Source: a virus (taxonomy: Duplodnaviria > Caudoviricetes). From it: a stretch of DNA of 50,257 nt. The stretch lies in the IMG/VR virus record IMGVR_UViG_3300021090_000030, positions 1-50,257 of that record. The stretch is one strand, 5' to 3'. Shown here piece by piece: positions 1 through 50,257 of this stretch; position 1 is the first letter of the stretch, and each line of letters begins with the position of its first letter. The notes under the pieces were generated by a model. That model worked only from the letters and a program-made list of their open reading frames with translations, did not search any database and was not told the origin of the DNA. Both the position numbers and the translations under genes were made by a program.

Positions 1-12
1 AAGAAAATGGCG
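1..12. repeat. 12-bp terminal direct repeat (AAGAAAATGGCG), identical to 50246-50257; circular assembly overlap
   Basis: Exact match of first and last 12 nt; ORF and translational coupling continue across the join. Confidence 0.85.
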
Positions 13-429
13 TAGGAAGAACAGACGTGCGTGTCGGTATGCATCTATCTTGTGGGGGCTGCCTGCAACATACTCAAGATCTTTGTCGAGGACTTGTACT
101 CTAGATATGTCTCCTGGTACTTGGTACACTACCTGCTTGGGTTGTACTTGATTGATATAGCACATTGCTTCGATTATGCCGATGACTTGGGAGCTAGGGA
201 AGTCACTGCCTACCTGCTGCATAGCCTTGTGTGGAAAGAGTCTGAAGGCTTCTACAACGATGTAGTCATCTTCTTGGGCTTTCGTAAATATGTGATAGAT
301 GGTTGCTAGCCGTTCGTCCCAATCTATCTCGAACGAGTTCATAATTAGGAAGTCTAAGCCCTTATCGTCGACTGTCATACGACAAAAGCCCGTGACACGA
401 CCTGGATCAAACGCTAGGATATCCGCCAT
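1..429 (-). CDS. ruvC: RuvC-like Holliday junction resolvase (continues across the join to stop at 50213-50215; ~153 aa)
   Basis: Manual translation MADILAFDPGRVTG...YIVVEAF...HKIDAYRH; RNase H-fold acidic motifs (DPG, E, D); GGAGA SD upstream; missing from ORF track because it spans the end. Confidence 0.7.
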   Translation of the reverse strand, partial: MADILAFDPGRVTGFCRMTVDDKGLDFLIMNSFEIDWDERLATIYHIFTKAQEDDYIVVEAFRLFPHKAMQQVGSDFPSSQVIGIIEAMCYINQVQPKQVVYQVPGDISRVQVLDKDLEYVAGSPHKIDAYRHARLFFLRHFL

Positions 430-441
430 TTGGGTCTCCAA

Positions 442-479
442 AAGGGCTTCCCGGCCATTACTGACGTGGGAAGCCCTTC
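442..479 (-). terminator. Hairpin AAGGGCTTCCC...GGGAAGCCCTT, possible terminator or processing site
   Basis: 11-bp perfect inverted repeat between genes, short T run on - strand. Confidence 0.5.
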
Positions 480-518
480 TTGTACACTCGGTTCGGCTGA
501 GCCGGTGAGTTACGACGA

Positions 519-974
519 TTATTTCTTGGTCAGCACTCCTGCTAACCCACTGCGTGCTGCAGGCGCTACCGGGACGACTGGTGTGGTGACGGGAGTGTTG
601 AGGGCCTTCGTCTGAGCCTTGCGAGCCTTGCTCTTAGCCTGGTACGCCTTCATCTTATCGTAGTCGTAGCGTTGCTCGAGCTTGATGCCCTGACCTTCCA
701 AGTACTTCTGGACGGCAGCAAGCTTGTCGCCAGTGACGCGGATCACAAACGCCTTGCCAGCCGCACGTTCGCTGGTGTTGCGGACGCGGGGGGTGGACTT
801 GAAAGCCTCGAGGTCTTTCTTCACGAACATGAGGCGGCCTGTCGTATCGCTTGCCGCAAGGGTTCCGGCGCGGTGAAGCGTACGAACCCTCTGTTCGCCC
901 AGCTCCAAGAAGAGAGCTGCTTCCCGAATGTTCATCTGTTCGGGGAATTGGATTTTGGAGATATCGATTGCCAT
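519..974 (-). CDS. Xis/MerR-like HTH DNA-binding protein with basic low-complexity tail
   Basis: MNIREAALFLELGEQRVRTLHRAGTL motif; ATG at 974 with GGAG SD. Confidence 0.7.
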   Translation of the reverse strand: MAIDISKIQFPEQMNIREAALFLELGEQRVRTLHRAGTLAASDTTGRLMFVKKDLEAFKSTPRVRNTSERAAGKAFVIRVTGDKLAAVQKYLEGQGIKLEQRYDYDKMKAYQAKSKARKAQTKALNTPVTTPVVPVAPAARSGLAGVLTKK

Positions 975-1041
975 TGTAGGCTCCTTTTGTTCAGTCAGGT
1001 TTGGGTTCACGCTAAGCGTGGACTGATCGAACTATACTTCT

Positions 1042-1070
1042 ATTATAAAGCAATTTGTAGAATTTGCACG
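1042..1070 (-). promoter_or_regulatory. Sigma70-like promoter (TATAAT, weak -35 CGTGCA)
   Basis: ATTATA at 1042-1047 in AT-rich intergenic gap upstream of 974. Confidence 0.55.
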
Positions 1071-1085
1071 AGTTGAATTGTGTGA

Positions 1086-1130
1086 AACTAAAGTTAGTTA
1101 CTACGCCTAAACATAGTACTAAGATTAGTT
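1086..1130. promoter_or_regulatory. Two palindromic AACTAA-N2-TTAGTT boxes (1086-1099, 1117-1130)
   Basis: aactaaagttagtt and tactaagattagtt; same motif at 8185, 9139, 46191. Confidence 0.65.
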
Positions 1131-1325
1131 TCCGTCTCCTTTCTCCTCTTTGATGCCGAATATTCGTTTGATTTCTTTTAGCCCAGGATCGTTCTGGTTT
1201 GCTTTGGATACCACTTGTACGTGCTCCAGTATCCAAGTCACAACCTTCCAAATCTGTTGTTGCTTGTAAGCAACGTAGCCTATCGAAAGCAGTAGCAGTA
1301 ACATAGCGATCGCGAGTTCAATCAA
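1125..1325 (-). CDS. Small membrane protein
   Basis: N-terminal hydrophobic helix; coupled to upstream ORF. Confidence 0.65.
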   Translation of the reverse strand: MIELAIAMLLLLLSIGYVAYKQQQIWKVVTWILEHVQVVSKANQNDPGLKEIKRIFGIKEEKGDGN

Positions 1326-1326
1326 T

Positions 1327-1881
1327 TTATTTGCGCTCCAAGTCTATAGATTTTTCCTGCGCTACCTCTTCCATAATATCCAGGAAGTATGACAAGGCAG
1401 GTTTAGGTTTGTGTTTCAAGTCTCTGTGTGACCGTAGCTGGCGGAACAAGCGAATGAGTTCGTGTGGGTACGAATCGGCCAGCGCTCTAGTTTCGGTCCA
1501 CGATACAATCCAGTCCCACGCAACTACCGGATTGTTCTGTAAGTATTCGGTTAGCGTCTTTAGATGTATCTCGATCAAACGACGTCCTAGATCAGGATAG
1601 TGGGGCGTACCGTCCAACGAACGACGGTAGACATGTAGAGTCTTTAGGGTGTATAGGCAACGTTGAGCCCTAAAAGGTCTCTCCTCAAACCTAGCTGAGA
1701 CGAAGTACTCCTTCATAAGACCTAGCGTATCTGGTATGTAGCCCCAGTCGAACTTGCGTTTCAGAATCAACCAACTAGGTACATACACAATTGCATAGGC
1801 AGAATGATTCAGGAAGACCCTCTCCCCTGACCTTCCTGAATCAACAACTGTAATCTTGGAGCCGTGAGCTTTGGTAGACAT
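1327..1881 (-). CDS. Hypothetical protein
   Basis: 184 aa ORF in tightly packed operon. Confidence 0.7.
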   Translation of the reverse strand: MSTKAHGSKITVVDSGRSGERVFLNHSAYAIVYVPSWLILKRKFDWGYIPDTLGLMKEYFVSARFEERPFRAQRCLYTLKTLHVYRRSLDGTPHYPDLGRRLIEIHLKTLTEYLQNNPVVAWDWIVSWTETRALADSYPHELIRLFRQLRSHRDLKHKPKPALSYFLDIMEEVAQEKSIDLERK

Positions 1882-2399
1882 TACCTAACAGCTCCGTGGT
1901 TCTCGCCGTTTAGTATGTCATCAGCCTGCCGGTCGGCTATAGCGTTCTCAAGATAACGGGTTGTCATCTCAAGGACTTCGGTAGCCCACGAGTACATATC
2001 TGCCCCTTCCTCTGCAAAGTAGCCGTACTGCATCAAAGTAACAATTTCTTGGTCTGTGAGGCCTGCCGTTATATCAAGGTAACCTGTTGTCTGCTGACCG
2101 TATGACACAACCTTCTTATGTAGGATTCCCGCCTTTGGAAATGCAATAGGGTTGTCAACGTGCACCATCGTCCAATCGGTACGGATGCCTGACTTGAATG
2201 CGGGAGGAGTATAGCCAAGTTTGCACAGGGCGTGAATTTGCTCCAATACAGGGTCGTGCAGGATAATGGACGACGGATTCCCTGCCTTTACAACAATAAT
2301 CGCAGGGTCACTCGTCATCAAATGAAAAACGGGGGCTTCGTCGCTCTGCAATCCCTTTGAAAGAGGTGAGTCGTTTCCCCATACATAGTAGTGTGTCAT
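1881..2399 (-). CDS. Hypothetical protein
   Basis: 172 aa ORF, AGGAG SD, overlapping stop/start. Confidence 0.7.
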   Translation of the reverse strand: MTHYYVWGNDSPLSKGLQSDEAPVFHLMTSDPAIIVVKAGNPSSIILHDPVLEQIHALCKLGYTPPAFKSGIRTDWTMVHVDNPIAFPKAGILHKKVVSYGQQTTGYLDITAGLTDQEIVTLMQYGYFAEEGADMYSWATEVLEMTTRYLENAIADRQADDILNGENHGAVR

Positions 2400-2530
2400 T
2401 TTGATTCTCCTTTGTCATCGTATTTTCCGTTCATGATTCCTTCCCAGTCCCAATTGGTTGGTTTCTTGTCAGTCAACCTGACTAGGATGAGGATGATAAT
2501 GATTATGGTGCCTGCTGCTATAATTGACAT
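2396..2530 (-). CDS. Small membrane protein (44 aa)
   Basis: Manual translation MSIIAAGTIIIIILILVRL...; AGGAG SD; stop overlaps next start. Confidence 0.6.
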   Translation of the reverse strand: MSIIAAGTIIIIILILVRLTDKKPTNWDWEGIMNGKYDDKGESK

Positions 2531-2542
2531 ACTGACTCCTTT

Positions 2543-2755
2543 TTAGTTGTCTAAGTCAGCCATGTCGTCCATGGCTGCCGTAAAGTCTCGTGTGCCGTCT
2601 GACAAATCGTCGCCCACATTAGAGTCAATGGACATGAGGCGCCGTCCTGTCTTGGGCCTTGTCTTGGTAATGAAGAGGTATGTGGCGATAGCAGTTCCAA
2701 CAATCACTACTGGGTAGCATATGATTGAAAGAACTACCATCTCCATGAGGGTCAT
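2543..2755 (-). CDS. Small membrane protein
   Basis: One N-terminal TM helix. Confidence 0.6.
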   Translation of the reverse strand: MTLMEMVVLSIICYPVVIVGTAIATYLFITKTRPKTGRRLMSIDSNVGDDLSDGTRDFTAAMDDMADLDN

Positions 2756-3030
2756 GGACGGTATGCCCAGTATCCGATAACTAGGCCGCCACTCTTTCTG
2801 AAAGCATTCATGGCACCATTCTCATAGACTTCTATCGTGCCAATGTACTCTCCATCGCTTACTCCCATACGCCACTCAGACAACGTTGCTTTGTGGTCCT
2901 CACTCAAATGTTCCCAAACAACCTTAGAAATGCCGGCTGCCAAACACTTGACGCCACGAACACCCTCGTTTAGGAAGGCTCGATTGGCGAATTGGTTATC
3001 ACTCGTCTTCTGGTATGTTGTTGTGGCCAT
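2752..3030 (-). CDS. Hypothetical protein
   Basis: 92 aa, AGGAG SD, ATGA overlap. Confidence 0.65.
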   Translation of the reverse strand: MATTTYQKTSDNQFANRAFLNEGVRGVKCLAAGISKVVWEHLSEDHKATLSEWRMGVSDGEYIGTIEVYENGAMNAFRKSGGLVIGYWAYRP

Positions 3031-3373
3031 TGAGATACGCTCCTTTCAGGGTTGACGGTAGTATGGTACCAGCCACAATCTTCAGTTGTTCTAGATCGGA
3101 CGTGTACATAACTTCTTTCATGAGCCGGACCTCTTCAGGACTTGCGTAGAAGAACCACTTAGCCCTTCCATCATCACGTCGTGAAGCACGTCGATTATCT
3201 CGGTTGGCAAATTGGTCAAGCGCCTTCTTTGATATCATATGCTTCATGACACGTGAGCCTTTGAAGGTCGGCTCCATTGTGCTCGGTAGGTCACCCATAC
3301 GTATGGCCGTACGTACCCAGGCTTCCGTTACCTTTAGCTCTTTGGCTGCTTGCGGGATCGTGAACTTAGTCAT
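2999..3373 (-). CDS. Xis/MerR-like HTH protein with RxDGRxK C-terminal motif
   Basis: FTIPQAAKELKVTEAWVRTAIRMGDL; RRDDGRAKWFFY resembles 5583 and 6903 proteins. Confidence 0.75.
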   Translation of the reverse strand: MTKFTIPQAAKELKVTEAWVRTAIRMGDLPSTMEPTFKGSRVMKHMISKKALDQFANRDNRRASRRDDGRAKWFFYASPEEVRLMKEVMYTSDLEQLKIVAGTILPSTLKGAYLNGHNNIPEDE

Positions 3374-3690
3374 CGAACCTCGTCTGGTATGATAGTAACT
3401 TCGTTACGTGGGACAATAAGATAATCAAAGTCGTCGGAGTATATGTAGGCCCAGTCAGCCACCAACACTTCGCCGTTCTTGATGGCTATTGCGTAGCCGA
3501 ACATCTCTTCGTCTGGGTGTTCAGGGTGCTTGAACCTGACACGGTCGTGCATAACTATATGCTCGCCGTTAGGCTGTTCATCTTCGAGGTATGGCCACAA
3601 CGTAACTCTACAGCCGTCGTAGTCTTCTGGTATGTCAATGGGCTCAGGTATTAAGAACGCCTGTACCTCTTCGGGAGTTGCTTGTCTCAT
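3370..3690 (-). CDS. Hypothetical acidic protein
   Basis: ATG at 3690 after GAGGTGG SD. Confidence 0.65.
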   Translation of the reverse strand: MRQATPEEVQAFLIPEPIDIPEDYDGCRVTLWPYLEDEQPNGEHIVMHDRVRFKHPEHPDEEMFGYAIAIKNGEVLVADWAYIYSDDFDYLIVPRNEVTIIPDEVR

Positions 3691-3691
3691 G

Positions 3692-3994
3692 TTACCACCT
3701 CGCCACTTCTGCATAGAACGACCTTTCGATGTTGCGTAACGCCATCACTGCGATCTTCTCGCACAGGGCGTAATACTCAGCATCATCGTCGTCGATTGGG
3801 GCTTTGCGTCCTAAGATGCTACAGGCCATCTTACCAATAGGGTGGCTGACGCTGAAGTCTAACTGATGACGGTTCAGCGCGTCACTCTTCATTGCTTCGA
3901 ACAATGGTATCGCTACTTGTTTGATTAGACGAATGTTAGGTACCATGCTCAGCAATTCGTGCATATGTTTTGTGTCTGGGGTTTTGGTTGGCAT
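3692..3994 (-). CDS. Hypothetical protein
   Basis: 100 aa ORF in operon. Confidence 0.6.
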   Translation of the reverse strand: MPTKTPDTKHMHELLSMVPNIRLIKQVAIPLFEAMKSDALNRHQLDFSVSHPIGKMACSILGRKAPIDDDDAEYYALCEKIAVMALRNIERSFYAEVARW

Positions 3995-4000
3995 GTTATA

Positions 4001-4192
4001 TTACCTTATGGCAACGATCTTGCCGGTCACCCGGTCGACCATTGCATATTGGGATTCATTTACCGGCTTCAGGCTGTACAGCTCCCAAGTCTTCTTGGCA
4101 CCCTCTTTGCCTATCTCGCTCATGTGCTCAACGCCATGTTTGGCCACTGTGGCTTTGCCGCCTTTTTGGCCTGCTTTCTGTTTCGCGTTCAT
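4001..4192 (-). CDS. KGG-motif (GsiB/YciG-like) small protein
   Basis: AGQKGGKATVAKHGVEHMSEIGKEG matches KGG stress-protein repeat. Confidence 0.7.
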   Translation of the reverse strand: MNAKQKAGQKGGKATVAKHGVEHMSEIGKEGAKKTWELYSLKPVNESQYAMVDRVTGKIVAIR

Positions 4193-4440
4193 TTGAGTCC
4201 CTCACTGAAGTGTTCTATTTCTTTGTCGTCTTTGTAGACCGTAGTTGATACGGACATCTCTTCGACCTCGACTGTTGTCAGTTCGGCTCTGAAGTCTGTA
4301 TGCGTGACGATAGCGTCGTTGTACTGGTCAACTGACACCGTATGAATGACGATGTCAAACAAATCTAGGTTGGCACCCCACTGTTCTGCCTCGTCATACA
4401 GCTTGTCGAGGGCCTCGTGCATTGCCGCAGTTGCTTTCAT
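4189..4440 (-). CDS. Hypothetical acidic protein
   Basis: 83 aa, AGGAG SD. Confidence 0.65.
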   Translation of the reverse strand: MKATAAMHEALDKLYDEAEQWGANLDLFDIVIHTVSVDQYNDAIVTHTDFRAELTTVEVEEMSVSTTVYKDDKEIEHFSEGLK

Positions 4441-4742
4441 AATTGTCTCCTATTTCGTTCGCTGTCCATCTGGACGGCAAACACTAAATGGCCGTTGTCG
4501 TTACGGCTACCTTCTTCTACCCAGTGCGCCACACCTTCAGGGGTAATGCGTTTCAAATGTTTTGGATAGTGGTTCGCGAATAAAATTAGTTCGGCACCTA
4601 GTATCTTATGATATACTAGACTGCTGTGATACTCTTTCTCAGTCTTTAGTTTGCCATTCTTTATCCAACGTAGCACTGCAGCCCTGTCTCGGCCTACAAT
4701 GTTTGCTACTTCTTGAACGGTGTACAAAGTACCTGATGACAT
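4437..4742 (-). CDS. Excisionase-like HTH DNA-binding protein
   Basis: LYTVQEVANIVGRDRAAVLRWIKNGKLK. Confidence 0.8.
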   Translation of the reverse strand: MSSGTLYTVQEVANIVGRDRAAVLRWIKNGKLKTEKEYHSSLVYHKILGAELILFANHYPKHLKRITPEGVAHWVEEGSRNDNGHLVFAVQMDSERNRRQL

Positions 4743-4772
4743 GTGTCCCTTTCTGTTATTTATGATACTATA

Positions 4773-4801
4773 ATTATAAATTACGTTTACGTAATTTACA
4801 A
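4773..4801 (-). promoter_or_regulatory. Sigma70 promoter TTGTAA-17-TATAAT with a palindrome filling the spacer
   Basis: Near-consensus hexamers with 17-bp spacing; AAATTACGT-TT-ACGTAATTT at 4778-4797. Confidence 0.75.
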
Positions 4802-4860
4802 GATAGCTCTTTTTGTCTTTCTTAGATACATGATCATATACGATGATTTGACAAACTGTA

Positions 4861-5025
4861 TTGTGTTGTTGTTGTTGTATTAGTATTCTGTATTTTCCTA
4901 AAAATTCTGCCCCGTTGTAGATAAGCGTTATATCTTTGTAATATACTCATATCTCGTACGGGGCCAAAAATAGATAAATAAAATACAAGAATCCTACTGA
5001 ATACACAAACACAAACACAACACAA
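4861..5025. repeat. Long imperfect inverted repeat, GT-rich left arm and AC-rich right arm; candidate replication origin
   Basis: ttgtgttgt..tgtattagtattctgtatttt..gccccgt mirrored by acggggc..aaaatacaagaatcctactgaataca..acaacacaa. Confidence 0.6.
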
Positions 5026-5080
5026 GTGTAAAAATGGCCGGACGACCGTCATGCACGTCGTCCCTGCCCGCCGGTCGCCG

Positions 5081-5290
5081 TTAGTCTACGAACGCCTCGC
5101 CAATGAAGACTCGCCGCCCGGAGACCAAGCTAGTGAACTCGACCGCCCTGACTTGCTTCGTGACATGCTCGCCGTCCTCAATATGGCTGACGTAGAGTAC
5201 GATCACTTCATAGTTCTTGCCGACCGTCATTCTCTTACACCGTTCCAGTAGCTCCGTATCTGACGGGCCACTACGTTCAGACTTGGACAT
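5081..5290 (-). CDS. Hypothetical protein
   Basis: 69 aa, AAGGAG SD. Confidence 0.6.
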   Translation of the reverse strand: MSKSERSGPSDTELLERCKRMTVGKNYEVIVLYVSHIEDGEHVTKQVRAVEFTSLVSGRRVFIGEAFVD

Positions 5291-5343
5291 GTTGACACTC
5301 CTTCGTGAGTCCGGCCAACGGACTTCACACTAAAGCCCCTGTG

Positions 5344-5493
5344 CTACCGTCCGCAAGGGCCGCCAGGCAAACAACCGTTCAGCGAGCCCAGTATCCACGA
5401 GCCGTCTTCGAACAATGTAATGTGTGGAGCGACGAGGACAATTGTTGCGGCTAAGAGGATTATAACGAGCCAAAACGCTACTCTGTTCTTCAT
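5344..5493 (-). CDS. Small membrane protein (49 aa)
   Basis: Manual translation MKNRVAFWLVIILLAATIVLVAPH...; AGGAGA SD. Confidence 0.6.
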   Translation of the reverse strand: MKNRVAFWLVIILLAATIVLVAPHITLFEDGSWILGSLNGCLPGGPCGR

Positions 5494-5532
5494 GATATCT
5501 CCTTTCCTGATTCATCTTGTTAGTAAACCACG

Positions 5533-5565
5533 AATACCATCGAGCCTTGTTGACTCGATGGTATT
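5533..5565 (-). terminator. 12-bp perfect hairpin downstream of HTH gene
   Basis: aataccatcgag...ctcgatggtatt; poor U tract. Confidence 0.45.
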
Positions 5566-5582
5566 GGTAGCGCCTAACGATA

Positions 5583-5945
5583 TTACTCGATGGCGGCTTC
5601 GGTCTTCACGTTCGCGCGTGCGACGATGCCGGTGAAGGAACCTTCTGCGATCAAGTTCCGAAGGGCATCAGCCTCATCAGCGTTCATGTAGAGCACGAAC
5701 TTGTTGCGGCCGTCTTCTCGACGGGTGTGGCTGGCTGCAGCTGAGCGCCAGGCTTCGAAAGCCTCGACGGTGAACTCGCGCCGCAGCGTCTTGCTGTTCT
5801 CGGCTACAGGGACGAGCTGGCTGACCAGTGCGCCACTGCGAATCGCCTTACGAATGTATAGCGCGCTCAGACCACTCAGCGCGACGGCTGAAGCTATGGT
5901 CAGGTTGGCCTCATTGGCCTCGGATACTGCGTTCTTCTTGGACAT
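5583..5945 (-). CDS. Xis/MerR-like HTH protein, paralog of 6903-7229
   Basis: SGLSALYIRKAIRSGAL and REDGRNKFVLYMNADE; ATG at 5945 with AGGAGA SD. Confidence 0.8.
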   Translation of the reverse strand: MSKKNAVSEANEANLTIASAVALSGLSALYIRKAIRSGALVSQLVPVAENSKTLRREFTVEAFEAWRSAAASHTRREDGRNKFVLYMNADEADALRNLIAEGSFTGIVARANVKTEAAIE

Positions 5946-6124
5946 TGTTGTCTCCTTTTTTGTTGCCGGCATGAGCGGACCGGTGGCCGTTTGGGTCGAT
6001 CTTCTGCCCAGACGGCGCTTCAATACTTTTACGAAGCTGACGCATCATGATGCGCGTGTTCAATAAGACATTGAAACGCCGCTTGGAAAGAAGATGTATT
6101 TGGTTGGTAACGTTCTATGTTATT

Positions 6125-6191
6125 ATTATATAACATCTACAAGAATATTGAACGTGACAAAAGTACCATTTTTTACGTGACGTTTGTTCCG
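6125..6191 (-). promoter_or_regulatory. Early promoter: TATAAT plus two CGTGA-N6-(TCACG)-like boxes 23 bp apart
   Basis: ATTATA 6125-6130; ACGTGAC at 6152 and 6175; same offsets as promoter at 7286. Confidence 0.7.
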
Positions 6192-6227
6192 TAGCTGATG
6201 GATGAACAAACGTCACGCATATTATGG

Positions 6228-6401
6228 TTAGTCTTCCTTGGATTCTGCGTATAGGCGTACGTCGGTAAGGAGGTCTTGGGCATCATCGAAATCCCACCAA
6301 TACTCCTCGCCTTCCTGATGTTCACATTCCGCAATGTACTCCTCAGCTAGGGAGGCAGGAAAGTTTTTTCGTACAAGGGCTAACGCCGCGTTGCGTTCCA
6401 T
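6228..6401 (-). CDS. Small acidic hypothetical protein
   Basis: MERNAALAL... start at 6401 coupled to upstream stop. Confidence 0.6.
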   Translation of the reverse strand: MERNAALALVRKNFPASLAEEYIAECEHQEGEEYWWDFDDAQDLLTDVRLYAESKED

Positions 6402-6402
6402 G

Positions 6403-6540
6403 TTACACCTTCTGAATCTTGACTTGAACGACTTGCACTTTGAAGATGAGGCGCCGGAGGCCGTAGGTGGGATAGGCCCGCTGGCCCTTATCCGCTTCCT
6501 TGAGCATCTTCTGTATTTCATGTACCGTCTTAGTTTTCAT
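6403..6540 (-). CDS. Small basic hypothetical protein (45 aa)
   Basis: Manual translation MKTKTVHEIQK...; AAGGAGA SD. Confidence 0.55.
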   Translation of the reverse strand: MKTKTVHEIQKMLKEADKGQRAYPTYGLRRLIFKVQVVQVKIQKV

Positions 6541-6634
6541 ATCAGTCTCCTTACGTACAATGTTGCTGCAATTGGTTGATTATCCAGCGGCGCCACGTGG
6601 AGGCTTGCGTCTGCCGCCTTCCCCCTTGCTGATG

Positions 6635-6793
6635 TTATATGTGAGTGAAGATGAAGCCGAGGATGAGAGCTAGCGCGCCCAGAAGCGGAATTACGATCGC
6701 TGCGCCGCTCGGCGTCCGGCTGAAGTCATACTCGATCTTCTTCCCATTGACGATACCCCTATTGTTGTTCTGGTTGCTGGTGTAAGTATTCAT
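6635..6793 (-). CDS. Small protein with C-terminal TM helix (52 aa)
   Basis: Manual translation MNTYTSNQ...AIVIPLLGALALILGFIFTHI; AGGAGA SD. Confidence 0.6.
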   Translation of the reverse strand: MNTYTSNQNNNRGIVNGKKIEYDFSRTPSGAAIVIPLLGALALILGFIFTHI

Positions 6794-6902
6794 GATAGTC
6801 TCCTAAATTGAGCAGCTTTGATTTGGCGCAGAGTTTCGGATCTGCCTGCCTGACTGCCTTAGTAGGCTCTTCCCCCCTGCCTACCCGTCGGCTTCGCTCT
6901 TT

Positions 6903-7229
6903 TTACTCGGCTTCGGTTACTTTCTGATTCGTGCGTTGAAGCGTCGTAATGAAATCAGAATCTTTCAGAAGTTGCTGAATCGCGGCTTCTTCGTCGGCAT
7001 TCATGTACAAGACGAATTTGTTTCTGCCATCTTCACGCTTGCTGTGAGCGCCGCTGGATGCACGCCACGTTTCAAAGTCGCCTAAGTCGATCCAATTCTT
7101 CTCGATTTTCGAATCGCCGATCAGCTCTTTGGTTACCGGCAATTTGCCATGTGCGATCGCCTTTCGAATATATGAATTCGATAAACCACTGATTTCGATC
7201 GCTTCCTTGATACTAATTCTTTTGTTCAT
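6903..7229 (-). CDS. Xis/MerR-like HTH protein, paralog of 5583-5945
   Basis: ISIKEAIEISGLSNSYIRKAIAHGKL; REDGRNKFVLYMNADE; AGGAGA SD. Confidence 0.8.
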   Translation of the reverse strand: MNKRISIKEAIEISGLSNSYIRKAIAHGKLPVTKELIGDSKIEKNWIDLGDFETWRASSGAHSKREDGRNKFVLYMNADEEAAIQQLLKDSDFITTLQRTNQKVTEAE

Positions 7230-7285
7230 TTTAGTCTCCTAAACTATTTTGTTTTTCAGACGACGCTCGTCTGATTTATATAATT

Positions 7286-7352
7286 ATTATAATACACTAT
7301 CGATTTCATCATACGTGACGTTTGTTACGTTGTTGACGTGACGTTTGTTACG
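7286..7352 (-). promoter_or_regulatory. Early promoter: TATAAT plus two identical CGTGACGTTTGTTACG boxes 23 bp apart
   Basis: ATTATA 7286-7291; boxes at 7314-7329 and 7337-7352. Confidence 0.75.
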
Positions 7353-7616
7353 TTACATCTTTATGAACTTATTGTTATTACTACAATCTAGACAGTAGTA
7401 CGTTGATTCTTCAAAACAACTAAACTTTCCAAATCTACCATAGTTCATCGTAAAATATGTATTACATTTATTACAACGAAAGTTTGGTTCATTACGATTA
7501 TTTAGAAAGTAATCAGCTCTTTTTGGTATGAATCGTTTATTCAACTTCTTTACAGATTGTTTTACAACTTCAGATTCATAATTATTTACATATTGTTTGT
7601 AGTGATTCGTTTTCAT
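7353..7616 (-). CDS. AT-rich small zinc-finger-like protein, probably leaderless
   Basis: CNKC...CLDC; ATG 7 nt downstream of TGT-TATTAT; no SD. Confidence 0.55.
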   Translation of the reverse strand: MKTNHYKQYVNNYESEVVKQSVKKLNKRFIPKRADYFLNNRNEPNFRCNKCNTYFTMNYGRFGKFSCFEESTYYCLDCSNNNKFIKM

Positions 7617-7622
7617 AATACA

Positions 7623-7689
7623 ATAATAACATACAACATAAAGGATTCACCGTGACATTCATCACGTCTTTATGGGTATCTTTGTCACG
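7623..7689 (-). promoter_or_regulatory. Early promoter: extended -10 (TGnTATTAT), perfect CGTGA-N6-TCACG box (7651-7666) and half box 23 bp upstream
   Basis: Same box-to--10 spacing as promoters at 6125 and 7286. Confidence 0.65.
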
Positions 7690-7710
7690 TTGTATATCCA
7701 ACAATAGGTA

Positions 7711-8124
7711 TGAGAATGGTATGAGAAACCGATGAGAAACCGATGAGTGGAGTCTGAGAAGACCCTGAGAAACCAATGAAGGGAGTATGAAGGGAGTATG
7801 AGAAACCCATGAGAAACCCTCAAGTAGTCTGAGAATGGTATGAGAAGACCCTGAGAAACCAATAAGTGGAGTATGAAAGTAGTCTGAGAGACCTCTCATG
7901 TAGTCTGAGAAACCCATTAGAGGCACGTGAGAATGAGATGAGTGGTGAGGGTCTGGTGTGGTTATATGAGAACAAGATGAAAGGCACATTAGAATAGTAT
8001 AAGAAACCCATGAGTATAGTCTGAAAGACCGATGAGAGGTCGATGAGGAACCGATGAGAATAGTCTGAGAACCATATGAGAAACCGATGAAGGGTTGATG
8101 AGGGGTACGTGAGAATGACGTGAG
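7711..8124. repeat. Degenerate tandem array of ~38 units, mostly 11 bp, consensus approx. TGAGAAACCGA/TGAGAATAGTC
   Basis: TGA(G) recurs at 7711, 7722, 7733...7810 and with unbroken 11-bp period from 7967 to 8121; purine-rich + strand. Confidence 0.9.
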
Positions 8125-8184
8125 TTTTTGAGGCCCAGTGCTGTCAGCGTGTCTAATATCTCGACCATACCAAATGCCCATGGT

Positions 8185-8198
8185 AACTAAAATTAGTT
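8185..8198. promoter_or_regulatory. AACTAA-N2-TTAGTT palindrome
   Basis: aactaaaattagtt. Confidence 0.55.
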
Positions 8199-9070
8199 CA
8201 CGGTCTCAGTTCAAAACCGCGGGCAACTAATATCTGATATAGTGCCTTAGAAGGAATGCGTGTCTTGTCGTATATTAGTCCCAACGTATGTCCCTTACGA
8301 TACATGTCAACTGCCATATCAACCTGTTCGACAGGATAGCTTGTGTTTCTGCCTCTAAGTGCAACACCCCGTATACGTAACTCATGGTAGAGCGTGGTTG
8401 GACTAACTCCTGTCTTGAGAGCTATCTCATTTGTGATTATTCCTGCACAGTACATTTCAACCGCCTTATCGAGTCTCTCAACATCAACATTGTAACCCCT
8501 CTTTGCAATTCCCCTGATAGCTAATGCTTTGTAGAGTACCGTGGAAGTGACTCCCGTCGCTACATAAACAACACTTAGAGTCTCCATTTGGATGTACATC
8601 TTAACTGCCTTGTTTAGCTGCGTCAAGCGGACGTTATTTGTTGAGCGATTTGGCATTCCCAACTTCTCTAGCTCTGCATATAACCCCGAAGGAGAGATTC
8701 CTGTCTCCACATAAATCGAAGATACCTTCGCGCCGGCGTTGTACATTGCTACGGCTGTCTGCTTTCGGGTCTCCGTCACTCCCTGTGCCTCAACTGCGAC
8801 GGCACGAATGGGTACGCCCTTTTTGTCTAGTAAGGTATATAGTGTTGCGGGGTTTAGATGCCATTTCCCTAGTACGTCCTTTACAGGCATATCCGACTGG
8901 TAATCTTTGCAAATGGCGTCTGCGTTGTTTATGTCAGGAGTACGACCGTAGGCTCTTAATATTTTTCTGACCGCTGTCTCAGATAAATCGGTGTTCGTAG
9001 TGAACTCTTGCATATCTCTAATCCCCGCGTCGTACATCTCCAGCACTTCAATATCTTGGTCTGTAGTCAT
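8198..9070 (-). CDS. Tandem HTH-repeat DNA-binding protein (about six ~47-aa repeats)
   Basis: Repeated AVxMYxxG...IxxxTGVSxxTLYxxLxxxGIxxR. Confidence 0.8.
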   Translation of the reverse strand: MTTDQDIEVLEMYDAGIRDMQEFTTNTDLSETAVRKILRAYGRTPDINNADAICKDYQSDMPVKDVLGKWHLNPATLYTLLDKKGVPIRAVAVEAQGVTETRKQTAVAMYNAGAKVSSIYVETGISPSGLYAELEKLGMPNRSTNNVRLTQLNKAVKMYIQMETLSVVYVATGVTSTVLYKALAIRGIAKRGYNVDVERLDKAVEMYCAGIITNEIALKTGVSPTTLYHELRIRGVALRGRNTSYPVEQVDMAVDMYRKGHTLGLIYDKTRIPSKALYQILVARGFELRP

Positions 9071-9104
9071 GTTGTGTTCTCCTTTCGATCTTGAATTATA
9101 AATA

Positions 9105-9184
9105 ATTATACAACAGTTAGAAAGAAAAAGCCATTAGAAACTAATCTTAGTCTCCGGGACCTTTGTGTTGCCGTAAGGTACAAT
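9105..9184. promoter_or_regulatory. Divergent promoters: leftward TGGCTT-17-TATAAT (9105-9133), operator 9139-9152, rightward TACAAT (9179-9184)
   Basis: Hexamers and spacing read directly; only gap between divergent genes. Confidence 0.65.
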
Positions 9185-9190
9185 TGTGTT

Positions 9191-9721
9191 ATGAGTGACG
9201 AAGACGAAGATATTGTTAGAGTATGGGATCAACAGCCTGGAGAAGGCGATATATGGTACAGGATATTTACTAAGTACTATTTACCGTTGGGGCAGAAAAG
9301 AAATCTTCGGACTGCATTCGAATATTACCTTCGAATGGAGAAACCTATTGACTACATTGATGTAGATCCCGATAACTTCAAGAACATTCCCGCTCATTGG
9401 ACCCAACATGCATTTAAGTTCGAGTGGGCTAAGCGTGCGTTAGAATTCGATCAGGCCTCTGCTCCGGACTTTTCTATGCTACAAGTAAGTCAAACGTTGG
9501 AGTTCCTACGTGAGCATGCTATGAAAGCTGCATATGCTCTTGTAGAGTCACTAACTAATGAGAGAACTAGGGTCCAGGCAGCCAACTCGATTCTTAATCG
9601 TAGTGGCATTCCTGAGGTTAGTGAAGTAAACCTAAAGTCTGCGGTTTCGATAACTGCAGATGAAATGGCTGCAGCACAAGAAAAGGTCACCGAGTGGATG
9701 ACGCAAAAGAAGAGTGGCTAG
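9191..9721 (+). CDS. terS: Terminase small subunit (putative)
   Basis: Immediately upstream of TerL; WDQQPGE...W...WAKRALEFD pattern typical of a TerS class. Confidence 0.65.
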   Translation: MSDEDEDIVRVWDQQPGEGDIWYRIFTKYYLPLGQKRNLRTAFEYYLRMEKPIDYIDVDPDNFKNIPAHWTQHAFKFEWAKRALEFDQASAPDFSMLQVSQTLEFLREHAMKAAYALVESLTNERTRVQAANSILNRSGIPEVSEVNLKSAVSITADEMAAAQEKVTEWMTQKKSG

Positions 9722-11163
9722 CATGTTCACTGTCGTTCGTATATTTTGTAGATCGGTACGTAAAGATCTACGATGCTACGTCTGGTGGTTGGATTCCGTT
9801 TGAACTTTGGCCCGAACAGGTTCGAGTAGCCGAAGAGCTCGTTAACAACCGATTAGTTGCTATCCTGAAAGCGCGTCAGTTGGGTTTGACGTGGTTGGTG
9901 CTCGCTTACATACTATGGATGATGGTTTTCCATCCGGCAGGCACAATGCTTCTATTTTCTCGTCGTGAAGTAGAAGCTATCTACATGCTGGATAAACGTC
10001 TCAAAGGTATGTATAATCGTCTACCTGAGTGGATGGGAGTACGGTCTATTATTTCGGACAGCGCACACATCTGGGAATTGAGTAACGGTTCAGTCGCTTA
10101 CGCATTCCCAACTACTGCAGGTGATTCGTACACAGCTACTTTGGCTTTTGTAGATGAAGCAGATCTATTGCCTGATCTCGACGATCTGATGTTGGCAGTC
10201 AAGCCAACCATTGATGGTGGAGGCAAGATGATTTTGCTAAGCAGGTCCGACAAAGCAGCTCCGAACAGCCCGTTCAAGAAAATATTCATTGAGGCTTGGG
10301 CCGGCAGAAGTGCTTGGAAAGGTATTTTCCTACCATGGTTCGCTAGACCATCCCGGACTGCTAAATGGTACAAAGACCAAGAAGACGACTTTATGTCTCG
10401 AACTGGAACTAGTGATGGTCTACACGAGCAGTACCCAGCAACTCCTGAAGAAGCTCTGGCACCCAGGTCGCTAAACAAAAGGATTCCGTTTGCATGGTTG
10501 CAGAGATGTTATGTACCAATGAAGGGAACGAGGCATGCTAGTATCAACGGACTTACAGTATACCGAGAGCCACAATTGGCACACTCATACATCATATCAG
10601 GAGACCCGGCTGAAGGAAACCCGACATCAGACGATTCGTCTGCACACGTACTAGATGGTCTGACCCTGGAAGAGTGTGCTATGTTAGTTGGTAAGTTCGA
10701 ACCGCTAATGTTTGCAGAGCAGCTTTTAGAGATTTCGGAGTATTATCGTGACGCAGATATAATGGTTGAACGTAATAATCATGGACATGCGGTTATTGCA
10801 ACAATTCGAACTAAAGAAGACAAAGCACATCTCTTGATGAGAGGTCAAGACGGTCGGTATGGATGGCCACAAACCGGTAAGAGCAAGGCGCACCTTTATT
10901 CAGAGGGTGCTAAGTTACTGAAAGATGGAGCTCCTACGATACATAGTTCGGCAACTTTCCTCCAATTAGCCGATATCGAAGGAAGTACACTAAAAGCACC
11001 AGAAGGAAGTTTCGACGATCAGGCAGTAAGTTATATGTTAGGCGTACTAGCAGCTTCTGCCCCACCAGTACAGAACTTTGGATTCCAGTATGCCAGTAGC
11101 CATAGACACAATTCCAAACTTAACGCCCGTAGACGTCGCCATTCTATCGGCAGTATCAGCTGA
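9694..11163 (+). CDS. terL: Terminase large subunit
   Basis: Walker A KARQLGLT, Walker B FVDEAD, nuclease ISGDPAEG, ERNNHG, DDQAVS. Confidence 0.95.
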   Translation: MDDAKEEWLACSLSFVYFVDRYVKIYDATSGGWIPFELWPEQVRVAEELVNNRLVAILKARQLGLTWLVLAYILWMMVFHPAGTMLLFSRREVEAIYMLDKRLKGMYNRLPEWMGVRSIISDSAHIWELSNGSVAYAFPTTAGDSYTATLAFVDEADLLPDLDDLMLAVKPTIDGGGKMILLSRSDKAAPNSPFKKIFIEAWAGRSAWKGIFLPWFARPSRTAKWYKDQEDDFMSRTGTSDGLHEQYPATPEEALAPRSLNKRIPFAWLQRCYVPMKGTRHASINGLTVYREPQLAHSYIISGDPAEGNPTSDDSSAHVLDGLTLEECAMLVGKFEPLMFAEQLLEISEYYRDADIMVERNNHGHAVIATIRTKEDKAHLLMRGQDGRYGWPQTGKSKAHLYSEGAKLLKDGAPTIHSSATFLQLADIEGSTLKAPEGSFDDQAVSYMLGVLAASAPPVQNFGFQYASSHRHNSKLNARRRRHSIGSIS

Positions 11164-12523
11164 AGAAGACGCGTACCAACGGTCGATTGTTACTGCCCGT
11201 AAGTACCATAGAGGTGATCAAGGAGCTAAAATAACTGACCGTCTACGAGAGTTTATTCCTAGTATTGCTTTAGGAGAAGATTTCCGTCTAAATATTTGTC
11301 GTGTAATAGTAAGTGCTATGACCGACAGAATGAGGATTGTTGGCTTCGACTCTCCAGTAGTCCTAAAAATTGAGTGGGCATCGGAAATGTTTGACGACAA
11401 TAAAGGCCCCATTGTGGAATTGGACCTTTACGAAACTCTTTTACGTGACGGTGAAGCGTTCGTTGTAGTAGACGTCGACGTCGAGACGTCAGATATATCA
11501 TGGCACGTAAACCAAAGATATACGTCCTTAGACGTGGAGGGTGATGGTACAGGATGTATGGCTTTTTATGAGAACGATGACCCTAACCAACGTCTTCTGG
11601 TTGTAGTAAAACATTGGGTGACCCTAGACTCTCAAGGTAGAATGGTTCGAAACCGCAATCTTTATTATCCAAATGAAATTATAAAGCAAGTTCATAATGG
11701 AAAGACTTGGATTGAGAGAGAACCACCAGTAAGTTGGGTAGATGTAGAAGGAATGCCATTAGGTGTAGCTGCGATACACTTCTATAATAAAGGGTTCAAA
11801 CGTGAAGCGGAAGACGCGTTTTCTCTACAAGATTCTATCAATAAGACATTTTTAGATTTATTAGCTACTTCAGACATATCTGCCTTCCGGATTTATGTTG
11901 CTCTTGGTTGGATACCTACCACTGACGGTAAAGATCCCAAAGAGGACGGTAGTAATTGGATGGTTGTAGAACCGGGTAGGGTTGTTGGTACAGATAAACC
12001 TAAGTCCGAAGCGTCTTTCGATGCAATTGAGGCATCAGATCCTGAGGCAGCCATCAAGACTGTACAACAGTGTATTTTGTGGGCTAGTATGGTTACGAAT
12101 ACGCCCGCAAGTAGATTCATCTCTACCAAACTTATTGCCAGCGACGAGACGCTCAAACAGCAAGAAGAGCCTCTTGTAGCTAAAATCGATGGTGCCAAAA
12201 CCTTAATTTCTTATTCCTGGCGTCAGGTTCTTTTACTAACAGAACGTATATGGAACGTATTAACGGACGAACCTGTAACTGAAGGCAAACTGAAGCCCAT
12301 TTGGTGCCATTCAGCGTCTATGGAGTCACTCATGGACATACTGAAGTCTAAAAAAGAGTTAGGTATTCCCGAAATTCAGATTTGGCGGGAGTTGGGCTAC
12401 GACGAGCGTAAGATAGTGGCCATGATGGCCGACAAGAAGGAAGCTATGGCCCTAGTACAGCCAGCGCAACCTACTAAACCAAATGAAGGAGTCAGTGATG
12501 GCACTCAAAATCAAGAGAGTTAA
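11090..12523 (+). CDS. Portal protein
   Basis: Follows TerL, ~477 aa, NICRVIV/RDGEAF motifs typical of SPP1 gp6-like portals; exact start uncertain. Confidence 0.85.
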   Translation: MPVAIDTIPNLTPVDVAILSAVSAEEDAYQRSIVTARKYHRGDQGAKITDRLREFIPSIALGEDFRLNICRVIVSAMTDRMRIVGFDSPVVLKIEWASEMFDDNKGPIVELDLYETLLRDGEAFVVVDVDVETSDISWHVNQRYTSLDVEGDGTGCMAFYENDDPNQRLLVVVKHWVTLDSQGRMVRNRNLYYPNEIIKQVHNGKTWIEREPPVSWVDVEGMPLGVAAIHFYNKGFKREAEDAFSLQDSINKTFLDLLATSDISAFRIYVALGWIPTTDGKDPKEDGSNWMVVEPGRVVGTDKPKSEASFDAIEASDPEAAIKTVQQCILWASMVTNTPASRFISTKLIASDETLKQQEEPLVAKIDGAKTLISYSWRQVLLLTERIWNVLTDEPVTEGKLKPIWCHSASMESLMDILKSKKELGIPEIQIWRELGYDERKIVAMMADKKEAMALVQPAQPTKPNEGVSDGTQNQES

Positions 12524-13139
12524 AAGGTCCTTGTTGGACGAGCTCGGTGATGGGTTCGACATCCTTACCGATGCAGAAGCAACTGAAGCGGGGTTTACAT
12601 TAGCTGACGACGAAGTCATAGCTGTAGAGAAGCCCCAAGCACCACCCCCTTCAGGTGAAACTGCAGATGTGGCTGACTTAAGAGTCAAACTACACAGCGT
12701 GAATTCAGAATCAGCACAACGCCGCCTGGCCTTGAAAGAAGCTAAAGACAAGATTGCTGCTATAGAAGCAGATAATGCGACCCTTAAAAGTAGCGTAGAC
12801 AGCTTTAGACTGAACGAGGCTAAGACCAAAGCAACGACAGTATTCGACGCCATAGTGGCAGAGAAGAAGTTTGTGTTTGCTTCAGATGCTGCAGGTGGCG
12901 ATGTCCGAGAAGAAGTCTTCAGGGGTGTTGACTGGACTAAAGAGGTAACTAAAGAGACATTAGAGCCTCTGGTTAGCAAGTACGTAGAAAAGAAACCGTA
13001 CGTTCTCAAAACTGTTGTACTGGGACCTACGGAGGGTGGTAGGCAAGGCTCAAGCTCAGGCGACGCAATTGACATTGATCTCGAAGAAGTCGCCAACGCC
13101 TTTGGTTTGCCTAAACCACTCGTTCAAAAGGAGTCATAA
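12498..13139 (+). CDS. Capsid scaffolding protein
   Basis: Acidic N-terminus, ESAQRR coiled coil, position before capsid genes; AAGGAG SD. Confidence 0.7.
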   Translation: MALKIKRVKRSLLDELGDGFDILTDAEATEAGFTLADDEVIAVEKPQAPPPSGETADVADLRVKLHSVNSESAQRRLALKEAKDKIAAIEADNATLKSSVDSFRLNEAKTKATTVFDAIVAEKKFVFASDAAGGDVREEVFRGVDWTKEVTKETLEPLVSKYVEKKPYVLKTVVLGPTEGGRQGSSSGDAIDIDLEEVANAFGLPKPLVQKES

Positions 13140-13519
13140 TGACTGCATTAGTTTTTGTTCCGAAGGCAGTGCGTCTAGCCAACACACATAACGCACTGTC
13201 TCGAACACGTCCACTAGCGGGCACAGCTGGCGTTGGACAGGCGGCTGCTATGGATGCTGAGGGTAATTGGATACTGCGAGCCGGCACAGGCCGAGCAGCA
13301 GGGATCTTCCTGGGCATCACTGATGGACGTCTTGAGGGGAACGTTGGTGACGATGCGGAAGTGTTAATGGAAGGCATTGTTGCCGGTTACGTTGTAGCTC
13401 CGGGTGTAGTGGTGTATGATGGCGGGGATGGAACACTAGAAGACACTGGTACAACCGAGCAGAAGATTGGAGTAGGTTTGAACGATAACTTGCTCTATAT
13501 TCGACCAGATTTGGCCTAA
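13139..13519 (+). CDS. Capsid decoration/cement protein (putative)
   Basis: 126 aa Gly/Ala-rich beta protein directly before major capsid gene. Confidence 0.6.
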   Translation: MTALVFVPKAVRLANTHNALSRTRPLAGTAGVGQAAAMDAEGNWILRAGTGRAAGIFLGITDGRLEGNVGDDAEVLMEGIVAGYVVAPGVVVYDGGDGTLEDTGTTEQKIGVGLNDNLLYIRPDLA

Positions 13520-13531
13520 GCGAGGTGTGAC

Positions 13532-14623
13532 ATGCCATTCGGAATTAATGACCTTAAGAGCGTGATTCGCATCCCGACGAACTGGGACCTCGCGTATATG
13601 CGCCAATTCCAGACCGCCGACGGCGTAACCTGGGACCGTATAATCTCCCGTATGGGTGCTGCGTTGTCATTGTTCAACCAATCTCTGACACAAGGACCCT
13701 GGGCACCTTTCTATCGTGCTACAACCGACACCGGACTTGAATACCGTTTGGGTGCCGACGGTGGCGAGCTACCCCCAATGCCTGAACACAACCGGCCCGA
13801 CCTGTTCGCAGGTGAGGCTGGTGGTCATATGATCCCAATGCGTGACTACGGCGGTGGGTTGGGTTGGACATCGCTTGCTCTTCGACGTGCATCGGCGAGT
13901 AAGATCGATCTGTCGATTCAAACGCTTATTGATCGTGGCCGCGTTACGTGGAGTAAACGTATGATGGAGCGACTGTACCGCGTTGAATCTGTACGTGTAG
14001 GTGCGGGCGGCGTTTCGTTGCCGTTTATTGACGGCGGTGTTTCTGACGATGAGTACGTAGCCCCTTCATGGGAAGGTGTTGACTTCCCTGCTAATCATAA
14101 CCACTACCATCGATTGGCTGATAGTGAGGCAGGACGTACAGCATCTTTGCTAGCAATGGCGCTAGACTTGCGTGAGCATGGTCACATGCCTCCATACATT
14201 CTGACCATTCCAGAAGTCGATGCGGCCGTTTGGGCGGCACAGCCGGAGTACACACCCCCAGCAAACGCCATTCTCCAAACACAAGGGATCGAAGTCCGTG
14301 CTTTGAGTGTTGATACCAGTTTGTACACAGGTGTGTTCGAAGTTGACCGAGCTTGGGGCTTTATCATGCCCACGTCTCGTCTTCCTGCTAACTATGCAGG
14401 TATGTTTAAGCCCTACGGTTACGGGAACGTAAACAACCCGTTGGTCGTTCGTTACGAGAACGGCTTTCCTCTGGGCTTGTCCCTCGAAGGTCAGGTCATA
14501 ATTTACCCGCTACAAGAAGCGGTAGCCATGTTCACCTTTGGTGTTGGTGTAGGCAACCGTACGAACGGGTCACTGACCTACTTCGCCGCAAGTGGTAACT
14601 ACGTTAGCCCAGTCATAGCATAA
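13532..14623 (+). CDS. Major capsid protein
   Basis: 363 aa, synteny after scaffold/decoration, GAGGTG SD. Confidence 0.75.
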   Translation: MPFGINDLKSVIRIPTNWDLAYMRQFQTADGVTWDRIISRMGAALSLFNQSLTQGPWAPFYRATTDTGLEYRLGADGGELPPMPEHNRPDLFAGEAGGHMIPMRDYGGGLGWTSLALRRASASKIDLSIQTLIDRGRVTWSKRMMERLYRVESVRVGAGGVSLPFIDGGVSDDEYVAPSWEGVDFPANHNHYHRLADSEAGRTASLLAMALDLREHGHMPPYILTIPEVDAAVWAAQPEYTPPANAILQTQGIEVRALSVDTSLYTGVFEVDRAWGFIMPTSRLPANYAGMFKPYGYGNVNNPLVVRYENGFPLGLSLEGQVIIYPLQEAVAMFTFGVGVGNRTNGSLTYFAASGNYVSPVIA

Positions 14624-14994
14624 TGACGTTCACTTACGATACAGGCCTAGCAACCAGCGTCTCATGGGTTCGTCTGCAAATAGGCGACACCAAGGTAGGA
14701 GCTGGTCCCCGTGTTGACGGCACCAACTTCTCTGACGAAGAGATTGAGGCTCTGCTAGGCCTGAACAAAAACGACGTGACTGATGTGACAAGTCAACTCT
14801 TCAACATTTTGGCAACTGAGTGGACGAGAATGGCGATGACCTATACTATAGGCCCACGCAAAGAAGACTACACTAAAATAGCAGACCTGTACACAAAGAA
14901 GGCACTACATTGGTCTAACATTGCAGGTACGCTATTCAAGACATTCTCAGCGGGCACGAAGAGGCTCTCCGATGCTGACGCCAGCATTACGTAG
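14623..14994 (+). CDS. Head-tail adaptor (putative)
   Basis: VRLQIGDT...FSDEEIEALL motif common to adaptors. Confidence 0.65.
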   Translation: MTFTYDTGLATSVSWVRLQIGDTKVGAGPRVDGTNFSDEEIEALLGLNKNDVTDVTSQLFNILATEWTRMAMTYTIGPRKEDYTKIADLYTKKALHWSNIAGTLFKTFSAGTKRLSDADASIT

Positions 14995-15307
14995 AGGTAT
15001 TAGGCATTCGGCCTCGATCAGTGCACAGACAACCACTGCTGGAGGGGTTCGGACAACTCCAGAGCATCTCTTTGATTTACTTATCTCGCCCATCGATGCT
15101 GTAGACCCTGACGTGTTGATAAGGTTTGCTTTGCTAACACCGTTCCAGGCAAAGCAAGCCTTTGCGTATCGTCAAGAGGAGATAAAGCCTGGCATGTACT
15201 TAGTTATGGGTACCAAACAATATCCAATCAAGGGTGTAGCAAGTTACCCTGACGATGACGGATACACTTTATACCATATGATTCTTGAGGATGTAATTTC
15301 GAAATGA
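14972..15307 (+). CDS. Head closure/stopper protein (putative)
   Basis: IKPGMYLV...YPIKGV beta-barrel pattern; synteny. Confidence 0.55.
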   Translation: MLTPALRRGIRHSASISAQTTTAGGVRTTPEHLFDLLISPIDAVDPDVLIRFALLTPFQAKQAFAYRQEEIKPGMYLVMGTKQYPIKGVASYPDDDGYTLYHMILEDVISK

Positions 15308-15948
15308 CCTCAAACGTTACTGATAGAAGCGTAATGCGTAAGAAGTTTGCAGGCTTACTAGAGGATGCCTTAGTAGGTAGTGGTAAGCCTGTTAAGGTAG
15401 TATACGACTACCAAGTCGGTGACTTCAGAGGTGAGTCGCCTGTTATTGTCGTTACGAGCACAGGCACCGCAAGAGGTTCTTCTACGGTAACAGGAGTTAC
15501 AGAGTTCTTTCTCGAGGTCCATACATTTATACTATACGCGGCTAAACCTATGATTACTGTTGACAGTCCTGATGCGGGTGTTGATGTGACAATCGCTTTG
15601 GAGGATACGTCGATATATCAGGTAGGAAATACAGTCGTGATAGAAGATGGTACAAATTCGGACATAGCAATTATTACGGATATCGATCCTAACGTTTCGG
15701 TGACTATAGACGTGCTGGTTCATAGTTTCGTAACACCTAAAATTTATATCTGGACAGAGTCACAGTCAGAAGACTTGCTAGATTTACTCGAGAAAGGTAT
15801 CTCTGATGTCATCAAGGACTCTAGCGAAGAAGATCTATTCTTCTATGTTATGAACACTGACCGAAGTGAAATTGATGTGGTCGAAATTGGTGGTGACGCT
15901 TACCGTCACGAAACAGTACCTGTGACTGTAGCAGTAATGGATGTCTAA
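15304..15948 (+). CDS. Tail terminator-like protein with internal beta-rich insertion
   Basis: Synteny; acidic; central ~70 aa V/I/T/D-rich segment. Confidence 0.5.
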   Translation: MTSNVTDRSVMRKKFAGLLEDALVGSGKPVKVVYDYQVGDFRGESPVIVVTSTGTARGSSTVTGVTEFFLEVHTFILYAAKPMITVDSPDAGVDVTIALEDTSIYQVGNTVVIEDGTNSDIAIITDIDPNVSVTIDVLVHSFVTPKIYIWTESQSEDLLDLLEKGISDVIKDSSEEDLFFYVMNTDRSEIDVVEIGGDAYRHETVPVTVAVMDV

Positions 15949-16433
15949 TGCCTATCATACCGATACGAGTCAAAAGTGATGCGAAGCTTGTTAGGGCAGG
16001 ACTCCAGGACCTTGCTAAAGCAATACCTCAAGTTGGTAGACTTCAGATATACCAAGTCATGGTACGTTCGAGGACGCGTCTAAAAAAGCCTGGAAAGAGA
16101 GTGAAGTATCCTGTACCTTGGGATAACGTAAAGCAAAAGATAAAAGTCATTATAATGCTTAAAGCGGCCAACAACCTTCCGTATAGACGTACTGGCAACT
16201 ACGGAAACGCCTTTACGATTACAAAGCTTGACGATGGCTATGAACTAGGAAACACGTTGGATGAGGCTGACTTCGTTGGTGGTGACGCCGAAGGCAAAAA
16301 TCAGTCAAGAATTTTTAGAGGTCGCTACCCCATCATGCGTGAAGTAGTTGACGAAGAGTTCAAAAAACTTCCCTCAGCAGTTGTGGAGCACCTAATACTT
16401 GTGGCTGCCGAGAAAGGCCTAGAAGCAAAATGA
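15948..16433 (+). CDS. Tail completion/neck protein (HK97 gp10-like, putative)
   Basis: Basic protein with YRRTGNY motif; synteny. Confidence 0.5.
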   Translation: MPIIPIRVKSDAKLVRAGLQDLAKAIPQVGRLQIYQVMVRSRTRLKKPGKRVKYPVPWDNVKQKIKVIIMLKAANNLPYRRTGNYGNAFTITKLDDGYELGNTLDEADFVGGDAEGKNQSRIFRGRYPIMREVVDEEFKKLPSAVVEHLILVAAEKGLEAK

Positions 16434-17143
16434 ATGCTGACGACCCCCGACTAAAAATTCTAGAGACAACGCCCATTAGCGAGTGGAGCTATCCTCGTAT
16501 ATTGTTGGGTATTCCCTTAGAGAGGGCTATTAGCTACGCCGACAAGGTATTCTGGCCGTTGATGGGCATAGCATCACAAGGGCCCACCTTCGTTAGTGAA
16601 CCTTACGGACGTATTGACCTTGTTAGAAACAAGTTCGCGATACACCTTTTGAACAGTGACTTTACACACCTATTAATGCTCGATATAGATCACATTCATC
16701 CCCACAAAATTATCCAGAATCTTGCTCGATGGGTCTTGCTCGATCCTAACGTACGAGTAGTTAGCGGTCTAAACTTCAGACGTGGGAAGCCGTTCGACCC
16801 TGTTTGTGGTGTTTACAGCAACGGTCACAAGGAGAGGCTGATGATGACTGATTGGGAGGCAGGCCTAATCGAAGTCAAGGAGTGTGGGTCGGCTTCTCTT
16901 TTAGTTCATCGTAGTGTGTTCGAAGAAATGGAGCCGCCATGGTTTTTCAACATATATGACGAGATTTGGGAGAACAGCTGGCCGGGCGAAGATATCGGGT
17001 TTAGCCGTAAGTGTCAAGAAATGGACATCCCAATATATGTGGACACTACAGTATCATCTCCTCATTGCATCGATAGTACTGTGACTGAAGACACTTTTCG
17101 GCGCTATATACAATTACACCCCCAAGAGGTGAAAGATGTATAA
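16430..17143 (+). CDS. GT-A fold glycosyltransferase
   Basis: RN...THLLMLDID (DxD), GSASLLVHRSVFE, GEDIGF. Confidence 0.8.
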   Translation: MNADDPRLKILETTPISEWSYPRILLGIPLERAISYADKVFWPLMGIASQGPTFVSEPYGRIDLVRNKFAIHLLNSDFTHLLMLDIDHIHPHKIIQNLARWVLLDPNVRVVSGLNFRRGKPFDPVCGVYSNGHKERLMMTDWEAGLIEVKECGSASLLVHRSVFEEMEPPWFFNIYDEIWENSWPGEDIGFSRKCQEMDIPIYVDTTVSSPHCIDSTVTEDTFRRYIQLHPQEVKDV

Positions 17144-17768
17144 TCTGTACGACAGATTCAAAGGAGAAACTTGTATTGTGATAGGTAATGGACCCAGTCT
17201 AAAGGACGTTTCCAACGAGTATCTAGTAACACACCATACATTTGGCTCCAATAGAGTGTACCTTAAGTACGTACCTACCTTCTTCGTGTGTGTCAATCCA
17301 TTAGTTATACAACAGAACTGGGTCGACATTGCAAGCATGAATACAGAGAAGTTTGTACGTGAGGGTTCAGAAATTGATGACGCGTACGAGCTCCATCCCA
17401 TATCCTTACCCATGTTCTCTTATAATCCGTACAAATGGCTGTACGAGGGCCACACAGTTACATTTGTGTCGTTACAGTTAGCATTCTTCATGGGATTTCA
17501 TAAAGTAATACTTGTAGGAGTCGACCACAGATACAAGTTTGAAGGTAAGCCCAACGAAGAACGACTTATGGAAGATGACGACCCCAACCACTTTGATCCG
17601 GAGTACTTCAAAGGAATGAAGTGGCACAACCCCGACCTAAGACGTTCGGAAGAGGCCTACATGATGGCCAAGGAGGCATATGAAAGTGATGGTAGAGAGA
17701 TAATCAACATAACACGTGATAGTGCTCTAGAAGTGTTCAAGAAAGAGGAACTAGTATGGGTACCGTAA
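17136..17768 (+). CDS. DUF115/Maf/Cst-like glycosyltransferase (possible nonulosonic-acid transferase)
   Basis: CIVIGNGPSL, LQLAFFMGFHKVILVGVDH, NHFDPEYF. Confidence 0.75.
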   Translation: MYNLYDRFKGETCIVIGNGPSLKDVSNEYLVTHHTFGSNRVYLKYVPTFFVCVNPLVIQQNWVDIASMNTEKFVREGSEIDDAYELHPISLPMFSYNPYKWLYEGHTVTFVSLQLAFFMGFHKVILVGVDHRYKFEGKPNEERLMEDDDPNHFDPEYFKGMKWHNPDLRRSEEAYMMAKEAYESDGREIINITRDSALEVFKKEELVWVP

Positions 17769-18430
17769 CCGCTATTGTTTCTGCCTACTATGCGTATAAG
17801 TTCCTGCCAGGCCGTATAGCGAACCTAAGGGAACAAAATCCCCCGCCTCGGATCATAGTTGTGGCTCAACAAGGGTCACGAGAAGCTGAGATAGCAGAGC
17901 AGTGCAAAGTAGTTACACTACTAACTCCCGACATACCAACTATCTATGCTGCATGGAACATGGCCATACGTTTGACCAAAGAAAGTGAGTACATAGTAGT
18001 GGCTAATACGGACGATCGTTTTCATATAGGAGGACTCAAAGTACTCTCCGACGCCTTGGACAGCAACCCCGATATTGCCCTGTGCTATGCTGACAATGAT
18101 ATTGTACTACAGATAGATGGAGACCCCGTCAATCGACATAACTGGGCCAGTGGAGGCTTTGATGAATTGAAAGAGATGTGTTTTATTGGTCCCATGCCTA
18201 TGTGGAGAGCTTCGTTACATTCAAAGCACGGGTACTTTGATGATTTGATGAAGTCAGCTGGAGACTATGAGTTCTGGCTCCGTATAGCAAGTCGAGGCGA
18301 GAAGTTCATGCATCAGCCACGTTCGATAGGAACGTACTTGTATAGAAAAGACAGTGCAGAACGAAGGGAACCTCTTAGGGGTGTTTGGGAGAGTGCTAGA
18401 GCACGAAGTCGTTACATAACCAGATTATAA
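17756..18430 (+). CDS. Family 2 glycosyltransferase
   Basis: VTAIVSAY, IYAAWN, NTDD, GYFD...AGDYEFWLR. Confidence 0.85.
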   Translation: MGTVTAIVSAYYAYKFLPGRIANLREQNPPPRIIVVAQQGSREAEIAEQCKVVTLLTPDIPTIYAAWNMAIRLTKESEYIVVANTDDRFHIGGLKVLSDALDSNPDIALCYADNDIVLQIDGDPVNRHNWASGGFDELKEMCFIGPMPMWRASLHSKHGYFDDLMKSAGDYEFWLRIASRGEKFMHQPRSIGTYLYRKDSAERREPLRGVWESARARSRYITRL

Positions 18431-18441
18431 AGGAGTATCAA

Positions 18442-19245
18442 ATGTCCGCGAGTGGATCACAATTAGCAGTAGGGGTGAAAAGAGCCGTCATCTATGAGTT
18501 GGATACGGACGGCTTTCCGTTAGCAACTGGAACAACTCCGTACACTGGGATTGAAGTGGTGGGGCCTAAAGCCTTTGCACTTACGGTCCCTGAATCACGG
18601 AAGATTTCACACGTAGGTAACGATCGAGTACTGGCCATCGACTACTTGCCGCCAATCGAAGGTATGTCAGGAGAGTTGAGGGTCGCCTCGAACGACCTGA
18701 ATGCTAAAGCAGCCATTGCCGGCGTAAATGTATTCAATGTGGGTAGTGCAGCAATAATGCCTTGGGGTACAGACAAGCAAGGATTTGAGGTCGACGCTGG
18801 GCTTCTTTTGTTCCAGCAATCCCTCGATACGGTCACGAAGTCACGACGTTGGAAGTACTATCTCATTCCCAAGGCTCGTCTGATACCGTCACCTGCTAGT
18901 ATGGACGAGAATCCTGCTGAAGACAGGTATACCGTTGCACCCAACCCCACAACTAAACATTTATGGGGCACTACTCTTGTTGAAGGTACAGAGGGTGCTC
19001 TAGAGATGGCAGTAGGAGAGGGTATGGGTATTGGCCGTCCTAATATCGTAGCCTTTAAGGGAAACGGTACAGAAGACACTTTCCTATTGCCTGTCGACAA
19101 GCCCTCTTCGAACGTCACCAACATTGTTGTATGGGTTGATGGCGTATTGCAAACAACCGAGTTGGGTATAGTTACCCTAACTTCAATACCGTTTGATGTA
19201 GCCCCTGCTACGGGTGCTATTATAGTGGTGTACTACGAATACTAA
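18442..19245 (+). CDS. Major tail tube protein with C-terminal accessory domain
   Basis: Precedes chaperone and tape measure; AAGGAG SD. Confidence 0.7.
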   Translation: MSASGSQLAVGVKRAVIYELDTDGFPLATGTTPYTGIEVVGPKAFALTVPESRKISHVGNDRVLAIDYLPPIEGMSGELRVASNDLNAKAAIAGVNVFNVGSAAIMPWGTDKQGFEVDAGLLLFQQSLDTVTKSRRWKYYLIPKARLIPSPASMDENPAEDRYTVAPNPTTKHLWGTTLVEGTEGALEMAVGEGMGIGRPNIVAFKGNGTEDTFLLPVDKPSSNVTNIVVWVDGVLQTTELGIVTLTSIPFDVAPATGAIIVVYYEY

Positions 19246-19262
19246 AAGAAAGGCGTGATGCC

Positions 19263-19625
19263 ATGCCGTACGAACTACAAAGTGAAAAAATTGTGATATG
19301 TGGCGAGACGTTGACCGTCTTGCAAGCGTCCAACGCTATGGAGATTGATCGCTCCATGCTAATTTCAGAAGCAGATAAGAAGTGGCCTGAAAACGCGGTG
19401 GATACAAAAGATAAATACAATCAGTACGTCGAGACTCTTTTGTATCCATCGCTAGTCGCTTGTACGGTGGGACCTGTACCTACTGTACAGGAGTTTATGT
19501 ATAGCATACCCACTGCTGACTCAGATAAATGGGTCGAGACGGCGATGCGAATAAACCCACTTTGGTTTACCTTCATTTCGGATACTGACGAAAAGGAGAC
19601 TGAACGGGAGGAAAAAAAAGACTAG
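19263..19625 (+). CDS. Tail assembly chaperone (G)
   Basis: Between tube and tape measure; ends at A8 slippery run. Confidence 0.75.
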   Translation: MPYELQSEKIVICGETLTVLQASNAMEIDRSMLISEADKKWPENAVDTKDKYNQYVETLLYPSLVACTVGPVPTVQEFMYSIPTADSDKWVETAMRINPLWFTFISDTDEKETEREEKKD

Positions 19626-19894
19626 CCGCAAACGAGATATTCTCTCGTCTTGCGGGCTTAGTCGACAAGAGTGAGAACGACGACAGTCTCCCAGAGACAG
19701 TAGATACGCCTCTAGAGATTTTAGAGAAGTATTATGATTTATGGCTTTGGTGGCGTGCAACGGATAGGAAGTTCCTCCCGTCTCAAATTTTGGAGCAAGC
19801 TTCAGAGCCATTTACGGTTATGTTAGAACTAGACAGTTATTATGAACGTATTATAGCACAAAAAAGGAGCACAGACAGTGGCGAAACAAGCTAA
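19613..19894 (+). CDS. -1 frameshift extension of tail chaperone (GT)
   Basis: A AAA AAA at 19613-19619; -1 frame open for ~91 codons (RLAANEIF...FLPSQILEQ...GETS) to TAA 19892-19894. Confidence 0.8.
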   Translation, partial: KKRLAANEIFSRLAGLVDKSENDDSLPETVDTPLEILEKYYDLWLWWRATDRKFLPSQILEQASEPFTVMLELDSYYERIIAQKRSTDSGETS

Positions 19895-22562
19895 AGTCAA
19901 GGTAGCAATTGTTCTCGATGAAGTCGAAGCTCAGAAAGTATTGGCGAGCCTTGAAGCTGTCGCTGCTGCTACTAAGAAGGTAGAGGGAGAGGGTGCTGAA
20001 AAACAAACTACTGAACAGAACAAAGTAACAGAAGCAGCCAGAAAGACTGTTGGTCAGTATGATGCTCAAATCGACCGACTGAAGAAAGCCGTTGCTGCTG
20101 CTAAAGAACTAATGGCTGTAGAACAGGTCAGGGAGGCTAGACTTGGTGCACCCGGTAGTGTTCCTCTAACAAGCCCGGTTCTCGAAAAGATACGACAAGA
20201 GAATTTGGGGACTATCGGTGCAGACCCCGAAAAGATAAAAATTGCGGCTGCGGCTATTGCAGAGCAGGCAAAGGGTCAGTACAACGTTTCGGCTGCCATT
20301 AAAGACTCCATAGTCCAGTATGAATTCGAAGATGAGGCTCTAAACAAGCTACTCCGTAAAGCCCGTGAATTGGGGAAAGACGAACAGTTCTATGCAATCT
20401 TACATAAAAAAGGGTACGTAGAGGGAAGTGTAGCAATTCAAAAGATGTTGGGCTTGAAGGCTAAAGACATAGGGATGACCAAAGAGCAAATCAAGGAGAT
20501 CCAACGTCACGCAACCATTCTAAGACACGAAAGTATTGCACTACGTAGGTCGGCTGCAGACTTACATTTGTTTGCTCAGAGTGCGTTTATTGCAGGTTCA
20601 GCCACAATAGGTGGAATACTACTACTTGCCAAACAGTATTCTGACCAAATGGGGGACACTACGAAAGTCTCCAGAGAGTTCCTTGCTGCACAGGAGCAAC
20701 TGAAAGCTGCTAAGAATAGGATAGGGGAAGTCTTCGCTCGGGAGAGCGTTCCATTTATCAGAGAAGCAACGAAGATTCTAGACAGGGCGGGTAAGTTCAT
20801 ACAAGAACATCCTGAGATAGTATCGGCAGCCCTTAAGGGTGGTGAGATACTTATTGCTGTCGGGCTTTTAGGTAAGGCCGTTGCTACAGGAACAAGACTT
20901 ACTGCTGATGCCTTAGCCATCCATTCGTCCATTCTAAGAATCATAGCTACCAGAGCTGAAGAAGAAGTGGCAGCAGCCAAACAACTAGCAGCAGCGGAAC
21001 TAATGAATGCAGCTGCCGACAAACAATTAACGGCTGCCGAAGGTATGGTTGTTAGTCCCGCTCCGGCAGCGTCTAAACTAGCGACAGCATTAAATACACC
21101 CACTGCAATTGTTGGCTTGATAGTAGCAATCGGTCTCGTTAGCTACAAGACTGCACAGCAATTGGAGAAGTTAGAGGACATCTTCAAGGCGCTTGAGAAG
21201 AGGGGTGGACGTTTCGCAGCTGTTTGGGCCCCTCTATACAAGATAATAGAGTCAGGTACACTGGCTGTCAATCCGCTAGCTATTTCTATCAAAAACTTCA
21301 AGGATAACCTCGACAGAGATATTCCCCTCATTACAAAGTTGTTCAACGACTTTACAGGTACTACCAAAGATGCCGCAGCGAATGTTACACCCTCTGTAAT
21401 ATTCTCTGAACAGTTTAGTGCAGTACTCAAGGCCTACGAAGACTACACAGCTGATGACTTGAAGTTAGTCAAAGATCACTATGCTGAACGTGAAGACATT
21501 GTACGAAAGGGTCTTGACGCTGAAAAGAAAGAAAACGAACAAAATCTCAAGCGTCTAGAAGACATACGTGCACAAGCTAATAAAGCCACAGCAACACTCA
21601 GAAGAAACTTTGCTCGCCAAGAAGCGGACGACGAACGTGATTACGCACGCGACAGAGCCAAGATACTCAAAGATGCTGGTGAAGATGCCCTACAAGCTGA
21701 GGCCGACCTACAGGAAAAGCTCCGTAAGCTACGACTAGAGTATGAGGAGAGAGAAGTCGACCTTCTGGCTGCACGTGATGCTGTTGGATTGGTCAAGAAT
21801 CGACTGAAATACATTCAAGACCGTGCCGAGGCAATAAGAGAAGCCAATCTCGAGATTGCTAAGAAGCGCAAGGACATTGCTGATCGGTTACGTATTCTAG
21901 ACGAAGAATTTGACATACAGAGACAACGTAGACAAGAGGACTTTGAAACTCGTCTGGAAGAGATTCAACGGGAAGCACGAGAGAAGCTCATTGAACAGCA
22001 AAAGGCGCACACAGAAGAGATTGCGGCTATTAGGAAGAACACCGCAGAAAAACTCAGAGACGAACTTGTACAGTTCAATGAAGAACGTAAGAGAAGGTAT
22101 CAGGACTTCCTACAGAGAATACGAGACCTTGATGCGGGTTTGCTAGGCGAGAAGGCACTACGTAAGAAACGACAAGACGAGATGATAGCCGATCTCGATG
22201 CGTTCTTGGCGGCCTATCGAGCTAAGCACAAGACACTACTTACCACAATTTCTGCCACTGCAGGAGTAGGCACTCGAGCCACTGGTGGATATGCTACTTT
22301 CGGTACTTATCTCTTAGGCGACAAACCTACAGGCGGAAGGGGTGATGCTGAGTTTGTTTTGAGGGGACGTACTACCAGAGCAGCTGAGACTATTATAGGT
22401 GGACGTCTGACTCAAGAAGGAATACTAAGAGCTATGTTAGCTGGTGGGCAGAAAAACGTTACATTGAACGACCATCGTAGATTCGACAGTAGACTGTCTG
22501 TGGAAGACCGACGAGCAATCTTACAGGACACTAAACAAATGCTTAGTGAGTTGGTGAGCTAA
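19878..22562 (+). CDS. Tape measure protein
   Basis: 894 aa Ala-rich helical, hydrophobic segments, long E/R/K coiled coil, ATGG motif. Confidence 0.85.
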   Translation: MAKQAKVKVAIVLDEVEAQKVLASLEAVAAATKKVEGEGAEKQTTEQNKVTEAARKTVGQYDAQIDRLKKAVAAAKELMAVEQVREARLGAPGSVPLTSPVLEKIRQENLGTIGADPEKIKIAAAAIAEQAKGQYNVSAAIKDSIVQYEFEDEALNKLLRKARELGKDEQFYAILHKKGYVEGSVAIQKMLGLKAKDIGMTKEQIKEIQRHATILRHESIALRRSAADLHLFAQSAFIAGSATIGGILLLAKQYSDQMGDTTKVSREFLAAQEQLKAAKNRIGEVFARESVPFIREATKILDRAGKFIQEHPEIVSAALKGGEILIAVGLLGKAVATGTRLTADALAIHSSILRIIATRAEEEVAAAKQLAAAELMNAAADKQLTAAEGMVVSPAPAASKLATALNTPTAIVGLIVAIGLVSYKTAQQLEKLEDIFKALEKRGGRFAAVWAPLYKIIESGTLAVNPLAISIKNFKDNLDRDIPLITKLFNDFTGTTKDAAANVTPSVIFSEQFSAVLKAYEDYTADDLKLVKDHYAEREDIVRKGLDAEKKENEQNLKRLEDIRAQANKATATLRRNFARQEADDERDYARDRAKILKDAGEDALQAEADLQEKLRKLRLEYEEREVDLLAARDAVGLVKNRLKYIQDRAEAIREANLEIAKKRKDIADRLRILDEEFDIQRQRRQEDFETRLEEIQREAREKLIEQQKAHTEEIAAIRKNTAEKLRDELVQFNEERKRRYQDFLQRIRDLDAGLLGEKALRKKRQDEMIADLDAFLAAYRAKHKTLLTTISATAGVGTRATGGYATFGTYLLGDKPTGGRGDAEFVLRGRTTRAAETIIGGRLTQEGILRAMLAGGQKNVTLNDHRRFDSRLSVEDRRAILQDTKQMLSELVS

Positions 22563-22933
22563 TGGCCGCACACGAATATAAAATAGGTACATCGAGTGGT
22601 AGTATGACCTTACTATCTAGTTTAGGCATACCTGCACCCCATCAAAACTTTATACCTTACTCTACAGAGGTTACATTGGGTAATGGAAGGATTCAAGGAC
22701 ATGGTTGGCCGGAAGATGAATGGTACTGGGGTTTCCTTACAGGTTCCCAACGGGCTACCTTACGAACCTATATCTCAGGTAGAGGCTCCCACGTCTTCGT
22801 TCGAGATCTTATGGACGACGGTCTTACTTGGGAGGACTTTGAGTGTGAGGCTACTTGGATGAAACAAGAAGATAGACAGGCAGGCCGCCGTATCGGATTC
22901 ACTCTAAAATTGGCGGCAATGGAAGTAGTGTGA
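22562..22933 (+). CDS. Distal tail protein (putative)
   Basis: Small ORF directly after tape measure. Confidence 0.55.
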   Translation: MAAHEYKIGTSSGSMTLLSSLGIPAPHQNFIPYSTEVTLGNGRIQGHGWPEDEWYWGFLTGSQRATLRTYISGRGSHVFVRDLMDDGLTWEDFECEATWMKQEDRQAGRRIGFTLKLAAMEVV

Positions 22934-25920
22934 CTTACGCACCCGTACGTCCCGCAACCTCTCCCGAACTCACTTACCTACGAACGATGGGTCAGTGGAG
23001 TAAGTTATTCCTTGCAATTTTCAATCCCAACGTAATATACACAGCAGTAGCTGTTCATCCAGGTGTGGCGGACAGAATAGTTCAAATCGGTTTTACGGGC
23101 GGATCGGGTACTCTTGCTAACGTCAAAAAAGACATGACAATGTATGCTGGATCAACACCGGGTGCCTATGACCTGGGTGTTGTTCGGATCCGCAAAGCCC
23201 CCATAGCTGGAACATTCTATATCGGCGAAGAGAGTGACGTCAATTGGCAGACAACTACTTACCTTACCGTCGTAGACGATTTTGATATATGGGCTAGACA
23301 TATACAGACGATAAGCGATACAGAGTTCCGTATGGACTACGATGTCACATTTAGTGACCAGAATACTAACTTCGACCCTGTACCAATTATGGGAGGTCAT
23401 CGGGTTGTAAAACTGACGGGTGTGAGTGTTACGTTAGCGTTTGACTTCAGCAACAGTTACGTTATTGATTCGACTATTACTGGCTACTCTCTAACTTCTC
23501 CAGATGCATCAGCGTGGACAGGCGTAACCACTGCAACTCCCACTCTTACATTTAATACAACAGGCTGGCATGCCTTCTACCTTCAAGTTACCGCAGCAAA
23601 CGGCAAAATATATGAGGGAGTACGTTACGTTTTCGTTTATAGCGATGCTGATATGCCCGCCACAGTATTTCAGTTGGGTGATTGCTCTATAGACTACGAT
23701 ACAGGCGGCTGGTCATTTAGTGTTACTATGCAAGACGAAATCTCACTCGCTAATGTCCCCGAAAGAGCCCTGTGCATCCTGTTCGCAGAAGACCATTACG
23801 GAGCTACTAAGACATCTATTGGACAGTTAGCTGGTTGTGAAAATATTCTAGCTGTTGGCAAGATAGCTGAAGAGTCTATTACACTCAATCCTGAACAGAG
23901 TGAGATAACACTACGTATCCAAAGTTACCACTACTGGTTGAACAAGGTATACGGGTTTCCGACAGGTGTAATTCAGGTTACTGGAACACCCACGAATTGG
24001 GCTGAGATGCAATCACCTACAGTCGACAAAGTGGTACATCGCCTACTTCATTGGGGGTGTACCGCAACCACTATAATGGATGTGTATCTAACGAACGACG
24101 TTCGTTATGCTTCTGAATTGATAAGCCCCACATCGAGTCTATGGACACAACTACAGGAGTTGGCGTTTGCTTCTATCCAAGCACGTCCTGGAGTAGACAG
24201 ATTCGGAAGACTATTTGTAGAGGTAGAACCGCAACTAGTTCCTGTTGCATCCCGTACTTGGGCTTCAGTTATGACTCTTACAGACGTTGATTGGCATGGT
24301 TCTATAAACATGCAAAGGGTCGTAGTTACACCTGTAGGATTGGTTAATATGTCTGGTGTAGTAGTTACCTCTGTAGGCACAGGCAGTGCTTTATTCTCAC
24401 TAACTCCTGGGCACGTATTCAAACACTATGGAGGTACAGAAGTCCTAGATAGGATGCTTTTGTCTACACAGGCTCTAAGCAATCAACTAGCAGGACTGGT
24501 ACTCGGATGGAGAAACAATCCATTCCCTAATAACGAAGCTCCGTTGTTGAACAATCGGATGGTCGACTGCTTCCCCCGTCAAGCAGTTACGTGGGCTGTA
24601 TCTGCAGAAGACAATCCACGTGGGTTCTCGTTCAATGCAAGGTTCATACCTCGTAGGGTGGAATTACGTTGGGATCCTACAACAGGCTTCCTGCAGACCT
24701 TCGTATCTCTCGAGATGGAAGGTGTTGAGAACGTCTCAGCTGATGGAGATATTCCAGGAGCCGGATCGGGAGATTTGTCTATTCCTCCTGCTCCTCCACC
24801 GTATCCCCCCATTCCGTCTTTTCCGATCGTTCTTCCAGGAGATATTGCTGAACAGAGTGTAGTTAGTAAGATCTTGTTGCATGATACTACATATGGGTTA
24901 CTATATACTACAAGTTTTGATACTTCTAATCCGCAGTGGATTACTGTGAATTCAGGCTTGACCACTGTACAGTATCAGAAAATCAATGCAATTTCTATAA
25001 CACCTTCTGGTCAGATTTACGTAGCGTTTCGTGAGGCAGATTATCCTGGACATTTGAGGCCTGACATTTTTATCGCTTACGCTCCTTACATAGGAGGTAC
25101 ATTTACCATTTTAGAGGACCTGACATCCTTAAAAGTCAAATTCCCCACGCCAACATACAGTGAATGGGCAGTGCGAGCCTTGGCTGTCAATAGTTTGAAC
25201 GGACAAGCGGCCTATCTTATAGTGGGAAAAGGTGGAGGTAGTACTGCAAAGCTTTATGTTGGCAGTGGAGCAACCTGGACGTCAGGACTTGAAATAAGTA
25301 CCTACTCGGCAATTAATTATGTAGCCTCCCTCTCTTATGGCTTTGGCGCTTGGCTTCTGACCGGACCTGGTGCTGCCTTTGTCCGTGCGAGACAATGGAC
25401 AATCAACCCGGTAGGGACGTCCGTTATCTCATCCTCAGACTTACTTCTGTCTGGAATGTTCCAACATTTCCGAGCAGGTACTACGGACAAAGTTTTTCAC
25501 AATGTGGATGGCAGTGCGGGTGTATGGTATTCGTCTACCGGGAATGGAGCAACGTATTCTTCTGTTTATTCTGCCGCACTAGATACAGATTACAATACTA
25601 TCGGACCTCTTGGAGCGAATCCTCATGTAGAAAATTATCAAGACTGTGACCCCACAGGTACATACCTTATGTTAGATGCGTTTACCACTGCACACAAAGG
25701 GAAATCTAGTGACGGAGGTGCAACTATTGTTGCGTTAGCAAGTCTACCACCCGGAAACTGGCACTTTAGGTATGCTGGATCGATACAACGGTGGGTAGCA
25801 GCTGGAGGAACTTCGGTGAGACTCACACAAGACTTTGGCACTATTTGGCTCAATCGAGAAGGGAACTACACCGCAGATTTTCCTTCTGGCAGCATAGACA
25901 TGGTAAGATTTGTAGGATAA
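22930..25920 (+). CDS. Tail tip/hub protein with Pro-rich linker and C-terminal beta-propeller-like region
   Basis: 996 aa; IPPAPPPYPPIP linker; Asp-box-like SSDGGAT and TQDFGTIW. Confidence 0.65.
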   Translation: MTYAPVRPATSPELTYLRTMGQWSKLFLAIFNPNVIYTAVAVHPGVADRIVQIGFTGGSGTLANVKKDMTMYAGSTPGAYDLGVVRIRKAPIAGTFYIGEESDVNWQTTTYLTVVDDFDIWARHIQTISDTEFRMDYDVTFSDQNTNFDPVPIMGGHRVVKLTGVSVTLAFDFSNSYVIDSTITGYSLTSPDASAWTGVTTATPTLTFNTTGWHAFYLQVTAANGKIYEGVRYVFVYSDADMPATVFQLGDCSIDYDTGGWSFSVTMQDEISLANVPERALCILFAEDHYGATKTSIGQLAGCENILAVGKIAEESITLNPEQSEITLRIQSYHYWLNKVYGFPTGVIQVTGTPTNWAEMQSPTVDKVVHRLLHWGCTATTIMDVYLTNDVRYASELISPTSSLWTQLQELAFASIQARPGVDRFGRLFVEVEPQLVPVASRTWASVMTLTDVDWHGSINMQRVVVTPVGLVNMSGVVVTSVGTGSALFSLTPGHVFKHYGGTEVLDRMLLSTQALSNQLAGLVLGWRNNPFPNNEAPLLNNRMVDCFPRQAVTWAVSAEDNPRGFSFNARFIPRRVELRWDPTTGFLQTFVSLEMEGVENVSADGDIPGAGSGDLSIPPAPPPYPPIPSFPIVLPGDIAEQSVVSKILLHDTTYGLLYTTSFDTSNPQWITVNSGLTTVQYQKINAISITPSGQIYVAFREADYPGHLRPDIFIAYAPYIGGTFTILEDLTSLKVKFPTPTYSEWAVRALAVNSLNGQAAYLIVGKGGGSTAKLYVGSGATWTSGLEISTYSAINYVASLSYGFGAWLLTGPGAAFVRARQWTINPVGTSVISSSDLLLSGMFQHFRAGTTDKVFHNVDGSAGVWYSSTGNGATYSSVYSAALDTDYNTIGPLGANPHVENYQDCDPTGTYLMLDAFTTAHKGKSSDGGATIVALASLPPGNWHFRYAGSIQRWVAAGGTSVRLTQDFGTIWLNREGNYTADFPSGSIDMVRFVG

Positions 25921-25921
25921 T

Positions 25922-28279
25922 ATGGCAGTCCGAAAAAGCATCAATCAGATAAAATCTGAACTCCAAAATAAGATATTCAAGGGTGGAGAGTACTGGATTG
26001 AGAAGCAGTTTGCCGATTTGGGTAACTATTCTGGAGTTGTAGAAGTCCCTAACACACAAAATATGGTCTATGCCCGCCTGGCTAACGGACAAGTTGTAGA
26101 AGTCTTCAATAACGTTGCTCCGAACATTTACAACTGGAAAGTATCCATAGGTAGGGACAAATCGCAACCGTCTCTTGTAAAGGTTGTCGAAGTACGTTGG
26201 GTGTATAACATTAGAGAAACGATCGCCTATATACTGTTCCATCACAAACAACACGAATACCCTAACCCAGATACAACATGGATAAGTCGTGACAATTTTT
26301 TGCCGTTGTTGGTATTACCTAAGAGTGGATTTACTGTTAGACTGTACGGAGATGTCATTTATTCGTCTAGTATGCCGTATCCGGTACGTGTACTGGATGT
26401 CGATGACTTAGACGTATCATCTTACGTAGTTAGTGCAGGAGCTAGATACGTCTTGCTCGAAGCCGACTCTACTGGAGCTCTAAATTACGTCGTTGGAGAT
26501 ACAGTCACTTCACGAGAAGTTTTATATACTCAACCGTTGCCAGTTCCTACTCTAGGCTCGTTCCCTATTTGTGCTTTCATCTTCTATGAAGGACAAACCG
26601 AGCTGAGAAGGGATAGCGTAGAGAGAACAATTATTGACCTACGCATGTTTACGTCAGATAGTAGCTTGAATGTTGCTGCCCAAATTCATGCCGCTACAGG
26701 TAAAACTACTCCAGTAGACGCTGACGAGTTTGGACTTACGGATAGTGTAGCAAGTTGGATATTGAAGAAGGTAACGTGGACTAACATCAAAGCCACGCTC
26801 AAGATCTACTTTGACACATTATATTCGGCACTTGGACACGTTCACGACGCAGCAGATGTAACCTATACACCTGCGGTGCTTGCAGATTGGGATGGATCTG
26901 CCGATCCTGGGGATGTAGACCAGGCACTGGATCAACTGGCCGAACGTATGACGACGGGGGGTGGTGGCCTACCCAATCCCTTTGCACTAACTGCCGATAT
27001 TACTCCAACTCCACTCTCGGCAAGCGTGAACGACTACGATCCCACAGGATTGTCTACTGCCGATATTATCAGAATTGACGCGGATGATGAACCTTATTCA
27101 ATTACAGGTCTTGTGGGTGGAGCCGATGGCAGGATCGTCATTTTCCATAATGTTAGCAATGATTGGACGATTGATTTTCCGAAAGAGAGTACGTCATCCG
27201 CAGCCGCTAACAGATTCGACTTCCCGAATAGCATCCGGCTCCGATCGAAGCGAACTCTGGTCATTCAGTATGATGCGGCTATATCCAGATGGAGAGCAAT
27301 TGCCAGTGACGATGCAGTCTCAATTCAAGGTGTAGCAATAAATCCGGGTTTGGCATCTCTTCTGGATGTGAACGAGACCCTTGTCTTCGATGGCGAAGAA
27401 CTTGTACCTGCTCCATTTCCCACAGATGAGAGTATTCAGGATATTGTCGGAGCAATGTTTAGTGGAAACACAGAGACAGGCATCACGGCTACTTACCAGG
27501 ATGCTGATGGAACTATCGACCTGGAAGTCACAGGCAGTGGGTATCCCCCCGGACATTTGTTTGGCTGCGAACTGTCGAACAACGGAACCGATCCGACCAA
27601 TGACATTGATATAACTGCCGGGAACTGTCGGGACAGTACAAACGCAGTAGATATGACCATACCAGCACGCATAAAGCGCCTTGATGCGTCGTGGGTGACC
27701 GGGACGAATCAGGGTGGTCTTTCCTCATCTCTAACCATTGCCAATATCACTTATCACGTTTTTGCGATCCGAGTGGCAGGCGTGGATGATGTGGGTTTTG
27801 ATACCAGTGTAGCAGCAGCCAATCTTATTGCGGACCATTCTGCTACCCACATAAGGAGACTCGGCTCTATTATTCGAGTTGCTGGTGTGATTCTGCCGTT
27901 CACCCAGGTAGGTGATTACTTTGAGCTACAGACTCCTGTAAGAGATGCGAATGACGTAGCCGGAGAACTTGGTACTTCATCTAGAACCTATACTCTTGCT
28001 AGTGTTCCGACAGGAATTGTGCTCAGGACAAATATCACCGGCTTTACGTGGAAGGTTGCCAATTATGCTGCGGTGTATGTCCGGGCACTTACTCAGGTGG
28101 ACGTAGCAGCAGCCTACAACACTAACGCGAATGTCTACGATGTCTCAGGTGGAGCCGGAGCATCAAGTAATCTTGTAGTCTGGACAAACACCAGTGCGCA
28201 GATCGCTGCACGGTCGAATGTTACATCTACCAACCTTATTATCATTACTCGCGGCTGGATCGACACACGAGGTCGATGA
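25922..28279 (+). CDS. Tail fibre / receptor-binding protein (modular)
   Basis: 785 aa T/S/D/G-rich mosaic typical of fibres; position. Confidence 0.65.
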   Translation: MAVRKSINQIKSELQNKIFKGGEYWIEKQFADLGNYSGVVEVPNTQNMVYARLANGQVVEVFNNVAPNIYNWKVSIGRDKSQPSLVKVVEVRWVYNIRETIAYILFHHKQHEYPNPDTTWISRDNFLPLLVLPKSGFTVRLYGDVIYSSSMPYPVRVLDVDDLDVSSYVVSAGARYVLLEADSTGALNYVVGDTVTSREVLYTQPLPVPTLGSFPICAFIFYEGQTELRRDSVERTIIDLRMFTSDSSLNVAAQIHAATGKTTPVDADEFGLTDSVASWILKKVTWTNIKATLKIYFDTLYSALGHVHDAADVTYTPAVLADWDGSADPGDVDQALDQLAERMTTGGGGLPNPFALTADITPTPLSASVNDYDPTGLSTADIIRIDADDEPYSITGLVGGADGRIVIFHNVSNDWTIDFPKESTSSAAANRFDFPNSIRLRSKRTLVIQYDAAISRWRAIASDDAVSIQGVAINPGLASLLDVNETLVFDGEELVPAPFPTDESIQDIVGAMFSGNTETGITATYQDADGTIDLEVTGSGYPPGHLFGCELSNNGTDPTNDIDITAGNCRDSTNAVDMTIPARIKRLDASWVTGTNQGGLSSSLTIANITYHVFAIRVAGVDDVGFDTSVAAANLIADHSATHIRRLGSIIRVAGVILPFTQVGDYFELQTPVRDANDVAGELGTSSRTYTLASVPTGIVLRTNITGFTWKVANYAAVYVRALTQVDVAAAYNTNANVYDVSGGAGASSNLVVWTNTSAQIAARSNVTSTNLIIITRGWIDTRGR

Positions 28280-28330
28280 CTTAGAAACATTCCCAATATG
28301 TTGGGATGAAAAACAAAAGGAGTAAATAAC

Positions 28331-28585
28331 ATGTCAGCATTACCTAATTCAAGATCGACTTTCGGGGTTATAGGGGCGGTTGAGATCACACCAGACGATG
28401 ATGTTGATCTCGAAAAGGCCACACGTGGAATTTACGTGGGCGTCGCCGGAAATTTGAAGGTAACTCTGTTGAATGGGGATACAGTCACCTATGTAAATCT
28501 CGCCGCTGGAGTTACACATGCAAAGCAGATAGTAAGGGTATGGGATACCGGTACAACCGCAACTAATATTATCGGAGAATACTAG
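28331..28585 (+). CDS. Head spike base protein (RcGTA Rcc01079-like)
   Basis: ITPDDDVDL..TRGIYVGVAGNLKV...VRVWDTGTTATNI matches the family pattern. Confidence 0.75.
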   Translation: MSALPNSRSTFGVIGAVEITPDDDVDLEKATRGIYVGVAGNLKVTLLNGDTVTYVNLAAGVTHAKQIVRVWDTGTTATNIIGEY

Positions 28586-30130
28586 ATGAAAATAGACATT
28601 GGGTTGTCACTTGGGTCAGGAAGAAAAACAGGGTCGTCTGATGTCATTCAGCCAACTGTGACAATTACCGTTGTGGGTGGAAGTCCTAATGCAAGTCTGC
28701 CCCTTGTTATCGAATTTGCTCTTAGTGAACCATCACCGGATTTCATTTCTAGCTGTGTCGATGTTGATGGTGGAACAATTGCTAATTTTGGAGGGTCTGG
28801 CACTGCCTACACTTGCGAAGGCATGCCTGCTTTGCCAAACGGGACGATGACCTTTGACATAGCTGCCAACGCTTTTCACGATATGGTGGGTAACGGAAAT
28901 GCAGTCGCGACCCAACTGGTTGTGGTGTCAAGTGCGTTTGAGCTTGCCGATGAATTTACCGATACGGTAGCTCCAGGTGCAGTGAATGGATCGACTGCGA
29001 CGCCTACAGGTCAAGCAAGAACAGCCACAGACACAAACTCGAAATTATCCATTGGTTCCGGAGTTGCTAATTTCGCAACGGGTGGTGCCGCAGCAGGAAA
29101 CCCGGGGTTATGGTATCCAGGTAGAGCAAGGGTTGCAGGCAAGGCGTTGATTGCACGTATAGCAGGTACGAACACCAATTACTCTGTTGGATGGGATTCT
29201 AATGCCGCTGGTGGAGTGTCTCAGGCGCTCAACTTTTTCACAACGGGTGTTGTACGTGCGTTCCTTTATGCGATTGTGCCGTTGACAGTTGGTGCGAACC
29301 CTACATCAGGAGCAAATGTATATTGTGCAATTCTCCTGAGAGCCACCGGAGCACGCTTTTTCATTAAGGAGGCAACTGCCTTCTCGAAATGGAGGTTCTT
29401 GTATCCTGATAAGAACGGAGCCGACGCTACAGTATATGCTTCTCTGAACTCACAAGGTGTGACTGCTGTATTCACTTCGGGTTTCATCCGCATTCCTGAA
29501 AATCTTATTATTGCTCCTCCCCTTGCATCGGATGCCTTCACGCGTACAAACGGTGCGTTGGGTAATACAGGTGGGGGAGGTTCAGAAGAATCAGGTGGAA
29601 GTGGTTTGGCTTGGACAAATCAGCTGGGAACAGTTCAGATCTCTGGCAATAAAGCAATGGCGACTGTACTGAGTGGCGATAGAGCTATCTGTACTGTACC
29701 TGTTGGTTCGGAGAGCGCGTTTCTTGAAGCAGCGGTAACTCGTGGAACGACCGGAGTCGGGTTGGTGCTACAATATGTAGATGCAGACAACTATGTTTAT
29801 GTCAGGCGTACTGCTGCAAATGTACAGTTGATAAACCGTGTAGCCGGTGTAGAAACCACTACCATAACCGGAACTCCTGCCGAAGTGAACGGCTCAAGGT
29901 TGATGGGCGTCATTACAGATATAACCACAGAAATAGTTGTACGCACTTACTACAATGAAGCTCTAGTTGGTGGCGAACAATATCTGTCGAATTTTGGCGG
30001 ACATGGAACGTCCGGCGACAAAATGGGTTTGATTTTCTTTGACCTTGACAGTAGTGTTGATAATTTCGTTTGTTGGGCAAGGGGCGTTGAAGATGAGTAT
30101 GAAGATGTGTTCAACAAGTACGCGTTGTAG
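28586..30130 (+). CDS. Head spike/fibre protein with Ig-like and lectin-like domains
   Basis: N-terminal IGLSLG anchor after spike base; PTVTIT...FGGSGTAYT...AANAFHDMVGNGN Ig-like motif. Confidence 0.6.
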   Translation: MKIDIGLSLGSGRKTGSSDVIQPTVTITVVGGSPNASLPLVIEFALSEPSPDFISSCVDVDGGTIANFGGSGTAYTCEGMPALPNGTMTFDIAANAFHDMVGNGNAVATQLVVVSSAFELADEFTDTVAPGAVNGSTATPTGQARTATDTNSKLSIGSGVANFATGGAAAGNPGLWYPGRARVAGKALIARIAGTNTNYSVGWDSNAAGGVSQALNFFTTGVVRAFLYAIVPLTVGANPTSGANVYCAILLRATGARFFIKEATAFSKWRFLYPDKNGADATVYASLNSQGVTAVFTSGFIRIPENLIIAPPLASDAFTRTNGALGNTGGGGSEESGGSGLAWTNQLGTVQISGNKAMATVLSGDRAICTVPVGSESAFLEAAVTRGTTGVGLVLQYVDADNYVYVRRTAANVQLINRVAGVETTTITGTPAEVNGSRLMGVITDITTEIVVRTYYNEALVGGEQYLSNFGGHGTSGDKMGLIFFDLDSSVDNFVCWARGVEDEYEDVFNKYAL

Positions 30131-30142
30131 AAAGGAAAAACT

Positions 30143-31360
30143 ATGACAGAGGAACGTACAACACAAGCAGGACGACTGAGACCAGCCTACAACGCGAACA
30201 CTCTGGTCAATCAACTATTCGCCAAAACTACTAAAGTAACGATAGCAGAGGGAGTAGCTGAAGAGTTTCCTGACGTCTCCTTCTACCAAGCCGTCATTGA
30301 CTGGAACTTGATGAGTGCCCACACCCGGTCAATCATTATCCGTGCAGGCCAGAGGAATTGGGTAGATGAGAAGTTCAAGACCAACTGGGTAGAGGCAAAG
30401 CGTCGAAAACTGTATCGTGGAGTGTACTGGCTCTACGATGGAAGGGAGAGTCCAGGCTTCCAAGCTAATCTTTTGAAGTCTCTAATAGAGCACGACATAC
30501 CTGAGATGGAGATATGGGTAGATTGGGAAATAAACTATAAAGGCTCGTACGAAGGACTCAAGAATGTCGTAGCCATGATGCAAGCTCTAGAAGCTATGTT
30601 CCCAGGAAAGGAAGTAGGTTTGTATTTAGGCTATTATTGGATGATTGCTAATAGCAACGTATTACTCAATTACTCTCAGTACCAGTACTTAAAGACTCGT
30701 CCGCTATGGTTAGGACAATACACACCTTCGCCTATAACTAACTTGCTAATACCGGCACCATTTAGTCTATCAAACCTGCGGCACCACCAATACGGTACGC
30801 CAGTAAGAGGCAAAGAGTTCGGTTGTAGTGGTTCGTACGAGATAGACATGAACCGATACGCAGACCAACAAAAGACATATGCTGAACGTTATAACGTAAC
30901 TACCCCACCAATCGTAATATCAAACGGAGGAACAATGGCTGGAACACCTATTACCCCTTTATGGATGGAAGTAACTGCAACCAAATTGAACGTTAGAAGC
31001 TCTGCGGGCGGTACTGTCCCCGAAACAGATTTGGGCGACCTATACCTACACTCAAAGGTCTTAGTAGACCAAACCTACATGCTCGGAACAATAACCTGGT
31101 ACAGAGCAGTAAAGGCCTACAGCCCCGACGGTAAGCAAGTACTTTTGGCTGACAAAACTCCTTTGGAAGGACATACGAATTGTTGGCTCAGTGGTACGTA
31201 CTTGACTCCCTCGTCAGCCCCTGTGCCCATACCGGACCCTACTCCTGCTCCTATACCCACAGCCGATGAGCTGCATATTGACGTGAGTATTGTAGGCGGA
31301 AAGATAACTGGCTCCCTTGAAGGGGTAGCACAGGGCAAACCATTTACCATAACATACTAA
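30143..31360 (+). CDS. Endolysin, GH25 muramidase-like with SH3-like C-terminal domain
   Basis: DVSFYQ..IDW, IIRA, RGVY, VDWE, LWLGQY, IDMN; LNVRS SH3b-like; PT-rich linker. Confidence 0.8.
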   Translation: MTEERTTQAGRLRPAYNANTLVNQLFAKTTKVTIAEGVAEEFPDVSFYQAVIDWNLMSAHTRSIIIRAGQRNWVDEKFKTNWVEAKRRKLYRGVYWLYDGRESPGFQANLLKSLIEHDIPEMEIWVDWEINYKGSYEGLKNVVAMMQALEAMFPGKEVGLYLGYYWMIANSNVLLNYSQYQYLKTRPLWLGQYTPSPITNLLIPAPFSLSNLRHHQYGTPVRGKEFGCSGSYEIDMNRYADQQKTYAERYNVTTPPIVISNGGTMAGTPITPLWMEVTATKLNVRSSAGGTVPETDLGDLYLHSKVLVDQTYMLGTITWYRAVKAYSPDGKQVLLADKTPLEGHTNCWLSGTYLTPSSAPVPIPDPTPAPIPTADELHIDVSIVGGKITGSLEGVAQGKPFTITY

Positions 31361-32124
31361 TGAGCACCATACGATTCAACTACAGGGGCCTCGGAAGTAA
31401 GCAGTACGTGAAGCTACTTCCGGATACTAAAGTGCCCCAATGGGACTACAAGTGTCGTTCCCTATTTAGTCATTCTGACGGGTTACTAGACAATCACGGA
31501 TACCCGCAAATGGTACCTCTAAAGAGTCGTCATGGTACCAAACTAACTGAATCGTGGCAGCGTTATTTGATGGATGTCCAGTGTGTTTATTACTTTGGTA
31601 TTCCATTCGACTTGCTCTCTAAGGACCGCAGAGATAGGATGATACGGTGGTTTAGTAGTATGTACGACGGTAATAGGTTCATAACTAACAATGCGGGTGT
31701 AGACACTCGTGAAAATGTATTTACGGGTGCACATGAAGGGGCTGGATGGCCTATGGCTCAAGAGGTTGTGTGTGCTGTAAATCTGTTAGAGCTTGACAGC
31801 TTGGAGCCCGAAACAATTGCAGGTGATTTGTGCTACAGAATAAAGACTTTGAACGGAAGTCAACATCCGCCAAACTTTATGAGGGTCAACTACACAACCA
31901 GTCCTGCATATATACATGTTGCCGTTACATGGCTTTATAACGACGATCCTAGCATAACCACGCCTGAGCAAAGATTCAAGACGGGGAACTTCCCCCAAAT
32001 GGAGAATGTAGGTTTTGCTGGTCATTCGCTGTACCCGAATATAAGTCCTGAGGGAATTAATTGGGTAGAAGTAAGTCGTGTTGAGTTAGTTACGTCAGAA
32101 CATATCAATCATTTCGAGGTATGA
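31360..32124 (+). CDS. Hypothetical protein in lysis block
   Basis: 254 aa, coupled to endolysin; no recognisable motif. Confidence 0.7.
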   Translation: MSTIRFNYRGLGSKQYVKLLPDTKVPQWDYKCRSLFSHSDGLLDNHGYPQMVPLKSRHGTKLTESWQRYLMDVQCVYYFGIPFDLLSKDRRDRMIRWFSSMYDGNRFITNNAGVDTRENVFTGAHEGAGWPMAQEVVCAVNLLELDSLEPETIAGDLCYRIKTLNGSQHPPNFMRVNYTTSPAYIHVAVTWLYNDDPSITTPEQRFKTGNFPQMENVGFAGHSLYPNISPEGINWVEVSRVELVTSEHINHFEV

Positions 32125-32125
32125 G

Positions 32126-32701
32126 ATGATAGACGACATCGAACTGAAAGACCTCGTAAGGCTATTGAATGCGTTGTCAGATGCTCACGAGCCTGAAACT
32201 ATGGACCATGCTAGGCGCTGCCGAGAAAGTACCATTCGCATAGCTACGCAGTTAGGTATAAAGGGTATGGAGTTGAGGTATATGGGGTACGCAGCGGATA
32301 TTCATGACATAGGTAAGGTAGGAATATCATCAGACATTATACGTAACCCGGGACAGCTTACTCACTCAGAAAGAGCAGCCATTGAAACACATTGCGACAT
32401 AGGCTACAGAGCTTTAACTCTAGGTGGGGTACCTAAACTTATTACTGAAGCAGTGCTCTACCATCAAGAACATTGGGACGGTTCAGGTTATCCGGAAAAG
32501 CTAGAAGGCATACAGATACCTGTAGGAGCTCGCATCATATGTATTGCAGACATGTGGGACGCGCTGCTAAGCCAAAGGCCCTATAGACCAGCCAAAACAT
32601 TTAAAGAGGGTTTGGAGATCATGAATGAAAATATAAACTGGTTCGACCCAGAAATATACGCTATATGGATAAAACTAGCATACGAGGAGAAACATGGATA
32701 G
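32126..32701 (+). CDS. Stand-alone HD-GYP phosphodiesterase
   Basis: ETMDH, HDIGK, H, HQEHWDGSGYP, ARIICIADMWDA, RPYR. Confidence 0.92.
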   Translation: MIDDIELKDLVRLLNALSDAHEPETMDHARRCRESTIRIATQLGIKGMELRYMGYAADIHDIGKVGISSDIIRNPGQLTHSERAAIETHCDIGYRALTLGGVPKLITEAVLYHQEHWDGSGYPEKLEGIQIPVGARIICIADMWDALLSQRPYRPAKTFKEGLEIMNENINWFDPEIYAIWIKLAYEEKHG

Positions 32702-33122
32702 CTTGACAGTATCTCAATTCTTATCAGGCGTAGTAACCATCATCATTGTACAGCTGTTCGCTATGTGGAATAACAACCGTAATCTGAAGGCACAGGCGCC
32801 TCTAACAAACGCTCAGTCAGAGAGTGAGATATCCGAAGCATGGGAAAGAGTTGCTAACGGGTACGCAAAGCAAATTGAGACTCTTCGAAACCTAGAAACA
32901 GAAAATGCAGAGTTGCGACCCCTGGTACTCAAGCTGGCACTCCAGGCAGAAGCCATAAAGCAGACTCAACGTGATAAAGAGGACTGGAAACGGTATGCAG
33001 AGAAGCTAACTAAACAAGTCGAGGATTGTGGCCAGATGCCCATTCCTTTCCGTCGACTTCCCACTAGTAATGGAGATACGGGACCTTACAAACCTGTCTC
33101 ACCCGTACTTCCCGCAGAATGA
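32694..33122 (+). CDS. Membrane-anchored coiled-coil protein (lysis accessory, putative)
   Basis: N-terminal TM then coiled coil. Confidence 0.55.
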   Translation: MDSLTVSQFLSGVVTIIIVQLFAMWNNNRNLKAQAPLTNAQSESEISEAWERVANGYAKQIETLRNLETENAELRPLVLKLALQAEAIKQTQRDKEDWKRYAEKLTKQVEDCGQMPIPFRRLPTSNGDTGPYKPVSPVLPAE

Positions 33123-33146
33123 CTATACCTACGAAAGGAGGTATCC

Positions 33147-33524
33147 ATGAAAAAACTACTGTTCTTGTTTGTGCTTGTTGTGTTGGTTGGTTGTGCTCCC
33201 GTAGAAGTAAGTCCGACCAGTATCGCAGTCCAAATCCCAATTGAGATTACGACAGCCCTTAGCATAGGCTTCGTTGCCCTCATGACACTCGGAACTGCTT
33301 GGCTACTACAGAAGATCGGACTCGACCTTACAGGATTCGCAACGCCTGTCGCCATGGCTGTTAGCATTTGGGTCGTGGCTGAGCTACAAAACATCATCAA
33401 CACCATCTCTGAGACGTACGATCCCATCTTGAATATTGTTCTCAAGATCATCGTAGTCGTGTTGGGATCGGTTGGCGGTCTTGCTCTACGCCATCGACCG
33501 ACATCAGACACTAGACTGATATAA
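33147..33524 (+). CDS. Holin-like multi-TM protein with lipoprotein-type signal
   Basis: MKK-hydrophobic-LVGC lipobox, then three hydrophobic helices, basic tail. Confidence 0.55.
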   Translation: MKKLLFLFVLVVLVGCAPVEVSPTSIAVQIPIEITTALSIGFVALMTLGTAWLLQKIGLDLTGFATPVAMAVSIWVVAELQNIINTISETYDPILNIVLKIIVVVLGSVGGLALRHRPTSDTRLI

Positions 33525-33569
33525 GAAAAACGGCTGGTATCTACTTCTGATACCAGCCGTCCTTTTCTT
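33523..33569. terminator. Bidirectional intrinsic terminator between convergent arms
   Basis: acggctggtatc/gataccagccgt 12-bp stem flanked by A-rich and T-rich tracts. Confidence 0.85.
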
Positions 33570-33579
33570 GATTGAAAGG

Positions 33580-33909
33580 CTATTCAGTTGGCCCCTCCAT
33601 GTATATGGTTGTTCGTACCCAAATAATGAACCTCTGTACACTCTCATTGATCTCTCCGTCAAAGCTTTCAAGTAGCTTATACAAGCCCACCAAGCTCTTT
33701 CTCTTACCAGTCATCCAACACCATCCCCCTCGTTGTCTGTATACATTACCCCCAAAGATAAGCATGCTGGTACAGTGAACGTAGTGCTTAGAGAAGAAGT
33801 ATAGTTGATGTGCATCACCAGACCTAGTTGTATGAACATAGAATTTGGCAAACTTAGCAAGCACTTCTATGCGGTTCGGTGAAGCAAGTTCATCATACGA
33901 TCTGCTCAT
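33580..33909 (-). CDS. Hypothetical protein
   Basis: 109 aa overlapping polymerase stop. Confidence 0.6.
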   Translation of the reverse strand: MSRSYDELASPNRIEVLAKFAKFYVHTTRSGDAHQLYFFSKHYVHCTSMLIFGGNVYRQRGGWCWMTGKRKSLVGLYKLLESFDGEINESVQRFIIWVRTTIYMEGPTE

Positions 33910-36238
33910 AAAGGACTCCTTCAGGTCTCTTTGCCCAAGTTAGCCTTCTCTCTCCGTTGGCCTTCCACTTAACCTCCGGTAAGTACCTAACACCCATTTC
34001 CTCCATAACTTCAACTCCATACCGTTCCATCTTGTCTGCATCATTGATGTCGACTTCAAGTACTATGCTGTCGTGTACTGTCAGAACGACATTGTGTACT
34101 GACTCCTCAACTTCACAAGCAGACATGAGCGTCAAGTCACTGGCAGTGCCTGCTACGGGAGCATGAACAGCTGCTTTGCGTGCTTCATCCATGTTTACTT
34201 TCGTAATTATAGGGAAATGACGACGTCTACCGAACCTGGACTGTACGAAGCCTTGTACAGCCATCTTGTCGAGCTGCTCCTGCTTGTAGTCGTGAAGTCT
34301 TGGCATTAGTCGATTGTAGTCTTTGACGAATTGTTTCGCCTCCGCAAGAGGCAGTCCAGCGTCACGAGCGAAGCTGTATTCGTTGCCACCATATATGTAT
34401 GAGAAGTTGAACATTTTAGTTCTTACACGCTGTGGCTTGGTATACGCAGATGTGTACATGCCAATGGCTACCTCTGAATGTAGGTCTCTGTCGTCGTCGT
34501 ATACCTTGATGAGGAACGGCTCCATCGCTTCAGCTGCTATCACACGTAGTTCTGCTTGTGAGTAGTCGACGATGAGTAATATCTTCCCGTCTTCAGCAAT
34601 GAACGCCCCACGTATAAGTGCACCAAATACATCATCCGGACGTGGTATGGTTTGCAGAGCAGGATTACGAGCAGACAATCTGCCCATCTCCGTTCCATTC
34701 ATTAAGAACGTTGCATGCACGCGACCGTTGATATCAACTGCTTCTAGAAGATTGTCTGCGTAGGAGTTTTTCATCTTTGCGATACGTCTATACTCCTGTA
34801 GATGGTCGATGAAAGGATGCCTGCCCGACAAAGGCTGCATTGCTTCATGATTAGTAGATCGAGGACCCAACTTCCTACTTCTCTGTAGAGGGAATCCTAA
34901 TGTATCGTAGACAACAACAGCCACTTGCTGAGTAGAACCTAAATTGATTTCCTGTATATTCACCGACTTACAAGCTGCTTCGGTTTCCTCTTCCATCTTA
35001 TTTTCTAGGAACTTTTGAACCTGCTGTAGATAAGGTACGTCTACTCTGATTCCACGAATTTCAATATCGACGAACGCATTCGAGCCGCGCATAGGTATGT
35101 TCTGGAATGGCCACTCATAACGATTCTGTTCCCTGAGTACTTTCGAAAACACCTTTTTTAGTTGTAGTGTTAGTATAACGTCTATACTACCATACTTACT
35201 TAATTCTTCGAAAGGTATCTTCGAGTACCGATCATTACGACTCTTTAGGTACTTCTTAATCAAATGTTCTTCGTAGTCTGGTATCCCGAAGTACTCGTAG
35301 ACAAGAGGTTTCAGGCCGTGCTTTGAATTCTCGTCTATAATGGAATGAGCTAGCATTGTATCGAAATCAAGATGTACGTTTATGCCTAAATGTGTTTTGA
35401 GAAAGATCTGGTCGAATTTGCCGTTGTGCGCTACTGTCTTGACCCTCGCAAAGAACTGACTTAGTATATGCCTCGTCTCTGGAACGTCATACAGCATTAT
35501 ATCATCTAGTACTACGGCATAATCCTCGGCCCAAGCAATTTGTAACATTAGGATGGGGTCAGGAGGCGTTCCGTCGTAGCGTTGGTACCAACGAGTTTGA
35601 TCAGTCTCGATGTCGAATGACACCCACGTATCATTTGGGACTTGACTTAGTACTTCCTCTAGACGTTGAGGAGTCTCGATATGCATGACGTAAGGGTCGG
35701 TCCATTTAGGATTTACAATAACGGGTGGGTCAACAAAACGTTTGACGTCACGCAAGAAGATACCGGCATCGTTTGGAGTACGGAGCACGTAAGCGGGATG
35801 ATATGTATGCATGTATGTCCTTCCTTCAATCTCCGCTAATATTCCTCTACCAAATGACTCTAGATCTAGAGTCTCCGAAGCAGTCCGTCCAAGAGCTAGC
35901 ACAGGGGCGTTCAGGTGGGCCAACTCTAGCATGAGCCTCGGACGGCATGCTTCGACTTCCTCAAACATCGGTTCGCGATTGTTGGGAGGTTTGCACATTA
36001 CTGCATTAGTCTTGTAGACCTCTTCCGTACTAATGTTGGTTTGGCTCAAAGCATAATCCAACAATGAGCCGCTAGGTCCCACGAAAGGCTTGCCTTGCTC
36101 AACTTCCACATTGCCGGGTGCTTCTCCAACTACTATCATCTTGGCGTTCTTAGGTCCAGATGGAGGAACGACAGGGCAAGCCTGTAATGAACATTCGTGA
36201 CATAAAGCGCCAGGTAGTTTACTTAAATCTAAAGACAC
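33893..36238 (-). CDS. polA: Family A DNA polymerase with N-terminal family-4 uracil-DNA glycosylase domain and 3'-5' exonuclease
   Basis: UDG: CxxC, VGEAPG, FVGPSG, CKPPNNREP..C, YHPA; Exo: FDIET, HNGKFD, YGSID; Pol: DYSQAELR, KMFNFSYIYG, VHDS. Confidence 0.95.
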   Translation of the reverse strand: MSLDLSKLPGALCHECSLQACPVVPPSGPKNAKMIVVGEAPGNVEVEQGKPFVGPSGSLLDYALSQTNISTEEVYKTNAVMCKPPNNREPMFEEVEACRPRLMLELAHLNAPVLALGRTASETLDLESFGRGILAEIEGRTYMHTYHPAYVLRTPNDAGIFLRDVKRFVDPPVIVNPKWTDPYVMHIETPQRLEEVLSQVPNDTWVSFDIETDQTRWYQRYDGTPPDPILMLQIAWAEDYAVVLDDIMLYDVPETRHILSQFFARVKTVAHNGKFDQIFLKTHLGINVHLDFDTMLAHSIIDENSKHGLKPLVYEYFGIPDYEEHLIKKYLKSRNDRYSKIPFEELSKYGSIDVILTLQLKKVFSKVLREQNRYEWPFQNIPMRGSNAFVDIEIRGIRVDVPYLQQVQKFLENKMEEETEAACKSVNIQEINLGSTQQVAVVVYDTLGFPLQRSRKLGPRSTNHEAMQPLSGRHPFIDHLQEYRRIAKMKNSYADNLLEAVDINGRVHATFLMNGTEMGRLSARNPALQTIPRPDDVFGALIRGAFIAEDGKILLIVDYSQAELRVIAAEAMEPFLIKVYDDDRDLHSEVAIGMYTSAYTKPQRVRTKMFNFSYIYGGNEYSFARDAGLPLAEAKQFVKDYNRLMPRLHDYKQEQLDKMAVQGFVQSRFGRRRHFPIITKVNMDEARKAAVHAPVAGTASDLTLMSACEVEESVHNVVLTVHDSIVLEVDINDADKMERYGVEVMEEMGVRYLPEVKWKANGERRLTWAKRPEGVLYEQIV

Positions 36239-36437
36239 GGTAAGCCTCCGAAGGTTGTAAGGATTTGAAGGAGTACGGAGCGACGATTATAATCTCGTCC
36301 ACTTTCAGGGCTCTGGCTACTGTCAACGCCTCAGCTAAAAACTCTTCAGTATTAGCTAATACCACACACGTTTTACTTATACGTGAGTAAAAAACCACCG
36401 AATAAGAGACAGAGTTTCCAAAGGAGATCTCAGGCAT
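36219..36437 (-). CDS. Hypothetical protein
   Basis: MPEISFG... start with GGAGA SD overlapping upstream stop. Confidence 0.55.
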   Translation of the reverse strand: MPEISFGNSVSYSVVFYSRISKTCVVLANTEEFLAEALTVARALKVDEIIIVAPYSFKSLQPSEAYRVFRFK

Positions 36438-37170
36438 CTTGTCTCCCAGAGGTCCAAGCAAGTAGTGACAAAGCGTTGTCGTAGGCAAGCCCGGAGTCGA
36501 AGTGCTCGTTCCATACATGCGATATATGTTCTGACTTAACCCTAATAGATCGGCCCTTCTGTGCGTAGGCGAAGGGAGCTGCAGTATCGATTCCACGAAC
36601 CCATGGGGCTATGGCTTTGAGTGCTGGTACTTCGATTCTAGGTTCTCCCCAAACACCTAACAAGTGGATGTTGTAGCTGTTGTGCCAACCCATTTGCTGG
36701 ATGAACGTTAGGATGTTCACTCTACCGTCGCCAAACTGTTCAGTGTGTTTAGGTATACACATGGTAGCAAACTCCATGTTTGATACGAAGAAGTTAGCAC
36801 AGCCCGTCCATTCTTCAAACGTCTCTCCCTGTGGTACCACAGCTCGCATTCTAGCAGGTATGATCTCTAGAACGTCTCGGTCCATGGTTTTCTCGATGGT
36901 AGCTTCGGCATCACGAAGAACGTCAGGCAGGACTACTTCGTCCACATGAAGCATCTGCATTGCGTCGTAAAGTTGTTTAGATGTTAGGAGAGACCCTTCT
37001 GCGGCGCCGTTGTCCATCATTATGAAGTCACCACGACGACTACGTTCTTTATAGAACTCAGCGTACTGAGTATCTTCAAGAAGATATTGGGCTAATACTA
37101 AGTGGTAGGTCAGTCTCATAGAGTTCAGTATCCCGAGACCAGCAAAATCGCTAATCAGTGCCAGTTTCAT
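36430..37170 (-). CDS. TGT-fold transglycosylase-like protein, candidate DpdA-like deazaguanine DNA inserter
   Basis: MDNG, LPD, VVPQG, IHLLG, RGIDT echo TGT/DpdA motifs; coupled to folE. Confidence 0.6.
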   Translation of the reverse strand: MKLALISDFAGLGILNSMRLTYHLVLAQYLLEDTQYAEFYKERSRRGDFIMMDNGAAEGSLLTSKQLYDAMQMLHVDEVVLPDVLRDAEATIEKTMDRDVLEIIPARMRAVVPQGETFEEWTGCANFFVSNMEFATMCIPKHTEQFGDGRVNILTFIQQMGWHNSYNIHLLGVWGEPRIEVPALKAIAPWVRGIDTAAPFAYAQKGRSIRVKSEHISHVWNEHFDSGLAYDNALSLLAWTSGRQDA

Positions 37171-37712
37171 ACGCCTCCTACTAGATGTAGAAACTCTTGA
37201 CGTGCTTCCATAGACGTTAGAAACGCTCCGCGCATCTCACTTGTAACCATAGACGCGTTACGTTCTTTTACTCCACGACATGACATACACGTATGTACAG
37301 ACTTTACGATTACAGCCACGCCCTGTGCCTCTACAGTGTCTTTTAAGAAAGACGCTATGGCACGAGTAAACGTTTCTTGTGTACTTGGACGTGCCGCGAA
37401 GTGATGGACGATGCGAGGAATCTTGCTCACGCCTATCATCAACTTGTTAGGTATGTAACCTACATGGGCAGTGCCCGAAAACGGAAATAAGTGGTGTGCG
37501 CACAGGGCAGAGAACTCGATGCCCCTAACCACTATCAGCTGATTGGCTGTGGCTTTGAACGTTGTCGGATTGAAGTCAACGACCGAGCTTGTCTTGAACT
37601 CGTTCATTGCCTTCATCCAACGTTTGGCCGTCTCGTTGACTGAGTCGTCCCAAACAGTTTCGCCGAACGTGTCGGCTAAGAACTTTGCTAGTTGCTTCTC
37701 AAAAATTGCCAT
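37167..37712 (-). CDS. folE: GTP cyclohydrolase I
   Basis: SALCAHHLFPF, IGVSKIPR, QE, HTCMSCRG. Confidence 0.93.
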   Translation of the reverse strand: MAIFEKQLAKFLADTFGETVWDDSVNETAKRWMKAMNEFKTSSVVDFNPTTFKATANQLIVVRGIEFSALCAHHLFPFSGTAHVGYIPNKLMIGVSKIPRIVHHFAARPSTQETFTRAIASFLKDTVEAQGVAVIVKSVHTCMSCRGVKERNASMVTSEMRGAFLTSMEARQEFLHLVGGV

Positions 37713-37721
37713 GTTGGTCTC

Positions 37722-38405
37722 CTATCTCATATTGAGTCTATATTGTAGTCGATCACCGAAGCGTGGTTGATACTGATGGTAATTAACCTGTCCCTGAGTA
37801 AGGAGTTCCATGGTCTTCTTTATGGACTGAACTCCTGGAGGACATCCCTCAGGCATCAATACAACACCTTCTAGAGTCTTGTCGTTCTCGAAGTAGAAAT
37901 AGTCTATCACTCCCTGCATATCTAGAACTGAGATTTCGTCGTCGACTACGAATTTGATTTCGTTTGTGATGTCTTTCAGCTCTGTAGGAGCTTGGAAGTT
38001 TAGATTCTTTTTCGGCGACCAAGTCACCCAATCTGGCGTTAACGTACCGACAAGGTTTTTGAGTCCCGACGTCTCAAGTTGTGTTGTATATCCCAAAGCC
38101 TTGCACGCCGCCAATATAGGGTCTAAGTTCCAAATGGTGGGTTCGCCCCCTGTAATAATAACGTGCCTTTCGTGGATAGCGTCCATAATCTCCGTTAAGG
38201 TCTTCACCTCACCACCAGGACCCCAAGTGTTTGCCGTCATGCCATTTGTACGACGCTTACCTTCTAACCAATTGGCTAAGGGTCCTGAATCACACCATGA
38301 ACAACCGACAGGACATCCCTGTAACCGAATAAATGTGGCCGGTATGCCCGTTAGAAGGCCTTCCCCTTGTATTGAATCGAACTGTTCATTCACTCTGTAG
38401 TTCAT
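37722..38405 (-). CDS. queE: 7-carboxy-7-deazaguanine synthase (radical SAM)
   Basis: SIQGEG, FIRLQGCPVGCSWCD, TGGEP, ETSG, SPK; start MNYRVNE at 38405. Confidence 0.92.
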   Translation of the reverse strand: MNYRVNEQFDSIQGEGLLTGIPATFIRLQGCPVGCSWCDSGPLANWLEGKRRTNGMTANTWGPGGEVKTLTEIMDAIHERHVIITGGEPTIWNLDPILAACKALGYTTQLETSGLKNLVGTLTPDWVTWSPKKNLNFQAPTELKDITNEIKFVVDDEISVLDMQGVIDYFYFENDKTLEGVVLMPEGCPPGVQSIKKTMELLTQGQVNYHQYQPRFGDRLQYRLNMR

Positions 38406-38406
38406 G

Positions 38407-38961
38407 TTAGCTTCCTGTAGCCCCGTCAAACAACTCACGTAAGACAGGGAATATAATGATGCTGGTTGCAGCGAGTGGCTCACCTATAAGTGAAATACCT
38501 GCAATTAGTATTCTAAATAGTAGATGAGGCATCTGTTCTGCCCCAGTCAAAGTAACGGCCAAGTCAACGAAAGAACCGAACCGAAGGATGTCTGGTGCCA
38601 AGTAGTCAAAGTAAACGTCTATACTTATAGGTATCAAGGCAACCACACATACTGCTATCAAGATACCTCCATTCCATTGTTCTTTGACTCCGTATAAAAC
38701 CGTTCCCATCAAAGCCATTATTAGTCCTGTTGTAGCCAGGGATGTGAACCACCCTACTTGGTTGTTCGACATATGTTCTACACTTACTTGGCCTGCTAGC
38801 ACGTCTATGCCTATCAAGGAGACCAAAGCCGAAACAGCAACCAGGAACGAAAAGACAGCTAGGATGTACGGTCCTAAATCGAACATTCTAGCCAGCAACG
38901 TTGAATTCCTTTTAGTAGCGTAGCCTTGAGGTGTGTGTGGTCTTGCATTTTGATACGTCAT
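38407..38961 (-). CDS. Multi-pass membrane protein
   Basis: About four hydrophobic helices. Confidence 0.7.
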   Translation of the reverse strand: MTYQNARPHTPQGYATKRNSTLLARMFDLGPYILAVFSFLVAVSALVSLIGIDVLAGQVSVEHMSNNQVGWFTSLATTGLIMALMGTVLYGVKEQWNGGILIAVCVVALIPISIDVYFDYLAPDILRFGSFVDLAVTLTGAEQMPHLLFRILIAGISLIGEPLAATSIIIFPVLRELFDGATGS

Positions 38962-38963
38962 GT

Positions 38964-39224
38964 TTACTCTCCTTTCAATCGTTCAGCCATCTGCTTACAT
39001 AGTGTCGCATAACCTATGATGTCGTCGTAGTTATCAAGATGATACGGGTCGGACAGCATACGTATAAGCTTGGATAACATAAGTACCCAATTGTGCGAGA
39101 ACATGGGTGCTGTGTTAAGCATAGCCAAAAACGGGTCTGTCAGGGCACCCATAACCATTCCTGTTAGCTCGTGTGCATTACCGTAATGCTTTTCCTTCTC
39201 GTCGAGTAAGGATTGAATGTTCAT
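38964..39224 (-). CDS. DUF6378-like (MazG-related nucleotide hydrolase-like) protein
   Basis: E..HYG...KLIR...HLDNYDDIIGYA. Confidence 0.65.
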   Translation of the reverse strand: MNIQSLLDEKEKHYGNAHELTGMVMGALTDPFLAMLNTAPMFSHNWVLMLSKLIRMLSDPYHLDNYDDIIGYATLCKQMAERLKGE

Positions 39225-39637
39225 TTGTTCATCTCCAGGTACATTATAGCATTCTGTAACTTTACAGGATCGTCGTCGAACCTACCAAGTCCATGATTGC
39301 ACTTTGCACATAGAAGTCCTCTTACCTTACCCGTCTTGTGGTCGTGATCGATCACCAACTTCTGACCTACACGAGTACATATCCCACAACCCCCTTCTTG
39401 TCGTTCAAACATTTCGTTGAACTGCTCAATGGTAAGGTTGTACAGAACTTTGAGGTTCGACCTTCTATGTATCTGCTTCGTTCGGTTAGCCTTGTGATAC
39501 GCCTTGTGTGCATCCTTTTCGCACTCTTTACAGCGGTTAGAAAGTCCGTCCTTAGAAGCTTTCCTACGATAGAACTCGCTAATAGGCTTCAGTATAGGAC
39601 GGTTTTCTCGCGCCGTGCATCCTGGACATAACTTCAT
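39221..39637 (-). CDS. Endonuclease VII-like HNH nuclease
   Basis: CxxC zinc finger, QEGGCGIC, DHDHKTGKVRGLLCAKCN. Confidence 0.9.
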   Translation of the reverse strand: MKLCPGCTARENRPILKPISEFYRRKASKDGLSNRCKECEKDAHKAYHKANRTKQIHRRSNLKVLYNLTIEQFNEMFERQEGGCGICTRVGQKLVIDHDHKTGKVRGLLCAKCNHGLGRFDDDPVKLQNAIMYLEMNK

Positions 39638-40069
39638 TTAGACTCCTTCGTAAACAGCTACGCTTTTGGGGGTTTCATGTACGATAACTCTTACGTTTTC
39701 GACTTGTAGCATGAAGGCATTACGAACCCATCCATGGATAAGATGTGCTAGGGTCTCAGCCGTACTGTTGGGTACGCCCAAAATGAAAGCATCTCCGCGT
39801 TCGCTGGCAATGACTGCATACGGGTCACCGTGTCGAGTATTGCTCTGCGAGACGAGATACCGATGGTCCATCTGATCTATTAGTGGCTTGACGGCCTGGT
39901 CGAGAAGGCCATAGTCCAACACCATACCCTGTACGTCTAGCGTACCTGAATTTATCTCGACAACAACCTTATAGTTGTGTCCGTGAAGACGACCACACTT
40001 AGGATGTCCTTCGATCCTGTGCGCAGCTGAGAACCAATATTCTCGGGAGATTGTATATCTGTTATACAT
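39638..40069 (-). CDS. queD: 6-carboxytetrahydropterin synthase
   Basis: FSAAH, CGRLHGHNY, DH, STAE, ETP. Confidence 0.93.
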   Translation of the reverse strand: MYNRYTISREYWFSAAHRIEGHPKCGRLHGHNYKVVVEINSGTLDVQGMVLDYGLLDQAVKPLIDQMDHRYLVSQSNTRHGDPYAVIASERGDAFILGVPNSTAETLAHLIHGWVRNAFMLQVENVRVIVHETPKSVAVYEGV

Positions 40070-40850
40070 TGGGCCACTCCTCTAAGTCCTCAGTTGGAAC
40101 TTCTGGTCCCAGTATGTCGACCAACGAAATGTTGTAGCCTGTTGGGTCGTAGAAACCACACTCAGCAAAGGCATTAGCTCGCTCAATACAAGTAGGGCAT
40201 CGACCACAGTGAATGTACTCGTTCAATTCGGTTGTTACTGGATTGTAGCAAGACCAAGTTAGCTGCAGCGGAGCATCCAATTCAACTGCACGAGATACGA
40301 TGTCAGCCTTCGTCATCCAAATAAATGGGAAGACTAGACGGACCTTGTCGTACGTACCAACTCGTATAGCATTTGCCATCGCACCTAAGAACTCAGGTGT
40401 ACAATCTGGATACGCCCAGTCGTGTGCATCATCTCCGTGCGCTCCAATGTATACGTAATCGAATCCTCGTGCATCGGCTAACGCAGTTGCTATACTAAGG
40501 AGATTGGCATTACGGAAGGGTACGACTGTTGGGGAAGGACCTACTGACCCTTTGATTTCCCCATAAGTCATGTGAGGCATCTCAATCTCACCCATCAAAG
40601 CCGACCCGTGTCCATTGCTTGAGAAGATTTCGCTCGGCAAGTCGAAAGTAATACGGTGGATGTCGCACACAAATTCGTACTGCTCTTGGTACCATGCAAC
40701 TATCTGCGCTGCTGCTTGACTCTCTGCTTCGTTATGTAGACCGCCATACCCAATAGATACGGCTAGGATTTCGTCTGCTCCGTCAACGATTGCCTGAGAC
40801 AGTAGTGTGGTACTATCCAAGCCCCCCGAATGCAAGACGACTGCTTTCAT
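40062..40850 (-). CDS. queC: 7-cyano-7-deazaguanine synthase
   Basis: SGGLDS, VPFRN, YPDC, TWSCY, CGRCPTC. Confidence 0.95.
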   Translation of the reverse strand: MKAVVLHSGGLDSTTLLSQAIVDGADEILAVSIGYGGLHNEAESQAAAQIVAWYQEQYEFVCDIHRITFDLPSEIFSSNGHGSALMGEIEMPHMTYGEIKGSVGPSPTVVPFRNANLLSIATALADARGFDYVYIGAHGDDAHDWAYPDCTPEFLGAMANAIRVGTYDKVRLVFPFIWMTKADIVSRAVELDAPLQLTWSCYNPVTTELNEYIHCGRCPTCIERANAFAECGFYDPTGYNISLVDILGPEVPTEDLEEWPNV

Positions 40851-40884
40851 TATTGCTCCTCTGTTACGGTTGAACGCTCCGTAA

Positions 40885-43314
40885 CTAAATACTGATCCTT
40901 ATTTCCCGAGAGTTCATCGAGGACGGCACGTCTAGGCCAAGTTGGACTGCCGCCTCGAGACGAACTCCAAACATCCAAACGCCGGCCACGATTTGAGATG
41001 TAACCTGATAAGACGACTCCGAGAACTGTGTCTTCATGGCGTCTTTCTCAAGTACACCCCGACCTTGGCGGCGCCTAAACGCAACCCAATCATCATAGGC
41101 AGGCGCAAGCTGAAAGTAGAAGTTTCCGTTCTCTACTGTATACTTGTACATCGCACCACCATTGTTTGCCTTATTGATGACGTACTCTATCATATCATCA
41201 ATCAAGGTACGTGACCTACCTGCTTGCATGTCGAATACTGACGATATACTGTCACTCAAGACTGTAGCATCAGGTGGTTCTGATTGTGTTATCTCGCACC
41301 ACAGTAGTATTCCAAAGTATGCAACGATGTGATTATTACGTACCCTGTCTGGTAACTTGTTCGGGAACGCAACAAAGACGGCCTCTCTTGCACGTTTCAG
41401 TATGTCTTCCCAACTCGCCTCGAGCTTTAGCAGAAGCGTAATCAGTGTACCTCCCATAAGAGGAACCCCACCCATACTGAACTCCATTTCCTTAAACGCA
41501 TTATACGCAGGCGAGCCTTCTTCAATAGTAGAAGGATGTACTCGTACGACAACAATGCGTTCACGTGCTGCAGCGTCATCTATTAAGTCTTCACCGTCAA
41601 GTACGAAAGGAGCAACTAGTGGATAGTCTTGTGTCGTCTGGTCAGCTCTGCCTCTTGCATCATGTCCAGTATCGTATGCTAACAAAACGAATCGAAGGAA
41701 CCTTTGAACTGCATCGACACGGAACTCTGAGAACGATACTGGTACTGCGTTCGAACCCCCCATCAAAGTTAGAGCGACGAAGTGTGTAGTACCACTATCA
41801 TAGGCAATTGGATTGGGTTGACCCCATATAGGCATGAACACCCGTTGGATAAGAGTTGACTTACCTGAGCCACGTGTACCTGCTACATTCAGAATTGGGA
41901 ACCTATACTTGTGTTGTTCAAGCCACGGCTTTAGCACAGCGGCTGTATACCAACCTATCATGGGCCAAATCGCACCTAGCTCGTTCAGTTGTGGAATGAG
42001 CCGGCCCAACACACGTACGTCGTGGTCGGAAGATACTTCGAGTTCCATGTCTGGGTGCTCGATCTTACTAGGCGTCCAAGCCAACGGTCCTTCAAAGCCC
42101 TGCCACAGGTCATTACAACCCACCGTCTGTTTGTCGCCCAAGAACAACCACTTACCAGCAACCTTATGAAGACCTAACATCTTGGTGGCTGCCACTCGAG
42201 GTAAACCCTTCTTCTTTAGTTTGTCAAGAAGATGTGGTAGTAGTTGCTTAACATCTTCGTCTTTACCTAGCCACTGCCATGCAGCTACAGGAGTTGCGGT
42301 AGCCATCTTCGATACTGAGTTAAAAACTGTCCTATTGAACGTTATGGCAGGCCATGTATATGAGTCCGAATAGACATCACAAACAATAGAGTCTTCTGCT
42401 CCGAACGGCGAACCGTCTAGTAGTAAAGTCGGCTCCAACAGAAAGGTACTAACCCGTTTCAATGCTTTTCGATAAGGGACATAGTACCCGTCAACGCCTT
42501 CTACGATTGTTGTTCCGCCTTCAACTTTATGTTCGTCTGCGTCGTCATCCCCATCCTTAGTTTTAGCTTTGACTGGATTTTTCGATCGTATCCTTTCCAA
42601 CGAGTGAAGCAGATAATGGTTCGATCCAGTCTCCCTGTGCTTATCCCCACAAGGTTGGTTCTCGAACAAACAAACGATAAGGTCATCAGAGACGCCTGCA
42701 ACGACCAGATCAGTTAGTATAGCCCAATCCCTCTCGCTTCTACTTCGATACCCACGAGAGTCACCAGTCGCTATCTTGTGTCTGGTTTTTTTGGGTATGT
42801 CCTTGAGCATGAAGATCTCGTCCATTGTGTAGCGAACACCGAGAGTATACTTTATTTCAACAGGCACAGGGACATCTGCAATCTTAGTGTTTGTTGTACC
42901 AGGTACTCTGAGTACTCGGTTCACATTCCAACATCCTGGGTCACCACCCAAGTCATTTGTAAGCATCTTGTTGGCAGTCTCTATTTCATCTGGATCGAGA
43001 CATGGTTTGTCTAAAAGCCAGTAACAATGCCACCCATGTCCAGAGAATACTGCATATGTGGGAGGTATAGTCCATCGAGGCTTTTCTTCACTCTGGTCTA
43101 CATCTACCCATAAGGCAATAGAACCCAATACATCTGTCTTCTCGTCTCCCGAAGTTTTTCGCATAGCGACCCCGAAGTAGACATCTTTATTTTCAGGTAT
43201 TGTAGGCAAAGCATCTAGTGTTGTATAAATTGCATCCTTAGCCTTGGGGGAACCTATTCCAAGACTGATAAGACCCCCAAAAGCAAATTGTTTCAAGAAC
43301 TCATGATTATCCAT
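40885..43314 (-). CDS. RepB'-type AEP primase fused to DUF927-like helicase/ATPase
   Basis: WVDVD, SGHGWHCYW, NRVLRVPGTTN, SRSERD; Walker A GTRGSGKS; start MDNHE at 43314. Confidence 0.85.
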   Translation of the reverse strand: MDNHEFLKQFAFGGLISLGIGSPKAKDAIYTTLDALPTIPENKDVYFGVAMRKTSGDEKTDVLGSIALWVDVDQSEEKPRWTIPPTYAVFSGHGWHCYWLLDKPCLDPDEIETANKMLTNDLGGDPGCWNVNRVLRVPGTTNTKIADVPVPVEIKYTLGVRYTMDEIFMLKDIPKKTRHKIATGDSRGYRSRSERDWAILTDLVVAGVSDDLIVCLFENQPCGDKHRETGSNHYLLHSLERIRSKNPVKAKTKDGDDDADEHKVEGGTTIVEGVDGYYVPYRKALKRVSTFLLEPTLLLDGSPFGAEDSIVCDVYSDSYTWPAITFNRTVFNSVSKMATATPVAAWQWLGKDEDVKQLLPHLLDKLKKKGLPRVAATKMLGLHKVAGKWLFLGDKQTVGCNDLWQGFEGPLAWTPSKIEHPDMELEVSSDHDVRVLGRLIPQLNELGAIWPMIGWYTAAVLKPWLEQHKYRFPILNVAGTRGSGKSTLIQRVFMPIWGQPNPIAYDSGTTHFVALTLMGGSNAVPVSFSEFRVDAVQRFLRFVLLAYDTGHDARGRADQTTQDYPLVAPFVLDGEDLIDDAAARERIVVVRVHPSTIEEGSPAYNAFKEMEFSMGGVPLMGGTLITLLLKLEASWEDILKRAREAVFVAFPNKLPDRVRNNHIVAYFGILLWCEITQSEPPDATVLSDSISSVFDMQAGRSRTLIDDMIEYVINKANNGGAMYKYTVENGNFYFQLAPAYDDWVAFRRRQGRGVLEKDAMKTQFSESSYQVTSQIVAGVWMFGVRLEAAVQLGLDVPSSMNSREIRISI

Positions 43315-43334
43315 TATGCCTCGTGGTTTCAGGA

Positions 43335-43370
43335 AAAAGAACGGGAGGGACATGTCTCAGCCCCTCCCGT
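43335..43370 (-). terminator. Intrinsic terminator after SSB gene
   Basis: acgggaggg/ccctcccgt stem followed by TCTTTTT on - strand. Confidence 0.7.
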
Positions 43371-43398
43371 AGAATTTAGGACTGGCGGCTTATTGGTA

Positions 43399-43869
43399 TT
43401 ACTTGCGGGACTTCGCCTTGTTTATCACAACCTCGGTAGGCGGAGCTAAAGACTCGAGAGCTGCATTACCTTGGCCATACCTAGTTGCTGAGCGAATCTT
43501 GCGGACCTTGTTGCGAGGCGGATAAGGATTGCCATCGTCGTCGGTCTTACCAGAGTCTTCGATACTCAAAACAATGGCTGCTTCGCGGTTCATAAGCGAC
43601 TCAGCTGTAATCTCACCTTGGTAGGTGCTGTCGAAACCCATACCGACCAACAGAAGCTTAGTACGGTATTGGGCATCAGGATGGAAGGACAGGATATCGA
43701 AAATCTGTCGACCTGCAAACGGAGCGGGGGCAATCACTTCCCAACGCATCTCAATCTTCGGATGGTTGGACGAGCTCAAACCTTCTTCCGCGAAGACAAC
43801 CTTTGCGAGGTATTCTCCAACGGGGATAGGCTCGAGGCCTTTCACTTGGGTAAAATCGATTATGGGCAT
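43399..43869 (-). CDS. DUF669-like single-stranded DNA-binding protein
   Basis: PIPVGEY, GRQIFD, RNKV; next to Sak4-like ATPase. Confidence 0.75.
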   Translation of the reverse strand: MPIIDFTQVKGLEPIPVGEYLAKVVFAEEGLSSSNHPKIEMRWEVIAPAPFAGRQIFDILSFHPDAQYRTKLLLVGMGFDSTYQGEITAESLMNREAAIVLSIEDSGKTDDDGNPYPPRNKVRKIRSATRYGQGNAALESLAPPTEVVINKAKSRK

Positions 43870-43958
43870 TTCAGGTACTCCTTGGGTTTTTGTGGATTGA
43901 TTGTTTTAGGGTGCCGCCAGGCTCCCAAATTTTCAGTTAGTCACCAACTGTAGCTTAC

Positions 43959-44201
43959 CTATGTGGCAGGATAACTAGCACCACACCTTGTACAGACTGG
44001 ATAGAAGGCCACATAACCACAATTGCCGCAGACTCCCGTTACGTCAGGTACAACAGGTGTTGGAACGCACGATACTACGCCCAATTGTTTTGGCAAAGTA
44101 ATTACACGACCATCGGCCAAACGGATCACGGCTTCAATCTCTGCCGCACGTACTTCAATTTTGCTATTCTCATCGAAAACGAATTCAATTCTATATTTCA
44201 T
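43959..44201 (-). CDS. Small zinc-ribbon protein
   Basis: CGNC...CTRC. Confidence 0.6.
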   Translation of the reverse strand: MKYRIEFVFDENSKIEVRAAEIEAVIRLADGRVITLPKQLGVVSCVPTPVVPDVTGVCGNCGYVAFYPVCTRCGASYPAT

Positions 44202-45025
44202 ATGCGTTCCAATTCGAGAATCTTGCTCCAGATTTCCTCGATGGTTGGGTCGTACATGTATCTCATCAACTGACCCCCACTGTCAAGCATGCCGTACTGG
44301 TCTTTGGCGTAGAAGCTACTTGTTGCTCGTGTGAAGCCAATAATCTGTGAAGCGTTTGCTGCTTCCAAGTCTGCTGCAACGACAGACTTCGATCTGGTGT
44401 CGATTGTTTCTGTCTGAGTCAGTCGCATCACAAGATAGACGTACGACGCAATTTCACCTTGAGACTGTCCCCATAGCAACGGTCTCCTATAGATGTTGCC
44501 AACCTTGTCTTGCTTCTCGTTCTCTAATGACGTCAAGATGACATGCATGTCTAACTGTATATACTTGTAAGCCCAGTTCGTCATGATTTGCAGCACTTTG
44601 TAGAAGTCCCGAAGTTCGATGTCAGTCGGTAGGGCTCCAGGTTCAACATCCAAACCCGGTTTGATCGCCCTGAATGCGAAACGCTGTATTTCTGTCATGC
44701 CATCAGATATGACTGTTCTAAAGGGTTGTTTAGGCAAGTCTATCTCTGCAGCCTCACATGACTTGATGAACGGATGGTCAGCAGGCTGACCTTTGAAAAG
44801 CCAGTCATAGGGTAACGAGTAGTCAGACAGTTTTTCCATCGTAAAGATGGTTGGTTGAGGAACATAGCTACGAACAGACATTGGATTGCCAGCACTTTCC
44901 AACATTAGTACTGGACTAAAGTCGTCTACGAAGACGGCTGACGCTGCGGTACGGGTCTTGGTAGAACCTGGTGCGCCATAGAGTAGTGCCTTCAGGTACG
45001 GAGAACTAAGATCTGCTTGTTTCAT
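44198..45025 (-). CDS. AAA_24/Sak4-like recombination ATPase
   Basis: LLYGAPGSTKT, TVISDG, HVILTS, AKD. Confidence 0.8.
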   Translation of the reverse strand: MKQADLSSPYLKALLYGAPGSTKTRTAASAVFVDDFSPVLMLESAGNPMSVRSYVPQPTIFTMEKLSDYSLPYDWLFKGQPADHPFIKSCEAAEIDLPKQPFRTVISDGMTEIQRFAFRAIKPGLDVEPGALPTDIELRDFYKVLQIMTNWAYKYIQLDMHVILTSLENEKQDKVGNIYRRPLLWGQSQGEIASYVYLVMRLTQTETIDTRSKSVVAADLEAANASQIIGFTRATSSFYAKDQYGMLDSGGQLMRYMYDPTIEEIWSKILELERI

Positions 45026-46107
45026 TCTACCTCACGGAAGCTCTCTGCTCTTACACGTTGTTGGTACTCAGCCTGTAATAGCGATTGGAAGTTACCACCT
45101 TTACTCATAGTTAGACAAGGTGCTCGGAATGAACAAAAGTTGCATTGGATGAAGGTCGGCGCAGGGTATGCTTTCACTTCCGGATTTATCATTTCCATAG
45201 CCGTCCAGTACAAGTTGTCCTGTAGTTCTTTAATTTCGTACTGATTACGTCGTATAGGTAATCTGACAAAGAAACCATTATCCCCTATACTCATGTTATA
45301 GAACATATCCCCGTAATGTTGTTCTAAGAACTTCCAATCAACATCTGCCCCGTGATGCTTACGTAGGTCTGCTATGTATGAGAATGCAGTAAAGTCGCCT
45401 TTGGCCTTCGAGAGCATACCCGTATTGATTTCTCGTGGGTGGACTGGAGCCTTCTTACGCATGATGTTGTACAGAACACCGGATATCTTAATGTCCTTCA
45501 TTTGCTGTGCAGCAAAGACGTATGCTCCTGCCTGCTCGTCATTCTCCAATGACTTAGCAAGCTCTCCAATTGAACGCGCCGTCTTACATTCCCATATCCA
45601 ATAAGTGTGACTGGGCTTGTGGTATACTATACCATCAAAGCGCCCCTCTAGCCGTACACGAGGGTCGGGGATGCCTGTATCGGGATCGTACATTGGTACG
45701 TTGAATGGCACCTCGAGGTCCATGAACTCCAAAGTTTCATCTCGGAACTCTGATGTATCAACCTGAATCCATAACATGTAATGTTGAAGCACTTCGGAGA
45801 TAAGAGCGACACTATCGTCCCATTGTTGTTGTTCGCCCTTCCAAAGGTTACCAGCAATCTTAGTCTCGTTCGCCAAGTACGCATCCAAAGAGTCCCAGAT
45901 AGATTGTCCTTTCCCGTAGTACTCTTCTAGAGCGTAGTGCACTGCTCGACCAACAAAGAACGGGGCATATGGTACACTAGGTTCTAGGTTTTGACGTAAG
46001 CCACTTGAGAAGTCCCACTTCCTACGACAAGACCGAAACGTACGTATGTCACTAATGTGTATGTTGGTTGGTTGGTTGAAGGATGGTATGGTAGTTAGTT
46101 GTTTCAT
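45022..46107 (-). CDS. PD-(D/E)XK (Cas4/RecB-like) exonuclease
   Basis: CRRKW, GRAVH, GRFDG, WECKT, QAGAY, CNFCSFRAPC. Confidence 0.85.
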   Translation of the reverse strand: MKQLTTIPSFNQPTNIHISDIRTFRSCRRKWDFSSGLRQNLEPSVPYAPFFVGRAVHYALEEYYGKGQSIWDSLDAYLANETKIAGNLWKGEQQQWDDSVALISEVLQHYMLWIQVDTSEFRDETLEFMDLEVPFNVPMYDPDTGIPDPRVRLEGRFDGIVYHKPSHTYWIWECKTARSIGELAKSLENDEQAGAYVFAAQQMKDIKISGVLYNIMRKKAPVHPREINTGMLSKAKGDFTAFSYIADLRKHHGADVDWKFLEQHYGDMFYNMSIGDNGFFVRLPIRRNQYEIKELQDNLYWTAMEMINPEVKAYPAPTFIQCNFCSFRAPCLTMSKGGNFQSLLQAEYQQRVRAESFREVE

Positions 46108-46135
46108 GTGTCTCCTATAATGTAACTATACAAGA

Positions 46136-46204
46136 ATTATAACTGAATGTAAGCCAAAAAGCAAGTTAGATTTTGATATTACTTTACATGAACTAACCTT
46201 ACTT
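46136..46204 (-). promoter_or_regulatory. Promoter TTGCTT-17-TATAAT for replication operon plus upstream AACTAA-CC-TTACTT box
   Basis: Hexamers at 46159-46164 and 46136-46141; box at 46191-46204. Confidence 0.7.
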
Positions 46205-46375
46205 CGTCGTTTCGGGTAAAGGATTCTCTCTAACATAGGTTTGGGCTTCTGCTATTGCCTCATCACTCGTATCGTATTTCTTCTTGGTGGTGTACAGCAC
46301 TTCACTTTCGAATGTGGTTACGACAACCACATACTTATTACGAGGAGTCCGCCTTACGTTGAATATGATTCTCAT
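46199..46375 (-). CDS. Hypothetical protein (58 aa)
   Basis: Manual translation MRIIFNVRRTP...; GAGGA SD. Confidence 0.55.
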   Translation of the reverse strand: MRIIFNVRRTPRNKYVVVVTTFESEVLYTTKKKYDTSDEAIAEAQTYVRENPLPETTK

Positions 46376-46382
46376 TGATTCC

Positions 46383-46601
46383 TCAATTCAGTGGTGCCCA
46401 ACCTATCCACACTATAGGAAAGGATCTTTGACTCATTACATTGACAGCACTACCAAGAGTCATAAAGAAGATCGCCATACATGTTGATGCTCGTTCGTAA
46501 TCCTTACGCCACAAAAAGTACAAAAGAAATACAAAACTCCCGAAGCACAGGGCAAGGAGGCCGGAGTCAAGCAGATAACCTACCCTCACGTCAAGATACA
46601 T
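46383..46601 (-). CDS. Small two-TM membrane protein
   Basis: Two hydrophobic helices. Confidence 0.55.
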   Translation of the reverse strand: MYLDVRVGYLLDSGLLALCFGSFVFLLYFLWRKDYERASTCMAIFFMTLGSAVNVMSQRSFPIVWIGWAPLN

Positions 46602-47880
46602 TGGCCCTACGTACGAAGTTCAACAACATGTTCTGCTCGGATAGCTTGTTCGTCACCGCGTCCATTACTTGTGTGTCAACATCTGCTGAGTTCAGATAGT
46701 AAATTAGTTTCGGGGATATGATGTCGATACGATGTACTCGGTCGACCGCTTGCTTCATCTTCGTTGTTGACCAATGTTGGTCTAGAAAGACTACTGCATC
46801 TGCCATTCCCAAGTTCAAGGACTCTGACATGCCATCAATCGTTCCGGCAAGTATACGTCCCTCTCCTTTGATGAACTGATGTGATTCATCCAAACCTCCT
46901 ATGACCCGAAAGGCCCCTGTGCAATTGTGGACATGGTTCACCATCTCACGATACTTAGAGAAGACCAGTACATTCAGATTGGGGTTATTGTCTAAGAAGT
47001 CCAGTAGCCACTCTATTTTTGAGGACCCAGCCTTTAGACCTAGTAGTCCAGGCCAGGAAGCTATCTGGTGCAGTCGTGTGAATAGGGTCAAGGCGTTCGT
47101 AATGAGGAGTTGTTTGTCTTCTATGGCGACCAAAGCATCTATGGATTCGTAGAGCATATTATACTCAGCTTCTTGTTCGGGTGCCATCAGTATGGGTACA
47201 AAGGACTCAATCTTAGGTGGAAGCTCGGGGGCTACTTGCTCTTTCAATCTCCTGATTACATACGGCATAACTTGGGCCTGATACTCTATCAGATCAAGAG
47301 GGTCTCCAATGTTCCAACCCCCAAAGTAACCTTTCTTATTCTCGAACGTCCTTTTTATCCAGACCCAATAAGACGGAAAGGCTTCCCTGTCTAGCCACTT
47401 TAGCACAGGCCAGAGCTGACCACCATGTCGTTCAATCGGTGTCGCCGATAGTGCGATTTTCTGTGCCCCCATAAGCTTGGTTACGTTCTTCGAACGTTGC
47501 GTTGTTGCATTACGTATTTTATGTGCTTCGTCTAGAATGATGCTGTTCCATACTATTCGGGCAACAGGATATAGGATAATATTAGGTACCAATTCATCAT
47601 AAGTGGTTATAAACCAAGCATCCAGATTCTTAAAGTCATATGGTAGATGTTCGGTCATGATGACTGTCGCATCAGGTACTTGTTCTAGTATTGCCTCACG
47701 CCATTGTAGCTTAGCACTCTTCAAACATACCACTAAGACTTTTTTATGTTCGTTACCTGCTGCCTTTACTGCTTCTATTGAGGTTAGAGTCTTGCCGAGG
47801 CCGCAGTCGTCACACAAGTACGTATTGTGACTTGTCATATAGTCAATAGCGAACTGTTGAAAAGGGTAAGGAGTTTTCAT
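46591..47880 (-). CDS. SNF2-family DEAH helicase
   Basis: DDCGLGKT, ILDEAH, LSATP, SLNL, QAVDRVHR. Confidence 0.9.
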   Translation of the reverse strand: MKTPYPFQQFAIDYMTSHNTYLCDDCGLGKTLTSIEAVKAAGNEHKKVLVVCLKSAKLQWREAILEQVPDATVIMTEHLPYDFKNLDAWFITTYDELVPNIILYPVARIVWNSIILDEAHKIRNATTQRSKNVTKLMGAQKIALSATPIERHGGQLWPVLKWLDREAFPSYWVWIKRTFENKKGYFGGWNIGDPLDLIEYQAQVMPYVIRRLKEQVAPELPPKIESFVPILMAPEQEAEYNMLYESIDALVAIEDKQLLITNALTLFTRLHQIASWPGLLGLKAGSSKIEWLLDFLDNNPNLNVLVFSKYREMVNHVHNCTGAFRVIGGLDESHQFIKGEGRILAGTIDGMSESLNLGMADAVVFLDQHWSTTKMKQAVDRVHRIDIISPKLIYYLNSADVDTQVMDAVTNKLSEQNMLLNFVRRANVS

Positions 47881-48062
47881 TAATTGTACCTGTATCTCAA
47901 GACTTGAATGAATCTACGCTCGTCGGGCGTGTTTGGATGAAAAGAGGCGTTGGTTGTTATGTAATAGAGTATTAGCATACTTTCATCACTCAATTCACCC
48001 AACCATTGGAGTAGGGCTAAAGGCCCTCCAATCGTATATATCAATAACATGTTGCCTATCAT
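47880..48062 (-). CDS. Small hypothetical protein
   Basis: Coupled stop/start overlaps on both sides. Confidence 0.5.
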   Translation of the reverse strand: MIGNMLLIYTIGGPLALLQWLGELSDESMLILYYITTNASFHPNTPDERRFIQVLRYRYN

Positions 48063-48481
48063 CGAGATCTCTGCTTCACTCTATGCCTGACTAGCTGTCC
48101 TACTTCCTTTTGAGAGCCAGTCATATACGGCCCTATATTTCTACCGTTCACATCAATCTGCTGTACGTACGTCTTACCGTTTTCGTACTTGGATACCAAG
48201 AAGCGTGGTCCCTCTACTGTACTGAGTATGAAGGTATTGTTGTCTAGGGGTTCAACTTTTGCACCCGTAGCTAGCTTCTCTTCATCAACATCAAGGTGAA
48301 AGGGTTCGTGTTCGTCAGGCCAAGGTAAAAACATACTACCCACGAAGAACAAAATAATAGATCCTATAACAATCAACCAGATGACAGGAATATGAAGTCC
48401 GTCGTAGGCTACAGCTAACCCTCCTGCAGCAAACCCGAGCGCTATGACTGCTACAAGGCAACCAGCACCTGCATAATTCAT
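48059..48481 (-). CDS. Membrane protein (two N-terminal TMs)
   Basis: Hydrophobic N-terminal half. Confidence 0.65.
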   Translation of the reverse strand: MNYAGAGCLVAVIALGFAAGGLAVAYDGLHIPVIWLIVIGSIILFFVGSMFLPWPDEHEPFHLDVDEEKLATGAKVEPLDNNTFILSTVEGPRFLVSKYENGKTYVQQIDVNGRNIGPYMTGSQKEVGQLVRHRVKQRSR

Positions 48482-48882
48482 CGTATCATCCCCCGACCCT
48501 TAGCAAACTGATATGCATCTGCTAAACATCTATGATAGCGACGGGGAATCATATCCCACATCTCTGGCGTCATGAGACCAACATATGTAAGAAACAACGG
48601 GTGACTAACCAACATAATACAAGAGTCGACTTGTTGGATTTTGGCTACCGCATCGTCGTCATGATTGAACGCATAGTGTGTCAAAGCAGATTCACGCTCG
48701 TCGTGCGCCCATTTGACCATATCGACCATGAAATTGACATACGAGTGTCCGTAAGTAAACTGTTCTGGTTCGTGCTTCTCAATGCGTCTAAACCTTCTTG
48801 ATATGAAACGGGGTAACTCACCTAACGGGTCAACCATTGTATTGGGGTTAGGCATGGGGGGTTGTACAAAGTACTTCGGCAT
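48478..48882 (-). CDS. Hypothetical protein
   Basis: MPKYFVQ start with AGGAGG SD. Confidence 0.6.
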   Translation of the reverse strand: MPKYFVQPPMPNPNTMVDPLGELPRFISRRFRRIEKHEPEQFTYGHSYVNFMVDMVKWAHDERESALTHYAFNHDDDAVAKIQQVDSCIMLVSHPLFLTYVGLMTPEMWDMIPRRYHRCLADAYQFAKGRGMIR

Positions 48883-49150
48883 TTTGCCTCCTTTGGTGGT
48901 CGTAACGTGCCTCAAGGTTACCATTCACCAGACACTGTACGGCGTTACATATTGCGGGATGGATGTCTGCTAGTTTGACAAGATACGCCATTGTCTCTCT
49001 ATCACCGACTGTAGCAACGTAGATTGCCTCAATTATGCTGACGTAGTAGTCCTTTGGTAACAGCATGATAGGCTTGTTCTTAAGGACCTTGAGGACCCAT
49101 TGCTCCTCAGTCGTCAAGGGTTCATTCAACGATTTACAAGCCCTGTTCAT
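48848..49150 (-). CDS. Hypothetical protein
   Basis: 100 aa, ATGA coupling. Confidence 0.55.
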   Translation of the reverse strand: MNRACKSLNEPLTTEEQWVLKVLKNKPIMLLPKDYYVSIIEAIYVATVGDRETMAYLVKLADIHPAICNAVQCLVNGNLEARYDHQRRQNAEVLCTTPHA

Positions 49151-49395
49151 TGTCTGGGCTTGGGACTAACTACATGTCGGTAGGCTTGACCCATTGGGGC
49201 GTTTGTTACGTCGATGACTGGGTACTTGTGCTTACGACAGTAACGCTCACCTTTCTCGTCCATGTAAGTATCGTCTCGTAGTAAACACCCGTTATGTATG
49301 CGACAGAAGTAGATGTTCTCTATGTCCATCTTCGATGTTGTCGAGGGGTCGAGCAAGTCAGGGTCTGGTTTAGGTTTGAGTATATTTATAGTCAT
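49147..49395 (-). CDS. Small Cys/His protein
   Basis: CRIH...CRKH. Confidence 0.55.
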   Translation of the reverse strand: MTINILKPKPDPDLLDPSTTSKMDIENIYFCRIHNGCLLRDDTYMDEKGERYCRKHKYPVIDVTNAPMGQAYRHVVSPKPRQ

Positions 49396-49616
49396 GGGGT
49401 CTCCAAAGGCGTAAAGGGGTTGCGTATGGGTCCTGACCAGTAAGTGTCCGGTTCAGGTTTGACATAGATGCCCCCGAGCTCTCCTGCTTCCCAGTAGAAT
49501 AACTCGGTTGGGGCTGTGCTTATCATAGGTTCGACAAGTACTACCTGGTCAACGACCGTGATGTCTTGATTGAGTCCGCGTCGCCAGTAGTACCCCGACT
49601 GTGTAGGTATGTCCAT
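49392..49616 (-). CDS. Hypothetical protein
   Basis: MDIPTQSGYYW start, AAGGAGA SD. Confidence 0.6.
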   Translation of the reverse strand: MDIPTQSGYYWRRGLNQDITVVDQVVLVEPMISTAPTELFYWEAGELGGIYVKPEPDTYWSGPIRNPFTPLETP

Positions 49617-49695
49617 GTGTCTCCTTGTTGAACTTTTCAACTATCTGCTTAGCCGCATCGATGCGCTGGTCTCGTACAACGGCTCGCGTGAGCTG

Positions 49696-49899
49696 CTATA
49701 AATTACGCCATGCATTATCTTCTTCGGGCGTATCCCAATCGCGGGAAATTGGATCCCGTTTGGAAATAGTCCGCTCCACGCTTTGTTGGGCGGTGTGCCA
49801 TGCTTGCCACGCTAAATCATACGCTTCTGGTGTTGGCTTCTGAAAACACACACGACGTAACCATTCTTCAAATTCTTTATGCTGTTCTTCAACATTCAT
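49696..49899 (-). CDS. Hypothetical protein
   Basis: 67 aa, FEEW...AWQAW pattern of small phage proteins. Confidence 0.55.
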   Translation of the reverse strand: MNVEEQHKEFEEWLRRVCFQKPTPEAYDLAWQAWHTAQQSVERTISKRDPISRDWDTPEEDNAWRNL

Positions 49900-49921
49900 A
49901 ACTTGCTCTTAGTATAGTTTG

Positions 49922-50066
49922 GTGGGTCCGATAGATGAGTACTGTACGGAAGGTCGGTCCGTAGACGGTCACTCAACCATCATGTACAGTACTCACTTAC
50001 AGGACTCACATACCCCGGAATGACCCTTCCAGAGGAGGAGACTTCCTCCGGAAGGGCCGTATGAGG
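49922..50066 (-). ncRNA. Candidate structured RNA (two multi-stem domains)
   Basis: 12-bp perfect stem 49936-49947/49984-49995 with inner hairpin; 15-bp stem 50022-50058; G-U pairs mostly favour - strand. Confidence 0.4.
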
Positions 50067-50073
50067 CTTAGTC

Positions 50074-50220
50074 TTACTCGTCGGCCTCGGAATTGGTTGA
50101 GATATACAGTACGTCATCAAGTGACAACTGAGTAAATACAGGTGTTATGCTTGGAGGTGGTTCTGGTTCTGGCACGGCGGGATTCATCGGAACAGTAATT
50201 ACGGGTATGGGGTCATTCAT
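50074..50220 (-). CDS. Small Pro-rich hypothetical protein (48 aa)
   Basis: Manual translation MNDPIPVITVPMNPAVPEPEPPP...; CAGGAGG SD; overlaps RuvC-like stop. Confidence 0.55.
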   Translation of the reverse strand: MNDPIPVITVPMNPAVPEPEPPPSITPVFTQLSLDDVLYISTNSEADE

Positions 50221-50257
50221 TATGAGCCTCCTGAAAAGGGTTTGAAAGAAAATGGCG

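Follow-up and report, generated by a model that had tools for sequence, protein, structure and literature searches.

A phased array of degenerate 11-bp units beside a tandem-HTH gene in a tailed phage genome, a candidate protein-binding element

What is the role of a long run of short, phased repeats in the genome of a tailed phage, and which protein would bind it? The question is raised by a locus at 7711–8131 of the window, by which we mean the whole 50,257-bp stretch of DNA that was analyzed and which constitutes an entire IMG/VR virus record. Because the two ends of this record share 12 identical bases, and because an ORF open at the left end can be followed over the junction as far as a stop codon, the record represents a circular assembly of ~50 kb. 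At the locus, 11-bp units lie head to tail over ~420 bp. In total, we identified 35 direct and two inverted units (~37 units), which fall into four blocks with phase shifts of -2, -1, and +6 between them:

7711–7818, + strand: block 1, 10 direct units, each opening with TGAG or TGAA, the last unit being 9 bp
7819–7829, + strand: first inverted unit, CTCAAGTAGTC, at the first phase break
7830–7894, + strand: block 2, six units, the last being 10 bp
7895–7905, + strand: second inverted unit, CTCATGTAGTC, at the second phase break
7906–7949, + strand: block 3, four units
7950–7966, no strand: 17-bp spacer without the core
7967–8131, + strand: block 4, 15 units in perfect phase

Together with the unit before it, the first inverted unit (7819–7829) gives TGAG-N5-CTCA, and the second (7895–7905) gives the palindrome TGAGAG-AC-CTCTCA. 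The core consensus is T-[G/a/t]-A-[G/a]-R-R. Among the 35 direct units, T1 and A3 are invariant (35/35 each), position 2 is G in 31 units, A in two, and T in two, and position 4 is G in 29 and A in six; A5 is found in 25, R6 in 34, and A11 in 23 of them, while positions 7–10 carry only 0.15–0.31 bit each. The unit tails recur in classes (AACCNA, ATGGTA/ATAGTC, AGACCC, and GGGAGTA/TGGAGTC), and the + strand of the array is 68% purine (A 151, G 129, T 80, C 54). Higher-order copies of 33 and 44 bp, with 74–79% identity, were observed within the array as well as identical neighbouring units, and these duplications are recent. A register of six units is not apparent in the tails (similarity at unit lag 6, z = -0.98), where only weak similarity peaks were seen, at unit lags 4, 7, and 11 (z about 1.8–1.9). 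The initial annotation, made from the sequence alone, had described an array of 11-bp period at this place, with 15 consecutive units in perfect phase, a conserved TGA(G) core and spacing amid variable positions, a purine skew, and duplicated blocks, and in each of these respects the array is as described.

Autocorrelation, which the same annotation had put forward as the means of quantifying the period, gave a lag-11 identity of 0.52 for the array. In 2000 shuffles, each represented by its best lag among 4–30, the mean identity was 0.325 and the maximum 0.38, and the highest value among 489 other 421-bp segments of the genome was 0.357. The pattern TGAG-N7-TGAG-N7-TGAG has nine matches genome-wide, all nine within the array, where 0.01 are expected (100 shuffles); the 9-mer TGAGAAACC is absent from the genome outside the array, and a weight matrix built from the array found no secondary cluster elsewhere in the genome. 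The array is not attributable to chance. Nor is it peculiar to one assembly, since contigs from a second sample and study, each covering only part of the array, are identical to the window at 7413–7738, 7748–7911, and 7994–8144. Relaxed B-DNA has 10.5 bp per turn, and with a spacing of 11.0 bp each site is rotated by ~17 degrees relative to the one before, unless underwinding or wrapping compensates. The earlier view that the array places TGAG on one helical face therefore holds locally and fails over distance. Owing to this precession, a continuous coat on the array would follow a shallow superhelix or need underwound DNA, as in wrapped complexes.

The array sits between the 3′ end of a gene encoding six HTH domains and a cluster of operators and promoters, in the following surroundings:

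7353–7616, − strand: gene for an 87-aa zinc-ribbon protein, adjoining the array
7651–7689, − strand: operator-like sites and promoter region for gene 7353–7616, adjoining the array
8198–9070, − strand: gene for a 290-aa tandem-HTH protein, its stop codon 67 bp from the array
9133–9145, no strand: palindrome ATTAGAAACTAAT in the divergent HTH-gene/terS promoter region
9191–9721, + strand: terS-like gene, opening the rightward structural arm
9694–11163, + strand: terL, opening that arm together with the terS-like gene

The location had been given as between the early promoters and the terminase operon. Proximity to the terminase stands, the array being 1.07–1.48 kb from the start of terS, but its immediate neighbours are the 3′ end of the six-HTH gene and the operator cluster, not terS. 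The operator-like sites consist of CGTGA-N6-TCACG at 7651–7666 and ATCTTTGTCACG at 7678–7689, and a short AT-rich promoter stretch at ~7617–7650 flanks the array. The genes diverge from the spacer 9070–9191. The rightward arm carries the terS-like gene, terL, portal, structural, and lysis genes to about 33.5 kb, and the leftward and junction region holds small early genes and a replication module comprising PolA, primase, helicase, a Sak4-like protein, an exonuclease, and a FolE/QueE/QueD/QueC set; of these, PolA, primase, and helicase are encoded 25–40 kb from the array. In Pfam and PHROGs comparisons of 53 ORFs, mostly of 80 aa or longer, there was no integrase, plasmid-maintenance gene, partition NTPase, or Rep protein. 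There are no tRNA genes in the genome, which has the appearance of a lytic phage genome. TerL is weakly similar to headful terminases of the T4 type, with a match to Pfam Terminase_6N that falls below the cut-off (E 7.9e-4), a match to phrog_2 (1e-23), and 25–27% identity to T4-like TerL.

Two syntenic phage records were obtained with a profile built on the HTH-protein family, namely G001 (47.9 kb; 85% estimated completeness) and G002 (about 31.6 kb; 54%), and the array was compared among these three syntenic genomes. Identities of the G001 and G002 proteins to those of the window are 71–74% for TerL (G001 74%, G002 71%), 69–73% for the portal protein, 54–58% for TerS (G001 58%), 32–36% for the HTH protein, and 56–62% for a 108-aa early protein with an HTH (6903–7229 in the window). 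The three genomes are roughly equidistant, although in TerS, PolA, and the HTH protein G001 and G002 are somewhat more alike. In both relatives, the next early gene is preceded by a conserved TATAAT promoter and by GTGAY..GTCAC sites related to the operator-like sites of the window.

In G002, a ~450-bp array of 11-bp period (locus L252, 6838–7290) with ~35 slots lies between the same two genes. It runs as ~14 units of TGAG/TGAA/TTAG on one strand, four inverted, three to four direct, and ~13 on the other strand; the opposite-strand units are of the TAAGTGGTAAG type, recalling TAAGTGGAGTA of the window. T1 is kept in 32, A3 in 34, and G4 in 28 of the 35 slots, and position 2 is G in 23, A in six, and T in five. 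The window and G002 arrays thus have a common core, period, and set of variants (TGAA, TAAG, and TTAG), whereas their tails differ. Fourfold-degenerate sites in TerL, capsid, portal, and PolA are 30–39% identical between the window and G002, and by this measure neutral DNA is near saturation. Retention of core and period against such a background points to purifying selection, and the core and spacing of the array appear to be under selection. The initial annotation had inferred selection on the spacing, and G002 bears this out by keeping the T-N-A-R core at 11 bp in ~35 slots with other tails.

G001 has no array, neither at the corresponding position nor elsewhere in its 47.9 kb. It keeps the same flanking genes, including an HTH protein with seven modules, and the interval holds a small divergent HTH regulator and three operators instead. 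The array is thus dispensable, and its absence from G001 argues against a sole pac site or origin. Of equivalent arrays in related genomes, which the initial annotation had advised looking for, there is one in G002 and none in G001. If G001 and G002 are sisters, parsimony over three genomes only would make the array ancestral and lost once. A homologue of the zinc-ribbon protein (7353–7616) is present in G002, which has the array, and absent from G001, which lacks it; this co-occurrence in three genomes is a weak phyletic hint. In all three phages, the palindrome at 9133–9145 is the best-conserved block of the spacer between the HTH gene and terS, and one of its arms resembles an array unit (ATTAGAAAC vs. 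ATGAGAAAC). The weight matrix of the array places this palindrome outside its top 12 genome matches, and the likeness of the arm is a lead only.

Other searches for close relatives returned little. Megablast of 7000–10500 found nothing among cultured phages, neither the HTH protein nor TerL, each used alone as a query, recovered a relative from IMG/VR, an exact 17-mer of the array had no match, a word-index search with the HTH protein returned only itself, and P0004 against viral contigs and P0005 against genome contigs gave distant matches only. TerL relatives with 65–74% identity were found (P0003–P0014), the G002 record among them. Scans of IMG/VR for the core pattern gave 87 and 62 loci, where long chains were almost all perfect microsatellites. 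One locus (L262) carries a genuinely degenerate 11-bp array with another core in an unrelated context. No 11-bp array of the window type was identified at 160 loci with TerL relatives of 26–61% identity; a few of these loci have other short-period arrays, in inconsistent positions. The HTH family has no member in 401 genomes from the phylum of a MAG with a distant TerL, a result with no bearing either way.

For the 290-aa protein encoded next to the array, AlphaFold predicts six three-helix HTH bundles on flexible linkers of low confidence (mean pLDDT 79.5, pTM 0.26). The protein matches Pfam HTH_7 (2.3e-11; HTH_7/HTH_23 type) and PHROGs phrog_1303, "DNA binding protein" (1e-26). Its family includes 10 further full-length relatives with 6–7 modules (E < 1e-30), and homologues of about three modules occur near terL in six more distant relatives (TerL about 50–56% identical). 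At three of these six loci, the three-module gene lies 0.6–0.8 kb upstream of terL on the opposite strand; no 11-bp array was found downstream of the three-module gene at any of the six, the stretch being short in two. The closest solved structure by sequence profile is Cbp2 (2lvs; E 2e-5, across two modules), which also ranks first in Foldseek (probability 1.00, E 0.03) with low whole-model TM-scores. As in Cbp1 and Cbp2, at least two homeodomain-like HTH domains are predicted in tandem, joined by linkers, and the likeness to Cbp2, drawn from a profile and a predicted model, is modest.

A protein-coated element, as the initial annotation had implied, is the most economical reading of the array. 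We tentatively regard it, with a confidence well short of even, as an array of phased protein-binding sites whose most likely ligand is the tandem-HTH protein encoded next to it. The array would then be a non-coding cluster of ~37 phased sites for a sequence-specific DNA-binding protein, with the core ATGAGAR every 11 bp, and the candidate ligand would be the phage's own six-HTH protein, encoded 67 bp away. Each small HTH domain would dock into one major-groove core, successive domains on their short flexible linkers would reach successive units, and several copies of the protein would coat the ~420 bp as a gently wound nucleoprotein filament. With one domain per unit, six domains would span ~66 bp, and about six proteins would occupy the array. 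Such a filament would lie at the boundary between the HTH gene and the leftward early operator/promoter cluster, ~1.1 kb from the divergent HTH/terS promoter, and may have an accessory architectural or regulatory role as an insulator, a silencer, or a reservoir that titrates a regulator and so times a switch. An accessory role is favoured over an essential pac site or origin because G001 keeps the protein and the terminase without the array. The identity of the binding protein, the one-domain-per-unit register, and the role are what we infer here.

Several observations are consistent with this binding array. The combination of an invariant core and free tails is the pattern expected of a recognition site and not of a drifting satellite. 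The anatomy otherwise is also that of a protein-binding array, in the 4–6 bp length of the core, the spacing near one turn, the presence of a single such array in the genome, and the regulatory DNA beside it, and G002 keeps core and period between the same genes despite the low identity at fourfold sites. Both orientations occur, in the G002 blocks and in two units of the window, as would be expected of a site read in double-stranded DNA sooner than of an RNA signal tied to one strand. Six HTH domains are predicted in the product of the neighbouring gene, which belongs to a family with further full-length members, the closest solved relative being the CRISPR-repeat binder Cbp2, and the unit-like palindrome arm is conserved in the divergent promoter of all three phages. 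Against the HTH protein as the ligand stands its seven-module homologue in G001, where there is no array; together with the six array-less distant loci, this indicates that the HTH protein does not need the array, and the adjacency of gene and array may only reflect a permissive intergenic spot. The lack of a six-unit register in the tails, the failure of the weight matrix to rank the promoter palindrome among its top 12 matches, and the Foldseek E of 0.03 with low whole-model TM-scores also speak against this ligand.

The array is very probably non-coding, with 47 stop codons across the three frames of its + strand. On the minus strand, ORF 7582–8181 (199 aa) runs open through the whole array, and it is on this frame that the array might code for a repeat protein, which we hold to be extremely improbable. 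The three minus frames contain five stop codons in total and a fully open minus frame is kept in 65% of unit-order shuffles, so the open frame is explained as a by-product of unit composition. The ORF has no Shine-Dalgarno sequence before its ATG, whereas neighbouring genes carry AGGAGAC, and it has no match in Pfam or PHROGs and no tblastn match in G001 or G002. The G002 array is crossed by short ORFs only, in other frames and strands and with none in common with the window array, and conservation tracks the 11-nt unit, not the codon frame. An action at the RNA level appears highly improbable as well. A C/U-rich, G-poor minus-strand transcript downstream of the HTH gene would load Rho or sponge an RNA-binding protein, or, alternatively, the stop codons of the + strand would bar translation in three frames. 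In the minus-strand RNA, C indeed makes up 31% and G 13%, and a YC dinucleotide recurs every 11 nt, the array is untranslated and follows a stop codon, and every core variant (TGA, TAA, and TAG) is a stop codon, in 35/35 units of the window and 32/35 of G002. However, the G002 blocks lie in both orientations relative to the flanking genes, which a strand-specific signal would not tolerate, and neither strand shows a significant fold (stability against shuffles, z = -1.35 and +0.52 for the two strands). These values, together with the only Rfam match on the array (E 0.77; 22 bits against a gathering score of 45), give no sign of a structured RNA. CRISPR arrays have repeats of ~24–40 bp separated by unique spacers of similar length; the 11-bp units abut without spacers, and a CRISPR array was rejected, in line with the earlier judgement that the repeats are not CRISPR-like. 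We also give very low credence to a functionless, self-propagating minisatellite whose period is kept through slippage and block duplication. The recent duplications, the loss of the array from G001 without obvious harm, and the perfect 11-bp microsatellites with similar cores in unrelated viral contigs would suit it, but drift would strike all 11 positions alike, in contrast to the invariance of T1 and A3 beside near-random positions 7–10, and the same core and variant spectrum survive in G002 at near-saturated neutral divergence.

Among the readings in which a protein other than the tandem-HTH protein binds the array, a pac site is distinctly unlikely. Here the TerS ring would bind the phased cores, wrap the DNA, and mark the first headful cut. 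The array lies close to the start of terS, TerL is weakly like T4-type headful terminases, and a circular assembly is expected for permuted genomes. In the model described for SPP1/SF6, neighbouring HTHs in the TerS ring are separated by roughly one turn of DNA, and pac holds sets of direct repeats (PMC4737164). However, G001, with a TerS of 58% and a TerL of 74% identity, has no array in 47,931 bases at 85% estimated completeness, which leaves the array in two of the three syntenic genomes that share this terminase. Between the end of the array (8131) and the start of terS (9191) lies a whole gene of the opposite strand (8198–9070), the array overlaps neither terS nor its promoter, and ~420 bp is several times the ~100 bp wrapped by one TerS ring. 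The suggestion of a physical genome end or packaging terminus at this place is likewise not supported, given the circular assembly and the array-less G001 with its same flanking genes. Improbable, too, is an array for a host protein, such as a winged-helix response regulator of the OmpR/PhoB kind binding 10–11-bp direct repeats, serving as a decoy or as an input of host signals to the neighbouring early promoter. The layout of 6–7 conserved and 4–5 free positions, head to tail every 11 bp, is of the Pho-box type, the array is directly upstream of the operator/promoter cluster, and a function that is accessory and depends on the host would agree with the lack of the array in G001. Against this, 37 sites are far above any known regulatory region of this type, and it is by resemblance only that such a protein is suggested. 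Replication-origin iterons or a plasmid-type centromere, on which an initiator or a centromere-binding protein would polymerise as ParR does on R1 parC, we consider very unlikely. The 11-bp direct repeats recall R1 parC, and TP228 parH is also described as a series of short, degenerate boxes set apart by spacers (PMC3130281). However, the scan of 53 ORFs revealed no gene of the ParM, ParA, TubZ, or Rep type, nor an integrase or plasmid-maintenance gene, the phage encodes PolA, primase, and helicase itself, and the array is absent from G001. Origin iterons lie next to their initiator gene with an AT-rich unwinding element, and the AT-rich DNA flanking the array is confined to the short promoter stretch at ~7617–7650. 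The centromere-like partition site of the initial annotation thus finds no partition NTPase among the scanned ORFs to serve it. The probability left after these readings belongs to something we have not considered.

Returning to the binding array for the tandem-HTH protein, a bolder form of it can be stated, which we think unlikely though worth formulating. A "beads-on-a-string" protein of six or seven HTHs would read the array at one unit per domain and polymerise over ~400 bp as a phage chromatin. The array would then be a cis element of a kind not described before, which insulates the early/late switch or sets its timing through titration of its own regulator, or which nucleates packaging, and it would be kept by selection on a 6-bp core and its spacing, with the rest of the unit and the orientation free. 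Plasmids construct their centromeres from long phased arrays that bind one protein, and certain viruses use such arrays to label DNA for packaging or silencing. Here an array of ~37 sites is kept across near-saturated neutral divergence and yet is expendable in a sister lineage. If domain-by-domain reading is true, it would provide a compact modular system of DNA recognition and a tractable model for phage genome organisation and timing.

Several known systems bear comparison with the array. In T7, degenerate short tandem repeat arrays adjoin the terminal repeats. The present array is similar in consisting of degenerate short tandem repeats in non-coding phage DNA, but the assembly is circular with a 12-bp overlap only, the terminase is not T7-like, and no long terminal or internal duplicate was found in the record. 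An array of T7 terminal-repeat type was rejected on the circular record, with its ORF across the junction, and on the lack of a long duplicate; the loose analogy to T7 short-repeat arrays drawn earlier thus receives no sign of direct terminal repeats or fixed ends. Pho-box-type operators are head-to-tail direct repeats in a classic 11-bp unit layout, with 2 to about 9 units bound by winged-helix host proteins. They share with the array the 11-bp units, the head-to-tail order, and the proportion of ~6–7 conserved to 4–5 free positions, and differ from its ~37 units in number.

The iterons of R1 parC have a period of 11 bp, and the array resembles them in its short direct repeats (35 direct units) of about one-turn period. 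In R1, parC has two sets of five-fold iterons bound by ParR (PMC2241845), and in both R1 parC/ParR and TP228 parH/ParG short head-to-tail repeats are described as bound cooperatively in a higher-order complex (PMC2241845; PMC3130281). Unlike parC and parH, the array has ~37 units rather than 10 and does not flank its own promoter in two sets, and unlike ParMRC systems it is accompanied by no ParM/ParA motor or ribbon-helix-helix gene among the 53 ORFs scanned. As in the pac of SPP1/SF6, with its direct repeats and, in the model, TerS-ring HTHs about one helical turn apart (PMC4737164), the array lies near the terminase genes and has direct repeats whose ~one-turn spacing suits a ring of HTHs; in contrast to SPP1 pac, which spans the terS promoters and the terS start with few repeats, it is ~1.1 kb away, ~420 bp long, and absent from G001.

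A further comparison is with the archaeal CRISPR-binding proteins. Cbp2 consists of two HTHs tethered by a basic linker and binds CRISPR repeat DNA (PMC3597662), and Cbp1 together with Cren7 is described as forming chromatin-like structures on CRISPR arrays (PMC10883916). The phage protein has six or seven HTHs instead of two or three and belongs to a phage rather than an archaeon, and the repeats beside it, to which its binding is only predicted, abut at an 11-bp period without the spacers of CRISPR targets. What it has in common with Cbp1 and Cbp2 is a string of small, linker-joined HTH domains beside a long array of regularly spaced repeats.

Every core variant of the 11-bp units (TGAG, TGAA, TAAG, TTAG and TTAA) retains a stop codon on the strand of the unit. 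The stop codon is kept in 35 of the 35 units in the window (7711-8131) and in 32 of the 35 slots of the equivalent array in G002, the syntenic relative that carries one (L252 6838-7264), and a C at core position 2 is never found in the window array and only once in that of G002. This retention may simply reflect the tolerance of the ligand or mutation bias. A similar motif was observed beside the gene for the candidate ligand, where the palindrome ATTAGAAACTAAT (window 9133-9145) is the best-kept block of the divergent spacer between the HTH gene and terS in all three phages. A single base separates one arm of this palindrome from the array consensus ATGAGAAAC, and that base variant is also present within both arrays. 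The palindrome was not singled out by the weight-matrix scan.

The following features were also identified in the window:

Window 6165-6228, 7312-7359 and 7651-7689: recurrent operator-like sites based on ACGTGAC/GTCACG.
Window 7353-7616, minus strand: gene whose 87-aa product has two CxxC pairs and matches a zinc ribbon weakly (E 0.0028).

Upstream of the 108-aa early gene, which encodes an HTH protein, all three phages have GTGAY..GTCAC sites related to these, together with a TATAAT promoter that is conserved. The operator-like sites and the promoter probably constitute an early-gene switch. A homologue of the 87-aa protein is encoded in G002 (L252 9340-9624) and none was found in G001, the syntenic relative without an array; the distribution of this protein matches that of the array.

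The first 12 bases of the window are identical to the last 12 (50246-50257), and the ORF at 1-441 on the minus strand, which runs off the left end, reads through the end junction to a stop codon. The phage genome is therefore circularly assembled, although the IMG/VR entry describes it as linear. In a Logan contig of the sequencing run that is the likely source, the first base coincides with that of the window.

The genome also carries a set of biosynthetic genes:

Window 37167-40850, minus strand: genes for FolE (GTP cyclohydrolase) and for QueE-like, QueD-like and QueC-like enzymes.

Such sets give rise to 7-deazaguanine DNA modifications in phages. A transglycosylase (DpdA) was not recognized. 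Two conserved unknowns (36430-37170 and 38407-38961), common to both relatives, gave no match in a Pfam search.

Other short-period degenerate arrays were observed upstream of terL in phages with TerL proteins 39-48% identical, at positions that are inconsistent between loci:

L104 1275-1470: 5-bp NNGGC/NNGGA units.
L113 4940-5310 and 5580-5810: 5-bp NNGGC/NNGGA units, flanking a 97-aa ORF immediately before terL.
L112 2800-2970: 7-bp GCTGNNG units, followed by the inverted complement of the same.

On the reverse strand of L262, an unrelated viral contig, 29 degenerate 11-bp units (1782-2100), each consisting of T[T/G]AGACGC and then three variable bases, begin directly after the stop codon of a gene judged by eye to be a putative epimerase gene. 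Because of this array, degenerate 11-bp arrays with units starting T-N-A-G are not restricted to the present phage group.

Follow-up and report, generated by a model that had tools for sequence, protein, structure and literature searches.

The open reading frame at 8198-9070 (minus strand) of the genome of an uncultured freshwater phage is predicted, from its sequence and from a structural model, to encode a pure tandem-HTH DNA-binding protein. The protein belongs to a multi-HTH family that holds a fixed slot in its phages, as the first gene of the early arm and divergent from terS-terL, and that carries three repeats in most phages and six or seven in the subclade of the window, the term used here for the whole stretch of DNA analyzed (50,257 bp). 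What is new is this family in its fixed phage slot, together with a lineage in which the repeats are doubled and in which an 11-bp array accompanies the gene in two of three cases. We tentatively regard the 290-aa product (P0001) as a Cbp-like early multi-site DNA binder, for which the array would serve as an accessory, lineage-specific binding platform.

Genome organization

The window is a whole IMG/VR virus record, linear and with an estimated completeness of 93%. The early arm, on the minus strand, opens with the six-HTH gene at 9070 and extends down to position 1. On the plus strand, a structural arm leads from the small terminase gene terS (9191-9721, phrog_6299) through the large terminase gene (9694-11163, plus strand, T4 gp17 type), the portal and the major head protein to 33524. 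The replication arm (50257 down to 33580, minus strand) encodes DNA polymerase A, primase, helicase, a Sak4-like protein, an exonuclease and endonuclease VII, along with a FolE/QueD/QueE/QueC set. If the map is drawn as a circle, the early and the replication arm become continuous, and the six-HTH ORF heads a leftward unit of about 26 kb that points away from the late genes. TerL shares about 26% identity with cyanomyovirus gp17. Phage GenBank records gave no DNA match to the window, no close genome being among those deposited, and a search of the phage for an integrase or a partition gene found none. The phage looks lytic, and its clade appears to be one of uncultured lytic phages.

Two further early genes lie beyond the array described below. 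The nearer (7353-7616, minus strand) is an 87-aa ORF with a zinc-ribbon-like CxxC...CxxC pattern. A relative of this ORF is present in an array-bearing genome (G002) and none was found in an array-less one (G001); its distribution parallels that of the array, in two genomes only. The farther gene (6903-7229, minus strand) encodes a 108-aa HTH protein with an Xis or small-terminase-like N-terminus, which matches a small-terminase PHROG (phrog_57, 2.9e-5) as well as excisionase PHROGs and is one of five related HTH_17-type paralogs in the early arm. All three genomes with 6-7-repeat forms have it conserved downstream of the slot, as do seven of the 18 loci with 3-repeat forms.

The six-HTH protein and its fold

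The first-pass annotation, made from the DNA letters and their translations, had described six HTH repeats of about 47 residues, and this was borne out both by sliding comparison and by the structural model. The repeats (R1 to R6) occupy residues 4-40, 47-83, 98-136, 146-186, 197-233 and 247-283, with a spacing of 48-53 residues. When the protein was slid along the repeat at residue 189 and scored with BLOSUM62, four more copies appeared at offsets 39, 92, 141 and 239 with scores of 42-77, the next best score being -8; the N-terminus contributes a sixth copy, which is divergent. The AlphaFold2 model, built on 11 homologs, contains six three-helix bundles with helices at 4-14/20-27/31-40, 47-58/63-69/74-83, 98-111/116-123/127-136, 146-160/165-172/176-186, 197-208/213-220/224-233 and 247-258/263-270/274-283. 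Its mean pLDDT is 79.5, with about 80-90 in the bundles, and its pTM is 0.26; definition is poor in the linkers, where residues 91-97 and 144-146 fall short of 50. The low-confidence linkers and the low pTM point to independent domains, so that in the model the six HTHs would act as independent beads on flexible basic linkers.

The signature AVxMYxxG...TGVSxxTLYxxL..RG, which had been assigned to the repeats in general, fits R3-R6. These four are mutually 32-42% identical and 28-40% identical to the matching repeats of related proteins, while R1 and R2 are far more divergent, being at most 18% identical to any other repeat. The accompanying statement that the protein has no catalytic domain agrees with the comparisons made. 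Pfam gives HTH families only, namely HTH_7 (44.1 bits, cut-off 23.8; 2.3e-11) and HTH_23; the sole match among 18,950 NCBIfam models is HTH_Cbp1; and no catalytic domain was found in the 290 residues by Pfam, NCBIfam or the AlphaFold2 model, all residues belonging to HTH repeats. The best phage-family match is phrog_1303 (1e-26, over three stretches), a 184-position profile that bears the putative label 'DNA binding protein'. Neither Pfam nor PHROGs returns a terS family for the protein; with a separate terS present in the genome and independent domains in the model, it is not a small terminase.

HTH_7 is the family that each repeat matches. This three-helix unit followed by a basic segment is also the DNA-binding module of the serine recombinases Hin and gamma-delta resolvase, and the 3-repeat profile of the family matches the DNA-binding domain of the latter (1RES, E 0.0017). 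Their catalytic resolvase domain is absent from the six-HTH protein, which instead carries six HTH copies in one chain.

Family members and named relatives

An exhaustive HMMER search yielded 444 representatives at E<=1e-3, 11 of them at E<=1e-30. The closest homologs have 300-377 aa and six or seven repeats, while many other relatives have about 150 aa and three repeats that correspond to R1-R3. The names given to family members at their source ('DNA-binding phage protein', 'transposase-like protein', 'hypothetical protein') are uninformative. A word-indexed protein search with the six-HTH protein returned only the protein itself, viral-contig locus searches started from one protein, the six-HTH protein or TerL, returned nothing, and a metagenome scan for the family added no new contig. 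Profiles A1 (the 6-7-repeat group) and A6 (a 12-sequence subset of the 23-sequence alignment A5, used for the locus and genome scans) found no family member in 185,579 species genomes, and thus neither a prophage copy nor a hint of the host. None of the 50,697 deposited phage genomes matches most of the six-HTH protein; the one match, a Bacillus phage gene annotated 'transcription factor', covers 32% of it at 27% identity. Phage GenBank records gave no match for a 3-repeat relative (P0021), and the protein Atlas gave generic multi-HTH clusters only, at scores that shuffled proteins also attain.

The only named relatives are the archaeal proteins Cbp1 and Cbp2, on which three methods agree. Profile A1 matches the best solved relative, the Cbp2 structure (PDB 2LVS), with an E of 2e-5 and the 3-repeat profile matches it with an E of 2.3e-5, in both cases collinearly over the two Cbp2 domains and for the 3-repeat profile also over the linker; 2LVS also ranks first in Foldseek, with a probability of 1.00, though at an E of only 0.03; and the HTH_Cbp1 model (NF040595) matches the window protein with 28.5 bits (E 1.1e-6) and the 3-repeat relative P0021 with an E of 3.1e-8. 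The equivalog cut-off of this model is 140 bits, which the window protein misses by a wide margin, and the protein is to be seen as a distant relative of the Cbp proteins and not as a member.

Cbp2 binds CRISPR DNA repeats via two basic-linker-tethered HTHs (PMC3597662). Cbp1, with three HTHs, coats CRISPR arrays in chromatin-like fashion together with Cren7 and shapes transcription through them, according to PMC3597662 and PMC10883916. Like the six-HTH protein, both are small and consist only of imperfect homeodomain-like HTH repeats joined by basic linkers; their targets are double-stranded DNA repeats that form long arrays. They differ from it in that: (i) they have two or three repeats, whereas the window protein has six and its family three to seven; (ii) they are proteins of Sulfolobales and Desulfurococcales and come from archaeal chromosomes, whereas the window protein comes from a bacterial virus; (iii) the cbp genes are unlinked to their arrays, whereas the six-HTH gene abuts one; and (iv) one Cbp protein occupies each CRISPR repeat, with spacers between, whereas the 11-bp units of the window are contiguous and their reader is only predicted. 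A tandem-HTH protein that reads arrayed DNA repeats thus has a precedent in Cbp1 and Cbp2.

The 11-bp array

The array, likewise claimed by the first-pass annotation, is real. It extends over 7710-8127 (plus strand) with about 38-39 units of 11 bp, each formed by a core [A/C]TGAGA(A) and a variable 5-bp spacer, and ends about 70 bp from the stop codon of the six-HTH gene at 8198. All units have the same orientation, so that TTCTCA would appear in an early transcript. At lag 11 the identity amounts to 0.51-0.53, whereas off-phase lags average 0.27 and do not exceed 0.38. Of all 200-bp segments in the 50 kb, the nine with the top lag-11 identity begin at 7601-8001, and this is the sole such stretch in the genome. 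Contigs of a second run, from another study (X2), cover 7413-7738, 7748-7911 and 7994-8144 with 0 differences; given this exact match, the array is not an assembly artefact.

Conservation is confined to five or six contiguous bases, the size of one major-groove contact. The five bases after the core come in a few recurring variants, the phase slips near 7820 and 7897, and partial 33- and 44-bp blocks occur, those of 44 bp at 7749-7893 and 8005-8090. Identity at lag 44 is marginally raised (0.47 vs 0.44 and 0.45), and no super-period of 66 or 77 bp, as expected from six or seven distinct readers, was found in the array. The proposal that the protein tracks successive units with one HTH each is favoured by the size of the core, by the likeness of R3-R6 and by the promoter box described below, and disfavoured by the lack of this super-period and, as shown further on, by the recognition helices and the unit orientation.

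The commonest array unit contains GAAAC, and the conserved end of the Cbp-bound repeats is given as GAAAC/G; this 5-mer match is a curiosity. A coding function of the array was considered and rejected: the 199-aa ORF at 7582-8181 (minus strand) has no family match, 11 bp is not a multiple of three, and the open strand differs between the window and the array-bearing locus L003.

Fields of short direct repeats at this spacing have precedents in which the reader is of another kind. For ParR-parC of plasmid R1, PMC2241845 describes one binding unit per 11-bp iteron, intrinsically curved DNA, and iterons that double as operators. The ParR gene adjoins its 11-bp direct iterons as the six-HTH gene adjoins the array; parC, however, has 2 x 5 iterons flanking a promoter, whereas the window has about 38 units in a row, and ParR-parC requires the ParM motor, whereas no motor was found in the window phage. 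ParR is a dimer of ribbon-helix-helix fold and not an HTH protein, unlike the window protein, which is modelled as all-helical HTH bundles. The 11-nt unit of PhoP is composed of a conserved part and a less conserved part. In Streptomyces, PhoP operators comprise several such 11-nt direct repeat units (PMC2275107). Repeat fields of this kind are a usual arrangement with head-to-tail DNA binders; for PhoP, a response regulator of the OmpR/PhoB type, the reader is a host-encoded winged-helix protein and the units are few, whereas the window has about 38 units and encodes no such regulator. The view that an array beside its reader is undescribed has to yield to the Cbp1/2-CRISPR and ParR-parC precedents; it stands for the pairing itself, since no description of a six-HTH protein with an 11-bp array in phages was found in the literature covered, which excluded subscription journals.

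Control regions around the gene

The six-HTH gene and terS are separated by a divergent control region (9071-9190). The gene had been credited with its own divergent promoter, and this is upheld in part. Minus-strand TATAAT hexamers lie at 9100-9095 and 9110-9105, and both relatives with a 6-7-repeat protein have, at the same place, TTGACA or TTGATT, a 17-nt spacer and then TATAAT; on the other side, a consensus scan listed no sigma-70 site in 9071-9190. In the same region a box ATTAGAAAC at 9133-9141 reads TTTCTAAT on the gene strand, and the core TTTCTAAT is kept in both relatives. The box differs by one base from the commonest array unit, ATGAGAAAC, and ATTAGA variants are present as units in both known arrays, those of the window and of L003.

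A perfect palindrome AACTAAAATTAGTT (8185-8198) lies at the six-HTH stop codon, adjoined by a weak terminator-like hairpin (8221-8199, minus strand), and an imperfect copy of it, AACTAATCTTAGTC, is found in the divergent control region at 9139-9152. Boxes of the form AACTAA-N2-TTAGTT, which had been suggested as another target of the protein, are not clearly enriched: there are seven sites with <=2 mismatches vs 3.0 expected, and 4/100 shuffles reach seven. On its far side the array is abutted by two operator-like boxes, GTGAY-N6-RTCAC, at 7652-7665 and 7675-7688. Boxes in a relative (L002, 5686-5745) align with the stretch 7651-7698, and in L003 similar ones lie past the array (6400-6520). 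Two further boxes GTAACAAACGTCAC (7351-7338 and 7328-7315, minus strand) closely precede a TATAAT and the conserved gene that comes next.

Co-occurrence of protein and array

DNA is available for three genomes with a 6-7-repeat protein: the window, G001 (locus L002) and G002 (locus L003). In all three, terL-terS faces the multi-HTH gene, and there follow a variable segment of 1-1.6 kb, GTGAY-N6-RTCAC boxes with TATAAT, and the 108-aa HTH gene; in L002 and L003 the synteny includes the portal gene. TerL is 71-74% identical among the three genomes, while the multi-HTH proteins of L002 and L003 are only 32-34% identical to that of the window and 46% identical to each other. Among loci with 3-repeat proteins, 16/18 have the portal-terL-terS synteny, with a TerL 52-56% identical to that of the window.

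L003, whose protein is 34% identical to the window's, has an array in the same slot, at 5830-6115, about 830 bp downstream of the gene, with the ATGAGA core and the 11-bp period; sparser inverted units come after it. Core and register are thus kept between the two genomes though their flanks can no longer be aligned. Relative to the gene, the units point in opposite directions, the window reading TTCTCA and the first half of the L003 array TGAGA. G001, which is 85% complete and encodes a full-length 7-repeat homolog, has 0 matches to a TGAGA array at <=2 mismatches and no short-period array with any unit of 7 to 24 bp; its array slot contains instead three operator boxes and an additional small HTH ORF, which is encoded on the opposite strand.

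The test by co-occurrence put forward by the first-pass annotation thus went mostly against the pairing; homologs without arrays, which that annotation had itself named among the grounds for rejecting its idea, do occur. Besides the array-less G001, none of the 18 3-repeat loci has an 11-bp array or a TGAGA cluster, four of these loci holding <1 kb downstream and several pairs being near-duplicates. In the reverse direction, no family member was found in 111 viral stretches with three phased TGAGAA units (80 of them with 2-kb flanks) or in 62 viral stretches with four phased ATGAG units. Nor are the recognition helices of the window protein closer to those of array-bearing L003 than to those of array-less L002. 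The one association in its favour is that the array is present in 2/3 genomes with the expanded protein vs 0/18 short-form loci, which is suggestive in a tiny sample. Since homologs occur without arrays and arrays without homologs, the gene is stable in the clade and the array an optional extra, a lineage accessory and not the defining partner of the multi-HTH family; protein and array are at most an optional pair and not an obligate system. The roles in packaging, end protection or segregation that had been imagined for the six-HTH/array pair are not indicated, and scans of 47 and 38 ORFs turned up no partition motor.

Which factor reads the array?

Reading the array may be the most economical local role of the six-HTH protein, and we hold to this tentatively. 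Adjacency by itself does not single it out, because each of the three 6-7-repeat genomes has TerS and the 108-aa protein just as well. The array could instead be read by another DNA binder of the phage, the six-HTH protein acting elsewhere, for example at the divergent promoter; we find this rather doubtful. It could take the form of a pac-type site around a TerS ring, with one N-terminal HTH per helical turn, or of a head-to-tail filament of the 108-aa Xis or small-terminase-like protein or of its paralogs. Both forms have models, as the small terminase G1P binds phased repeats at the pac sites of SPP1 and SF6, and Xis and BldC line up head to tail on direct repeats. Some 1.1 kb separate the array from terS, the terminase belongs to the T4 headful type, and 11-bp TGAGA arrays lie directly upstream of terL in two unrelated phage types (L005/L075; L065). 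For the filament speak the small-terminase and excisionase PHROG matches of the 108-aa protein, its conservation just downstream of the array in the window and in L003, and the existence of five HTH_17-type paralogs in the early arm. However, array-less G001 and the 3-repeat clade also have TerS and the 108-aa protein, at similar conservation; by co-occurrence these two fare no better than the six-HTH protein, and the genes flanking 14 other array loci have no common family. At one further array locus, L068, ORFs of matching sizes follow the array, and its proteins have no Pfam family match.

That the array has no dedicated reader, being an unstable tandem repeat born of slippage and block duplication, appears quite unlikely. 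Its partial 33- and 44-bp blocks do indicate growth by duplication, and its presence varies between close relatives. Tandem arrays with an ATGAG core are, moreover, common in viral contigs, where the 11-bp spacing (62 stretches) is only 1.7 times commoner than a 13-bp spacing (37). The same 13-bp control, and the fact that neighbour genes share no family, led us to drop the idea of a general class of TGAGA 11-bp arrays. Against mere instability stand the ATGAGA core and 11-bp register common to two genomes with unalignable flanks, the concentration of conservation in the core instead of throughout the unit, and the identity of the array in contigs of two runs from two studies.

It is very unlikely that the array acts as RNA, in the manner of a rut-like, Rho-loading attenuator that would separate the immediate-early gene from the early genes behind it. 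Sites of the rut type are C-rich and G-poor, and so is the early transcript here, which over about 400 nt carries UC motifs every 11 nt; from 8150 to 7750 the transcribed strand has 25-34% C and 10-18% G (C/G 1.4-3.2), and in L003 350 nt at 5950-6300 reach a C/G of 2.6-9.2 in the same direction. The position of the array, in an untranslated gap just past a stop codon and a weak hairpin, would also suit. But the TGAGA-dense first half of the L003 array has a C/G of about 1 and the opposite unit orientation, Rho loading needs neither a strict 11-bp register nor a conserved 6-bp core, and Rfam gave nothing significant (one match, E 0.84).

That the array serves as a replication origin, or as an iteron field to which an initiator binds for copy control, is highly improbable: helically phased direct repeats do lie beside the most AT-rich kilobase of the genome (7001-8000, GC 0.37) and near the minimum of cumulative GC skew, but this minimum coincides with the switch of transcription direction, no Rep- or O-type initiator was found, PolA, primase and helicase are 25 kb away, 38 units are far above the usual iteron number, and G001 lacks the array.

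A model for the six-HTH protein

We propose that the 290-aa protein acts as an early, sequence-specific DNA binder composed of six Hin/homeodomain-type HTHs on short basic linkers. Several linked HTHs would contact neighbouring direct-repeat sub-sites simultaneously, and with such simultaneous contacts the basic target of the family would probably be a small composite site, for which the TTTCTAAT box at the gene's own promoter is a candidate. In the window phage the 38-unit ATGAGA array would be an added, high-density binding platform. The similarity of R3-R6 to one another is about equal to their similarity to the matching repeats of relatives, which fits the reading of similar units. Binding would coat with protein the DNA that separates the immediate-early gene from the operator-controlled promoter of the genes beyond, where the coated array could work as a roadblock, as a protein sink or as an architectural element. 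The fold, the family, the synteny, the reality of the array and the conservation of its core in two genomes are shown, whereas binding to the array, its stoichiometry and any effect on transcription or packaging are what we infer.

A stronger form of the model is unlikely. In it, the six Cbp-like HTHs would bind head to tail, one module per unit and about six proteins per array, to build, beside the gene of the protein, a phage-encoded chromatin-like filament that acts as a self-contained developmental timer. The filament would sequester the earliest copies of the protein and keep transcription from running on into the next early operon until all units were occupied; as a timer, it would derive from an ancestral 3-HTH regulator that expanded together with its site.

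Implications

Whether or not it is linked to the array, the multi-HTH family, which so far has no name and no cultured member, is a marker for the gene that opens the early arm in an uncultured clade of phages. If the link to the array is wrong, the window protein would be an ordinary HTH regulator beside an unexplained tandem repeat. If the protein does read the array, it would be the first counterpart, in a bacterial virus, of the archaeal array coaters Cbp1 and Cbp2. The subclade would then provide a natural single-chain reader with six or seven HTHs and a simple model of co-expansion of a reader and its site.

Arrays of 11-bp units and the transcribed strand

Long intergenic arrays of 11-bp units are also found in unrelated viral contigs (L024, 1950-2230; L048, 1980-2150; L188, 2001-2214; L148, 2001-2170; L163, ~1995-2110). 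In L024 the units form blocks of three to five, the orientation alternating from block to block, and a single array unit, present in 10-20 copies, is common to L188 and two further viral contigs, L194 and L157. The transcribed strand of both the window and the array-bearing relative L003 includes a stretch of 350-400 nt that is rich in C and poor in G, with C/G ratios of 1.4-3.2 at 7750-8150 of the window (minus strand) and of 2.6-9.2 at 5950-6300 of L003 (plus strand). Because the TTCTCA units contain no stop codon, a mechanical 199-aa ORF (7582-8181, minus strand) stays open across the array of the window; it has no family match, and gene callers may annotate it.

An 87-aa ORF with a CxxC...CxxC motif (7353-7616, minus strand) adjoins the array. 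A relative, 40% identical over 40 aa, occurs in the array-bearing phage G002; the array-less G001, whose genome is 85% complete, yielded none. In the array-less relative L002 the array's place is taken by an additional short ORF of opposite orientation (~5435-5610, minus strand), which, judged by eye, encodes a putative AlpA/excisionase-like HTH protein.

Operator-like elements and HTH proteins

In each of the three related phages the 108-aa HTH gene is preceded by conserved operator-like GTGAY-N6-RTCAC boxes (window, 7652-7688 and 7315-7351; L002, 5686-5816; L003, 6400-6520); L002 has their asymmetric inner part in the opposite orientation to that seen in the window and L003. The 108-aa HTH gene of the window (6903-7229) is one of five in the early arm, all on the minus strand, encoding paralogous small proteins with an N-terminal HTH_17/excisionase-like domain (the others at 519-1010, 2999-3373, 4437-4742 and 5583-6023); two of the five share the motif REDGRNKFVLYMNADE.

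AACTAA-N2-TTAGTT palindromes, two of them perfect, lie at 1086-1099, 1117-1130, 8185-8198 and 9139-9152, one at the six-HTH gene's stop codon and another in the divergent promoter region. Their total in the window, seven against 3.0 expected and reached by 4 of 100 shuffles, is not clearly above chance.

Possible modification of the phage DNA

The window encodes GTP cyclohydrolase (FolE), a QueE-like radical SAM enzyme and QueD-like and QueC-like proteins (37167-40850, minus strand) of the 7-deazaguanine pathway; no DpdA-type transglycosylase was identified. Given these pathway genes, the phage DNA may contain modified G, which, if present, would change the major-groove reading of the G-rich array.

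Follow-up and report, generated by a model that had tools for sequence, protein, structure and literature searches.

A sensor-less HD-GYP phosphodiesterase homologue encoded among late and lysis-side genes in an uncultured tailed phage

Phage enzymes that erase the nucleotide messengers of the host are a current focus of research, and HD-GYP proteins are the least explored class among them. The question raised by the locus described here is what a phage would gain from an HD-GYP protein placed beside its lysis genes, and which messenger such a protein would remove. The window (the whole stretch of viral DNA that was analysed, 50,257 nucleotides) offers a domain-only enzyme of 191 amino acids that can be modelled well. 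The window sequence is contained in two DNA sequencing runs, both of them freshwater sediment metagenomes and one of them probably its source, and no RNA run is listed.

The HD-GYP reading frame, as read from the sequence, occupies 32126..32701 on the plus strand, begins with ATG and encodes 191 amino acids, exactly where an earlier sequence-only reading had placed a stand-alone HD-GYP protein. The Pfam HD_5 profile, which is the HD-GYP model, matches residues 16-177 of the 191 (E 1.4e-31; 109.9 bits against a cut-off of 27.2), which leaves no space for a sensor domain. No receiver domain is found in the protein by Pfam, and the tandem arrangement of a degenerate HD module followed by an HD-GYP module is not present, the protein being one domain with one matched stretch. 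The AlphaFold2 model (mean pLDDT 95.2, pTM 0.91) shows the all-helical HD-GYP fold, and the structures that Foldseek places closest to it are solved HD-GYP domains, i.e. DvhD with c-di-GMP (9rbz, TM 0.84), PA4781 and PmGH; the top eight rows are chains of these three entries (9rbz, 4r8z, 4mcw), with TM values of 0.81-0.84 by query length. By sequence, the best solved relative is the C-terminal HD-GYP domain of V-cGAP3 (98 bits over residues 2-180 of the window protein), and PmGH is also recovered; no PHROG family matches the protein at all. The gene at 32126..32701 encodes a real, sensor-less HD-GYP protein.

The c-di-GMP-specific enzymes PmGH (4mcw), PA4781 (4r8z) and DvhD (9rbz) share with the window protein the fold, the ligand positions, the GYP loop and the Rxx(K/R) motif. 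Their full-length proteins are longer, as seen from the PmGH chain of 369 amino acids and from the PAS/HD-GYP construct in which DvhD has also been solved (9rc0). The motifs of the window protein are E24, H28, H60-D61, K64, H89, H113-Q114-E115, D118-G-S-G-Y-P123, D142, D145 and R151-P-Y-R154. The residues H28, H60, D61, H89, H113 and D142 supply six of the seven metal ligands, and all of the 80 viral HD-GYPs compared keep the core ligands (H, HD, H, H, D). The GYP loop is present as G121-Y122-P123 inside HWDGSGYP, and residue E24 corresponds to the eighth ligand of the trinuclear PmGH type (E185), a position that holds Glu in just 19 of the 80. The guanine-recognition motif is present as R151-P-Y-R154 and aligns to R314 and K317 of PmGH, which are reported to read a guanine of c-di-GMP (PMC4159591). 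The exception is the seventh ligand, the second His of an HH pair in PmGH, PA4781 and DvhD, which is replaced in the window protein by a glutamine (Q114, aligned by sequence to PmGH H277). The metal-binding and GYP motifs had been described as intact; this stands for six ligands, the GYP loop and RxxR, and fails at Q114.

The glutamine makes the window protein a variant on the evidence of its alignment: family membership by homology holds, typical catalysis is not assured, and activity may be reduced or altered. In the report on PmGH, the H277A substitution essentially abolished activity (PMC4159591), and the position equivalent to Q114 holds Q or M in just 6 of the 80 viral homologues (H in 74, Q in 5, M in 1). 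Both observations would suit an impaired or re-purposed enzyme that acts as a nucleotide sponge, performs linear pGpG-type cleavage only or attacks another phosphoester, and so would the PADLOC matches of the window protein to Cas3-type HD nuclease models, although these are weak (E 0.006 to 5e-5) and reflect generic HD similarity only. An impaired or re-purposed enzyme is nevertheless considered unlikely. The other ligands, K64, D145, the GYP loop and RxxR are all intact, and in the nearest clade of the window protein H and Q alternate (Q in 4 of 9) at a site that is otherwise invariant, as expected if both residues work. Glutamine is also able to ligate metals.

The gene lies near the end of a late plus-strand operon, with the following features.

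30143..31360, plus strand: GH25-type endolysin, 405 amino acids (Pfam Glyco_hydro_25, E 3.7e-09; PHROG 291 "endolysin", E 6.6e-18)
31360..32124, plus strand: 254-amino-acid protein of no known family, its start overlapping the endolysin stop
32116..32119, plus strand: GAGG, Shine-Dalgarno-like, 6 nt before the HD-GYP ATG, read from the sequence
32126..32701, plus strand: stand-alone HD-GYP phosphodiesterase homologue, 191 amino acids (Pfam HD_5, fold, motifs)
32694..33122, plus strand: TMcc-B, 142 amino acids, single-pass membrane protein with a coiled-coil-like helical region (open reading frame, hydropathy)
33147..33524, plus strand: 125-amino-acid multi-TM protein with a lipobox-like N-terminus (LVGC), a candidate holin-type protein by sequence and the last gene of the late operon
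33530..33560, plus strand: intrinsic-terminator-like hairpin with a 12-pair stem, 7 GC pairs and a T-rich tail

The stop codon of the 254-amino-acid gene (32122-32124) ends one base ahead of the HD-GYP ATG, and the end of the HD-GYP gene and the start of TMcc-B (ATG at 32694) overlap by 8 nt, which bears out the tight packing noticed earlier. Translation of TMcc-B is probably coupled to that of the HD-GYP gene. The hairpin closes the late operon, with a convergent replication operon opposite, and no sigma-70-like site is found on the plus strand from 27500 to 34500. The 1-nt and -8-nt junctions, the lack of a promoter-like site on this strand and the terminator after the last gene together point to late co-expression of the HD-GYP gene. 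The sequence-only reading had also placed the gene in a lysis cassette, between an endolysin side and a holin side. The adjoining GH25 endolysin (PHROG 291, 30143-31360) and the comparative context described below agree with this; on the other side, neither TMcc-B nor the 125-amino-acid protein has a Pfam or PHROG family above threshold or can be matched to any known holin family. The 254-amino-acid protein is without a match in Pfam, PHROG and PADLOC, the ESM Atlas gives no usable family for it or for the TMcc proteins, and a Pfam search of 18 neighbour proteins at E 0.5 yields none above the cut-offs. An earlier suggestion that the enzyme might be linked to CRP-like boxes through a Clp-type protein is not borne out, given that TGTGA-N6-TCACA with at most one mismatch occurs 2 times against 2.4 expected and that a Pfam scan of 50 window ORFs finds no CRP, PilZ, GGDEF or EAL domain and no partner kinase.

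Two phage genomes, G001 and G002, are collinear with the window, with core genes 45-83% identical. Both carry an HD-GYP gene in the same slot, encoding 195 amino acids in G001 and a REC-HD-GYP protein of 315 amino acids in G002. The G002 protein has an origin separate from that of the window protein according to the tree (AU p 0.0095, from a test on a 56-row subset of the 139-row tree that was picked after the tree was seen), and the slot appears from these sequences to have been filled at least twice, from different sources. The G002 receiver domain has an acidic pair, the DxxMP aspartate, a Ser and a Lys, the conserved residues of receiver domains. The REC-HD-GYP architecture is that of RpfG, is lacking in the window protein, and is found beside lysis-type genes in G002 and at three further loci, L197, L139 and L121 (the L121 REC just under the cut-off). 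Among ten more distant relatives, 8 of which are less than 50% complete, none has an HD-GYP gene, which indicates that the gene is not essential for phages of the window type. A sporadic, degenerate insertion is nonetheless not what is seen, since both close relatives hold an HD-GYP in the same slot. No homologue of the window endolysin was found in G001, G002 or G003.

With regard to the substrate, the function most likely served, as read from the sequence, is the late hydrolysis of c-di-GMP, possibly also of 3'3'-cGAMP. Two features incline towards c-di-GMP: the RxxR motif, which is the canonical one, and the fusion to REC in the versions of sister phages. A motif of the Rxx[R/K] type is found in 77 of the 80 viral HD-GYPs and also in the window protein. 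HD-GYPs selective for cGAMP have been described as marked by RxxQ/N (bioRxiv 10.1101/600031), and this PmxA-type signature is not in the window protein. The G001 protein, in contrast, has RxxA, and four of its nine nearest database neighbours have RxxQ; the RxxA/RxxQ neighbours in this sister clade, 4 of 9 examined, are P0059, P0060, P0062 and P0066. V-cGAP3 is an HD-[HD-GYP] 3'3'-cGAMP phosphodiesterase of Vibrio cholerae (PDB 5z7c), residues 271-450 of which align to residues 2-180 of the window protein. Both have the RPYR base-reading motif; V-cGAP3, however, is a chromosomal protein of 463 amino acids with an extra N-terminal HD module, and has HH where the window protein has HQ. The cGAPs of V. 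cholerae are reviewed as cleaving both c-di-GMP and 3'3'-cGAMP (PMC8177086). The V-cGAP3 match, the RxxQ/RxxA of the sister clade and a 2026 preprint on a phage HD-GYP lean towards cGAMP.

The closest solved sequence being a cGAMP phosphodiesterase, and the one phage HD-GYP assayed so far having degraded 3'3'-cGAMP, the data fit a counter-defence role as well. The enzyme would then destroy immune 3'3'-cGAMP, or c-di-GMP made by a CBASS cyclase, when late proteins trigger CBASS, so that premature host-driven death is prevented and the timing of lysis stays with the genes of the phage. [quoted passage not shown] A slot filled at least twice from different sources is what would be expected of arms-race genes, and a protein with no sensor domain is probably constitutive. 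The likeness would extend to Acb1 and Apyc1, which are also small phage enzymes that remove a host signalling nucleotide, if the counter-defence role holds. Their folds are different from HD-GYP, being 2H and metallo-beta-lactamase. A counter-defence role is judged possible but somewhat doubtful. The motif of the window protein is of the canonical c-di-GMP type, REC-regulated versions in the same slot would be odd for a scavenger of alarm signals, and the gene sits at the far end of the late operon, unlike the early anti-defence gene clusters known from phages. Moreover, among 50,697 deposited phage records, those that match at E 1e-5 are uncultured faecal contigs and one doubtful record, and they include no cultured phage from a CBASS-bearing host that is well studied. 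"Microcystis phage MaAM05" was rejected as a cultured-phage precedent because its HD-GYP sits among trxB, coaD, secE, nusG and rplK.

At least 155 viral contigs in IMG/VR encode HD-GYPs, and most of the small ones form a mainly viral group and usually lie near terminase or lysis genes. Linkage was counted at 78 other IMG/VR HD-GYP loci, i.e. the 80 kept minus L119 (identical to G001) and L144 (identical to G002). Homologues of the four lysis-side neighbours in the window stand beside HD-GYPs at 10 or more of these 78 loci, while just 3 of the other 51 window proteins match any of them. Endolysin homologues are found within a few kb of the HD-GYP at L121/L125 (45%), L126 (53%) and L139 (33%), and a homologue of the 254-amino-acid protein (27%) lies two genes downstream of the HD-GYP in L122-L124, after a GH25 endolysin. 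Among the small viral HD-GYP loci that were annotated, a recognised endolysin occurs within 4 kb in 5 of 27 and the terminase large subunit in 19 of 27, so that "late region" is better supported in general than "lysis cassette".

Searches beyond these loci give a broader picture of the family. Single-protein pattern scans of IMG/VR found none for the HD-GYP or the 254-amino-acid protein. A metagenome scan returned at least 585 relatives, mostly ordinary bacterial HD-GYPs, with 42% the best identity among the matches listed and no member of the near clade of the window protein among them. A profile search of 1.84 billion representatives gave 136,176 matches at E 0.001 and 57,590 at 1e-30; its top is mostly two-module proteins with summed scores, and of the best 150 just 10 are proteins of at most 210 amino acids that match in a single stretch. 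The scores of two-module proteins add up, and the search therefore does not size the small clade. Genome-contig profile scans for a host, run with capsid and TMcc-B alignments, found no relative. It is put forward tentatively that the window gene comes from a lineage of mini HD-GYPs that is carried mainly by phages and passes from one to another in the company of genes from the lysis cassette. The HD-GYP/lysis-gene pairing recurs across many uncultured phages that are not related to one another, a pattern suggesting that a host signal is erased as the cell is lysed.

The membrane proteins encoded downstream provide a further view of this pairing. The TM segment of TMcc-B spans approximately residues 6-23, with no K/R before it and 2 after it, and by the positive-inside rule alone the protein is predicted to be N-out/C-in; this charge pattern makes TMcc-B unlikely as an i-spanin. 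Homologues of TMcc-B lie directly 3' of the HD-GYP in G002, L129/L191, L175/L194, L115/L196 and L197. Homologues of the 125-amino-acid protein occupy its position in G001 (36%) and G002 (31%), and others lie close to HD-GYPs in L121/L125 (42%) and L197 (39%). Homologues of these two membrane proteins flank endolysins in L192, L175 and L121: a TMcc-B homologue adjoins a GH25 endolysin in L192 and L175, and two genes ahead of that pair L192 also encodes a similar multi-TM protein with a lipobox. Single-pass coiled-coil proteins following an HD-GYP belong to at least three sequence-unrelated families, namely A (7 loci), B (5, including the window) and C (4), with no detectable relation between A and B (hhalign probability 0.3%). 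Overall, a TM protein is encoded downstream of 15 of 27 small viral HD-GYPs, compared with 198 of 800 background ORFs (Fisher p 8e-4), or of 17 of 27 when two members of family B that fall below the hydropathy threshold are counted in (p 4e-5).

These arrangements bring in a third alternative, in which the HD-GYP acts with or on the membrane-anchored coiled-coil protein, and hole formation or the release of endolysin is gated by the amount of cyclic dinucleotide or, in the REC-fused versions, by a signal from a host kinase. It would be consistent with the start-stop overlaps between HD-GYP and next gene seen in the window and at many loci, with the position being shared by at least three unrelated families, and with the coiled coils of A, B and C being predicted, again by the positive-inside rule alone, to be cytoplasmic, on the same side as the enzyme. 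In L175 and L139 the coiled-coil membrane protein directly precedes the endolysin, which is the usual position of a holin. On the other hand, the adjacency may simply be moron insertion at the head of the lysis cassette, the TMcc-B topology comes from a single rule, and although an HD-GYP ends just before TMcc-B in 6 of the 8 TMcc-B genomes, none accompanies it in L192 and L193. Control of lysis timing by the enzyme is regarded as unlikely. A broader form of the idea is also unlikely: the genes for a mini HD-GYP, or its REC-fused substitute, and for a membrane protein with a cytoplasmic coiled coil, anchored by its tail or head, would make up a unit of two at the start of lysis cassettes, and the breach of the membrane would be timed by the amount of cyclic dinucleotide or by a signal from a host kinase. 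This would be a second-messenger-gated lysis clock that could also pre-empt membrane-attacking CBASS effectors.

The preferred reading remains the late removal of a cyclic dinucleotide by a minimal cytoplasmic HD-GYP metallo-phosphodiesterase that would be transcribed with the late and lysis genes. In the first step, which sequence and model make fairly probable, R151/R154 and the GYP loop would bind a guanine-containing 3'3' cyclic dinucleotide, which would be cleaved at a di- or tri-metal centre where Gln114 would replace the usual seventh His ligand; the substrate would be c-di-GMP by default, with 3'3'-cGAMP a likely second. In the second step, which is read from the gene context, the enzyme would be made only with the lysis proteins, and the messenger pool would collapse in the last phase of infection. 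In the third, the drop in c-di-GMP would turn off envelope functions that depend on it, e.g. exopolysaccharide synthases, adhesin retention and c-di-GMP-dependent receptors, so that fewer progeny would be retained or re-adsorbed by the cell as it bursts and by its debris. A phage receptor glycan dependent on c-di-GMP is on record for E. coli (PMC8669472). The whole chain, with a c-di-GMP reset as its purpose, is held with some reserve as a plausible account that falls short of probable, and it is weakened by the little time that a late enzyme has for changing a phenotype.

Part of this ground is already known: phage HD-GYPs were predicted in 2021, and cGAMP degradation by one is reported in the 2026 preprint. 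The published proteins resemble that of the window in being phage-encoded and in having the GYP loop, and differ in belonging to jumbo phages (one named contig is 310 kb). In the available portions of these reports, a lysis-gene link, a clade of mini HD-GYPs and REC-fused phage forms are not mentioned, and the linkage of phage HD-GYPs to the lysis cassette appears to be undescribed. Three observations were not found in the literature. Small HD-GYPs occur widely among uncultured phages of ordinary size and cluster in a group that is largely viral; they travel with the genes of the lysis cassette, and the gene after them usually encodes a single-pass coiled-coil membrane protein; and one slot is filled by HD-GYPs of different origin, receiver-regulated ones included. 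If the link to lysis is functional, second-messenger signalling would be tied to the timing or success of phage release, and these phages would also be a source of compact tools that degrade c-di-GMP or cGAMP.

The HD-GYP gene of the window's lysis module is a real feature, and its open reading frame (plus strand, 191 aa) has exactly the coordinates claimed for it by the sequence-only reading. It belongs to a compact row on the lysis side:

30143-31360, plus strand, GH25 endolysin
31360-32124, plus strand, 254-aa protein, family unassigned
32126-32701, plus strand, HD-GYP protein, 191 aa
32694-33122, plus strand, TMcc-B, a 142-aa single-pass membrane protein (TM segment N-terminal, long helical region)
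33147-33524, plus strand, multi-TM protein, 125 aa, with a lipobox-like start
33530-33560, plus strand, strong terminator-like hairpin closing the row

The HD-GYP gene is separated by 1 nt from the gene on its 5' side, overlaps TMcc-B by 8 nt and has GAGG 6 nt ahead of its ATG; no promoter-like site was found on the plus strand within 7 kb around the lysis genes. From the tight junctions, the hairpin and the lack of such a promoter-like site, we infer that the gene is co-transcribed late with the lysis genes and that its expression is timed with lysis.

The description of the protein as stand-alone and sensor-less also holds, since Pfam HD_5 (E 1.4e-31) spans residues 16-177 of 191 and no further domain is present. 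The NCBIfam c-di-GMP phosphodiesterase response-regulator model matched below threshold only, and a PHROGs search returned no family match. By sequence, V. cholerae V-cGAP3 leads the solved structures, with 98 bits to its C-terminal catalytic HD-GYP; PmGH, PA4781 and DvhD come next. An AlphaFold2 model (pLDDT 95.2, 17-sequence alignment as input) gave c-di-GMP-bound DvhD, PA4781 and PmGH as Foldseek leaders (TM 0.81-0.84). Family membership is secure by homology and predicted fold.

The protein had also been called intact. Alignments agree for E24, H28, H60-D61, K64, H89, H113, D142 and D145, for the GYP loop (G121-Y122-P123) and for an Rxx(K/R)-type motif (R151-P-Y-R154), but the equivalent of PmGH H277 is Gln114. 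In PmGH, the Rxx(K/R) motif is reported to read the c-di-GMP guanine and H277A to essentially abolish activity (PMC4159591); a review counts the H277-equivalent His as the seventh ligand, one that typifies HD-GYPs (PMC8177086). Gln occupies this position in 4 of 9 members of the nearest clade, and among the best 80 of 155 viral HD-GYPs it is Gln in five and Met in one, with the remaining six ligands invariant. Because Gln recurs naturally in an otherwise invariant set of ligands, the metal site is read as a variant that probably works. Gln114 is the main caveat on the predicted HD-GYP activity, which the motifs and model nevertheless make likely.

An RxxQ/N variant is reported as the mark of cGAMP-selective HD-GYPs (bioRxiv 10.1101/600031). 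In a sister clade of mini HD-GYPs, which includes that of the capsid-related genome G001, RxxA or RxxQ replaces Rxx(K/R): RxxA in the G001 protein (L089:9885-10472) and database protein P0061, RxxQ in its database neighbours P0059, P0060, P0062 and P0066. Two purposes had been proposed for the gene, c-di-GMP lowering at progeny release and counter-defence as an anti-CBASS-type enzyme. The canonical RxxR of the window protein leans towards the former; the V-cGAP3 match and the variants of the sister clade speak for the latter.

The window (50,257 bp, G+C about 46%, rated 93% complete by IMG/VR) is a tailed phage in which no tRNA genes were found, and no near relative was found among deposited phages. 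PHROG and Pfam annotation resolves three gene blocks, here with individual genes of the third:

minus strand, early block
about 9.2 kb to 33.5 kb, plus strand, late operon with terminase, portal, capsid and tail genes
minus strand, convergent to the late operon, replication block with UDG-PolA polymerase, 7-deazaguanine set, primase, nucleases and helicase
33893-36238, minus strand, three-part polymerase (uracil-DNA-glycosylase-superfamily domain, 3'-5' exonuclease, family A polymerase)
36430-37170, minus strand, 245-aa conserved protein, PHROG of unknown function, possible transglycosylase of the 7-deazaguanine set
37167-37712, minus strand, GTP cyclohydrolase I, 7-deazaguanine set
37722-38483, minus strand, QueE-like radical SAM, 7-deazaguanine set
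39638-40069, minus strand, QueD/PTPS, 7-deazaguanine set
40062-40850, minus strand, QueC, 7-deazaguanine set

The window capsid protein as query retrieved three related IMG/VR records, G001, G002 and G003, the last a fragment (32% complete) that stops short of the HD-GYP region. The other two records are collinear with the window (core proteins 45-83% identical), and both have an HD-GYP in the same slot, so the gene is not a sporadic insert. The slot follows the tail-fibre genes, precedes a single-pass coiled-coil protein and the multi-TM protein, and faces the polymerase; neither genome has the window's Big_12 protein, its endolysin or its 254-aa gene. The G001 HD-GYP is stand-alone (195 aa, 37-40% identical to the window's), and that of G002 is a REC-HD-GYP (315 aa, 34-35% identical; Pfam Response_reg 33.2 bits versus a cut-off of 30.2). 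The polymerase is kept in G001 and G002 (58-60%) and in 11 more distant IMG/VR contigs found by a polymerase-based search (46-54% identical). No HD-GYP was found in the loci of these distant relatives, and a search of 10 of their whole records (two 86% and 73% complete, the rest below 50%) gave none either. G005, one polymerase-related genome, has no HD-GYP at the end of its late operon, where a tail fibre is followed by a gene of 91 aa, a coiled-coil protein whose TM segment is C-terminal, and a multi-TM protein. As it is kept in the window, G001 and G002 and absent from the distant relatives searched, the HD-GYP is an accessory of one sub-lineage, present in all three members seen.

Other features are shared with these relatives. 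The 7-deazaguanine DNA-modification set (36430-40850, minus strand) adjoins the polymerase and is conserved in G001 and G002; its 245-aa protein could be the transglycosylase. The structural module holds an MptE-like gene (Pfam E 2.1e-10) and a family 2 glycosyltransferase gene (E 1.7e-06) within 17136-18430 (plus strand), both conserved in G001 and G002, which might glycosylate virion proteins. Early ORFs 5583-6023 and 6903-7229 (minus strand) look like a duplicated pair, since both match one same gene in G001, G002 and G003 (47-62%).

The HD-GYPs of the window, G001 and G002 are each closer to proteins elsewhere than to the versions in the sister phages. A quick IQ-TREE run on 139 rows placed the three in separate starred clades: the window protein in one made up of 8 small proteins, that of G001 in one of 12, and that of G002 inside one of 67 alongside REC-, GAF- and PAS-HD-GYPs. 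In this last clade the few members with names are metagenome bins of bacteria, several from Chloroflexota (Anaerolineae). Constraining the three small clades together cost 37 log-likelihood units (AU p 0.0095) on a 56-row subset whose groups were named after tree inspection. The separate clades and the AU result indicate that an HD-GYP came to occupy the slot on at least two occasions. Repeated filling is a further point for counter-defence; c-di-GMP removal is favoured by the receiver-regulated versions sharing the slot and by the retention of the gene in every close relative.

An IMG/VR scan with a diverse HD-GYP alignment gave 288 pattern matches, of which 155 encode a relative; the analysis retained the best 80, 30 of them 235 aa or shorter. 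A quick LG+G4 tree of 148 rows sets one group off from the multi-domain forms (SH-aLRT 90, not starred); it contains 25 of the 31 small viral HD-GYPs along with 17 small proteins from databases. PHROG annotation covered 29 loci. Of the 30 small ones, 27 were used (all but G001 and two L122 duplicates), and L121 and L139 were included because matches to window lysis-side genes had already flagged them; one pass covered only ORFs of at least 150 aa. A terminase large subunit lies within 4 kb in 19 of the 27 small loci and a recognised endolysin in five (L116, L118, L122, L126, L175), as also at L121 and L139. Proteins of response-regulator type with a complete receiver (REC) and an HD-GYP adjoin lysis-type genes in four different phage contigs, and a phage-borne response regulator implies host-kinase input:

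L090:10337-11284 (G002), REC-HD-GYP
L197:922-1866, REC-HD-GYP
L139:383-1315, REC-HD-GYP
L121:4533-5504, REC-HD-GYP, REC match slightly below the Pfam cut-off

The synteny survey that had been proposed found homologues of window lysis-side genes recurring next to HD-GYPs in otherwise dissimilar contigs. TMcc-B homologues lie directly downstream of the HD-GYP at L129 (51%), L175 (39%) and L115 (35%), and homologues of the multi-TM protein (L121/L125, 42%), the endolysin (L121/L125, L126, L139) and the 254-aa protein (L122-L124) lie near HD-GYPs; of the 51 remaining window proteins, just 3 match any surveyed HD-GYP locus. Typical orders are HD-GYP, TMcc-B, GH25 endolysin, terminase at L175 and HD-GYP, GH25 endolysin, 253-aa homologue, terminase at L122. 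A reverse search from TMcc-B found seven IMG/VR loci, with an HD-GYP (the REC form at L197) ending directly before TMcc-B in five, or in 6 of 8 genomes with the window counted. At the two loci without HD-GYP, TMcc-B has a lipobox multi-TM protein on one side and a GH25 endolysin on the other (L192) or sits directly upstream of terminase genes (L193). In two unrelated phage contigs (L090:9539-9865, in G002, and L193:3925-4263), the gene after TMcc-B encodes a conserved protein of roughly 110 aa (motif ...GVPYAWL.PQ...) for which no family match was found; it may be another lysis-cassette component.

A co-directional ORF starts -60 to +150 nt after 27 of 30 small viral HD-GYPs, frequently with a 4-nt overlap. 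TM segments occur in 15 of these 27 ORFs versus 198 of 800 background ORFs (p 8e-4), or in 17 (p 4e-5) when two family-B members below the hydropathy threshold are added; the near-identical L122-L124 are not independent in these counts. Three or more families can be told apart among the downstream proteins, including A (7 loci), B (5 with the window) and C (4), with no profile similarity between A and B and no match to known families. Where the TM segment is N-terminal, every form carries 0-1 K/R ahead of it and 1-7 behind it; the C-terminal-TM forms are K/R-rich ahead of theirs. By the positive-inside rule, this distribution would place the coiled coil in the cytoplasm in every case, the same compartment as the HD-GYP. 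Identity as an i-spanin is a poor fit for proteins with a coiled coil predicted to be cytoplasmic.

Jumbo-phage HD-GYPs are listed among predicted counter-nucleotide phosphodiesterases (Iyer et al. 2021; PMC7824862). A 2026 preprint gives only two GYP-bearing viral matches in its protein compendium and reports that one phage HD-GYP degrades 3'3'- but not 2'3'-cGAMP (10.64898/2026.07.21.739742); that the sole assay of a phage HD-GYP gave cGAMP cleavage supports counter-defence. Against 50,697 deposited phage records (E 1e-5), the window HD-GYP matched only 28 faecal contigs, all unannotated 'Bacteriophage sp.' records, and one named record, 'Microcystis phage MaAM05' (MW495066.1, 273,876 bp; L198, 30586-39032). 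Its 462-aa HD-GYP sits among trxB, coaD, tRNA-Trp, secE, nusG and rplK, and the region looks like bacterial chromosome because of these surrounding housekeeping genes. None of the matches in this search is a cultured phage from a well-studied CBASS-bearing host, which again tips the balance towards c-di-GMP removal. On these grounds c-di-GMP removal at release is slightly favoured over counter-defence, which has almost equal support. On the boldest reading, the HD-GYP and the downstream membrane protein might be a functional pair gating lysis. Literature searches returned nothing on an HD-GYP/lysis-cassette link or a small phage HD-GYP lineage; the notable point is that the linkage of HD-GYPs to lysis genes recurs among phages and has apparently not been described before.
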